64,000 nt of DNA from Botryllus schlosseri (Eukaryota): contig CM119378.1 of assembly GCA_051294905.1 (NCBI GenBank), forward strand, positions 11,408,001 to 11,472,000. Direction: 5' to 3'. Positions 1 to 64,000 of this stretch are shown here, one piece after another. A model generated the notes under the pieces. That model saw only the letters and a list, made by a program, of their open reading frames with translations. It was not told the DNA's origin and made no database searches. How positions within the stretch are numbered: position 1 is the first letter of the stretch; every line of letters begins with the position of its first letter. The position numbers and the translations under genes are program-made.

Positions 1-1009
1 AACCCAAGTTTATTACTTGCACTTATAAGATTCAATTTCATAAGGGTCCACTACAAATATACCGTATGCAATATAGCAATTCTGCTGTCGAAGACTGACG
101 AGTACCAATTCTACTGTCGACTGTCCAAACAAATTACAAGCCATATTATTGATGGAGATATATGTGGTCTGGAGAGTCACTTCAAAGATCAATATTCACC
201 GAATCGCCAGTTACAGCAAGACATGACATCACATCAATACGTGAAATAGGTAAAATGTGATGATTGCCACATCGAGTTATGTAAATACTTTATTTGTTTT
301 CATGTATACTAAAGTCTCAACGGAAGAGTGAAATACGGTGAAGACCTTATTTCAAAACCCTTATTCCACGAAGTTGCACTGCCTCTGTGCATAGCACAGC
401 ATATTGTATTAGAAAATATCGGGTTTTCAATCAATCATTATCATTCCTGCAATATTGCGTTTACATACAGGAAATAATCAAAATGTGATAGATAGCACAT
501 GATCGATCACACCAATAGCCTGCAGCAACCAGCCTACAGTGATAAGCCAACTATAAACTTCAACATAAGGGAAAATTTCGATGGTTTGGATGTTTGGAAA
601 TAACAGACCAACTCAACCATTATAGTTGTGAGTTGAGGAGACGTTATTTTGTTGATGTTCTGTCACAATTGTAGGTAGCTTGTGTTGCGATGTAGGCTAT
701 TTCTTGTTCGCGAGATTCATGCGTTTATGCCATCATATCTGTCACACATATAACACATCACCATCATGCGACAGTTGGTTTTACAACGATAACCTGTAAC
801 TGTAACTACACCACAGTTTTGAATGATTGAATTTTTGATGACCTTCTTCTTAGCCTGTATTTTCGAACATGAGCAAGATGAAGATGCCACCAGCCTAACC
901 AGTGTTTAATGTCATTTTCCTTCATTTGGTTGAATAATTTGATACCAAGTAGGTTGAACACGAGGTTGGTGTGTAAAACAGACAGTGATACAAGCCAAAT
1001 AAATCTTAC

Positions 1010-1947
1010 TTGTCCCGCCTCTTCCACTAACTCCGTGTCCTCCACCGGGACGATGGCATTCGCTCCCGCTGGCACCGGCGAGCCCGTAGTGATACGTATC
1101 GCTTGTCCTCTACTGGGCGGCTCGCTAGGTGCACGTACGCCATAGACAGACGAGCCAATTACTTCGAAAATTCCGGGAGTGTCAGATGCTTTAAATGGAA
1201 TTGCATCAATCAATACAAATGTATAGGAAGTGAAACAGTATATTTGAAATCATTAGGTAAAACTGATTTACGCATTTTGAATAGTACGCAGGTAACTGCA
1301 CAATAGAAGAGAAGTATTTCAATTCTTATAAAATATCAAAGTAGTAGGCCTTCCCAATGATATGATGATTATCGCATACCGAGGATTTTATAAACGATGT
1401 ATGCAGTACTAGTACCGGAATGCTTAATTCAAAAATACCACAGGCTTTCGCTGAGATCTTAGGCCACACCACATCAACATTACATGAACGAATCAGGGTT
1501 ACTTTGTAAAATCATATACTAAGGAACTATCGAACATATTGGACCCCTAAACAGCGACTCTGCTGTAACATCATTAGTTGATTAAATTTGATACGATACG
1601 ATCTCGTAATATTTCGCGATTTTATCAAGACAATGCAGAAAAAGGATGCCATACCGATAACTGCATAGCCGTCTTTGATGGACGCTGGAAACGCTGGGAC
1701 ATTCTCAGGCGATTTCACATCCTCGGCCAAAACGTATCCAAACGCATCTGCAAAGAAATCCAGCTCGAGAACAGTTAACGCTAACATACAAGTCAGCGTG
1801 CAATATGCATACCTTCGTAAGACACGGTTTTAGTGGGCAGGACTGGCGTGTTCTCCAACACGGTGGAAACAGCCTCGTCCACCGGTACGAGGGGGTACGA
1901 CGAATTGCGATCTCGGCGCGCTACTTTTGCTGGCGTCATTGCAAACT
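1010..1947 (-). CDS. GPHN: Gephyrin E domain N-terminal part (MoeA-like), exons 1947-1813, 1747-1655, 1188-1010
   Basis: AKVARRDRNSSYPLVPVDEAVSTVLENTPVL / DAFGYVLAEDVKSPENVPAFPASIKDGYAVI / GQAIRITTGSPVPAGANAIVPVEDTELVEE. Canonical splice sites; 65-nt intron at 1748-1812. Confidence 0.95.
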
Positions 1948-4900
1948 CTAAACATTAAAGATTACACCAATATTATTATCAATGCAATGAAAAATAACAA
2001 GTCGCAAAACTACAATTAAACCACACTCTCATAAAGATTGGTAGGTTCGTATTTTAAAATAAGATCATGTTTAATTAATATTAACGGTCAATACAAAAAG
2101 AGACAAACGCATCAATTATCCATTTACAAGTTACCTAATCCCGTGTTTGCATGCTAATTTTACAACAATCAAACAGCAAAGGTACAATTATTTGAATCAA
2201 GCAAGATTTGGGCATCACTACACATGGTACAAGGTCATATTTCAAAGCGAGATCAGATGTGTGATGTTTACGTCAAGGTTATATAATGCATATGATAAAA
2301 GGATCACATATTCACATGAGTCGCACATGTATCATATTAAAATCACTACCTAGGTGTCACCAATTTACCACAAGGCAATAACTTATCACCACAATATGGT
2401 GACACTGACACATAACATAGCTGTTACATATCATATTATATAACACATGTTCACACCAGACTGTTCACACATATTATAAACGGGTACTCGGAAGCCCAAA
2501 CATATACAAGTTTATATCATACCAGGATTTAATCTTCTTTTTTCTTTTATCAATGTATCGATGGATATCTTCTTTTTACCTCCAACCTTGTCTGCCTGAC
2601 GTAGGCTTATATCATTCTTGAAAAGAAAGAAATTACCTTCACTATTGCATGCTCGCCCGTAAGAGAGAGAGTAAATAAATGCCAATAACTTCGGCCTACA
2701 TGTGTCCATCACCATACAGGAAATAGGAATACTGTAAGCCAAGCATAAATACTTGGAATATAAAGCAATGGTCAGACCCGTCAAAGTACCATGATTTCAG
2801 AAAGTGTCCATTTCAAGGCAAACAAATAAATGCCGAGATAACCATATTGAAATATTCTACGCGTTGAACTCAACTAAATACGTAGGATTAGAGCATTACA
2901 ATATTACACACCGTAAAATATACGCTACTATCATGACAAATAGGCGGTACTATACTAGTAATGTAGAATATCGAAAATGCAATACCATAAACAACAAGCA
3001 CCGCACAGTCAATATTCATAATCCGTTCAACACAACTAGTGCGGCATTATGCTCGGTCACACAGCAGATGTTCACCGAAAGATTATTTGAAGTGACGATA
3101 CCCAGCAAAAAATATAGGGATTACATTTGCTAACAAGTGAGTATACATTGTAACAGGGAGTGAGTGTGTGCCGTGCTGCGTGCGCATACAAAACACACAC
3201 ACAAGCTTTTTAGAAATCGCAAACCGCACCAATTCTTCATGGTTAGATTTTCCAGTTTCATGCGAAGCTAAATTTTCGAACGATAGACATTGAGAGAGAG
3301 AGGGATGATATTCATTTTCCCCTACACCATCGAGATGCTTTGACGACGGAGATGCGATAAGACCTTTAGTAAGGTCATCTCGTCTAAACCCCCGGTTTTT
3401 GTTCTCCTCCATGCTAACGTGACACGGTCCAATGCATTTTCAGCTCATCAAATTTTAACTATATAGCCTACCCGAGCATAGGCCCATCTGCCAATTCATG
3501 ATCTCATAAAACGATTAGAATGCATAAAAAAACCTGCATTTAATTACAAATTCAAGTAACATATGCAAAAGTTATAATTTCTGCATCAAAACTGCCGAAG
3601 TAGAATACAAACAACACTAATAGACCGAGTATTACAATTGGATAAAATTACTTGTATCCCTGAAAAGTAGATTTATCTTGTTACCGATCACATCTGGCTT
3701 GGGAGGGAGGGGGGGGGGTGCAACAAAGAAATGCCGAGCTTGATAAGGAACTGAAATACCGAAAAAGATTTGCGAACCACCCAGTCAGAGCATTGTAAAC
3801 TCTACACTTTTCAACAAAAATCTCGATTACGAACGTTACAGAAACCTAACAAACGAAAACGCTATGACTAAAGAAATATTGCAAAAGATCATCAGACTAT
3901 CCAATTTCTCACCGCATTGCCGGTATCCGCAGACTCCTTTTCCAGCTCGGACGCTTCCAACTCGAGATCTGCTTCAGACAATGAGAGAACGCTACTCAAG
4001 TCACTTTCCCTGGCGTTCAATCCGTGAGCACCGCCGTGCGCCATGCCATGTACCATACCATGAGCGTGACCGTGGGACATCCCATGAGCCATGCCGTGGG
4101 ACATACCATGTGCCAGACCGTGGGCCAACCCATGTCCCAGGCCGTGGGCCAACCCATGTCCCAGGCCGTGGGCCAACCCATGAGACATGCCATGTCCGTG
4201 TGAATAGACATGGGCGGCGTGCGCCGCGTGGTGCATGCCGCCAGAGTGCCCTGGAGTGCTCTGAAGGACGATATTTTCGGTGATGTTCTCGACAATCATC
4301 GCGTCAATAGAGTCTGTCGATTTTGTCTGGCCGGAAGATGGCGCGACGTCGCTGCCGCGTATGTTCCCTTCTCTTGTTTTCGACGATACGAAAGCGTTAG
4401 ACAGCCCGGCGGCTCTGAAAAGTTACAACCTTCATACTCAGACAGGACAAGATGGTAGGATTTAAAATAATTATTTTATTCGAAGAGCGAGCCATTGGTA
4501 CTGCAATTCTCAGTGGATGAGCAGAAAATCACTAACTAATTAAATGGTTAGTAGTAAATCGGGAACTTGACGGGCCCCTACTCCCAATCTTAACCTCCCT
4601 ACCCTATCACGAATCCAAGGGTTCTCAACCAGGGACCTCTTATATATTTTGGGTAGGTGCATGTGCTCCCTAATCGTGAAATTCAGGAAACTCTTATCTA
4701 AAAAGAGCGACCTTTAGTGAGCAATGACAATAAGACAAACAAAGGACAAAGTCAAAAGGACAGACCGATCTTATAGTAGCGGACGATGTAGTGATACAAT
4801 TGTAGTTTCGACTTTTGCTTTGTCAAGCTAGTACTTGGACCTTCTACGGGTTCAAGTATCCCTACCGAACTTAATCCCTAACACTGTAACACTAACCTAA

Positions 4901-7900
4901 CCCGAATACATTAATACCTAACAAGCTCCAAAGAGACGGTTTGGAGTGCAGAACCTCATGATGGATTTGAATAATATATTGATATTTATTTAAGCACCAT
5001 ATATCACAATGATATGCTGTGAAACATTTATCTTTGAATTTATAGAATAACGATGCAACGCTTTCACAATAAAAATACCAGTAGTTATTCCTACATTTGT
5101 AATGCCGAATTCCCTTGTGATAAGCAACAGAATACCATTCCGCAGCATCTATCCACCTTAGATAGCATTATCTTGCAAACCCCAATAATGAAATGTCTGA
5201 AGAGCTGGTAAAATACTTAAACCAAACCAAGTCGCCCGAATCAAAACATTTACATTATCCTCACATGCCATTTATTACAAGTGGACACAAGATCAACCAC
5301 AAATCGACATTTGTGATCACTAATTTTGAATATATTAAATCTTATCGGAATCTGAATTGGTGCTACACACACATAAAAGAAAAGCTACCGTTTCATGACC
5401 TAGTATTTAGTGTTTTGATCAAGAATATCAACAGCACGGATACACAGCATTGCGTATCTTCACATATGTCTTTTATAGTTTCAAAAAACATCCCACACAA
5501 TATCCTCTCAGTTGAAGGCATCACAGAAAGGCAAAATATAAATTTAGTATCACGAATCTGTGGACCTAAAAGAAGCAATTTTCCAAAAATAAGTACAGAA
5601 TACATGGGTTTACCAATGCATGACGGTAAGTCGTACTGAAATAACTCAGTTTCTGGAAAAGGCACTCCGCAAAAATGTAGCAAGTGCAATAAACATCGAA
5701 GATTTCAAAGAACTATTCGTCAGCCAATGACAAAAGTGCGCAAGTATTCGCCGAAAAAGATTCTGATACTACAAATCCGTAACCAAGACGGTCATATTGC
5801 GAAAAGTATCAAACCGGGCTGCAAAATCCTTACCTGTGAAATGACTCAACATCGTCCAAATTATTCCTCAATAAGTCGACCGCATGATCGAGGATGGGGC
5901 TTACGAACTTGAAGCATTCCTGGTAAATATGAGTAAAAAGATCAGGTTGATACTCTCTCACAAACTGTTTCCACGTATTACCATCAAAATCGCAGCACAC
6001 TATAAATATATAGCCTAGTCTGGAAATTTTACTTAAGTATAGAGATGACCACTTTTAATATTTTCAGTTAGCATTTTTGTCATTATTGTTGCTCGTCTGT
6101 ATGAGTTGAAATTTATATATTAAAAGAATTATGCCTATTGACATATCCGCTGAACACTGATAATCCAAAACAGAATTACTCTTAGTTCCAGGCGAATATT
6201 AGCCCTGGACTGGAAACAATCCTTGGCTATAATTTAACAGAAATGGATATATCTATTATACCACTGTGCATCACCATACAATGGATATATTCCAAGAGGA
6301 AATTATCCCGATAGCACATCAGCAACGAGAAAAGGAAACATGATCCTATTGACTCACTTCAGCAACTGGCTTACTCCCAGGAAGATTCAATATAAAACAC
6401 CTCCCACGTGTGCCGCATTTCATTCTAAAACATAAGTAGTCCATTCAGTAAATCATAACTTTTCTACCGATCAATATCTGATTGCATTTTTCGGCCGACA
6501 TTTAAATCTAGAAAATTTAACAAGAATTACAGATGAAACAGCGATATGAGCTGTACCAAAGAAAGTCTAGAAAATAACTTACACTGTGGTGAGTTAGATT
6601 AATATCTAAAGAATGTTACGGGATGTTGAAATGAATCTCAAACATCATTTCCTAAAACAGCTAAAGGTATAACAAACCATTATCTAGTTCCGCCATATTG
6701 CTGATAAGAAAATCTGGCTTGGACGTGCCACTTCTAATCAGTGCCACCGTGAAAGGAGTTTCGGTCATCACAGGATTTGACTTGGAATTTTTGGACATGA
6801 TACGTAATGAATTCTGCATCTGTTTTTAAATTGAAAATTTCAAATCGGCTCATCTCTGGATAGCATCGAAGATTGCATATAGCTTGCCTGGATAACATTG
6901 AAAACTTGGTCTTGGAGAGCGACGCTGCTATAATCCCAGTCGTGACTGCGCTCAGCTCGCGCTCAATTACTTGTGCGGTGGCGTCGGGCGTTACATCACG
7001 TGGCGCTATGCCAGTACCGCCTGTCGTCAAAATCAAATTGCATCCTTCTTCATCGACCCAATCAATCAGGGTATCCTGTGTGAGCAAAAATCATTTTTAA
7101 AAACGGTCAAAAATTCAATGTGTAAAGGGCTTGATGAGAGTTACGAATTTCATTTTCATAAATTACCATTCTATCCTTGTACCATAAGGATACCGTTCTA
7201 GGGGTCCGCCAATAGCCTACTCAAATTTCCGAATTTTCGCCCCAATCTGTCCGATGAAGAGATTGAAACCTCGCCACGAAATTAATTTTCTCTACTGATA
7301 TACGTAACTACTATTCCAAAATAACTTCAAGATGAGATGCTGAATAGAAATGACTATGCCGGGCGTTATATGTTCATTAAATACTATGTTTTTCAATTTT
7401 GGTTCCATATATGTTGCGATCATACCCAAAGGTCGTCGGAAGTATTGCGCGTTAATATTACATTCACCAGCACCTATCTTTGCATAAATATTTTCGGCAC
7501 TCGTTCATATCGAATTGAAGACGGGGTTTATCAAGACAATAAATATACAGCTGCAGAGTTCGCTTCGAAACAAGATGTGTCCACCCAATATCTACATATC
7601 GTATGATGTTATCATCACGAAAAGTCATTTTGTGGCTGTTTTCCACAAACCTACAATTAATATTTGCACAAGACAGATGACAGTTGCAAGATAATTGGGC
7701 TAATTTTGAGCGAAAACTTGCGGGGTGGGGGGGGGGTCCGCGAGAGTTCAAGAGGAGTCCGCAAAGACAAAAAAGTTGAGAACCACTGTCTTAGAGACAT
7801 CACAATTTCGGTTGTTACTAGTAACTGTACATGTCTGTAGGCCTACCCATTCAACGGCGCACAGCGAAATTACTTTCATTTCTCAGGAAGTTTGAGATTA

Positions 7901-9990
7901 TTCACACCTTGGACAGGCGATAATTACATATATGATTATTATATCCGTCAAAGAATCGAAAGAGTTCCACGTAATTCGATAACTAATACCTTGATAGCTT
8001 GTTGATCATCCGGCACAATTTTCCGCACTTTCACAATCGCCTTGAAACTGAAGAAAAACAGGAAGGGAACTCAGTCAGTAGTTCAATACATAAGTGCACT
8101 TATTAACACAAACCCGGAAAATTGCTGCAACAAGGTTTGCAGATTCACCCCGCTGGTGTCTTCCGAGATACCGGCCGAGCACCGGTCACTCACTAAAAGT
8201 GAAGCAGGTTGAAAACACACAATAAACAGCAAATGAAAGGATTCCTATCGATCACAAACTATCATAGGAGATTACACAGAAATGACAAGTGCAGATGGGC
8301 AAATTGCTATGCCTCTGTGGTAGGGAGGGGGTAGGCGAATACATACGATGCGTTTGTCAAAACAAAATGAAATGCACAACAGGACATTGTTCTATTGTCA
8401 TATTTAAGCACGGTGTGTACAATTGCAGTCGCGTACACTAACCTGAATCAGAGCAATATCAGGGGCGTGAAGTGACTGTTGATGCTAAATCACCAACAGT
8501 ATTTGTAGAAATTCCAGTGGCTCGGTTCCCGAATATTTTTCCAATATTATGAAGTAGATTAGCATATTTCAAACAACATCTCACAAAGATAAATGCATTC
8601 ACACAAAAGTATAACCGGAACGCATTACTAGTGAAATAAAATATCCCTCGTCGACTACCGAGCTCGTGGCAGGACAGCTCACATTCGAGAGAAAATATTA
8701 GTGGTCATATTCTCTCGCTATCGGCATTGATTGCATTGAGATTCAACAGGAAAATCCTGCTACTGCTTGCGTATTGGCAACAAATAATCGACACCTAGTT
8801 TCTAAAATGTCGCAGAGAACATTAATACGTAACAAGTCGCGAAATTCCTCGTTGTGTTTGGCAGTCCGAGTACTAAAATATTTCTTTGTCGTCAAACGGA
8901 AGGAGACTAAAGAACAACGGGACTATGTAAAGTCTATGTATTGATCGATCAATCAATCAAAATTAAGCCTATGCTACAGATGTCAACAAAAATTACCAAG
9001 CTAAAATGCGGTGGGCACGCTGTGCTGAATGACGAATACAGGAAGATATCACATAAAAGTGGGCAAATATTAAAATGAAGATAAATATATTTGGAGGCTA
9101 TTTTTCAGGCACATTTCATCAACCATCATGATTAAATCGCAGTGAATGTCCTAATTACTTTTAAGCAGCTTTATAGTTATCGCAGATTCAACGGTAACAG
9201 TAGTTAATGATATTAGACAACGCATGAACGATTTTCGAAATACTAACAAAAGTACTTTGATAGCTTGCTTAGCGGCATACAGTATGAGCATTGAGCATGC
9301 AATAACACAACATTTTATAATGTAAACATTTGGCTTTATAATACCACACACTACGTAGTAAACTCAATAGATTACAACCGTTAACAATAATTCATGTACC
9401 TAGATCAGGAAATCGGTTTGGGGAACGTTTCGGATAGAGGGGCCATGTGCATTTTTCATTCTTTAGTTCCATATGAAAAACTCAAAGCACGTGAATGATG
9501 TTATATCAGGTGAGAAGAGCTCGAGTGTTTGCATGGAAAGAGAGAGAAACCGGACTTGTTGCTATTTGCAATTGTCATTTCTAAATTTTCATCAGTTAAT
9601 ATGGAGCGGAGCTTAATCTGCGACATACAAGAAATCAGGACGTGTAGGCTACATTTGGCCCCAAGCCAATGTTTGGATGCACAAAATAGCACACTCGCAC
9701 TCGCACAATTGTCAATTGGTGGAGTGGACATTAAACCCCACTCAATCATGAAGCCGTGAAAATATTTTTCCAAGTTGAGCCTGGACCTGGTCAAACTCGA
9801 GAATCTCGACTGGACTTCCAACACTGCTTGGTAGTATCTTCAGTTTCAGAAAGGTGCAGCACAGCTTAATAACTTACTTCCACAAAATATTAATATACGG
9901 TACTTAAAATACTTTCATTCCATTGTAGATCACACAAAGCTCTTTACCTGTGAGTATGCCGCAGAATACTATTTTACGCTCGTCAGCCAT
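1010..9990 (-). CDS. GPHN: Gephyrin (MogA-like G domain + linker + MoeA-like E domain; Moco biosynthesis / inhibitory synapse scaffold), 3'-partial, 11 exons
   Basis: Exons (minus): 9990-9948, 8192-8114, 8047-7990, 7075-6888, 6424-6358, 5919-5834, 4414-3913, 2616-2523, 1947-1813, 1747-1655, 1188-1010. All junctions are phase-compatible, with AG acceptors and GT donors (one GC). Translation shows MADERKIVFCGILTVSDRC, KIVPDD, LILTTGGTGIAPRDVTPDAT, LNLPGSK, KVARRDR, PAFPASIKDGYAV and RITTGSPVPAGANAIVPVEDTEL, which are gephyrin hallmarks. No further exon was recognised in 1-1009. Confidence 0.96.
2523..4414 (-). CDS. GPHN: Gephyrin central linker (C domain), exons 4414-3913 and 2616-2523, with His/Gly/Met repeat
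   Basis: The 502-nt exon (phase 2 to 0; TTTTCAG acceptor, GTGAGA donor) and 94-nt exon (phase 0 to 1) exactly bridge the phase-2 end of the G-domain exon and the phase-1 start of the first E-domain exon. Confidence 0.85.
4025..4205 (-). repeat. Coding tandem repeat (12-nt base unit, 24-nt higher-order unit) encoding (xxHG)14
   Basis: Plus-strand unit gccgtgggccaacccatgtcccag and variants; protein MSHG-LAHG-LGHG-LAHG-LGHG-LAHG-LAHG-MSHG-MAHG-MSHG-HAHG-MVHG-MAHG-GAHG. Confidence 0.95.
5834..9990 (-). CDS. GPHN: Gephyrin G domain (MogA/Cnx1G-like MPT adenylyltransferase), exons 1-6
   Basis: TVSD motif, VPDD, TTGGTGIAPRDVTPDAT, LSR-MKCGTRG, NLPGS and ECFKFVSPILDHAVDLLR, in the same order as in known gephyrin G domains. 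Confidence 0.95.
9395..9700 (-). mobile_element. Degraded hAT (Charlie/SPIN-like) transposase C-terminal remnant in gephyrin intron 1
   Basis: Minus ORF contains KLRSILTDENLEMTIANSN...HSSSSH, resembling the recalled hAT C-terminal motif K.RSRLTDE.L...LR.A......SH. Confidence 0.55.
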
Positions 9991-10939
9991 CGATCATTTC
10001 ATCCAAGTTCTTCTTCAGGCAGAGCCTTATGAATGCGACCCGATATAAAGAGGGTTTTCGGTATTATGTAAATAATGGAAGCAATGAAATAAATCTGAAT
10101 TGAATCTGAAAAATGAAGGATATTGTCAAGCCTGTCAGCACCAGGGAAGCATAACTATGAATGCTGATACAACCAGCAATCTCCAATCTCCACAACTTGA
10201 ATGACAATATGGTTTAGATAAAAAATGATGACAACATCAATGAGCAATGAGCATATTCAGGCCTACATATAGTATGGCCCATAGCTGATGGATTCAATAG
10301 GTCATGTCAAATAATCAACAATAATAATGTTAAAATAGGTTCAATAAATAACAGCTCTTAAAATTATAAGTCAAAATATCTTACATTCCATGAAACATTC
10401 ATATATTAATATTGATGTACTCAATATATAAGTATATTATACTCAAGTCATGATTGTAAAGTTCGGCCCACAGTTAGTGTGGTGATTTTGGTCATTGAAT
10501 GGATTTATATGCTATAGATACCAAAAAAGGTTAACAGGTCACATGTTACAATTTCGGGCAGGTAAGATCTTTTCAGATATATATGGTTAAATCATCATAA
10601 ATCAGATAAATGGAAGTCTTACCGAGTTATTTCTGAGAAAGTTAATTAGTATCATGTTTAAGGCTATCGTGAAGTACTCTTCACATTCACATCACCAAAA
10701 ATGCGAGTAAAACAGAAACTATACGCTTTTGGAAGTAGGCTACAGTACTATAGCAACAAACAATACATTCCATTGCCAGATTTTCGACTATTAAAATTAT
10801 CTGACACGTTTTGTTACATCCTGCTAAGCGCAAGCTATACCATCTCAAAGACAAGTTAAAAACTCTGTTAACGCGAAGGTAGAGCATAGTTTCGCCGCAG
10901 GCGCGACAAATTAGAGGACAAGCCAACGACAACTCACAA

Positions 10940-11110
10940 AACAACTACCTCGAGTGAACTGCGAATCCTCAGTCGTCAGTCCTCAACGAAGGCGAACTGC
11001 GCTACTAGCGTAGCAGTCGAGCGACACCCGCTGGTGATGTTTTGCAACGTTTGCAGCAATGCCGAGGTTGGAATTCGGCAATTAAGCAGACGTGAGCACT
11101 TGGGCGGACA
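10940..11110 (-). promoter_or_regulatory. Candidate gephyrin promoter / non-coding first exon
   Basis: CpG-richer, non-repetitive block about 1 kb upstream of the ATG exon, with minus-strand donor-like sites (CGAG|GTAGTT, |GTGAGT). Inferred only. Confidence 0.3.
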
Positions 11111-11459
11111 AACTAGCAGTCTAGTTAGTTGACACTTGACAGTCGAATAACTTTTCAGTAGTTCTATTTCTAGATGCAGATTTTAAGAAGTCTGTAGTTC
11201 CAGTTCTAGTTGCTCCACCAAACATAATTAGTTTTAGAAATGCAACCAACACATGCCGTCGTTAGGCGTGAATCGCCATTATGGTGTTCTGTTATGAGTT
11301 GTTCTATGCAGCGATTACTAGCTCAGAGTCATCACTATTAACGGTGGCATAGTCAGGGGTGGATTTTGCATTTTTCAAAGCGCATTATAGCGCAAATATG
11401 GTCACGTCGAGATGACCGTAAACATTGGGGTCCAGGCAAGCTTGAAGGAAAAATGCTGC

Positions 11460-11590
11460 GAATGAGTTGGCGAGGAGGAGGCTAAACCTCCACTTAGGTA
11501 GAAATTCTGGATTCGACCTCGGTAGGACTCGAACCTACAATCCATTTGTGTTGCAGCTGTAGATTATACCATGACGCTATCTCGTCACGC
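11460..11590 (-). mobile_element. tRNA-derived SINE head (B box GGTTCGAGTCC) plus body
   Basis: Minus strand ...GGATTGTAGGTTCGAGTCCTACCGAGGTCG resembles a tRNA 3' half, but the 5' half is degenerate. The downstream body ggaggttta..ctcctc.tcgcc is shared with the copy at about 14060-14190. Confidence 0.65.
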
Positions 11591-12230
11591 GCAGTAAGCT
11601 TATACGTTATTTCAAGTCATTTTAGCTACACCTGTGGGCTGTGGCCGTTTCCCGGAGACTCAACTTTGATTTTCAAATACCACTCCGATCACATATTTCG
11701 AGATAAAGGTCAATTATTCAGATAATTCCAGACGCGACGTACAAATATCACTCGAAATTGCTATGCCAGAATTGCGCTTACGTTTATAACTGATTAGCCT
11801 AGGCTATATGTCACATAGGACTGTTAGCTGTGATGGTTTCCGACATTTTGTGGCCCCTCTTCGATTTTGAAATTCAAGACTCCTAGCCTATTATGAATGC
11901 ACTGTACTTCTATAAACTCGTAGTGCGAGCGCAGCCGACGAACTGTCTTAAAACCGGGAAAGCAGGGAGGTGATCGTAATGTGTGCCATGCCAACTGGGC
12001 ACGATAGTGTAATATTTCTGTGCAGGGTATATTAACCAAGACCCAAGTCACAAGGGCCGAGTCTCAAGTAAAATGCAAATGCTACTAATATAATTTTGAC
12101 TCGAGTCAGCAGATCAATCAATATTTTATTCATTTCAAAACATCACAAGACTGCGATACAAATGAAAGGATAGGAAGATGTCGAAACAACTTGCGCCTTT
12201 AAGATCAGACACCCACTTTAGCCTATAGGC

Positions 12231-13625
12231 CAGGGGTGTCAAACTCAAATTGCGTCGCGGGCCTGATTCAAGCCTTCAAATCGCTCCCGAACTGATTCCA
12301 AAATGTTACCTTGCGACCTTTCTTTTCACTAGAATACCTAATTATCAAGCATATAGATCAGTGGTCGGCAACCTATGGCTCGCGAGTAGGGCTGGGCACA
12401 ATGATTCGAGTACTCGAATCTGAATCGAGTATTAATTTTAATGATTCGAGTCGAGTAGTAAAAGACGATATTTTCGAGTACTGAAATTACAAGCTCCTCG
12501 CCACTAAAAGTTAATTAATTACCGAGAATTAGTCTTGATACTATTTTCCAATGTGGAAGGCTTAGAACCCTGATTGGACGCATCGAAGCATACGAAACAT
12601 AGCACGAAGCTACCAACGTTACATGAAATAACATATTTGCGAAGTCATAATCATCTCATAACCTTGTCACGAAGTGCAATGAAATTGGTATGGTCGAAAA
12701 ATACCAAAGTCTCTTTAATTTGATGGATAATAGGCATTATATTCTTTGTTCTGGCATAAAAGTTACATATCTGAACTTTGGTATACTTCATTCTGTTATG
12801 ACGTCATAATGAACGATACTCGAATACTCGACTCGACTCGAAGCATAATACGTACGTGATTCAGAATCGAATCACTCAGGTACTCGATTTTGCCCAGCCC
12901 TACTCGAGAGCTATCTATGACTCTTTTGGGTATAAGATATGGCTCTTTGCCAAATATTTATTTTTATACTGAAATGATCAATATTGCAGCGACTTGTTAT
13001 CAAATTTTCATCACGGCCAGAATAATTATTCTCGTAGCAGTATAAACATGTCTTTGAGAGGTAAAGACAATAATACCGTTTCAGGTTTAGTGGCTCCGAC
13101 CCCCTCTTTTTAAAATCATCAAATTTCAGTTATTGTTAAGCCAGCGGCCAATATCACGGGTCGGGTTTCGCTTATAAGTCCTGGGACCTGTTGGGTTGGA
13201 AGTCACACAACAGTGCGATCATATATATTTATGTAACTCATATATTCTTCGTGTAAATTGCATATAACGGTTCCGCATTGGCTTTTCCCTTCTCTAAATA
13301 GCAACTTTTTGGTCCATTTTCCATAACACTCTGAACTCTGTGTGCACTTTTTGTATTCTCAAATTAGAGAGAGTGAAACCACAACGCCATATAGTCAGTT
13401 GGTTATAAGTGGGCTATGAACTGAACAGTGAACATGCTCGAAATTTGCTGTCTTGAGGAAGTATTTAATGAAAGTATTTCCCGTAAAACAGCTGAACATC
13501 TTATACGAATGTGCTGGATCATATAAGAATTTTTTTTACAATCTACTTAGAATTGCTTCGCGGGCCGGATGAAAATGTCTGCGGGCCAGATGCGGCCCGC
13601 GGGCCGTATATGTTTGATACCCCTG
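12231..13625. mobile_element. hAT-type non-autonomous element (CAGGGGTGTCAAAC...GTTTGATACCCCTG) hosting nested insertions
   Basis: Matching TIRs at 12231 and 13625, with subterminal GCGGCCCGCGGGCCG motifs typical of hAT MITEs. Confidence 0.7.
12387..12902. mobile_element. hAT-type MITE (TAGGGCTGGGCA...TGCCCAGCCCTA) inserted into a second hAT MITE starting at 12359
   Basis: 12-bp TIR; 8-bp TSD ctcgcgag/ctcgagag (7/8). The interrupted host CAGTGGTCGGCAACCTATGGCTC resumes after 12902 and matches the intact family member at 58815-59718. Confidence 0.8.
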
Positions 13626-13890
13626 GCCTAGGCGAAGTAAAAAAGAGGCATGCACAGTGCACACTGAATGAAAAGTTGCAGAGAATATAAGACGCAAGCG
13701 ACAAAATGAGGTGGCATGTGGCGGAGGGCGAGGTCGATGTTAGGTCGTGGTCCGGTAATCCTGAAGGCTGGCTTGTATAATCATTTAGAAGAAATTGCTC
13801 GTATTTCGACTTGAATGCGGACATACTCGACGACTGTCGGATAGCCGGCGAGATGCTGTTCCACAATTGGGGTGGTGGCTTTGTGGTCCA
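13626..13890 (-). mobile_element. 3' end of L2/CR1-type LINE (ORF2 C-terminus plus 3' UTR)
   Basis: Translates ...PQLWNSISPAIRQSSSMSAFKSKYEQFLL, the recalled LWNSLP..I..S.S...FK..L ORF2 tail. A second copy lies on the plus strand at about 14225-14600. Confidence 0.7.
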
Positions 13891-14059
13891 CGACAATGGA
13901 ATAATGGCAATTTCAACAGTTCAATGCATATTTTCATGGTGACTTCTTGCACTCCCTCTTTCACGAATCAGTCATCTCTTCCATGCGCCTTCATTCATCG
14001 GATCTTTGCTGCCGACCTTCAAGCTCGGCTCACTGTACTTTCTGGGCTTTTTAAGTCAC

Positions 14060-14192
14060 TGCGATCGCAGCGAGGTCGGCGATGAGGAGCCCAGATAAAC
14101 CTCCGACACATAGAAACTTGGTCGAGCCGAGACTAGAACCAACAACCATTGGTGTCATGACGGTGTCGCTTAGCACACTGCGCCACTTACGT
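14060..14192 (-). mobile_element. tRNA-derived SINE head and body
   Basis: A box GTGGCGCAGTGTG and B-box-like GGTTCTAGTCTC at tRNA-like spacing; body similar to the SINE near 11.5 kb. Confidence 0.65.
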
Positions 14193-14224
14193 CTCAACTA
14201 TGGCCGGCAGGAAAGATCACCGCT

Positions 14225-14600
14225 CTATCAAATATGCCGGATCATTTTATATGGAACAGTATCTCGCCGGCTATGCGACAAACAACGATCATGTCCGCAT
14301 TCAAGTCGAGAGAGAGATATGATATCCTTTTTCGAGATGCTTTGACGACGGAGTTGCGTTACTGCCGTGAGGTCATCTAGTCTGCGCCCCCGTTTTTAAA
14401 TACAAATACAAGCAATTTCTACTGAATCAATACTAGTCAGCCATCAAGTTTACCGGACCACGACCCGACATATCGACCTCGCGTTTCGTCTCATGCCACC
14501 TCATTTTGTCGCCTAATTGTCTTTTTGTATTGTCTTCTTAAGCGCTTTCATTCAGTGTGCAGTGCATGCATGTATCCTCTGGACTCTTTACATCGCCTAG
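14225..14600 (+). mobile_element. Second LINE 3' end copy, interrupted by a ~90-bp repeat (about 14309-14398) also seen at about 3290-3400
   Basis: WNSISPAMRQTTIMSAFKS, then gagagagat...gatgctttgacgacggag..gaggtcatct...ccccgttttt, then the UTR resumes with similarity to the reverse complement of 13626-13800. Confidence 0.65.
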
Positions 14601-14902
14601 GCGCGGGTGGGTGTCATGATTTCAAAGACTATATAACTACAATAAGTCGATCGTTTCGACACCTTCCTATCTTTTCATTGTATCGCAGTCTTGTGGTGTT
14701 TTGAATTGATGAAAATTCTCAATAAAGTGAACTTAAATTTAGTGGAACCGGATTTCTTGCATGGGTCATCATCCCCCATAATACAAAATATGCTTAATAT
14801 AGCCTACGCAGAAATAACTCCAACATATTAGCGATTATGACAGATCGAACGGCATGCTAACATCGTATGCACCAGCTGGAATGCTTTAGTCTCGGGCTGC
14901 AC

Positions 14903-15320
14903 CAGCGTTGTAACCATGCAAGTCGCAATAGGCTCCGAGTCACAAGTCAATCTCACTTTTTTAGTTCTGACTCGAGTCGAGTCGAGTCATTTTCAATTCA
15001 CCAGCGAGTCAAGTCCGAGTCCAAGTCAGCGAGCAGAGGGTCGAGTCCGAGTCATGGTATTATGACTCAAGTCCGAGTCCAAGCCATTGTGTTGACCGCT
15101 CAGTTTCCAGTAAAGTCTTGGTTACCCACTTTTTATAACTCTGTTTGGTGATATCCTAATCGTGTGGTTACTTGACTATTCATCGAAATTACAATGAAAT
15201 GTCGGTCTTGGCCGTCTTAGTCTGCGAGTCATATGACTTGGTTCGAGTCATGCGCAATGACTCGAGTCCAAATCGAGTCAATACACAGATTGACTCGAGT
15301 AGAGTCGAGTCATTTCCGTA
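14903..15320. mobile_element. GACTC/GAGTC-rich hAT-type MITE family, copy 1
   Basis: Aligns by eye with copies at 19101, 30772 and 54093; left end CAGCGTTGTAACC, right end degraded. Confidence 0.7.
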
Positions 15321-18300
15321 TTTTATATGATTTTATCGATTCAGGGCGTGAAAAGAAAATAAGCAAACGCGGCAACGTTTGTTCACGTGCGATGTTGTCG
15401 GCTACTCTCAATTTTTCACCGTACGGCGAAGTGGGCGTACGCTTCGACGGATTGTGAACATCGATCCACCTCGAATGTCCGACAGAAAATTAAATGAGCC
15501 ACTGCGTGTATATTGGTAGTGAGAAATACGCTCAAATAAATCCGTTGAACACGCACGTCTACCGTCTGACGTATTTTCGCAAAAAGAGGAACTAATAATG
15601 CTATCGCTACTCGCTGCGCGAACTATATTCAACAGTACAAACAGTGTTCAGCGATTGCTGAGGTCTGAGGCTTCTAGGAGCGTAGCTATATTTCAGATAA
15701 TATATGGTCATCTACTCATACACGACCGAGTTTAGTTATAGCAAGCACGGGCTCTAAAGTACTGAAACGAAATGTGTGTGGCGATTAATATTGATGGCGG
15801 GGGAATGTGATAGATTTAGTAAGACGAATCAGTAATTTAGAAGCGAAAAGTCGCTCATTGGGACCGATGAAGTGTTCAATTGTTCAACTGTCTTGCATAG
15901 CCGCCGATCAGGTATAGGTTACAAGGGCCAAATAGGCAAATACACCATAATCAATAACCATACTGAAATGCGTAACCACCACAACTTTCACGCAACAGTA
16001 CCTGTCGCATCGGTGGTGAAGAGTGCGCAAAGTTTACTTTGTTTACACAGATAACGATAAAAAAGGATGGCCATTGTTCAGAATTTAAAAGCACTGTCAA
16101 TAATGCTGCGACTAATACATATCATAATTAGTATCCACGAATCTACCGTCCGATACCTGTAACGATTATATTGAATGGTCGTGCTCATGAAGAAGACAGC
16201 CAGAAGTTCTTGAAAGGTCCGAGGTTCTCGCCCAAATTATTCATTGCATTTTGCCCTGCATATAAATAATATGTTCCTAAGGTCGAGTATGCAGTCGCGA
16301 CAACTTTCGTTTGTGTGGGAAGTCATTGTTTGTAATCAATAGAGCAGGTTCTCGCGTTCCGTTTCGGATGCGTTCCTACACTCAACGAGGTGCGCGGTTA
16401 GAACATGCGTCAGAAGCTTTCAAACAAAACCCGCTGTTTACAGCAAATGAAACTAATTCGGGTTGTACAATGTACACACAGCGTGCCAGGTATCTGAAGA
16501 CAGAACCACCCAACTATGACATTGAGTGGCTCTGTTTGCAGATCGTTAGCGCCGTAGCAGAAGTTGACGCGTGGTAAATGAGGATATTTTCTCGCGCTAC
16601 CTTTCACGGTAAGCAGCACGCAATGGTGCTCGAACGATACTCCCGTCTACAATTTACACACACACGGTCGCTCGCGAATTCGTTTGTCTACGCATGAACG
16701 ATGCGACACCCGCTCTCGTCTATTGGACACACGTCGTCTACCAATTTCACGCCAATGATTGCTAATTTGGATTGGCAATTCTCGAACAACTCGTTGAAAG
16801 TCGCACATATTACAATGTTTTCACATCATGGCCTACGTATCGTCACGCGCTCGTCTCATCACCTCCGTGTCAGTGAAGTCCTTTATGCTTTGTAAAGAGC
16901 AACTGTACGTACTGAAAAAGAACTGAGTTGGTGTGTGAACGTAAAATAGTGTAATAGCATTCGTTAAAATCTCTCATTCAGGGAATGCGACGCAATGAAA
17001 CAACGAGATGGCGCCGCACCGAACGTTCCCGGCTATATTTTGGCGGTGTCAACGATCTTACCTCCTTTTAAAATAGCTAAATAAGATATGGCATATAGGT
17101 AATGGCGCACAAATGGTTCAATTTTGGAAAACCTAGTCCATAACCATGATGCAGATGCATTCACCCGGTTATTACAGCGCGTTTGCTCATTCAAAAAAAA
17201 TGATGCAAATCCATCCAAATGGTACTTCTCTCTTGAATGAAAAGAGTAAGTAGTTCGTCTCAAAATCTGCTCAAGTAGAAGTGACAGTAATCTAAAATCA
17301 TTGCGACTTTAGTAAGTAGTGAAAGTTCACAAACTTACTTGAGTAGTCTGTGGTCTGTAAAAGTAGAAAGTTACTGACCACCTCTTATAGTCATAGCCAT
17401 AGGCCTATTATCTCCGAAACTTATTTTTATCAATTATCATATACAGGACCGTAATTGCCGCACCTCAAACCCCCTAATTGGGAGGGGGGCGAGCTCGAAG
17501 GGGGCCCAAAATTATTTCGTGAATTAGCATAAATTATAGAGTATTTTTTGAAAAGTTATGCAGCTTTTTCAAAATTTTTTCACGCTAGGCGCGATTTCAA
17601 GTTGCCAAAGATCTTGGTTATTACTCTTCCCTCAAGAAAAAATACGCAAGATTTCTAGAAATGGGCATATCGGCGTTGGCCATTACTGCGCCACGACACA
17701 CCAAAACATAAAGTTTTAGGCCATGTAACATGCGACTCCAAGAAGTGTGCCAGAACGATTGGCAGCAAGAAAACCTTGGCCGAAAAGGACTGCCCTTATG
17801 CTGACCGAAAACGTCGTTATATATACAAAATACATATAGGTTAATTGTCCAATGTCCATAGGCGCCTAAATGACTGGCGTCGAATGTTGCTGTCTTGGCA
17901 ATCTGAACCTCACAAGACAAATACCATCCCGCAGGGAAATGTGTGATTTCAAATTATATTTCGAGGCTTGTTGTACCCATGCATAATACGCACCCCCGAT
18001 TTTAGGACAAAAAATCGGTAAAATTTTGCGCATTATACATGGAAAATTACGGTATTTAAAACAGTTAGCAAAATGCAATGACTTTGAATCATATCTTGTA
18101 CTTAGAAAATCCAACTTGTCTGGGTAGTGAGCTAGTGACTTGACTTGACACGAGTCACCTCCAAAAATTGAGTGACTTGACTCATCTTTGAAAATCGAGT
18201 GACTTGACTTGACTCGAGTCAAAATGTGCATTTACTCGAGATGACATGAGACTCAACGGTAGTGACTTGATCCCAACACTGCCATCAGCACACGAACACA

Positions 18301-19100
18301 AAGGCATATTTGTTGTGGATTAAAGATTTCAATCTTTAACCATCTATTCTTATCCACTTATACTAGGATGCTACATTACTTCGCACTAATGCCGAATCCC
18401 CTCTACGATAGTAGTATCAAGACTCACAAACTGCTTTGACCATACATACGCTACTAATGGGCTAATCCCATGAATTAGTCTTCCCTAGAGGTAGTTGGAG
18501 GTGGTCAAAGTAGAATGAGCTTACTCGAGTAGAAGTAGCGACACATAATTCTATGGTGCGTTCGTACATCCCATACAGAAGATACCTATTTGCAGCAATG
18601 TATGGTTTCGACCTCATCATGTGATCCAAATGATATCTTTGCTATATAGCAGTGGTTGTGTATCGTTTTTTTTTTCATCCCAGTGCCCATTTTCATAAGA
18701 TGTGACGGTCAGACAAGGTCTGTAATTAATAATACGATGATCAATACGGATAAGTTGTATTGGATAATGTATTAGAGCATTGCGCGATTAGGAAAGGGCT
18801 GTCATATGGATGACTATGCGGCCTGGAATTGTGCACATGAACCCCGCTACTGTTACATAAATTAATTATAATGACCGAGACTTCTGTGGAAACATATTGG
18901 GTCTCTTCCCAAAAACAGTCCCTGAATTCCTCCGCCTTGGCCTCTCTGTCTCCATCTTTTATTGAAAGAACATAATACTTTTACTTGACAAACTGTAAAT
19001 AGCGAAAAGTGAGTGTCATAAAATAGGACAAAGTAGAAGTAATGGAAAATTTGATTAGATTTACTTAAATGTTGCAAGTAGAGGAAAACTAGTTGAGTAC

Positions 19101-19642
19101 CAGGGTTGTAACCAAGTCGCAAGGTTCCGAGTCACCAGACTATCTCACTTTTATAGATTTGACTCTCGTCAAGTCAAGTCATTTTCAATTCACCACCGAG
19201 TCAAGTCCAAGTCGATGAGTAGAGGGTCGAGTCCGAGTCATAGTGCTGTGACTCGAATCCGAGTACAAGTCCAAGAGTCCAATGTTCAATTTCGAGTTCA
19301 GTTCGGTTCAACCCACTTTTTTCAACTCTGCTCAAGTGATGTAGAATGGCTTGCATTCATAATATGGTCATTTTCCTCAGTCTTAGCAGTTTCTGGCACT
19401 ATTTTCCAAGTATTAGAACTGATAGACGAAATACCAATAATGCGGTGACTTTACTATTATTCTAAGTTACAATGAAATGTCTGTCTTGGCCGTCCTAGTC
19501 TCGAGTTATATGACTTGGTTCGAGTCATGCACAATGACTCGAGTACAAGTCGAGTCAATACAGAAATTGAATAGAGTCGAGTCGAGTCATTTTAGGCATT
19601 TGAAAAAATGACTAGAATTGGACTCGAGTCATTACAACCCTG
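19101..19642. mobile_element. GACTC/GAGTC-rich hAT-type MITE, copy 2
   Basis: TIR CAGGGTTG...CAACCCTG; flanks ttgagtac/ttgaaaac (6/8). Confidence 0.8.
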
Positions 19643-20557
19643 TTGAAAACTTCGAAAAAGTAGCGGTACTTTGTTACTGACTACCTGTGCTGGCACCTCA
19701 AGTTTGCAAAGCTCTGCAAAAATACCTACTTTTTTCGATAATTCGATCAATTCATTATTACGATGCTGTGTGACACCATATAATTATATGATGTTGTTCA
19801 TCAACCAGAGTGGTGGTCTAAGTATTCAGTGATATTGTTCCAGCACAAGTAGAGGTAAAACATAACTATTCTGTTCTGCTTAGTCACAAGTAGAAAAACT
19901 GATTTTCTAAAGATCCTGTAGGCCTACTATTTGAAATGAATGCAGAATATGTGAGGTATGAAAATGATTGAATTTGAGTAGTTTGAGTGAGTAGATTGGA
20001 TCAAGGTATCTCAGATTTATCTGAGTTACTTGCTTGATAAATTGTAAATATGTTACAAATCAAAACAAACACTACCCCTTACTTGACAGAATCCAAAATA
20101 GAAATTGACTGTAGACTTGTCTCAAAATAGTTCAATTAGATGTGGAAGTAGTCTGAAAGAATCACCACTTCGGTAAGTACTGCAAGTAGGCAAAAATGTT
20201 CTGAAAGAGTAGAAGGACTTAGTTTATAATCACATCTGAAAATAGGCGGTGGCTGAACTGTTGTAAGGCAGGTATTTTCTACCTTCCAACCACCGTAGCA
20301 GTATAGCTAATCTACGAAATTTCATAATACATCATCCAGTTTTATTCAACGGGATGCATTTCTCACACTATCAATATACTCGCTGCAATAAATCTTCATT
20401 CGGAAATTTGACTCAATAGTGCGTCATAATTTGATGTCTTGCGAATTGGTGATCAGTTACTCTAATTTATTTTATCTATTTGACCAGAGATTAATACAGC
20501 AATCTTAAAAAAACCGAGTACAAAAGAGTTCCTTTTTATGCTTGCTTCAACCTCGAG

Positions 20558-23500
20558 GAAATGAGAAGTTGATGGAGGGTGAAGTGCTTGAATGTTTGTG
20601 CATTCTTGTAGCGAAGAGCTACGACAATTTATCTGATTGGTTGACCTTACTGACAGAGACCCGGGTTATCCAGAGAGGTCTGTATAATTTCATTTAAGAA
20701 TGGTATCAATATACTATCCATTCAACTTCTACATCTGTCATCGCACAGAGCATGGGTTTTGGATCGTCCAAACAGTATTTCTCATTCGCTGACGATTGCC
20801 CCTGAAGAGTGTCAACTCGAAAAGCTTCGGGTTTCAATATATTTATACAAATATAATATTACTTACCGTAATTGTATATTGTCCAAACAGTGTGACCACC
20901 TGTCCTGATCATCAAACCTGGAACAACCATTATTGTAATGAGTTACTTGCGTCATTGACACATGAACAAAACCATAGCTATGCATCTATTATATGAAGTT
21001 ACATTGAATGCGGCTAAAATGAAATAAGTCATTCTCAGACTTTCTCTCAGATTATGAAGAGATTTATATTTTAGCTTGAGGTGAAATATCTATAATAATG
21101 CGTGATGGTGCAAGCGGGTTATGTGCAGTGGTACCGTCCTAGTATGATCATCTGTTTCAGTGGTTCTCTTTTTTAGACACGCCCCACTTTATGATAGTGA
21201 AAATTTAACGCCCCCCTGATCGTCATATCACAAAATGCAACCAGAATGCCAGCAATCCAAACGAATAGTTTGATGGCACGGAAGGTTATGACTGTTGATG
21301 AGATGATTCTCAAATATGAAAATAGGACTATATACATGGCAATAACTATGAATTGGAGGCGGCACGATGACTGCAGCTGACCGCAGAACACTGACCGCAG
21401 CCTCTCGCCCCCTTCAGATGCTTTCATGTCCCCCAAGGTTGGCGTGCCACCCATTTTGAGAACCACTGGTACATTTTGAATACTAGGATATACTTGTTCA
21501 TGTACTCAAATCAGCCAATGATGCAAATGACATTATATTTATAGCAAAGAAAAAGAGCTTCATAAAGGATGTACAGAAGGATGAAGTTGATAAGGTGCTG
21601 CAGGAGACATGCAATGCTGTTTTGAAGGTGTCATTGGAAGATCAATTTTCCATATTTGAGGATGAAGGTTGGAGTATCTGATGAATTTATCACTGTATTA
21701 TATCAGTTATTGTTGATTTGATTGAAGCTATTCATTTACCTGGTTACCTGCCATGACAATAATTAGTGACTGTGCCAAATGTGATACTGTTTCAACTTAT
21801 GCGATGGTATGATATCTTACAAAGGGAGATGAGACCAGAACCTTTGATGACATGTCTGTTTCAAAATTTGATTGTAATTCAGTGGATCTTCTAATTAAAT
21901 TGTTATGAGTGGCTGCGCGTGCCAAGGACCGAAAACGCCCTCCTTCACCCCCCAAAAAACATTGGTAGTGGTCTGTTCAAACTTATGGGGCTTTGCCCCT
22001 AGACCCCCATTATATGATGGACCAGTTGCCTTACAATGCAAAGTAATCGTATAGGCCTATTTTTATTCAAGTTCAGTTTGGCTTCACAGCGCAGAATTTT
22101 CCAAATTCGTGAATGAAATTTGTCAATAATATTGGTATTATTGTATATTACCATCAATTTTGATCCTATTTTCCCTGAAAAATTTCTTTGTTCCACGTTG
22201 CTAATTTGTGACCTAATTGTAGCTATAGTCAAAAGATTTTGGAAACATTAAAATCAAGAAATCTGGCGACAATAAGTCATGCGAAGCGCGAATAAAAAAA
22301 TCCAGTTGTTTAAATATTTCAAAATACTCCATACATTATGTTAATTCACAAAATAATTTTGGGCCCCCTTCGATCTGTTACTATCTGCGACTGCTATGGC
22401 ACTGCGTGTACCTCCTATTGGAAAACTGTTTGAACTGCTGTTGACATGGATAAAAAAATAAAGGGCAGCCAGAAATTCTGAGTAGCCTAACCTTCGACTT
22501 TGGGAAGCTGACGACTCACCTAGCCCTTGTCTTGACTTGTTTACCAGTGTCTCGAATCAGGGCTTAAATACAGATCTTATAAATTTGGACAATGCAGTTT
22601 TGAAGGCAATGGTCCATATAAGTCCAGAATATCCAAGTGAATATGCATTGCAAATTTATATTTTCATGGCTAGACCATGCATCAGGATATGCATAATTGT
22701 GCAATGTACATAAACCCTTGCGAATAAGTATATTTATATCAGATGCCAATTGTCATAAAAATGATTTCTTCCAATGCCAATTAGACATTCACATTTTATT
22801 ATATCGGGAATTTCCAATATGGTATCACTACTTTTAAGATTACTAATATACGAAGTTTTCTAATATACCACTGCAATATTTTACCCTGATGAATTTTCAG
22901 ATTTCCCAGGAAGCAAAAAGCTTGTGGATATTATCTTGAAGTTGCTACAAGATGGCCATATAAATTGGACTATCTCGTATCTGGTGAAGTCATGGGACAA
23001 ATTAGAGGAATCAGATAAAATTCAATCAGCAGCTGCAGTCTACTGTGCTGGGTAAGTATGATCAAATAGTTATCACATTCAGTAGACTCAAAACTCCAAG
23101 CCGTTTTGTTTTGTCTCGCTTCTACCTTTTCGTTTTAGCATATTTTGAAATGATAAATATATATTTTGAAATGATAAATATACTGGATTAAGCTGAGTGG
23201 GCCTTCAGGGGTTCCCAACATTTTTATGGTCGCAACCCTAAATTTCGATTCGAAAATGTTCCACAACCTCACCTGAATTTGGCGTGCTGATTACTAAAGA
23301 AATGGTCAGCACCTTTGCTAGGGCTGTTCAGAATTGACCGACTTTAAAAAAGTCGTAGTTTTCAGTCTGTTTCCCATGCCTTAAAAATATATATTCCAGC
23401 TACTTTTTTCTGTAAGTCATTCCTTGCATCTGTTTGCTACTGTGGATGTTGAGCTAGAACAGGGACGGGCAACATACGATCCTCGACGTGATTTTGAGTG

Positions 23501-26500
23501 CCCCGCAGACAGTTTTCGTTCTTAAATGATAATATGGCCGGCGGTCACAGTCTTCAGCAATTCTCCACTACTTGCTTACTACGTCAAATTATAGTGACTG
23601 TAGGTTCTTCTTTTATTCGGACACAGATAATAGATCTTTGTTTTCTTTGTGTCCGACATGCAGCCAGAATTCAAAAACCCTGTACACAACTTTGATCAAC
23701 CACAGATATCTCATTGACTTCAAGAGGTATTGGAGTACATTACGTTAATAAATTCATTGAATACTGCATTGGTATCTATGCTTCAAACTTCGAAAATTTA
23801 CATTGAATACGATTAATCCTTGTGGGCTATTGGTGAATAAATTCGTGTGTAATTTATCGATTCAGTAATCCAGCCCGCCAAGTACTTCATTTTACCATAT
23901 CTGGCCCGCCAACTGGAGAAGATGACCGCCCCTGAGCTAGGAGAATAATGGCTGAAATGTGGGGATTCGCCAATGATTTGAGTGTTGCGATTTTACCTAG
24001 CTTGGTAAATGCAATAAATACCAGGGTCCGTATAGCTGTTATGGTTTGGGGGGATACAAACCCTCACTATAGAAATTTTTTTTGAGTTAAGGACATCACT
24101 TTTATATTGTACACTGCTTGAGATATCCTCCAAGCTACCTAAAACAGTAAGACTGAACATCATTTTGTATGATTCGCTACGCAAAAAAATATACTGGTAA
24201 CTAAATGCACCATCCACTCGCACAGACACATCATAGGCCTTTATATCTAATTATTTAATGAAACGTATCAACATAACGGGGAAATGGATAACGAAACGAA
24301 ACAACATAATGAAGAAATGAATTAATTTGACAGAAATCCAACACCAATCAGGTGGATGAAAAGGTTGATTTTTCGAAATTTCAAAATCTTTGCTGGTGAT
24401 CTTCTGCGGCTTGTAAGAGACTGGCTTGCTGTTTGTGTCATCTGTTATGTACGTAGCGTGGTCGCTCTGCTGAACCGTTAATTACTTTATCTTTATTCAT
24501 GAATTCCCGAGCACTCATGAAATGCAAATCACTATGCACTATGCCGTTCTGATACTGAACCACGATTCCATTCCAGTCAAATGAACAATCAAAAACCCGA
24601 GCCTATAATAGTAGAACACCGTTGGTCAAGTATTCCAGTTTCAGAATTGCATCGTTATCCGCATTTCATGAGTGCTCGGGAATTCGTGAATAAATGTAAT
24701 AGAGGGAATAATGGTAAAGTAGGTAACGATGCAGCTGAAAGGAAAGGACATAGTTTATTTTTGTCCTTGATGATAAAATTAAATCTCGACCACGCTGCGT
24801 AGATACCAGACAGGAAACAGCAAGCCTGTCTCTCACAAGCCGCGGAAGATCACTAGCAAAGATTTTAGGATTCCGAAAAATCAACCCATTTATCCACATG
24901 ATCAGTCGCTGTATGAGTGGATTCTACATTTACAGTAGGCCTATTTTTCCGGGATAATCGTGCCGAATGATGATTAGTCTTAGGATTGCTAAGGCAGTGT
25001 GCAATATGACAATGATGTCCTGAACATAAAGTAATATCTACAGTGAGGGTTTGTATCACTCCAAACCATAGCAGCTGCATATACCCTGGTATTTATTGTA
25101 TTTACTAGGCTAGGTTTAAAGTAGGGCGGGGCATGGACTGGAGCGGGATTGGATATCCAGCCGGATTTTGTCATTTTCGGCGGGAGTCGGTTTGCAGCCG
25201 GATCAGTACTTTTTCTGATGCGGCCGGAGTCGCATCAGAGCTGGATCAGTACTTTTATACCAAGAATAGGACAGCCTTTTACCCTCTTTCACCCTGGAAT
25301 TAATAGTTAAAGTGAAATGTTCATGGAGATGAACTGCGGGCTGAGTCCAAGTTGGCGGGCCTAGTGCGATCCCTAGGTTGGGAACCCCTGTACCAAAGGA
25401 TTCAACTGTGGAAGATTTTATGCGAGGTACTTTCTCATTTGAAAATTAGAGTTATGATAGAGACAGCTTTAACAGCAGAACTACTTCCATTTCTTGTTTT
25501 CTAGCATTGACACATTCACAGCAAAATGGAATGACAAATCCTTTTTGTAAGGCATTATATAGATCGTATTATTAATACTGCATTCATTCATTTTACAGTC
25601 TACCTGAACAAAATTGGATGCCAGACTTCATTCATCACATGCTTCATTCAAACGTTATTTTACAAGAAAAATTTATTAAAGAGGCGAAAGAAATTTTGGT
25701 AATTGCATATATGAATACTGAATAATAATGCAGTGGCATTATTTTGCCAGTGGTATTATTTGGGATTTCTACTGCCATGAAATTTAGTAGCAAGACAATC
25801 ACATCTTTTTTGTGATCAACATTTGATATGGACTCGTTAGGAAACTGAGTTTATCAAGTTGTGTAAGAAATCAGGAATATCAATACATTAACATATAAAC
25901 ATCCATTCAAGGACCCTGGGTTACTCACAAATCATTGGTCGCATGGTCAGTCGATCTTAGATTAGCTCTCATGATATTGGCATTGTCCACTCTGTCTATA
26001 TCCATGTTAATTTATACCCACAAAATATACAGCTTCTTGCATCAAAGAGTGTTTGATACATTTTCTGGAATATAATGTGATTGCAATTCATCTACAGCAG
26101 TGGTTCTCAAACTTTTTTAGACACACCCCCCTTTTTGATAGTGAAAAATTTCGCGCCCCCCTTATCGTGATATCACAAAATATTGAAGAGAGAAACCAGA
26201 ATGCTAGCAATGCCAACGGATAGTTTGATGGCATTGAAGGTTATGGCTATTGATGAGAGGATTCTCGAATATGAAATTCGGACAATAGACAGAGTAAATA
26301 CCATGAGCTGGAGGTAAATCGCGCAAGGCGCGAAAAAGTTTACAGTTAACTGCGGCTTCGCGTCACCCTTCAGATGCTTTCACGCCCCCAATTTGAGAAC
26401 TACTGATCTACGGGAAACGAAGAATAATGGTGCTTGAAGGCCATGAGATATATATTGAAATAAATAACAAAATAGTAATCAGACTACTTGCTTAATCTAA

Positions 26501-26604
26501 TCATGAAGCGAATAATTTTGTTCAGGAAACTGATGGAAAATCACAAACAGATCCAAATGATGACCAAAGTACCATGGAAGTGGACCAACAAAACTCGGAC
26601 AATG
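20558..26604 (+). CDS. Duplicated 5-exon module, copy 1 (191 codons)
   Basis: Exons 20558-20677, 21545-21667, 22901-23051, 25599-25698 and 26526-26604; phases 1-1, 1-1, 1-2, 2-0, 0-1; open throughout. Confidence 0.85.
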
Positions 26605-29600
26605 GTAGGCTTTCTGGAGCAATTTGTATATTGTTAAGTGTCACTTATTGAAGAGATACTAGTGTGAGCATAAAGGTAGCTGGATCGATTTTTGACTCGC
26701 CAAATTTCCCTGTTCCCTGTTCTGCAACATGCCTCTTCTGTGGCTGCCCATTTTTGTTACTTCTGTAGACTATTTCTCATTGAGTGAGCATGCCTCTTTT
26801 TAACTCATTCATCTATTTGTTACTGTACATGTTTATAAGCCAAGGTAGGAGTTTTATTTATTGAGTACGAAAAAGTCACTTTTTCTTCTTGCTTCAACCT
26901 CAAGGCAACGAGAAGTTGATGGAGGGTGATGTACGGGAATCCTTATGCATTCTTGTCGCGAAGAGCTACGACAATTTATCTGATTGGTTGACCTTCCTGA
27001 CAGAGACCCGGGTTATCAAGAAAGGTTTGTACGATTTCATTTCTGATTGACTTCAATATCCTATCCTTTAAACATCTACATCTGCCATAGCATGAAGAAT
27101 GTGTTTTGCATCGTCTAAATAGTGTGACCACCTACTCTGATCACCAAACTTGAAACCACTATCATGATAATGAGTCATTGTTATTCATGGACTTTCTCTC
27201 AGATTATGAATAAATTCATATTTTTTGTGTTAAGGTGGGCTGAAACATCTATATAAAAGTGGTCTGTGCTCTGTATAAGCATGATCTAATGATAGTCTGT
27301 TTTGGAAAATAGGATATACCTGTTTATGATTCAACCAGCCTTTTATTTATAGCAAAGAAAAAGAGCTTCATGGCGGATCTGCAGAATAATGAAGTAGAAA
27401 AGGTGTTGCAGGAGACATGTAATGTCATTTTGAAGGAGTCATTGGAAAATCAAATATCCGTATTTATTGATGAAGGTAAATTAGATATATTGACATGGAT
27501 TGGCCCACGGGTTTATCTCATTGCGACTTCATAAATGTGCTTGTACATGATGAAACTGAATTCTGCGTTACAATTCTGCACATTAGTTTGACAAACTTGT
27601 CTCTCAAAAACACTGGGGATCGCAAAATGCCACAGGGTAATTCATTAGCACCGGTTTTGTATTGTGTCTTCACCTTGGAGGTTGGTAAATTGAATTGAGA
27701 TGTCATAGCTCATAGGATTACATGAAAATGTTAGCAGGATCGAGTTGGGAACGTTTCATAGTATCGGCAAATCTGAACTAATCACGAATGCCATTGCTAC
27801 CATAGAGCAGACTCTCTGGTTCCAGAAAACATGCAATCTAGTTAGCGAGTTTATTATAAGCCGAACCAACCATGGAGAGTATTGGACACAGTGATAGAAT
27901 TCTTTAAACTATGCCGCGGACCCCAAGAGGTCTGTTAACTACAGTTTCAGAATCCCTGATCTAGCTGGTTGGCCAACATCTCAGTAAACTAATAAGGTAC
28001 TGCTGACTGCCAAGATTTATGTGTTATTGCAGGTCTTTATGATCTATATTTGTAAATTAGTTTAACGGATGACGCATAACTATGAGTATGATTTGGAACA
28101 GAGGTTTTCACTCTCTCTCCAATACCTGGACAGCCAGCTGCCATTGCACAGTTGCATATAATTTTTAAATTGTCTGATCTAGCCTTGAAAAAAATTTCAA
28201 TAATGAATTGCAAATTTATGTAATTTGCTTGACTAGAGCATGCAGCAGGATATGCATCGCATATTTGTACGTAAATTCATGTCATAATACACTTTTATCA
28301 TCAATATCATCATTTATTATAATTCTCATAATAGATGCATATCCTCATGAAAAGTATTTCATCCAATGCCAATTAGACATTATCAAATCCAATATGACTA
28401 TATCGAAGAAATCACAATATTGAATCACTCATTTTACGAAATAATAAGTACCATAATTTCCCGAATATAGTAGGCACCTTTAAAATGGTGTGTAAAATCT
28501 GGAAAAAAGCCTGTCCCCATGTATAATACGCACCCTGCATTCTCAGTACATGAATAGTTATATTTTAGTATTCGATGCCATTCTGTTTTGCGATATCGCT
28601 GTTGAAGATTGCTCAGGCCAACGATATTGTCGTGCGCACCAGGCCTGTTGGAGATACGACTGTAGTGTTTAGGCCAGTGATTAAATCTTGCGCACATGTC
28701 GTGTTGTATATGTGATTGTTCAGGCCTGTCGTTGGTGTGATTTCAAGTTATATTTCGAGAGATTTTTTTCAAGGCTTGCATAATACGCACCCCCGATTTT
28801 AGGACAAAAAATCGGGAAAATTTTGCGCAATATACATGGAAAATTATGGTAAATAGATGGTTTGTGGTACAGAACTTTCAATAAAGCATCTATTGTAGTA
28901 AAATATTTATTGAACTTGAAGAATTTTCGGGTGCCTCTTTTCAAGAGATTTAAAGAGACTTGAAAGCAAAACCAAAAATTACAATTATTTAAAAATATCT
29001 TTAGGATAGTACTGCTGGATAGTACTGCTACTGTAAGATTTCACCCTTATGAATTCTCAGATTTCTCAGGAAGCGAGAAACTTGTAGATATTATCCTGAA
29101 GTTGCTACGAGATGGTGGTCTAAGTTGGCCTATATCATATTTGATGAAGTCATGGGACAAATTAGAGGGATCGCATAAGATTCAATCTGCAGCAGCAGAC
29201 TACTGTAAAGGGTATGTATGATCAATTTGCTATTAACGTTCAGTGGAACCCTAACTTTAAAAGCTTTTAACTCCAAGTAGTTACCGCTCATTCCTAGCTT
29301 TTCAGTTTATTGCAATCATTTTTGAAATGATGAAATTATTAATAAGCTAAACTAAACCGAGTGGGCCTTTAGCAGTTCGACATAATATCGGTTGTAACTG
29401 CGGACGATTTCATTTTGGGTATTTTCTCATTTGGAAATTAGATATTTGATCAAGACATTTAGCTTCATGACAGCAGGACTAACTTCTTTCATTTTCTACC
29501 ATCCACTCACCCAATTTTAAATGAACTGACAAATGGATTTGTATACCGCATTACTTGAATCATATTGGTAATAATTTCATTCAACCATTTTACAGTCTAT

Positions 29601-32600
29601 CAGACCAAGACTGGATGCCAGACTTCATTCATCATATGCTCACTGCAGCAAACGTTATTTTACAAGAAGAGTTTATTGAAAAGGCGAAAAAAATCTTGGT
29701 AATTGCATATATGAATAAGAGCTTCTTGGAGTTACAGAATGGTATATTCATATTGAAATATACCCAAATCTTTTCGGCTGACACTCTTCAGGGGTAATCG
29801 TCAGCAACTAGTAGAGAATTGGAAAGAACATTGTATATGAACAATCGGCTTATTTCAAGATGAATATACTATTCAATTGCATATAGGAATAAATATTCAC
29901 TGGCATTGTTTTGCTACTAGTATTATCTGGGCTTTCTACTGCCATATAATTTAGTAGCAGGAGCTGGCATATCTTATTTGATATGGATTTATTTTTTGAT
30001 CAAGCTGTATCAAATGAGCAATACCAATGCATTTTTATTTGATAATCCATTCAAGGATCCAGTTTGACTGATCTACACCATGGGCACTTGAAGGCCATCA
30101 CAAATACTATTAAACAAATTATGGAATATTAATAAAACTACTTGGTTTTCCTAATGACGCAAATGCGTCTGTTCAGGAAACTGATGGAAAATCTCAAACA
30201 GATCCAACTGATGACCAAAGTGCCATGGAAGTGGACCAACAAAATTTGGACAATGGTAGGCTTTCGGAATCAATTTGCATATTGTTATGTGTCACTTGAT
30301 GGATAAATATTACTGTGCATATTGAAATCGATTGATTTTTGACTAGACGTATTCGCCTGTACCCAGTTCTGCAACATAGGGCCTACTTCTTCATTATTCA
30401 CCCAATTTTTGATGTTTCTGTAGATTATTTCTCATTGAGTAATTGAGTATACATGCCTTTTTCACATGTTTTTCTATTTGCTACTGTACTAGATCAAAGT
30501 AGAAATTAGTAATTGAGTATACATGCCTTTTTCACATGTTTTTCTATTTGCTACTGTACTAGATCAAAGTAGGAATTTGATATATTGCCTTCAAGTCATT
30601 TCAACTCCGTCCTTTCTGTTCGTTGTGATGCTATTCTCGTGGTGTCTTGAATTGATAAAAATTGAGATAGAATGATACTGATATGACTTACTGCACCAAT
30701 TGAATGCACCGCTGGACAGTGGAAGAAATTATGGGTTATACATCATTTATTATGTTTGACAAAGGGTAAACCAGGGTTCTAACCAAGTCACAAAGTTCCG
30801 AGTCACAAGTCGATCTCACTTTTATAGTTTGACTCGATTCAAGCCGAGTCATTTTCAATTCTTCACCAAGTCAAGTCCGAGTCCAAGTCACGAAGTAGAG
30901 TGTCGAGTCCGAGTCATAGTGATTTGTCTGGAATCCGAGGCCAAGTCATTGTGTTGACCGTTCAGTTCCCAGTTAATGTCATGTGAAACCCACATTTTAC
31001 AACACTGCTCGGTGATATCGAATGCTTCATATTCATAATATAGTTTGTAGTAGCATTTTCAATCACCGGTACTGATAGACGAAATAATAATAGTGTGATA
31101 TAACTTTACTATTCTTCGAAATTACTATGAAATTGCTGTCTAGGTAGACCCAGTCTCGAGTCATATGACTTGGTTCGAGTCATGCGCAATGACTCGAGTA
31201 CAAGTCGAGTCAACACACAAATTGACTCGATTCGAGTCACTTTTCACTTGTAAGAAAATGACTCGAGTCAAGTCTAGTCACCAAAAAAATCGCGACTCGC
31301 GTCATGATTTGAGTCGTTACAACCCTTGGGTAAACTACAGGATGTACAGGTGCTAAACACTGCAGTCAGTCAGTTATGAAATCCATGCAGGTACCTTAAT
31401 TTTCCATGTATAATCCGCAAAATTTACACGATTTTTTGCCCTAAAATCGGGGGGTGCGTATTATACATGGGAACAACACGCTTGAAAAAAAATCTCCCTC
31501 GATAAAAAACTTGAAATCACACCTTTCTTCATGTTTGTTTCCAATCACGCATCACTTTCAGCCATCGCGGGTAGTAATTCGTATTGAAGAGTGTGACGCG
31601 CTGCCAATTAAGGGAAGCGCGTTTCTAATTAACGAGAGCCGTGCCGAGCCGTCCCAACCTTTTTCCACCCACGTACCACTTCGAGGTTTTATGCAGTGCT
31701 CGCGTACCACCTACACAATTTACGCACGCCGTAGGCAGTCAAAAATATTTTCAATATTTATGACGTCATACCCACGTATTTGAACTATGTGAGGTGTAAT
31801 AACTAGGGCGATTTTTTACTTAAAAATCGGAGGATTTTGATGTAAAAAAAACTTGATTTTGACCAAATTTTGACTTCACGTACCCAAATTATGTGTTTTT
31901 GCACATAATGTTAATATTGTACTACTTACATTCATTTCTGGTCAGGACTGTCTGTCCTTACGAAGTAGTTTGACCTGAGAAAGCGTTTTTGACTGAAAAA
32001 CTGACAAATTTTGTCATGAAAAAACTTTATTTTACCGATATCTGGCCCAGTATTTACACCACGTAATATGGTAGAGTTAATTAAAATCTGTTGTAGTACA
32101 ACGAAACATACTTTCTTACATTCTCGGGTAGAAAGTGTCTGTCCTTACTAAGTAGCTTGCCAAGGATGGAGAAATACATTGTAACAGCAGTAGTTGTTGG
32201 CTGACAACACTGAAGCTGTACGTACACTGCTGGTGACGCAACATATTGCTCTATTCTGACAATGTTGTCATACATCACAATTTTTCATCATGCCCTTCTT
32301 GATAAAATAACCATGCAATGCCCAAGCAGTCTTGCTTCAGTTAAGATATTGCGGTACGTTGAGCATAACACCATGTCAATTGTCAACCTATTTGTTTCGT
32401 TCGACAGTTTATGATCCACGATGAGCAGACAATGGGCCGCCTACAACGGTAGGCGTATAAAGTGGGCTACAAGCTGTAAAATATCAAAACCTACGATACA
32501 AACGAAATGGAGGGGTCAAAACTTTTTTGACTTTGTAAACAATTTTGACAATTTTTTGACTTAACACTCAATTTTGTAAAGAAAAATCGTCCTAGTAATA

Positions 32601-35600
32601 ACAAATTCTATTAAACTAGGCATTATCAGCCCGGGTTGATGAGATGCATTGAATTGTATTTTCACCACTAGTCAAAAAAATTCAAAATCAACCCTACCTG
32701 AACTAATAACTTCCTTCGGTCGAAAAAAAAAAAAGAATCTACTCGCGTACCACCTGGAAGACCTTCGCGTACCACTAGTGGTACGCGTACCACAGGTTGG
32801 GAACCACTGGCCTAAACTAACTCGCCGTCGGCCTCGCAGGCTTTGGCTGCCATCTACTATCGTTTAGAGACAATACCGTTAATCGTATAATGATTAGCAA
32901 TCGCATATGTAAAAGGTCTCCTCGTGCTCAAGATGTCGTGTCGCTAGCCTGAACTATCGTGCCGCCCGCCTCGCAGGCTTTCGCTGCTATCTACTATCGC
33001 TTAAAGACAATCCCGCTAATTGTATAATGATTAGCGATCGTCGTGTAATGATTGTTCAGCAGTGACATCGCAAAACAGAATGACATCGTATACGAAATCG
33101 GAACTATTCATGTACTGAAATGCAGGGTGCGTACTATACATGGGTACAGGCTTTTTCCTAGAATTTACATGCTATTTTAGGGGTGCGTATTATACATGGG
33201 GGCGTACTATACTTGGAAAATTACGGTAGTTGGAAAGTTAGGTGAAAGTTTCTGTTGTGCCATCAAGTTTATGCATGAGATGGAAATATTCAAAAGCTCA
33301 TCTGCACTACCATCGCCGTCGACAGAAGAGATAGAAATTCAGTACTCAGCTGTAGAAAGTTTCAAATTGTTGGAAGATCATCTGCGCTCTTCCTCTTCTG
33401 GATCTCTTTTATCCTGCCGTAATAGAGAAACACCTTATGTATGGCCGAAACAAGGAAGAGAATGAAAAGACAGGAATCCTCAAATGAAAATGAGCTGGAA
33501 TGATGAAGATCGGACACTGCTGTATTAGCACCAATAATTCTATTAGGTAGCGGTGGATGTTAGTCTGATTGATCGAACTGGTCATTTCGACACTGTCCAT
33601 TCTTAATATGTATATTTGAAACCTATTTACTTGTACTGTTCAGCGAGTCCTATTATTATATTTTGTACGATATATTCTGTAATAATCTACCCTGGTTAGT
33701 CATTAGTAGGGTGATTTTTTTGACCTGAAAAGTGAAGATTTTGACCTAAAAAAATCAAAATTTTGACATTTTTTGACCTTGAAAACTTGATATTGACCAA
33801 ATCTTAACCTCGTGTATGTAAATTAGGTGTTTTTCCACATAATTTTTGAAGTGTACTACTTGTGTTCCTTTACATGGAAAACTTTACTTTAAGGAAATCT
33901 GAACCATCACGCATTATGGTAGAAATAATAAAAATTTGTTGCAGTACAACAAAAGATACTTTCCTACATTTTCGGGTAGAAAGTGTCTGTCCTTACTAAG
34001 TAGCTTGCCAAAAATGGAGAAAGAACGTTCAACAGCCGCAGCTGTTGGCTGGCAACACTTGAAGTTGTGTGTACACTGCTGGTGACACAGCGTGTTGCTT
34101 CATTCCGAGAATGGTGTCTACATCACAATTTTTCATCATGCGCCTCTTGTTATAAGAACCAATGCCCACGCTGTCTTGCTTCAGTTAGGATATTGAGGTA
34201 CGTTCAGCATAACACCATGTCAACCTATTTGTTTCATTTGGCCGTTTATGATTCACACGAGCAGATAACGGGCCGTCTATAACGGTAGGCCTATGAAGTA
34301 GTCTAAAAGCTGTAAAATGTCAAATGATAAGTTCACCTACAGTGCAAACATTTACGATACAAAGGATATGCAGTTGACAAAAAAGTCTGACTTTGTAAAC
34401 AATTTTGAGAGTTTTCTGACCTAACGCTACAATTTTGACAAAATTTTAACTTATTTTGACATGTCAAAAAAAATTCGCCCTAGTCATTAGTTAGTTCAAG
34501 AATATATTTTGTTTGAATAACCATTACTCTGGTTCCGGTTGATACGAAGATTGTCATGATCATATCTCTGGTACCAGTCATTGCTGATAAAGCATTGTTT
34601 TGTTTTATACCGCACATTTTTTCCTGCCCTGTTTTTATTTTTGGCGTCATTGGTTACCAAAATGGAGATGGATAAATTCTTATTTGCAGATGATGCTTGA
34701 GCAGTAAATATATATTATTTTCTTTTTGGCGATTCATTACCATACTAACGTGGTTGTATTTTGTCAGTCTTGTCATACTCTGAGAGCGGCTTCTATACTT
34801 TGATTGCAGATTAATCAATGTGCTTAACTTATTTTCATTTTTTCTTTCCAGCGGAGGTGACCACTGTTTCTGTATTACTGTTGTTCCAACACTGTTTGTT
34901 CCTATACGTTTGCATTATTTATGCCAACTGTAGATGACGTTGAGGAATTGCTTAAAGATGCCTTACTGGCAATTTATAGTATGTCGATTTCTTGTCGCTT
35001 TTAGATGACACTGATATCCAAACTGACGGAGATATTTCACCGGGTTTTGCATTTGGGTCATTGGATTCTGAAGGAGAAACAGGTATTGTATGACATGGAT
35101 TACTCAGTAGCTACTAGGAGGGTTACATAACCTTTTTAGCGGTCGTAGCCCGTGAACTTTCTATACAATTTCTCGAACCCATGTTCATTTTCAACACAAA
35201 ATCTGACAGAACCTATATTGAAATAAAAAATAACACTGACATGAAATTGCGCCTGACACGAAAAAAATTTTGATTTGAATAAATCAGCCCAGAAAATATT
35301 CTTATTCGTGCCATCAAGTTTATGCCTGAACTGGAAACAATCAAAGGTTTCTTATTCTTATTTTCTGTCAGTTTGATAAATAATTTTGGGCTCTAAATTG
35401 CATATAGGCCTAATTCCACAATACATCTCAAAGCCCCTGGTTTGCTGCTTTGTGCCCCTAAAGCAGGGGCGGGCAACTTCTGCATTTGGCAGGCCGGATA
35501 TGGAAAAATGAAGTACTTGGGCAGGCCAGATTCCTGAATCAATACAAGAAACGCGTATTCATCCACCTGTACGAGGATTATTCGTATTTATTGTTAACTT

Positions 35601-38600
35601 TAAGTTTGAAGCATGGAGACCCAAACAGTATTCAATGAATTTAATAACGTAATGTACGTCAATAGCTGTTGAAGTCAATGAGACATCTGGGGTCGATGAA
35701 AGTTGTGAACAGGTTCTTTGAAATCTGGCTGCATGTCAGACGCAAAGGAAACAAAGAACTGAAGAATAACTAACAAACACTATTATTTGTGTCCGGAAAA
35801 AAGAAAGAATAACCTACAGTCACTCTAATTTGACGTAGTAAGCAAGTATAGTGGAGAATTACGGCAGGCAGACTGTGGCCGCGGGCCACATTTTCATGTC
35901 CAACAAGAAACTGTCTGTGGGCCGCACAAAATCACGTCGCGGCCCATGTGTTGCCCGTCCCTGGCCTCAAGGGTCCCCCGACCCCTGGTTAAGAACCCAT
36001 GTACTAGGAGATGGCATTTCGACATGTGGGTTTGACAGATATTCATGACGCATTCACTAATAGACATTTGCTTGATTTATGACTCTTTCATGTGTTTTCT
36101 CCATATTTTCCTGTCAAGTCTGCAGTCTGTTGATTGGTTGCACATACACATTTCAAAGCTAGTTTCTACTACTTGTTGTCTTTGCTGTCATGCTTTGGGC
36201 TTTAAAAAATGGAGTGTTCTTCACTGAAATACATTTGTAGCATTGTGTACTTGGATATTGAACTTAACCAATGATTCAAAATATACACAACTCCCATAAT
36301 AATCGAAAATACCATTACTGTGGTCCAACTTTTCGATTTTGAAAATATCGGACTTATATGAATTTGCGATAACAGTACCAATTATATTGTACGATTTGTA
36401 CCCAACGTCACAAACTATCTATGTAGTTTCCATGTAGTCGCACATATATTTTAATTCACCCATGAATGGTCGGCATCTCACTACGGTTCTAAAGAAGCGC
36501 AACTTAAAGTAAATGCAACTCATGTGTGCATTACCATGACTTCCTGAATCGAGATCCACTAATCTTTGGGAAGTTGATTCTTCTTGAATTCTACAGCTCT
36601 ATAATCTTTATGAATATGAAGATCAAACCAATCAACGATTATTTCAAAAATATAATGCCACTACTCGTGACTGGTTCTTCAGATACATTTCACATCCCTT
36701 TAAAGCAGAGAGTGTGACTTGACCTGAAGAAGAATTTTATTCTCCAAGCTACTCCAAGTTGTTTCGACATCTTCCTATCTTTTCATTGTATCGCAGTCTT
36801 GTGATGTTTTGAAACGATGAAAATATTAATAAACCTGATTGATTGATCGATTCTTCAAAATTTACTCCTACTATTTTCTGTACAGATAAACCTCAATGCG
36901 GTCCCGATCATGCATACTCTGATATTACTCAGGTTGGAACTGAATCAATGGAGAGTTGGGAATGTAAGTCATATAGACCAATCTGAAAATTAAGGCCTAC
37001 CATATATAATGCATTTTCAGTTGTGAGAGATCCTACTTCCTTGAACAAAGGGAAAGATCGACATTCAGGTATACATCACATACTTTTTCAAGTCCCCCAC
37101 TGCTCTTCCAACGATAATGAAAATGCGTATTTTTTCCATGATTTGATGTGCATTAGAATTAAATATGTTATTCCTTGACAATACCTCTATTGTTGACGCT
37201 TAAAATGTTGTTTATCAATTTGATTCTGTTGTCCCGAGTAAACAAGGCTCTTATCTAGTCAGATACTGAGGAGAGTACTCGAACTCGAAAAAGGATAGCG
37301 TGTAGCGCGAAGGAAATTACACGATCAATTAAATCTCTCAAAGATTACTTAATCTCTCAAAAATTCGGAAGTTTTTCGGAGTTGTTTTATGTTACTATTC
37401 CATTGAGTTTTGTGGCCAACAAATAGTACTATATTTTTTGAATTAGGTGATCCGTTGGTCAACCCTTCTATAAAGAAAGTCAAATCTCCATGCGAGAGTA
37501 TTGACTCGGACACAAATTTGTATGAGGGCGAAGAAAGCTGCAACCGAACAGGAAAGCCTGATTCTGCTAAGTCATTTGCTGTGCGGAAGGACGAGAAGGA
37601 GGAAGATATTGGACGTAATCGAAAAGAAAGCGGTGAGCAATGTGATTCTATATACGAAATTGTGTGTAATATCACTATAAACTGATAATGAACGTACGGA
37701 CATCGGATATGGCATTCTGATGGCTAATTTACTTTTGATAGTTGCTCAAAAATTATGCGTTTATACAAAGCACAATATGGCAATTATACCATGCATAATA
37801 TAAATCAATGTGACAAGATTTTGAACTACTAGAGCCGTCGTTGATCAAATTAGTTTGAAGAGTACTCGGAACCAACGTAAACAATGACGGATTAATAGTT
37901 ATCGTTTGGGACAATGCATCTCGGATAACTTTATTGCAATATTGGTAATAACTTTCTCAATTTCAAGGTTGATGTAGAATGGCTGAGGCTCCTATAAATG
38001 TTTAATTTCAATTGATAATTTTATTTGAGCCATGGTTTTGAATGAGCAACATGTTGTGACCTTTCGAAAAAACCCTCTTGATATACACACGGTTTTCTAG
38101 GCTTTTATTGACTAAAAGTGTAAACTAAGCTACAAAGAATAGAAACGTTACAATACAAGTAAATCAAGAAACACATGCTACTCTCGAAATACCCTATACC
38201 AGAATGATCAATTAACTGAAGGACAAACAGACAAATTATTACGAAAGGAAATGACGCAACATTAGACACCTAGTGGATACATAAAACACCACAAAACATA
38301 CTTATAAAATAGAATCACTTCGTTATTGACCGCTTCGGTATACAGCTGATGACCGAATATAGGGAATGATGGGTAGGAATATGAGCCACAAACCAAATAC
38401 CGTATTTTTCCATCTATAATGCGCAAAATTTTCCCGATTTTTTGTCCTAAAATCGACAGAGCGTCTTATGCATGGGTACAACAAGCCTTGAAAAAAAATC
38501 TCTCTCGAAATATAGCTTGAAATCACACCTTCCTTGATGTTTGTTTTAATCATGGATCACATTCAGCCATCATGCCCCTTAATTCGTATTATCAGTGTTA

Positions 38601-41600
38601 TGCGCTGCCAATTGGCGTCTGAGCTGCACAACAGCAAGCGATCTCCTGCTGAGTTGGTTTGCCGTTCGTACACGAACGAAATTAGGTCATTGATATCTGC
38701 ACGCGCGCGTGGCAACCGCGTCAACGACAGGTCTGAATATTCGCATATACAACACGCACAACATGTAATCGCTGGCCTAAACACTACAGTCACATCTCCA
38801 ACAGGCCTGGTGCGCACAACATAATCGTTGGCCTGAGCAATCGCATCTGTAATAGGCCTCTTGCGCAAGATGTTGCTGACCTGAACTGTCGCGACGCGGG
38901 CCTCGCAGGCTTTGGTGGCTTTTTACTATCGTTTAGAAACAATTCCGTTAAGTGTATAATGATTAGCGATTGTTATGTCATGATTGTTCAACAGTGACAT
39001 CGCAAAACAGAATGTTATCGAATACTAAAACTTAACTATTCATGTACTGCGAATGCAGGATGCGTACTATACATGGGCACAAGCTTTTTCCCAGAATTTA
39101 CATGCCATTTTAAGGGTGCGTATTATACACGGGGGCGTACTATATTCGGAAAATTACGGTATGCACTATCAGCAATTGAGTTTTAATACTGACTTATTTA
39201 CTATTGTGAATGCTGAACAATCGTTTCATTATCAGATCCTCAGCATCGTTCGATACCTGTAACAGTGGGCAATGAATTCAATCATACAGAAGTAAAGACG
39301 GCTTACTCATACCAACCTGATGTAATCAAAAGAGATACCCCAGGTTTTACAGTTAACTGAGTTTAAAATTAATAACTGGATATAACCAGAATTACATTCT
39401 TTTGTTTGCATCAGTGATTGACCATCCCACCTGCCGTGATGCACTCGTGAAGAAACCCGTAAACCGTACTATTTCTGCAGGGAGCAAACAACTAGAAGGT
39501 TAGGTTTGTCTTGCTGTCCGCTTATTTGTAGTTTAAAAAATAATAATGATGTTTCATCATAGATGAGGTGTCTGCTGAGATAACACAAGTCAATACTGAT
39601 CCTACTTCATTCTGTGAAAACGATTGTGAGCCTTTCTTCTTTCTAATTCAAATTTAAATTTCTTTTAGCCTATTGAAGTACATTTTAAATAGTTTGCGGA
39701 TTCAATTTTCATCACCAATCTAGTATTCAAAATGGCCACTGATAAATTATTTAATCTTCATCTGATGTCACGAAAACAAAATGCTTCTGAAATTTTAAAT
39801 TTGAACCACCAATTACAATACTACTGATTTTCAATCCTGATTTTAGAGTTGATGAAAAGTATAATCCATTAATAATGAGGTATTGTTTGACATCACTGAA
39901 AAGTGGAACTTCATCTCAAGTCTCATAGTAGATCTCAGTACATGATTCAAATGATGGAAATGCTATGGTTTCACAGACAATACTACTGATGACGCTGACA
40001 AGAACATGCGACAGGACAATGCAGCTACATCTCAAGTGGTAAAGACAGAGTTAACTGGTACACCTAACTATTTATTGATGTTACTTGACGATATTGCAAC
40101 AATACCGTAATGCAAACACATAACAGGTAAATCAAAGTTGATTGATGTAAAAGAGACCACCAAACCGCTATCCGAATCACATACCTCATCTAAAGGTTGG
40201 TCGAACTTGTTGGAATTGATTCTACTTTGCATCAAATATAGTGAAATACAAAATAACAACTGGTACTTTGCAACTCTGCCAATTAAAGCCTGTGGAGGTT
40301 TGAAAACTGCTTTCACTACTTAAGGGGGTTTGGAACGGATGTGGATTAACTATTATTTTGAAGCAGGATTGGGATATGGTTTTTGACATCAAATTTCTGA
40401 TAATTTCCAATTTCATATGACTTTTGATTGAATTTTCGCCTTTACTAAATTTGGACATGACACAAAATGAATTCTGTGTTTGAACTTGGGTTTGAAAATA
40501 TTTCATCCACTCATGTCCAGTATCTCTGATGTAGCTACAATTACAGATTCTGAGACCTGTTTGTCTGAATTCTGGAATTAGGTTAAATATACGGCTAATC
40601 TGTTATTCAAGTTTGTTATGATATAATATTCACCAGGTGCTCCAGTTGACGAGTGTGGATATGAAGGGGAAAAAGATGCGCACCAACGAGGTTGTATCGG
40701 TCATTCCAGAAGTATAAGATAATTCCGATGACATAAACACTATAGAATAAACACTACTCACCATTACAAAATAAAACTCATGTTTGCTGATAAATTTCAG
40801 ATGAATCTGATAAAGACAAATCGAACTCCGAAACCATTGGTGCTACATCACTTGAGGTGAAAGATTGTGGAACAGGTTGGTCCCTAGCTTTTTGCTGTTC
40901 TGAATTCCAATGAAACTGTATCATATCGTGCTTCATGACGAAGCATAAGAAAACTCTGTGAACTTTCAACATAATACGTATGAAACACCCTGAAATTATA
41001 GATGATTTCTGTATTTCTATCAATCCAATGTTCAGAAAGGGATACGTGTTACACATTGGAGGTTTTGATGTTATCAATTGTTCCAAATTTCTTTTTTTTT
41101 CTAGAACACTGAAATAATGGAATTTGGGTCTGCTGTCCAGGAACGGCCTAAAATCTATTTGCTTGTCACTTCTATATGGATGCTGTTGTTTTATAAGTCT
41201 AATATGTGAGAAAAAATATTATATTATCCATTCTATGTCCCGATCCCATTTATTCTATTTGCAATATAGAAAAGAAACATCTTGTTCCTACAGTATAACT
41301 AACATTTTTTGATTTGTCTTAGAAAAAGATCCACCGCTTGGTCATGCCGATCGCACTCTCTCCGGTAATTTTTTAAAAAAAATTTCTGCCTGTGCAAATC
41401 TTCATTATGACCAATGTTTGCGAACAGGCTCCAGCTCTGGCTCGAATGAAGATGGACCATTTGTGAAATTCGGAGAATCAACTGATCTCTTAGTGAAGTA
41501 TAGGCACAACTTGGAAGTAGTAGTCAGACTGGTCTGGCCTGCTGAACCACAGTAAGTATCTTGATATACCTTTTTGTAACACTATCCATTTGATCAGAGT

Positions 41601-44600
41601 AGTGTGAGCATTCTCAATACAGTTTTTGGTATGGATTCATCAGTGGTTCTGACGGTTAAATCTTGTTCAATGTAGCTAACTGTCGACTCCGCTTAATTAC
41701 CGTAGGACACTGGTCAACCACATTATTTGGCCAAAATGGTAGTTTGCAAGATAATGTAGCTGCATTTCTGGTAACATAAATATCTACAGAATTAAGAGTT
41801 CATAAGTCAATAATAGTGGTATCTCTATAGTCATTCTGGGACAATATTTCATGACTAGGATTATTGGTACCTTCAAAGGTCATTCAAATGCGATTATGAT
41901 GTCTAGACTACTCCAGGATTGGCCTGACAAATTGCTGGAGTATATGTTTGCCAAGGAAGAAGATGATATTTCAATACTCCCCTTTGCTTCCATTTGTTTG
42001 AAAATCATGAAGCAGGCTGAGGTAGTAAATTCCATTATTAATGAGTATCTTGTTAGTCACTTTTTCTTTGAAATGAAGCCAATTCGAAGTGCATATGAAA
42101 GAAAAGGGAGTGCCAACGCGTACACCTGGCTTATGAAAAATCGCGGATTGGTGAAAAATCGCATTGAATTTTTTGCTGACTTGTGTCGATTGAAATGGCC
42201 AGAGGACAAGTAAGTCTCTATCACAATTACATGTGTCAATGCTGCAAATATGACTCCCAATCCGGCGCGTAGCCAGGGGTGGATTTTTGCCTTTTCAAAC
42301 GGAACCCTGTCTTTTTGAATCGGACATTTCAACTTCAATATTCAATCACAATTCAATATCAGTGTTGCAATTGAATAGTATATTGGTATTGAAATGAACC
42401 CGAATATTCAATTGTATATTGAAGTTCTGTACCTCCAAGAAGCTCTTTAAATATCAGTGTTGCATGCGGCCAATTAGCGAAATGCGTGTTTCCAATTAGT
42501 GAGATTTAAGGAGATGTCCCACTGATATTGTTTTACATTTTGTACACGAAATTAGGTCATTGATCGTCGCTAGCTTGATTCATCGCCTTTGCACCAAGCC
42601 TAGTTCCGCTGGCCTGAACAATCTTATCTGCAATAGGCCTGATGCACACAATACCATTGCTGGCTCACGCAATCACATCTTCAATAGGCCTGGTGCACAA
42701 TATCATCGCTGGCCTACACAATCGCATCTGCAATAGACCTGGTGTGAAAGATTATCGCTGGCCTAACTATTTGGGTCTAGTGGGCCTCGCAGGCTCTGGC
42801 TCCTATCTCTGGACAGTTACTTGTATGCTGATTACCGATTGTTATGTTATGTCATACTCGCTAGTGAGTTGCATTGCGAAACTGAATGTCCTCGAACAGA
42901 CTTCAAAGTTCATAATTGATTTCCGATTCCTCTAATACTAAAATATAACGATCGGTGATGTGTGTCAAGGCTTGAGTTATAAACGATGAAAATGGTCTGA
43001 ACCACCTGAAATTTGTGACATTATAGAACAGATTCCGTAACAGACCCGGACTTGCGAAAATCGTCGCCGAGGTTGTGTAATACGTATTGTTAAGTGTTCA
43101 TGTCACAAATTCACAGCACTTCTGGACTGGTTGGCAATCTTATCATACACGTAATTACGTCAACACGAGGAGCTTGTATATTCCTAATTTATGCATGTAA
43201 TTAACCCTAATGAATTGATACTATATCAGTAAATATCCAAACCCCCCTTTCATTTCAAACCCCCTTTATTTTAACCTCGCATTAATATGTCCTAATCATA
43301 TATGATTCCATTATTTTGGATTTATAGCCGTACTTGTGACTTCAAGATTTTATAGCAATTTTTGAATCAAGCTTATTTGCAGTTCACATGTGGCACTGGG
43401 TACATTCCTGAACAATGGTTAGTTTTGAAAATCTAGGTTCACTTTTCAAAATCCATATCTTCTATGGAATAACTCGGTAGACGTTGTTGGCTTAATAAAA
43501 AAAGTTTCGCGCAATATAGCAAGAAAAGCTGATATCTGAATCATAATCACTTCTATAAAGTGTGTGAAGATAATGCAAATTGAACAGAACAGTAAACAAA
43601 GGTTTTTTAAATGATATGAAGGTAAATTAAACCTTCTTCAGATTTGGTATGACTTTTGTTATCAAGTTTGTATCTGACTGGATTGTATCACTATGTTAAG
43701 TTTACATACGATATGTTTCATTCAAGCTGGAGTCTAGAGGGCGATATTTATTCAAAAATATTGAAGAAATCAAAGGCGGAGTCTGCAAAATTCAATGCCA
43801 TAATAGATGTATTCATGTCAGTGGAGGAAGCAGCGCAAAAGCATAGAAAAACAGTTGAAGACAGTGAGTTGTATTTTTACTGAATTTTCATTCATGATAT
43901 TAAGGCTCTTACAGTTTTTCATTTCGCATTTTTCTCGTGCCACGTGTCTTGACTGAATTTCAAGTAGCATCGCATCATGTTACTGCATTGCCATATGCGT
44001 GTTATAAATATAATTCTCCAGCTGTTTTCATTTTATGTTCTATGAATTTTTGTGGATTTGACTGAAGCTATGAGAGCCTGCTATAAATATTGATTCTTTG
44101 ATTCTCTGTAGCGCCCGCTCAGAAAGACGATAAGCCAAAAAAGACGACTAAGATTGAAAAAATAAAGGGTGAGTATCTTATCAAGCACATGTGGTTTAGG
44201 ACTGACTACTGTTTTGAAAAAATCGAACATTGCTATATTTGCAATGATAAATTCATCACTAAATACTTGACATAGATCTGCCATCACATACCAAAAATAC
44301 AATCATCATGACAGACCTACGGTACGCTAAGAGCAACTTACGACATTTGCACTCTCTCATAATTCTATCTCAGTAGTGTATACCGGCCATACTAGGTCTG
44401 CTAAGGTGATCCTTCGCATATCGCTTCACGAGCGGTGAATACTTGTAATGCAGAATTTATGGAAAAGACTTGGTGTTGGATTTGAATGGTCATGGAATTA
44501 GTTGAATACTTTTTCATTAAATTTGTGACAAACATTTTTTAAGTTTTTTTTTCCAGTTCCATATTTCTACTTGGAATCTGTTACCTGGTTGAACTTCTAT

Positions 44601-47600
44601 CAAAAGGGTGCTATTGCATAAACTTGAACTATAATGAGAAATGCCTTATCACATCCCAATATTATATTCGGTAGGTTTGCGATGTTAGTGCTGATTGTTG
44701 GTTATAGCTATTAAATTTTCAATCTTTTCTATGCTGGATAGTTTGTGTGGCTGCTAATGACACATAAATACCCGAATATGAACCAATGAGGAAATGGTGT
44801 GTAGCTTTGTAAAACCATATTGTAATTCTTTGAAGGAGCAGTGCGCCCTCAATATGATGTGGGCTCAAATTCAAGATGAAATTGGGAAAAATTTTTGGCC
44901 GCAGCCATTTTCTATGGAAAGCCACCATATTGGAACTGCAGCTAAATGATTTTCCGGAACACCCCCTTCCCGCTGCAAAAATGAATCTCTATGTTGCCGC
45001 GGCTGCTCGTCTTTGCTGCTAAACCCATTGCGAAATTGCTGGCACGGTTTATTCACTTCTACACTTGCTCATGCCAGTTTTCAGACACGATCTTCATCTT
45101 GTCTTCTTATTTCTTCAAGTAATACATGGAAAGCTTAACATATGATGCGCCACTTCCTTTGCTTCCACATGATACAACAGCACGGACTCTCAATGTCACT
45201 TGCAACATGTTTATAATCACCATACTGGTCCAGCTTCGGTTGTACGGTACCAGTACTGTGCTCTGCCCTCTGATCTAATGAGGCATTAATGTAGTTGCAT
45301 ATTGACGAATTTACAATCCACAATAATGGTTTAGTTATGGTAGTGCCTGTTCTGCCTCATTATTAATGATGTAAAATTATAGTATCATGTAGTGTATTTG
45401 TATACCATACGGTACTACGACAATATCCATTGGCCTGGAATGTATTCAGTAGCTGCGACTTCATTGGGTCTCTTTGTATTATTTATGGTTAATTTGTATT
45501 ATTCATGGTTAATTTGAATATGTCCTTGAGAATTATTAATCGTGACTAGTGTTGTCAGATCAGATGGCATTTGCGCAGTACTGGTGAAGCGTACAATCGA
45601 ACTTCGACCAGTATGGTGATTATTCATATCTATATATTGCAAGTTGCAATGAGAGGCTTTCCGAAGAAAATGTATCCGGCCAAAAATATAATCTCAATTT
45701 TATCTTTGTTTTGAGAACACATCATTTTTAGAGAGAGAGGTCATAGCAGTCTTTGGATATTTTAGATACAGATATATATTTCAGAATCTGTCAAATCGAC
45801 TGCTAAAGATATCAAGGGAAGGATTACAGAAGGTAGATCAATGTTTCATATCACTTTGTTTAGCAGCATTTCTGAAAGAATAAACGAAATATTCTGTTTT
45901 TGAATTAGGTTCAAAGACACAAAAACCTACAAAAATTGAAAAAATGCCGGGTAAGCTTTCATTTTTTGCTCAGACTACTTGTAATTGTGTGGTTTCAAAA
46001 CGCATGCCAAATCCTTAATTCTCCCACACCTGGTAGTTCATGTGTTCCTCTTCAGTATCAGTTTATTCTGTACTTTCAGAATCAAGTCAAGTGTTTGTGC
46101 TGTTCATTTGAGGTCACATGTTAAGGTACAAATTAATCAGCACAGTGCCAAACGAAACTCCATTCTAGAGTTGACGATAAAAAGCATCCTGTGGTCATTG
46201 TTGATTGTTGAACCATTGAGACGTTACACCCAACCTTATTGTCTTCATTCCCCACTTCAGATTTATTCCGAGTCTTCATTCCCACTACCCAAAACTCTTA
46301 TATAAAATATATAAAATATGGTTACCATATTTTGAGATCCTACAAGAGGATACTCTTTATAAATATTGAAAGCTCAAAGAAAAGTGGTGATTCAAAAAAG
46401 TTTACTGAAAAAGGGTCATCACTTTGACTCGGCTCCCGATTTCTTATAAAACTCTGACGTTCGCAGCGCTGGGGTCGTATTTTTCGTGGTATTCAGAGAA
46501 AAAGAGGACATTTAGGCGTCCTCCAAGGGCACTCTCAATTTATAATTTTCGATACATACATTCCAGAGCAGTTAACTGGCAACGGTAATCGCGCATGTGT
46601 CTCTGTTAACATGTAGACCAGTGGTTCTTAACCTTGCCTCTAGCGCCCCCCAGGGGCGCTGGCAATTTTGAAGGGGGCGGAAACGCTCAGGGCGCGATAT
46701 GGGGGCGCTGGAGAAAAATGGCTTCGCAGTAGATGATGGGGTGGCAGGACATATCCTTAATGAGTATTCAGAGAAATTAACACCAAAAACTTCGTTATAT
46801 ATAGCCTACAAAACACATATAGGTTTAATTGTCCATGGGCTCCTAAATGACTGGCACCGAATGTTCCTGTCTTGGCAATCTGAACCCCAGAAGATGAATT
46901 CCATCTGGCAGGAAAAATTATATGCCAGTGAAGAAATACCAATTTGAAATCGTGTGTGTCTTTCAGTTTAGTACGATTGGGCGACAGGTATATCTAAAAC
47001 TAGATATTCCTGTTGGGCGATTCTATGTTTTTGATGTAGCGGACTGGAGGTCACGAAATAACATCATGCAGCGAAGTCATACCAACGGGTTCGCCCGCCC
47101 GAATATGTTTAATTATTAGTTACGGGCCCTTCAGTTTCCAAGACACCTCACATAGTTCGCTCCACGTTTTGATTAGTCTGCGCACACTCAATAAACTCAC
47201 TGCGCAGACCCTTGGACAACAGTACATAACGACTATAAAAGGTCATAACTTCGGATTTGTTGTGCGCAACGTAGATTTTCTGTGCGCAGAGACCGTGTCA
47301 GCACTGCACACGTGAGCAGCTTAGACGGAACATTGCACCTTACTCAGCTCTACCGGTAAATCTGGTAACGTGAGCAGAGAGGACAAGAAATTGATAGCAA
47401 TATATATGCAATTCCCGATCTTAGCCTACTGACCGATTTTATCATGAATTATCGAAAGTTTTCGCGCTTCGCCCTGGCTCGCTGAACAGTACAGCTGATT
47501 TCGTGGCAAAACGAACAACGTGATGGGGGGCGGTCGGTTTATCACCCTATGGGAGCCCAAGACCTAAGTTTTTTCGGGGGGCCTGACGAAGTGCCGTTTC

Positions 47601-50600
47601 GTTCCTGCAAATGGATATACACCCGAAGATGTATAATTCATATTGAGGGGTCCTGCCTTTTCAATCACACATCACTCAGCTCTACCGGTAAATCTGTTTA
47701 CGTGAGCAGAGAGAGGATAAAAATTGATATCAATATACATGCAATTCCCGATCATATTGACCAATGAAATCATTAATTATTGAAATTTTTGGCGCTTCGC
47801 GCGTCTAGGCGAGATTAGCTGGGTCAGTAAATGGACACCCAATGTAGATGACTAGTATCAGCAAATAGCAGATAGCCGAAGGGGGTCTGTGGACGAAGCC
47901 CCCCGGAAGTTTGGTTTATCAACCGATGGGTGCCTAAGACCAACGTTTTTGGGGGTTGACGAAGTGCTGTTACGGCCCTGGTAACGAATTAATTGTTCCT
48001 ACGAGCACGCCCGAATATGTTCAATTATTAATTACGTGCCCTTTATTTTCCCATACAACAGCTCGCTCAGCGCTACTGGGAAATCTGATGACGTGGGCTG
48101 AGAGGATAAAAAGTTTATAGCGACTTACATATGTAATTACCACCTATTCATTCATGCATTATGGGGAATTTTGGTACCTAGGGCGACCAGGCCACACAAA
48201 CTTTGCTGACCATCGAAATCACGCTACAGGGTTCTTGGGGGCGAAGCCCTCAGAAGTTTGGTTTATCATGCTATGGGTGCGCAAGGCAATCGTTTGTAGG
48301 GGGGTTGACGAAGTGCTGTTACGGCCCTCCCTCTTACTCATTGTCTTTATTACATTCCCTACAATATGCGGTTGGGGGGCGCTGGAGCACGATAATTTTT
48401 GAAAGGGGGTGCTGGAGGAAAAAAGGTTAAGAACCACTGATGTAGACTATCCTGAATATAATCTTTAACAAATGTATCTATTCCCCACCGGAAACCATTA
48501 ATTCCCCACTGGTTGGGAGCCACTGCATTATGTCAAAGCCAAATATTATTTGGGATAAGCAATGCCATGCCAATATAGAGTAAATATTATACTATATATC
48601 TTATATCAGGACTATTGTATTTGTGGTGACTGGTATTTCAAAATATGTTTTTCATACTCCAATAATTACAGGGGTAAAATTCCTTGGTGTATGCACATAA
48701 TTCACCTTATTGTTTTAATATAATTTTTGGAATTTTCTTCATCAATTAGATTGATTGTTATCTCGCACTATTCACACCTATCTGTATTTGAAATCTCTGA
48801 TTACAGTTTGTGGTCCATTATCCCGTTGAATGTGAAATTGTAAAATTTAGAATGCATAGATACATACAAAAATTGTAAACTTTATCAAATGACACAGAAT
48901 TAAGTCAATGAAATCTTGAAACATCGATAATAATCGCTTCTCATTTCTCTGAAGCTATTTCACAACTCCATCCTGTCCCAACATTGATTCATAGTACCGG
49001 TAATTAGAAGATTCTACATTGATCAAAACGTATTTAAAGAATGATTTATGGAATGAGTGGTAAAGACTTGTCGCATCAATATTTCTAGATAAACCAACGC
49101 CACCAGCTAAAGAATACTTAAAAAAGACTGGTCACTCAGCTCGATCTGGATCAGGTATGTTAATTATTTGCCCCTGCACTTCAAAAGTATAACTCATCCG
49201 AAAGCCTTTCACTCTGTCACTTCGATCTGCCCAGGTTAGGTACGGGTGACTGGCATTATTCATTCAATCTGAAAGTAATTAAGTTGCTCTATTTTGGACA
49301 GGTATTGAATTCTTGAGATATAATACACAAAGTTTACAGCTAAAACAATGTGTAATGCAGAATAAAACAGGTTACTGATACCAGAGTACCATTGCCGTCT
49401 TGAGGACAGTGATTGAAGATTCGGGATAGCAATTACCAATCAATGCAAATTTACTGATACACATAAACTAAGTTTTAACTAACACATCTTTTCAATCCAT
49501 GCAAATATGAAAACAATGAAAGAAGAATCTTGAATTATATGTACAATCAACGATGATCTTTCCTATCTCATCTCGCCAACTTGTGTAAGTGTATATCCAA
49601 TTAGCAATTATGCAACAATGGAGATACAAAAATTAGAACAGACCATGTTTAAAGTAATTCATTATATGTGAAAAAATCTCTTGGTATGTTTCAAATGTCA
49701 CTGAGGAGCAATCAGTGTTGAATACTGGAAACATAATCGACACATGAATCTAGGTTTTCAAAATAGTTAAGATCTTGCTTTAAAATCTACGAAGCAATAA
49801 GAAAAAGACCTCGGTTTCAAGTTATTGGCCACAGTTTTACTGAAGTCAAGTTTGCTTTAAAAAGAGCTCAGTCTGATGAAGCTCTACTCAAAGCACAGAT
49901 ATTTTCACCAATAAAGACTACCCTTGTCGGATGCTCCATGAATAATCAAATTACATATCAAAACTACTAAGACGATACGAGTCGCAGGTTACATGAGCTA
50001 GTTGCCGAGGATATTACTCGCAGGGTAATTTCAAGTCAAGTCATTCGAAAAAGGTGATCTGAGTCTTGATTCGAGACAAGTCATGACTAGAGTCATCCTG
50101 ATGCTGATTTGTATTGAAAGAACGTTATATTATATGCAAGTTTCTTGTGATCCAATGTATTTTAAAAGAGTGCATTTATTTAAAAACTTTACAGTAACAC
50201 CACTCAGGAAATCAACACCTCATGCCGGAAAAGATGAACAGGGAACTCAAGCATGTATGTGTTAACTGAAATAATTGAAAAATGCTATCTGAGCTATATC
50301 TATCCATTTGTTTTATTTTTCATAACTATTTCAATTTTGCGAAACAATAGCTTCATATTGTTAATTTATTCGTTAAAAGCTTTTCGACTGACTCTCATCA
50401 GTAGCGAACGTCGGTAATAGGGTGAATCAAATTCGAAATGTAGGAGCAATTTTGTCTGTATGGCGTAATCGTAACAAAAACAAACAACTAGTAGACATAC
50501 AAGAGATGGCAGTAACGATACATAACAAACGTTAACGAACACATATTTGGTTATAAATAACCTAGAACAACAGAGCATTATTAAAATATTCCAAGAGCGT

Positions 50601-53600
50601 AGAGGCGTTCCTTCTGGCGGCGACAGAAAATACTTTCCGCCGAACATAAATATGCCTTTCCGAAATTCTAACAAGAATAGATTTACTCCTGGAGTAGCAT
50701 CAAGCTCATCCATTGCAGTGAAATGATGTGAAAGTGTAAATACATAGTTCGTTCTGTATACTTATGCAGCATTATTTGTAAGGTGTACACCATTCGTGCA
50801 CATTATTAAAAAGGTACGCTGTTGAAACTGATATGAGAACCCCTGGTCTTGACGAACTGTTCTTGATCAGCTCTTATATCAATATTTTTACTCAATATTA
50901 TCTCTTTCTCCGCCTCTCTTTGAACGCAATTAACATTAGCTATCATTTTAATGTATTTGTTTCCTACATTTTGACTTTTACTAGCTTCTAACCGACCCGG
51001 ACACGAAAAGAATCCATCTGTTACTGGTAACGCTGTGGGTGGCAATATTGAGATCGATGAAACTGATGAAGAATTTCATGATGCGTCTGCAACTACCACT
51101 CGTATTGTGACTGTTCCTGTAACCGATGGTAAGCAAAGCAGTTACTTTGAAGGGACATCTAGTTTTTTAATTTTTGATTTTGTATGCTGACAATTCAATT
51201 TGATTCATACGGACTTTATATGTAGCAGACGTCATCTGGTAAGGTTCCACATTAAAAAAATCCAACCAAATAAACAATTGTATATGCTTCTACGATGATG
51301 ACTGTGCTGTGATGAAATTGATTCATTTCAGCTTGAAATTTCATAAATGAAGGCTACTTAATATGCACTGTGTTGTTTAGAATGGTTAATTGCTTTCATA
51401 TCATAAAGCCGATTTCTGGATTGTCTTGCTATTGCGGTAGTCTAGATTTTTGAATATTCTCATCATTTCTTTAGATACCATTGAAATGCGTGTGGTGTTC
51501 ACACTTTATCAACCAATAGATGTTAAAATCTATATGACCGAAGGACTTTTTTCGAATTGGGGATTGATGGAAATGACATATGACAGGTATAACGGAAAGT
51601 GTATTGATTGACTGACTTCTATTACATCTACGTTTAGCGAAATCTAGTTGACACGATATCTGTCTTCTATGTCATAGATACCCATACCCATACACTGTGA
51701 AGCAGGGGTGTCAAACATACGGCCCACAAGATGATTTAATGTGGCCCGTGAAGCAATTCTAAGGAAATGGAAAATGCTTGTATTATTCAGCACATTTCTA
51801 ACAAAAGTTAAGATTTCAAGTAAGAAACAAGACGAAAATAATCCCACCAGACAGCAAATGTCGAACTGTTCGTTCATAGATCACATTATAAGCATCCGGC
51901 ATCAGTGTTGCGTTTTCTCTCCAGTCACCATTAGATCATATTGACACCACATCCTGAGTTAAGAATTTTTTCGTCTCTGCGAAACCGGTGTGTCTACTGT
52001 ACGGTACAATGCATAATATAATAGCTACATGAAAAATACAATTCAAATATTTTTGGTCGCTCGGTTGTATACCTTATTTTGACTCGAAAGGCCCTCGAAA
52101 TGGCCCAAGCCCCGGTCACCAGAGAAACCCGAATGATGATTTAAAAACAATGAATAATTGCATCGTCCGCTTTCTTTGTACTCCTTGTACTCCTCACAAC
52201 GAATATGTAGGTCCAACTCCATATCACGACTAAAACTAAAGGCAGAGCATGGAAATATGCCAACTTATATGGTTGTTACATGACTTACAGCAACTGTTTT
52301 AGTGGTTTAGAACCGCATTCAATCGGCCAATCCTTGTGTTTTTACCAATTCTGCTGTTTGCGAATGATGCCGTTGTTAGCGTCGAGCCACAGGATATGTA
52401 ATATATTGTATGCTATTGGTCTATTATTCATAGCTTTGATAATGAAGCATTCTAGTGAAAAACAAAGGTGTGGATTTGAAGGTGACATTTTGGAATCATT
52501 TGACTGGTCTGGCCCGCGAGTGATAAAAATGTTCGAATCCGGCCCGCGATTCCAGTTGAGTTTGACACCCCTGTTCTAAAGTGACTATTTTGACCACCTC
52601 TGTTAGTATGCTATAAGGATTAAACCAATATTCCTAGTCTAGCAGTCGTAGATTATAGTTCTCCGTCTCACTCTACTATGCTGTGACATCACGAAATAGC
52701 CGATATATTTTACCTCCAATGGTCGGCACCGATGTTTCTTTGGAAGTGTGATATCGACTCGATATTATCGGCAAATCGATAATCGGTCGATTACATATTT
52801 TCAAGTAGAGTGTGTTGGGTACAATAGCCAATTAGTTATATGCTTACATGCGCAGATAGTTAAGTGGAGTAAGTTATCCCAGAAATAGGTTGTAAGGAGC
52901 GAGTTTGATAAAACTGTTTCCGTAAAGTTAAATCCAGGATTGCTCACTATCACGGTTCAATAATTCAATAAATTGAATTCCTGCTGGTATGTTGTCTCTA
53001 AATGTGGTAAATGAAATGAATTTGCCCCAGGTCTGCTTCAAAATAATCCTCCAAACCACGGGAGGCCAACCCGTGGCCCGCGAGAAGGTTTTGAGTGGCC
53101 CGTGAGGTAATTTTCGAAATTAGTTATATTATCAAAAATGGATTGCCCATATTGTGAACTTGGAAGGCCAACCAAAAATTTAATTGGCCTGGCCGCAACA
53201 CTTGGAATGTCGATGACTAAAATATTAGTTCAGACGTATTAGCAGATCCATTGGCAAGTCACATTTTTGGTAGACCTTCGTACATTACAAAAGAGTAGAA
53301 TATTTTGCAATCGATTTATCTGAAGTAAAAATTTTCTTAACGCTTCGCGCAATATGTTGTCAATCGATTTCTTGCTTTTAATATTGTCACCCCCTCCTGA
53401 AAATGAAAAAATTAGGCCAAATGTACCAGATTGAGTCCAACTATATTTGCAATTACGAGAGAAAGTGCCGTTCAACATGCGACCTTGCCTTTGCGCTTGC
53501 AGAAAGACCGTCGCCGATGAAACCTAGGCACAAAATTATTGATGCATGTTGGCCGAAGCTTAGGATATCGATACGTTTAGGTGCCAAATAGTCCTGTCTT

Positions 53601-56600
53601 TGCAAACTGAGCCCAGCGATACATAGCAGACCCGTAAAATACTTCGGTAACAATATCATTGACCTATACACTTTGACATATTTTCGCGCCTTGCGCGGCT
53701 AGTGGCCATCGCAATGGTCCGTCAATTGAGTGTGGTCCTTTGGCCGAAAAGGTTGGCCACCCCCTGCTCTAAACTTTTCAATGTAAAGTTTGTCATTCCT
53801 TTTATATCATTCTGGCAACCAAAATTTGCATCCAGTAACAATAGTAACACAAATTCCTCCGCGGTCCTTCCGGAAAAGTCTCATTATTTGCAATGTCGGT
53901 TATTGCAGTATTTAATTGGCATGACAATGGTTTCCCACTTGGCTGCAGAGTCATCGGCCTCAATACGTTCTTATCCCTAAATGTTTGATTTCAACAATGG
54001 CAGCCAAACCTGTCGCCAACTGTGATTCGAGATCTGTTATTGATTTTATGGTTCAGATGTTAAGCACCAGCATTGAGAACTTGCGCTGATCCCAGGGTTG
54101 CAATGACTCAATTTTTTAGTGATTCCACTTGACTCGAGTCATTTTCTTTAATACAGAAAATGACATTACTCGACTTGAGTTAATTGATTTATTGACTAGA
54201 CTTGTGCTCGACTCGCACATGACTCGACCAAGTCAGATGACACGAGACCATGACGGCCAAAACAGGCGTTTCATTGTAATTTTGAAGAATAGTAAAGTTG
54301 CCACATTATTGGTAGTGGTATTTCGTTTTTCAGTACTGGTACTTAAAAATGTGGCCGATACTGTTAAAATTTATATATTATAAATGCAAGGCATTAGATA
54401 TCACCCATTCTGAGCTGTAAAAAAATTGATTGAACATGATTGGAACTCGAAACAGAGCAGGTAACACGATGACTTGGTCTGGGAATCGAGCCTTAACACT
54501 ACGACTTAAACTTGGCCCTCTGACCCCTGACTTGGAATCGGTGATGAATTGAAAATGATTCCACTTGACATGAGTCAAAACTGTAAGTGTAAAACTGACT
54601 CCGAACATTGTGACTTGGTTACACCCCTGCTGATCCTGAGTGAATTGTCTTGTGTCAAGTGCAAAATGGTGAAAAACGTTTCATTTGTCGCTTGATGGAG
54701 TCCTTGTCCAATGCAAATTACTTGGTGTTTGCTGCCTGTACTACCCTCAAATTTGATTAGGATCTATTCTGTTTAGCTATGTTTTTCGTGGCTATTTGAT
54801 ATAATTCAGGCGCTCTACCAAATTATCAATGTTTTGTTGTTTTAGGGACGAACAATTCTATCGAATTTTCCTTCCGAGGAAAGAAGAGAAATACAGATTC
54901 CAATACAAATACTGTATCTATATCCGCGGTTGGCCGCATTGGGAATATCTTCCAAGAGGAACAGAGAAAATTGTAAATCGGGTAGCTGTTGTCACCAGAG
55001 GTATTTTGTTTTGTTTTGTCACACCATTTGCATTCTCATTAACCCACAATCACTAAGATGTGATATCGTTACACAATTGGCAATGTGGGGGCAAAAGGGA
55101 CCCCATCATGTTCATTGCTCATTAATCTGCTAATTTTACTCTGGAGCTCTTAAATCACCTTTTGCATGACGGTATGCGGATGGGTGTTCATTTCTCCGAA
55201 CAACACACCAACTTGTTTGGCAAGAACAATCTGAATTTCCATGAAAAGATTACTGTTAATTTTGACCCCCTCTTAGTGTTGCAGGTTAAGTGGAATGGAA
55301 CATTGGATGAGACGCGTTCCATAGTTGACAGATTAGAACCGTCGTCCATTGTCATAGAAATAAAATATAGACATAGAACATAAACATAGAATTTTTAGGC
55401 GAGTTCACAGATGTAGCGTTACAGCATTTTGTAATATGTACAGAACACATCACATATGATCCATTGTAGTCTTTGTATTGTTTTTGCAGATCGGACCATC
55501 TTTCGTGATGTCCCAATGCTCCATATTCATGGACGCCATCCTGACGAAGTTATTAAATCCTCTGTGTATTTACATTTGCCAACACCGGCGATGTCTGCTA
55601 GTGGATCCATCAATCCTGCAGAGAAAAAAGAGATTGAGTCATGCATTGACCAATTCAAAAGAGGATGGGATACAACCGCGGACAGAAGATACCATATTGA
55701 TATATCTGATATGGTTTGTTTGCTCGATTTGCATGATTTTTTACATTTCATGGTAATTTTACATTGGACCAATACATTGTTATTGTTGTTGTTGCCCGAT
55801 TCCTAATCTGTCACCATGTAGGTCACCATACGTTCTCTTTTAAGAGGATTTGTCCTATTTTTTTGACTTTTTAAGCTTGACTCTCTTTTGGGCTGAGCCG
55901 GAAAGTTGACCTTATTTTTAGTCAACCGACCACGAAGTGGGAAAAATTTACCACTTTTCCAGGATTTTCCTTCGGTTTTGCAAGTCTGAAAATTTTGAAA
56001 AATGGTCCTTATTCATATTTCCAAAATATTGTAACCCGAAATGTAGCACCTTGCTCTCGAATGCTCTGCATATTACCACATCCCATTATTACATATAACT
56101 ACCAGTTCACTTTTTACCTGCAAGGAGAAATTACCGTCCTATTGATTTCTATGCCTCGGACACTTAAATCTTCAGAGTGGTCCCAGACACTAACCTCATT
56201 TTATAAGAGGTAGTGTAGTGCTTTAAAATAACGCTTTGACTGATCTGATACCTTGTTTGCCGGATTTACATTCCTCGAAGGTTGTTTTTTTCCTATTATG
56301 AAAAACGAAGTCTAATATTCAGAAACTAGCATCTGGCATCCAGCCATTCAACCAACCATACAGCCTGACTGTTTAGAGCAGGGGTGGGCAAACTTTTCAG
56401 TTCGCGGGCCGCATTCAACATCTGAATCCATTCGCGGGCCGCACCAAAACGCAATATTGGTATTTGATCACATAGCGAGGACAAGGAACTAATATATAGG
56501 CTTTTTAAAAAACCAAACATTGCTTTGATGATATCGTACACGCGTCAGAAACAGTGGCGAGATTTCATAGGCTGGTCGAACTCAATAACCAATGTGTTAA

Positions 56601-59600
56601 AACTGTAGAGATGAAAGTCGATTGTCCCGATTGTCCCGATTCTTAGAACAATATTGAAATTTGAATCTGTGAGCAGCGAACTGCTCATAGATTTACTAAT
56701 TCCACTTTTGGTTTAGTTCCAGGACACACAATGCTGACAGCATCACAACCATGTTAGCATCAAACACGCTTCTACTATGTGTAGATAAAATATAAATACC
56801 CTAATTCTACGCATACAAAGAACGAATCGGATAGTTTGATGGCGTGGAAGATGACGACTGTGGATGAGAGATTTTTGAATATGAAATTCATACTAAACAC
56901 AGAGCCATATCTGTGGATTGGGTGTAAATCGCGCGGAGCGCGAAAAATTTTTTCATTTGAGCTCAGCTTCGCGGTCCCCTTCAGATGCTTTCACGCCCCA
57001 AGGAAAGGGGGGAGGAGCGCCCCAGTTTTAGAACCACTGCCTTAGAATTATCATGTTGCAATATACTAAAAAAAAGTTGCATTAATTCGATTTTTAGTAA
57101 GCATTTTATCAATATTTTTAATAAGTTTCTTTAGACTCTCGCGGGCCGCACAAAACGGTGTTGCGGGCCGCATGCGGCCCGCGGGCCGTAGTTTGCCCAC
57201 CCCTGGTTTAGAGTCAAGTATACCTGTTTGATGCTGGTGTGATCAGACTAGATCCTTAGATAGACCTTCATGGTCTTATCGATCATTCCTATCTAATACC
57301 GAATACAGTGTGCAGTGTGCATGCATATTTTCTGTACCACAATCACTGCCGTGTGTTATGTATTTTGGTTGGATGAAAATGAAGACTCTCTCTCTCTCTC
57401 TCTCTCTCTTCACTGATTAAATTGTCAGCTTACTCTAAAAAACGCTGCACACCAAATTTGGTTCAATTCTAAGAAGTATAGTATAGCATTATCCACCAAT
57501 CAAGGATAATCCGAGAATTATCAATGAAAAACTGAAATAACTCTGCTTCTACTAGTTGGAATTGAGACAAATTTGTTTTGCATAGTCTTTGAAGACAGAT
57601 CAACAATTTCATAGGGTTGGCCAAAAATTTGAATTTTTTAAAATTTATCCTAATAAATTAAAATTTTTAATTGGATCTGCAAAGTCCTGTACTTGTTAGA
57701 ATTGAACGAAATTTGGTGTGCAGCGTTTGTCGGGGTAACCGGACAATTTAATCAGTGAATGGCTAGAATCTGGGGAAAAAAGTTATTTTTTAACAGCCCT
57801 AATGTACATGACACGATCTGCTCATTTCCACCGAGTTCTAATCATCCGTGCCTGCGCACATCGTGTTCTTGAAGCTGTGATAAATTCAATTATTCATTGC
57901 TCAACAGTGATGTGTCAACAATCAACATAGCTAGCAGTTTCACTTCTCAAAGTAATATAAATTCAAAGGGAACATACATGGGAACCGCAATTGAATGTTC
58001 ATACTTTCTGTTCAAAAATTGGTGTCTGATTGAAAGGCTATTTACAGGTTGTTTTGACTGCTACGTTTCATTTTTTGCATACGTGTGGTGTGACTTCTCA
58101 TGGTAAGCTCTATTGAGCTTATCTCTGAAGCGGCAAGTTTGACTCTGGTAATGACGAGACATCATAAAAGCCAAATACTGGTGTGTTGCCAAATTATTCA
58201 AGATCAGACTGATTATTGTCAAGAGATTCAATTTTGTTTTGATGGTTCATATAGAATGTAGTGATAAATATTTTATTAGGCAAGAATTGCAGCAATTGAA
58301 TGTCAAAAATTGTTTTTGGACCTATTCTCTTGTTTTTACCTACTGGCCAAATTGAAATGATTTCAGAATTTTGCTTAATACAAAAGTTGTTTACATTCAT
58401 ATTCAATTATTCATATCTACGTCTTCTATTCTCTGATGATGGACTTCCCATCTAAATGAAAGAAAAAAGTGCCGATATTGATTTGTTTTAATGGACATTT
58501 AATGATGTTTTATCTCTAATTCCTTACCCACATTGTAGGATCTGGAAGATATGGCAATCATGTGGGTATCAAAATCCTTGCAAGCTCTCAAGACTCAGGA
58601 TGAACAAGTTGTCAGAGTTATTCGAGTTTTGCACTTGGCAAGCTCTCTGCATAAGCTAAAACACAAGATTGATCATTATCGCCTCGTGATCTTCATATGT
58701 GTGGGTCTTGATACAAGTGAAATTGACAGTACCCATCAAAAGATTCTACGTAAAGAGATTGAAAGACAATACTTGAATGATCCTACAAGGTAACCATTGT
58801 AATACATTAAAGAGCAGTGGTCGGGAACCTATGGCTCTTTTGGGTATAAGATATGGCTCTTTGACACATTTTTAAATTTGTACCTAATTTTATCGATATT
58901 CCAGCAACTTGTTAGTAAATTTTCTTATGGCCAGAATAATTATTCTCGTGGCAGCATAAACATGCATTTGAGAAGTCAAAGCAGGGTGTATCCAGGGTTA
59001 TGGGCTCGGACCCCTTTACAAAATCCTCAAATTTAAGTTGCTGTAGCGCCAGCAGTGGCCCGTGAGTGCGGCCAAAAAATTAATTACCCAGGTAATTTAT
59101 TGTGAACTTGAAAGACAAACCTAAAATCTGATTAGCCTGACCGCAAACTTTAGCATGTCGATGACTAAAATATTTGTTCCGACGCATTGGCGTAGTCATA
59201 ATTGTTGTAGATCTTTGTATATGACCATAAAGTAGAATATTTTGTGGCTGATTTATTTTACTTGAAATTTTTTCTCTTGTCACTCGATTTTTTGCTTCAA
59301 GTATTGATGGCTACTCTCATGAAAATTACAAATACGCCCAATTTACGGAATTGAGTCTAACTATATTCACAATTATGGGAGAACGTGCCGTCCAACATGC
59401 GATATCGCGTCTGCACTCGCAGAAAGACCGTCAGAGATGGAACCTTTGCACAAAATGATAGACGCATATGTGCACCTAAATCTTCGATGTTGATATGACC
59501 AAGCGCCTATGAATCACGTGCTGGCCAAATGAGCCCAGCGGTATACAGAGGCAACCCACACTATACACAATAACATTATTAACGAATTAGTACTACCATG

Positions 59601-62600
59601 ACGTAACGAATTTTCAATTGTGACGTAACAATTGATGGACGTGTATGGCTCTTTGGAGTTAAAATGTAAAATATGGGGCTAACATGGCTCTCGAAGCGAA
59701 AAAGGTTCCCGACCACTGTTATAGAGTATAGTAAATTACTTTGAATTTTAATCAATCAGGTCACCGCTGGCTGATGTTTTCCTCTACCTTTATCGCCATG
59801 TCATTGATATGGTGCGTGGTTCACAACCCAATTTTGAATGGGTGCTCACGTTACCATTGTACTGGATTATTACCCGTTATGGTGAGGATCACAGGAAATT
59901 GTATGCATCAAGAAGAACGGGAAGCCGGCTGTTCCAAAGATCCATGTTGCCAAATGTGGAAAATCTGTCATGGTCAGATATAAAGAAAGAGAGCAATCAA
60001 CAGAAGATCCAAAAGTATTACATTATATTTTGGTTTCAACTGAAATTTTTAGCTTTACCAATGAATATGCATTTTGCTTCGTCACAAACCATGTCACCGT
60101 AAAGTTTGCTTGATTGGTAGATATTTTCTTCTCCATTCAAAATTTTTAAGGTGAATATCCTTTGTTTTACAGACTATAATATACCTTGATGAGTAAATGA
60201 CGCGCAGTGGAAACTGCTGCAAAAGTAATTACAGTATATTGATAGAATAATATACGGTGTTCTTTGAAATAAATCCGAATATTTTCGGCGAACACTCGTA
60301 GTTTAACAATAGTACAATAATAGCTGTGAATCATGGCGTAGCATATAGATAGAATATATCACCAGGAATGCAATGTAATAGATCAGTGGTTCCCAACCTG
60401 GGTACGCGTACCACTTGTGGTAGACGAAGGTCTTCCAGGTGGTATTCGAGTAGATTCTGTTTGATTTTGACCAAAGGGAGTTACTAGTTCCTTCGGGGTT
60501 GAGTTTGAGGTTTTTGAAGTGTCGTCGTCGTGGTAAGGTCACAGGTCACGTGGGTAGGACCAATTCCACCAATGACAGGCTACGGGGAAGACAGCTAGTT
60601 GTAAAGCTTTAGGATTCATACCTAACCAAATTTTGTTTTAATATGCTTGACCACAAGAATTCCAAATATATCCACTGCAGAAATCATATACTGCGCCTTC
60701 AATTGGCAGTGGAAACATTTTTGACCGCCTTTGGCAGCGTCACTTACGGAGGTGGTAGGCGAGCGCTGCATAAAATCTCGAAATGGTACGTGGGTGGGAA
60801 AAGGTGGGAACCATTGCAATAGATGAATCAATCAATTCACAGATTACATTTTCATCTGCCCAAGACACACACACAATGTACAATGCAGTATACAAGACAC
60901 ACAATGCGATGTAATGAACAGATAGGAGGATGCCGAACGACCAACCAGTTGGGGTCTCTGGAACCAGCATTCACCTTGACCTTGTGCCTGATTTCAGTCT
61001 TCTTAGATGTTATTCTTTCTTCATCGGTTATTTTTTAGAAGCTATTTATTGCTCTGGTCTTTTATGTTCTTGGATTTTTTGTCGTCGTAAGAACAACGAC
61101 ACGGGGGACAAGCAACCCAGAATAACCTTCGACAACGGAAATCGAACCCTTTCTGTCCGCATGGATGGCACCGGCGCTCACCACTACGCTCGCTCTCGAA
61201 TAAGCTGTACTTACCTATGCAAAACTTTTCTGATATGTTATTTGTGATCTGAGTATTATAGATTCCGGAGCTTAGAAAGTTCAATTAGCTTCAAGTTGGT
61301 GACCCCTTATTTCAACTTTGCATGACAGGATTTTTTTGCTACTTTCTTGAATCAATTTCTATAGAATTCCATCACGGCCTTAGTTACCAAATCACAAAAT
61401 ATTGCCTAAAATTTTATAGATTTTATAACCCTGTGTCAGAGAGATGAATGTTGGAATTTTGTAGGGTATCATTGACATTGACACCGAAATTGCATATATT
61501 GCTCCTTATTTAAGTAGGTTGCAACCTTTTGCCTTATACTCGCACTTGTTGCAAATTTGGTCAACTTTAGCAAATGCTATGTTAGTTGTACTTGGAACAT
61601 AGTTTTATGGCTAGATTAGTGTCGGTGACTGCTCTACCAACTAGTAGTGAGAAAAATGCTTCAAAGTTTGTTGGCACAAAATGTCATAATTTTTCCTTTT
61701 CTACTAGATCTTTGCTGCCGATGGGACAGATAATCCTCACGCATCTTGAAGGATTTCCTTGGATGGTTGACACTTTTCTGTACTTGATCAATCGATCATC
61801 GTTGTTGACTATTCTGAATGACAGGAAAAATCATCCAATATCGTCTTACTTCCCGCTGGACTCGGTCCTTGAAATTTTAATTTCCAAAGAAAAGTACTGC
61901 AGCACACAAGAGGTATATATACTTGAATTATTATTTTTATCGAGATTGTTTCAATATTTTGTTATTGTAGATTCTTTTGAAGGCTGTACCAACACAATTT
62001 TACTTTGAAGATTGCTTCCTTCAAATATTCCAGGGAAATATCAAGTAGGAGTTTGATTGTTTCCTTAAACACATGAAATGATCAAGTTGACATTGCAATA
62101 CAGGTGCACCATGGGTGGAGAAGAAGGCTTGATGAAGATGGCAAAAAATATACTTGAGATGCTATCTTCCATCATTGAGAAGACAACAACAACTATGTTG
62201 AAGGATTCGTCTATAGCTATCATGTTTGTCATGAAAATAGCAAGTATGGCCACCCAACTGATATTTTCCAAACCAGTGAGTGTGACTTCTAATGTTTTTT
62301 TATAGGAACTGAAAGTCATTATTACTGATCTTTTGGTGTTTTATTTGCTTATTTCCCATGTGTGTAATGAACGGAACAACCTTATATTCTTTGAATCACC
62401 AATATTGAGAGTTTTACCATTCAGCCCAGATTGAGATACAGATGAATAGTATGAAAGTGTCGTAATTTTCAAGGAATTGCCATATAATCACGCAAGGTGC
62501 AGATGAATCAAACTAATTCTTGCCTAGGACTGTGTGTTTGTGAGCACAGTGGCAGCCTTCCAAGGATCAGATACAACTTTCATATTTTGTTATGTATGTT

Positions 62601-63732
62601 AATATATTACTTATTCAATATTCAAAGATATCAGTAGCATGGGAAGTCCAGTTTTGCTGCAAATCCTTGAAATTTTAGTTTCCCACAAATCTTCATGGAT
62701 AAATATTCAACTATGTAAGCATATAAAGAAAGGAGAACATAACTGTATCCTATTTACAAATCTGGTGAATATTTGTTGGTAAATCAAAATATCAAATCCT
62801 TCTTGTCTATTCGCTGTTGTACAATGCTTTGTTGCCCAACTGTTCTGTAATTCTACGACACGTAATTAAATATGGGAATAAAAGTAATACATTTACAATA
62901 TTATAATTCTAAAAAATGAGTAAGCGTTGATCATCAGTGTAAGATTGGTACTATAGGCTTTTTTTCTGTAAATGACAATGATTATATCTTTACAGGGAAT
63001 ACAAGAAAATGAGCATTTTGTTGAGAAAAACCTGCATCAAATGTCATCTCACATCTGTACCTGGATGTCTTCTTGGTATCATTTATCTCTTGAGGAACTG
63101 CAGGTTTGAAGAAATTTATTTGGATGTACTGTGCCTCTTTAGCTTTGTCTTTCCAGTTTGTCAATGAAGTGCTGAAATTGCGCTGGTCACACACAAAAAT
63201 AGACCCATTTTTCCGAAGTAAGATCATGAATGAGACACGGAGAATCACAAAGCATGTAAGTGTATACAAAGAGTGTAAGTTTAACTCATGAAAATATGTG
63301 CCTTCAATTTTTGTATTTTTTTACCATCAAATGAAGGTATGGGGTACTCGTGAAAAAGAATACTTTCGGTTATATTTGGAGAAATGGAAAAAGATAACCT
63401 TTGAAGATTGCCTTCATGCATGGCTGGAAGAATATGCCTTGCAATGCACAAACAGCATCCTTGAGGTACAATATGCTCCTTCTATTCAGTACTCAGCAAC
63501 TACTAGAAGGAAGGAGAAAACTGCCAACCTAGGTTTTACAGACACCAACGAATGGCTTGTTTGCTAATAACTAGGTTGATCAAGAGTATGAGCAATTGTT
63601 GAACTTTTATTCAAACAATACTCAGTGTCGATATTTTTCAGTGACAAAACCATGTTTGATATGAAATTGTTTCAGATAGTATACAGTCCTGTACACGTAT
63701 AGATACAGATTTACAAACAATCTTCGAAAATA
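20558..63732 (+). CDS. Large multi-exon gene, RNF213/mysterin-like N-terminal region with long lineage-specific extension (5' start not found; continues beyond window)
   Basis: About 40 AG..GT-bounded open exons with chained phases. The 3' part has the CBM20-like motif FQYKYCIY...HWEYLP...IVNRV and the motif EWVLTLPLYW, recalled as similar to the RNF213 N-terminus. Linkage of all blocks into one transcript is inferred from phase compatibility only. Confidence 0.6.
21158..21468. mobile_element. hAT MITE (CAGTGGTTCTC...GAGAACCACTG)
   Basis: TIRs present; internal sequence similar to the 26098-26405 copy and to a fragment at about 56830-57040. Confidence 0.8.
23460..23934. mobile_element. hAT deletion derivative retaining the transposase C-terminus
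   Basis: TIR CAGGGACGGGCA...GACCGCCCCTG; flanks agctagaa/agctaggg. Internal SDMQPEFKNPVHNFDQPQISH* resembles the recalled Charlie-type end. Inverted sister copy at 35464-35963. Confidence 0.75.
24349..24900. mobile_element. Foldback element with long inverted arms
   Basis: About 24349-24525 is an imperfect reverse complement of about 24660-24900 (e.g. aaaatctttgctggtgatcttctgcggcttgt vs acaagccgcggaagatcactagcaaagatttt). Confidence 0.8.
26098..26405. mobile_element. hAT MITE (same family as 21158-21468)
   Basis: TIR CAGTGGTTCTCAAA...TTTGAGAACTACTG; TSD atctacag/atctacgg. Confidence 0.85.
26905..30255 (+). CDS. Duplicated 5-exon module, copy 2 (192 codons)
   Basis: Exons 26905-27024, 27353-27475, 29061-29211, 29596-29698 and 30177-30255. 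Same lengths as copy 1 except one in-frame extra codon; no stops; splice sites conserved. Confidence 0.85.
30438..30577. repeat. Near-perfect 70-bp tandem duplication
   Basis: agtaattgagtatacatgcc...gatcaaagtag(a/g)aatt occurs at 30438 and 30508. Confidence 0.92.
30772..31327. mobile_element. GACTC/GAGTC-rich hAT-type MITE, copy 3
   Basis: TIR CAGGGTT...AACCCTT with perfect 8-bp TSD gggtaaac. Confidence 0.88.
31392..33228. mobile_element. pogo/Tc1-like element expanded by two nested hAT insertions
   Basis: Ends match the 38398 family. Contains a hAT MITE (about 31646-32809, family of 60384-60816), itself split by 31804-32594. Confidence 0.7.
31804..32594. mobile_element. hAT deletion derivative (TAGGGCGA...TCGTCCTA)
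   Basis: Perfect 8-bp TSD gtaataac. The minus ORF FSILGKLLSKDRHFLPENVRKYVSLYYN resembles the hAT C-terminal dimerisation region. Confidence 0.88.
33707..34482. mobile_element. hAT deletion derivative, sister of 31804-32594
   Basis: Perfect 8-bp TSD gtcattag; colinear similarity along its length. Confidence 0.88.
35464..35963. mobile_element. hAT deletion derivative, inverted sister of 23460-23934
   Basis: CAGGGGCGGGCAAC...GTTGCCCGTCCCTG; internal sequence is similar to the reverse complement of the 23.5-kb copy. Confidence 0.75.
36757..36850 (+). mobile_element. Retroelement (LINE/SINE) 3' tail with AATAAA and (TGAT)n
   Basis: gtttcgacatcttcctatcttttcattgtatcgcagtcttgtg...aataaacctgattgattgat; copies at about 12115-12195 (minus) and 14645-14727 (plus). 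Confidence 0.6.
36886..40875 (+). CDS. Run 1 of small symmetric phase-1 exons (low-complexity, acidic/Ser/Thr-rich linker)
   Basis: 36886-36963, 37021-37068, 37447-37632, 39290-39343, 39415-39498, 39563-39625, 39977-40057, 40637-40711 (or 40690) and 40801-40875: all multiples of 3, AG/GT bounded and open in phase 1. Less certain candidates: 33242-33418, 34934-34978, 35005-35082. Confidence 0.65.
38398..39161. mobile_element. pogo/Tc1-like non-autonomous element (TACCGTA-TTTTCC...GGAAAATTACGGTA) with internal ~46-bp tandem repeats
   Basis: TA-terminated TIRs. Family copies at 17935-18054 (partial), 28449-28851, 31392-33228, and an internal-only fragment at about 42480-42950. Confidence 0.75.
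41323..43863 (+). CDS. Three-exon unrecognised domain (~239 aa)
   Basis: 41323-41551 (phase 1-2), 41859-42209 (2-2) and 43727-43863 (2-1) chain exactly, e.g. WPAEPQIIGTFKGHSNAIMMSRLLQDWPDKLLEYMF...ADLCRLKWPEDNWSLEGDIY. Confidence 0.8.
44112..51128 (+). CDS. Run 2 of small symmetric phase-1 exons (Lys/Pro/Thr-rich linker)
   Basis: 44112-44168, 45785-45832, 45909-45950, 49089-49154, 50195-50254 and 50985-51128; all 3n long, AG/GT bounded, open. Confidence 0.65.
46619..48439. mobile_element. 1.8-kb non-autonomous hAT element with internal diverged repeats
   Basis: TIR CAGTGGTTCTTAACCT...AGGTTAAGAACCACTG with perfect 8-bp TSD atgtagac. Confidence 0.92.
52091..55000 (+). CDS. CBM20-like domain (as in the RNF213 N-terminus)
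   Basis: Exon 54846-55000 (phase 2-1) is well supported: DEQFYRIFLPRKEEKYRFQYKYCIYIRGWPHWEYLPRGTEKIVNRVAVVTR carries the YKY...WE...NR signature. Upstream exons 52091-52164, 52211-52271 and 52434-52467 are tentative. Confidence 0.6.
53056..53766. mobile_element. hAT-derived element sharing internal sequence with 58815-59718
   Basis: Right TIR AGGTTGGCCACCCCTG, left end degenerate; about 53170-53640 is similar to about 59110-59560. Confidence 0.6.
54093..54629. mobile_element. GACTC/GAGTC-rich hAT-type MITE, copy 4 (inverted)
   Basis: TIR CAGGGTTG...CACCCCTG with flanking direct repeat ctgatcc. Further partial copies at about 12020-12110, 18120-18285 and 50015-50100. Confidence 0.8.
55490..63732 (+). 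CDS. RNF213-like helical stalk exons
   Basis: 55490-55713, 58539-58789, 59760-60014, 61708-61912, 61971-62044, 62104-62275, 62996-63103, 63157-63255, 63337-63532 and 63676-63732 form an unbroken phase chain (1-0, 0-2, 2-2, 2-0, 0-2, 2-0, 0-0, 0-0, 0-1, 1-1), including introns of 53-59 nt. Confidence 0.8.
56379..57205. mobile_element. hAT non-autonomous element containing a fragment of the CAGTGGTTCT MITE family
   Basis: TIR CAGGGGTGGGCAAAC...GTTTGCCCACCCCTG with perfect TSD gtttagag. Confidence 0.92.
57386..57409. repeat. (CT)12 microsatellite
   Basis: Directly visible. Confidence 0.95.
57409..57759. mobile_element. Foldback/MITE with ~70-bp inverted arms
   Basis: ttcactgattaaattgtc...acgctgcacaccaaattt vs aaatttggtgtgcagcgt...gacaatttaatcagtgaa. 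Confidence 0.75.
58815..59718. mobile_element. hAT non-autonomous element
   Basis: TIR CAGTGGTCGGGAACCT...AGGTTCCCGACCACTG; TSD ttaaagag/ttatagag. Confidence 0.88.
60384..60816. mobile_element. hAT MITE (CAGTGGTTCCCA...TGGGAACCATTG)
   Basis: TIRs with TSD taatagat/caatagat. Confidence 0.85.
61040..61200 (-). mobile_element. tRNA-derived SINE
   Basis: Minus strand GCGTAGTGGTGAGCG (A box) ... GGTTCGATTTCC (B box), followed by a non-tRNA tail with AATAAA. Confidence 0.6.
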
Positions 63733-64000
63733 GTAAGTGGTTGTCACACATGGGAAGTGTATCTGTTTTTACAGTGACTATGGTTCAGTATCAACTCTTA
63801 TTTCTGTTTGAAAATGATTACTTGATAGGGAGGAGTCGAAACGACAATTATAACCTTAGCTTATGGATAGTGATAAAAATGTAAGAACATTAAGAGGCAT
63901 GCAAATGGAATGTTAAGCAAGTGTTTGACTTCTGTAATGATGCGGGCTGAAACGTACAATCTTGACAATATTTGGCGCCAAGAAGGCCTGTCCCCTATGG

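What the first reader, a model, noticed from the sequence alone, without database searches (positions are those of the whole stretch)
20510..30580. Intragenic tandem duplication of a 5-exon, ~191-aa helical module with a CARD-like signature, upstream of an RNF213-like gene
Seen: two complete copies of five exons together with their introns. Frames and splice sites are intact and the only indel is one whole codon. Amino-acid differences are 6/40, 13/40, 12/49 and 3/26 in four of the exons, while the introns carry different TE insertions. This pattern is consistent with an old duplication kept under selection. The segment GS(K/E)KLVDIILKLL.DG...W.ISYL resembles my recollection of RIG-I CARD2 ([21 protein letters not shown]), and AAxYCxGLxxQxWMPDFIHHML looks like a second such helix-W-helix unit. 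Established: RNF213 is a giant AAA+/E3 pathogen sensor, and death-fold domains relay innate immune signals. Inference: this could be an undescribed sensor with tandem death-fold-like signalling modules fused to an RNF213-like body.
Basis: partly seen in the sequence, partly recalled or inferred. Interest (0 to 1): 0.72.

Follow-up and report, generated by a model that had tools for sequence, protein, structure and literature searches.

The report
Duplicated helical head of RNF213 paralog
The ten exons are a real, selectively maintained tandem duplication of a 191-residue helical module that most likely forms the N-terminal head of one of three neighbouring sea-squirt RNF213 genes, but no sequence test shows it to be a CARD or other death-fold domain.

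Summary
There are two sets of five + strand exons, all with AG/GT borders. They are 573 and 576 nt long, and the frame stays open across the A5-B1 joint. Amino-acid identity is 77%. dS is 0.37 and dN/dS is 0.32 (95% CI 0.19-0.53).

The gene downstream is a true RNF213 homologue. Its AAA exon, 10.7 kb past the window's end, matches mouse and human RNF213 at E about 1e-174, and a RING exon follows.

The same chromosome carries three RNF213 paralogues in a row. Each has two copies of this module, and all six are intact. The pair in genes 2 and 3 is old. The pair in this window is a separate, younger duplication, or was homogenised by conversion.

In genes 2 and 3 the first module is closed by a stop two codons upstream and has no acceptor there, so it probably carries the start codon. 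The modules are therefore the protein's N-terminal head. An in-frame splice path leads from B5 into conserved downstream exons.

The CARD reading has no support from Pfam, solved-structure sequences or profile comparison. RNA reads were too few to show the transcript.

The scan has separately noted another RNF213-like gene with a CARD-like head on another chromosome of this genome (s1-240483).

The parts
20516..26828 (+). Duplication unit, copy A: five exons and their introns, swollen by repeat insertions
26863..30489 (+). Duplication unit, copy B. It starts 42 nt before exon 1 and ends about 230 nt after exon 5
20558..20677 (+). Exon A1. The first in-frame ATG is codon 5 of the module, a possible start codon
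21545..21667 (+). Exon A2. Folded alone it gives one long helix, residues 2-38, pLDDT 87
22901..23051 (+). Exon A3, the supposed CARD-like segment. Folded alone it gives three helices, pLDDT 66
25599..25698 (+). Exon A4, with the invariant W-M-x-D-x-I-H-H-M motif. It is one codon shorter than B4
26526..26604 (+). Exon A5, an acidic, polar linker that ends in phase 1
26905..27024 (+). Exon B1
   Evidence: about one RNA read
27353..27475 (+). Exon B2
   Evidence: about two RNA reads in run X10
29061..29211 (+). Exon B3
   Evidence: about five RNA reads in run X10
29596..29698 (+). Exon B4
30177..30255 (+). Exon B5. Its donor and the first ten intron bases are conserved with the last head exon of gene 2
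41323..41364 (+). Downstream exon Ca, phase 1 to 1. B5 can join it in frame. Its borders are conserved in three copies
41428..41551 (+). Downstream exon Cb, phase 1 to 2
41907..42021 (+). Downstream exon Cc, phase 2 acceptor, conserved in gene 2 in two copies
43727..43863 (+). Downstream exon conserved in gene 2 in two copies
54846..55029 (+). N-arm exon with a starch-binding-like Y-K-Y ... W-E ... N-R pattern (the pattern is my own recollection). It is 82% identical to gene 2, with mismatches mostly at third codon positions (8/2/14)

Best explanation
The ten exons encode two tandem copies of a lineage-specific module. Each copy is about 165 residues of mostly helix followed by an acidic linker of about 26 residues. 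Together they form the N-terminal head of an RNF213 paralogue in a sea-squirt genome.

Shown:
- The module is a phase 1-1 exon set, so it can be doubled or skipped without breaking the frame.
- It was duplicated in place about 0.37 synonymous changes per site ago.
- Both copies have since been kept under purifying selection.
- The two neighbouring RNF213 paralogues also carry two copies each, from an older duplication.

Inferred:
- The head is a fast-evolving, repeatedly re-duplicated surface for protein binding or self-association. It sits on flexible acidic tethers in front of the conserved AAA/RING machine.
- By analogy with the paired heads of other immune sensors, it would recruit partners or substrates rather than catalyse anything.
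- Its fold is unknown.
For: Anatomy and selection:
- Intact splice sites, open frame and dN/dS of 0.32.
- Derived substitutions are spread over both copies, 14 in A and 20 in B.

Six intact copies in three genes, and nowhere else in the genome:
- The tree gives three fully supported pairs: 1A+1B, 2A+3A and 2B+3B.
- dN/dS is 0.25-0.56 in every pair.

The gene is RNF213:
- AAA exon, E 7.7e-174 to mouse and human RNF213.
- A further exon matches human residues 1835-1923.
- RING exon.

N-terminal position:
- In genes 2 and 3 the first module has an in-frame stop two codons upstream and no AG at the homologous place.
- The first in-frame ATG is codon 5 of the module.

Continuity with the gene body:
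- B5 (phase 1) joins Ca, Cb and Cc in frame. Their borders are conserved in three copies, one of which has saturated dS.
- Exons whose mismatches fall mainly at third codon positions run from 41.3 kb to the AAA exon.

Structure:
- Helical character.
- Linker composition: 8-9 acidic residues of 29, 1-2 basic, few hydrophobic.
Against: - No transcript evidence joins the modules to each other or to the RNF213 body. In four RNA runs only a handful of reads lay on B1-B3, none lay on A4, A5, B4 or B5, and no joint was reported.
- No annotated or assembled protein containing the module was found among 1.84 billion representatives. Only three short genomic ORF fragments turned up.
- The exon chain is a heuristic with many candidates. 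It contains at least one wrong border and one junction stop.
- Phase compatibility of B5 with Ca has a one-in-three chance expectation.
- The function is inferred from position and evolutionary pattern alone.
Confidence: 0.68

Rival explanations
1. One reading: each module contains one or two death-fold (CARD-like) six-helix bundles. The protein would then be an RNF213 with tandem death-fold signalling heads, like the paired CARDs of RIG-I.
For: - The module is helical, and its two halves (about 80 and 85 residues) are each the size of a death-fold domain.
- The start of exon 3 (G-S-K-K-L-V-D-I-I-L-K-L-L ... W) looks by eye like the G-x-K-x-F ... F ... L ... P-W end of CARDs found in this genome.
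- A scan note reports another RNF213-like gene of this genome with a CARD-like head. I did not check that claim.
- Death-fold domains are often too divergent for sequence methods. My own control with a thin CARD profile missed a true CARD pair.
Against: - No Pfam hit per exon at E up to 10.
- No hit to solved-structure sequences for profiles of exons 1-4 at E up to 10, RIG-I CARDs included.
- The CARD, Death and DED models hit 6, 128 and 3 places in the genome, none in this cluster.
- hhalign probability is 0.4-1.8%, and the alignments are inconsistent with each other.
- Exon 2 folded alone is one 37-residue helix, which is unusual for a death fold.
Confidence: 0.15
2. The modules belong to a separate small gene that travels with each RNF213 paralogue, not to RNF213 itself.
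For: - No RNA joint links B5 to downstream exons.
- An 11-kb repeat-rich gap separates B5 from the next recognised exon.
- The heads of gene 1 and gene 2 differ by dS 0.8-1.1, while their bodies differ by 0.09-0.45, so head and body have different histories.
Against: - Same strand and same order in all three paralogues.
- The donor after the last head exon is conserved, together with its first ten intron bases, between genes 1 and 2.
- The splice from B5 to Ca is in frame in both genes and gives the same junction residue.
- No stop-bearing terminal exon was found.
Confidence: 0.12
3. The two copies are used as alternative cassettes, A or B, or one is skipped. This would give head variants rather than a tandem pair.
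For: - The phase 1-1 symmetry allows either set to be skipped in frame.
- The few RNA reads lay on B1-B3 only.
Against: - Only A4 and A5 of copy A were inside the stretch laid, and read depth was near zero everywhere.
- The 300-nt A5-B1 intron has intact GT, AG and a pyrimidine tract.
- In genes 2 and 3 the first copy appears to hold the start codon and the second has its own acceptor, which suggests serial use.
Confidence: 0.15

Closest known systems
Vertebrate RNF213 (mysterin), a giant dynein-like AAA+/RING E3 ligase
   Same: - The AAA exon aligns to human residues 2159-2842 at E about 1e-170.
- An upstream exon aligns to human residues 1835-1923.
- A C3HC4 RING exon follows.
   Different: - Profiles of exons 1-4 of the module find nothing in the full-length human or mouse RNF213 sequences held in the structure bank, so the head has no detectable vertebrate counterpart.
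- This genome has at least six RNF213-like loci.
Paired N-terminal CARDs of RIG-I/MDA5 and tandem DEDs of caspase-8
   Same: - Two copies of a small helical unit sit at the N-terminus of an innate-immunity type enzyme.
- A flexible linker follows.
   Different: - No sequence or profile similarity to any death-fold family.
- The unit is about 165 residues, not about 90.
- The fold was not determined.
RNF213-like gene with a CARD-like head elsewhere in this genome (scan note s1-240483)
   Same: An RNF213 paralogue of the same genome that carries an extra N-terminal head.
   Different: - It lies on another chromosome and has one head, not two.
- The module of this window occurs only in the chromosome-8 cluster.
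- I could not fetch that head to compare the two.

Membership tests
Death-fold superfamily (CARD, DD, DED, PYD) | Match to a family profile (Pfam CARD PF00619, Death PF00531, DED PF01335) | tested here: not met
   No hit per exon at E up to 10. Genome-wide scans give no match in C8 11.40-11.82 Mb. The genome scans work exon by exon, which lowers their power. PYD was not scanned genome-wide.
Death-fold superfamily (CARD, DD, DED, PYD) | Six-helix antiparallel bundle of about 85-95 residues | not testable with these tools
   The spliced module has no reference, so it was neither folded nor searched by fold. Fragments folded alone: exon 3 gives three helices and exon 2 gives one 37-residue helix.
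   The exon 3 profile finds nothing among all solved-structure sequences at E up to 10.
Death-fold superfamily (CARD, DD, DED, PYD) | Profile-profile similarity to genuine CARDs of the same genome | tested here: inconclusive
   hhalign probability is 0.4-1.8%. One positive control gave 93%, but a thinner control gave only 1.5%, so the test has little power.
RNF213 | Dynein-like AAA core with two Walker A motifs | tested here: met
   L009:689-2851 matches RNF213 at E 7.7e-174. It contains G-E-T-G-C-G-K-T and G-K-P-G-S-S-K-S. It lies 10.7 kb beyond the window's end.
RNF213 | C3HC4 RING in the E3 module | tested here: met
   L009:7969-8907 matches Pfam zf-C3HC4.
RNF213 | The module exons lie in the same transcript as the AAA/RING body | tested here: inconclusive
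   Same strand, and the same order in three paralogues. An in-frame path runs B5-Ca-Cb-Cc, and codon-periodic exons continue up to the AAA exon. No RNA joint was seen.
Selected tandem exon-set duplication | Both copies intact, in frame, with dN/dS below 1 | tested here: met
   dN/dS 0.32, CI 0.19-0.53.

The most novel reading that the evidence does not exclude
The module is a previously undescribed signalling or self-association domain, death-fold-like or wholly new. RNF213 paralogues in sea squirts would carry it in tandem at their N-terminus and keep re-duplicating and exchanging it. The ligase would then work as a modular immune sensor, with paired heads that act like the 2CARD of RIG-I.
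Probability: 0.15. Interest if true: 0.75.

Novelty: new variant of a known kind. Interest (0 to 1): 0.42.

Why it matters
RNF213 is a major cell-autonomous immune ligase. The function of its N-terminal region is unknown (my own knowledge, not checked here).

This locus shows a lineage where that end of the protein carries an extra, fast-evolving domain.
- The domain has been doubled at least twice independently.
- It is kept intact in six copies.
- It has a different history from the conserved enzyme body.

That is the pattern expected of a recognition or adaptor surface. It gives a concrete, small domain to express, fold and test for binding or self-assembly. In three full-text searches the listed titles and abstracts described no N-terminal head on invertebrate RNF213.

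Tried and rejected
- **Finding a full-length or spliced protein to fold.** A profile of exon 3 against 1.84 billion representatives found only three short genomic ORF fragments and three spurious repeats. A scan of metagenome contigs found no relative. The ESM Atlas gave no usable hit for exon 3.
- **Typing the spliced sequence.** It has no reference, so I did not type it in. AlphaFold and Foldseek on the module were left out for that reason.
- **A weak exon 3 match on chromosome 9.** It turned out to be midasin, a chance match.
- **Internal repeat within the module.** hhalign between segments found nothing.
- **A third, decayed copy.** The only trace is a weak exon-1-like stretch at 21104-21175 with a stop, E 0.013.
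- **RNA support.** Four runs were laid on 24500-30450. Almost all reads came from repeats at 24737-24772 and 29739-29884. The exons had 0-5 reads and no joint was reported.
- **Window ORFs against solved structures.** ORFs at 41.9, 54.8, 55.5 and 61.6 kb gave no RNF213 match, so the N-arm is too divergent for this test.

Full report
**1. Observation**

Direct-repeat search and self-BLAST show two collinear copies of one unit, at 20516-26828 and 26863-30489. Translated comparison picks out five + strand segments per copy that stay open in one frame.

Nucleotide alignments fix the borders:
- Copy A: A1 20558-20677, A2 21545-21667, A3 22901-23051, A4 25599-25698, A5 26526-26604.
- Copy B: B1 26905-27024, B2 27353-27475, B3 29061-29211, B4 29596-29698, B5 30177-30255.

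Every border is AG or GT. The sets add up to 573 and 576 nt, and the one indel is a whole codon in exon 4. The frame runs open through A, across the 300-nt A5-B1 intron, and through B.

The set begins and ends in phase 1. It can therefore be doubled or skipped without a frameshift.

Introns differ in length, 867/1233/2547/827 nt against 328/1585/384/478 nt. The extra DNA matches repeats found elsewhere in the window.

**2. Selection**

- Identity is 147/191. dS is 0.374, dN is 0.119, and dN/dS is 0.317 with bootstrap interval 0.19-0.53. No replicate reached 1.
- Alignable intron flanks differ by about 0.39, close to dS.
- Polarising the differences with the paralogues gives 14 changes on copy A and 20 on copy B. 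Neither copy looks abandoned.

**3. The gene it belongs to**

I fetched the 200 kb beyond the window's end.
- A 721-codon exon 10.7 kb past the end matches mouse and human RNF213 at E 7.7e-174, human residues 2159-2842. It holds two Walker A motifs.
- An exon 3.4 kb before it matches human residues 1835-1923.
- A later exon holds a C3HC4 RING.

So the downstream gene is a genuine RNF213 homologue. ORFs inside the window itself gave no RNF213 match.

**4. A cluster of three genes, each with two heads**

Exon 3 has six matches in the whole 495-Mb genome. All are on this chromosome and on this strand, in three pairs. The AAA exon likewise has three copies there, plus three more distant ones on two other chromosomes.

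I rebuilt the modules of genes 2 and 3. All are open, with lengths of 585, 588 and 585 nt, and they keep their splice sites. The fourth is only partly within reach.

The tree has three fully supported pairs: 1A+1B, 2A+3A and 2B+3B.
- In genes 2 and 3 the doubling is older than the gene duplication (dS 2A-2B is 1.15).
- The pair in this window (dS 0.37) is a second, younger doubling, or the product of conversion.
- Every pairwise dN/dS is 0.25-0.56.

The heads of gene 1 and gene 2 differ by dS 0.8-1.1. Their bodies, from about 41 kb on, differ by only 0.09-0.45. Head and body therefore have different histories.

Gene 2 also has a second doubled exon set further in, which is single in gene 1. 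The 5' part of these genes is evidently prone to exon-set duplication.

**5. Position in the protein**

In genes 2 and 3 the first module has a stop two codons before its first residue and no AG at the homologous place. The first in-frame ATG is codon 5 of the module. The second modules have acceptors, and a Lys replaces that Met. This points to the module pair being the very N-terminus.

In gene 1 both copies keep the AG and the Met. No conserved exon was found upstream, only repeats.

Downstream, three small exons have borders conserved in gene 1 and in both copies in gene 2, one of which has saturated dS: Ca 41323-41364, Cb 41428-41551 and Cc 41907-42021.
- Their phases, 1-1, 1-2 and 2-0, let B5 (phase 1) run on in frame.
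- The junction codon gives Glu in both genes.

A dynamic-programming chain of exons was built, requiring splice sites and open frames in both paralogues. It reaches the AAA exon, and many of its members show mismatches mostly at third codon positions. This chain is heuristic. It has at least one wrong border and one junction stop, and with 14,685 candidates the mere existence of a chain proves little.

**6. RNA**

Raw reads of four RNA runs were laid on 24500-30450.
- Nearly all reads came from two repeat patches.
- Run X10 gave roughly one, two and five reads on B1, B2 and B3, and none on the introns.
- There were no reads on A4, A5, B4 or B5, and no joint was reported.

This is weak evidence that copy B is transcribed and spliced at a very low level. 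It says nothing about copy A.

**7. What the module is**

Helix propensity and AlphaFold on single exons suggest about eight helices in about 165 residues. Exon 3 gives three helices at pLDDT 66. Exon 2 gives one 37-residue helix at pLDDT 87.

A 26-29-residue tail follows, rich in Asp, Glu, Ser, Thr, Asn and Gln and poor in hydrophobic residues.

Fifty-two columns are invariant in all copies. They include three Trp and the W-M-x-D-x-I-H-H-M motif.

**8. The death-fold claim**

- No Pfam family matches any exon at E up to 10.
- Profiles of exons 1-4 find nothing relevant among all solved-structure sequences at E up to 10.
- The CARD, Death and DED models match 6, 128 and 3 places in this genome, none in the cluster.
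- BLAST against two genuine CARD proteins of this genome shows nothing.
- hhalign against a five-CARD profile gives 0.4-1.8%, with alignments that disagree with each other.

The power of the last test is low, because one of my two positive controls failed. By eye, the start of exon 3 does look like the end of CARDs of this genome. I do not count that as evidence.

The decisive test, folding the spliced module, could not be run.

I put the death-fold reading at about 0.15. A scan note raises this slightly: it reports that another RNF213-like gene here has a CARD-like head (unchecked).

**9. Verdict**

The finding is a real, selected and repeatedly arising tandem head on RNF213 paralogues of a sea squirt. 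The organism's identity comes from other agents' notes. The head is built from a domain with no detectable relatives outside a few genomic fragments in other samples.

It is a new variant of a known kind of protein. The CARD label should be dropped until a fold is available.

Noticed in passing
window 806-7087, minus strand: Gephyrin-type gene. Two ORFs match MoeA_N and the molybdopterin-binding domain. The His/Gly-rich ORFs at 3.9-4.3 kb are the linker array already noted as s1-268436.
   Followed up: partly
L007 (G000:C9:15487386-15490478): The stretch lies in an open frame of 5274 codons without a stop. It matches the midasin AAA and lid domains. This looks like an intronless or nearly intronless midasin gene.
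   Followed up: partly
genome-wide, e.g. G000:C4:20656892 and 20667428: More than 100 nearly equal-scoring Death-domain ORFs of about 100 residues. Many sit in inverted pairs about 10 kb apart. This suggests a dispersed repeat unit that carries a death domain.
   Followed up: no
L014-L017 (C8:11538-11562 kb); exon sets at about 130.0/132.5/133.6 kb and 143.4/151.5/153.8 kb of my joined sequence: Gene 2 has a second, old tandem duplication of at least three downstream exons. The same set is single in gene 1, at 41.3-43.9 kb.
   Followed up: partly
G000:C8:11816329-11818605: The AAA exon of the third paralogue is matched in pieces with one in-frame TGA, although both its head modules are intact. 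It lies about 140 kb from its heads. It may be a damaged gene, or it may contain an intron.
   Followed up: no
window 24737-24772 and 29739-29884: Very high RNA read depth on short repeat patches inside introns. The reads have poly-T loose ends and show opposite-strand joints. They probably come from expressed repeat copies elsewhere.
   Followed up: no
window 30438-30577: Two copies of a 70-nt unit, 99% alike, at the end of duplication unit B.
   Followed up: no
window 21104-21175: A weak exon-1-like stretch with an internal stop inside intron 1 of copy A (E 0.013). It may be a relic or chance.
   Followed up: partly
joined sequence about 143451 (gene 2, exon Cb): The donor reads AG|GCAAGT where gene 1 and the older copy have GT. 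This is a likely GC-AG intron.
   Followed up: no
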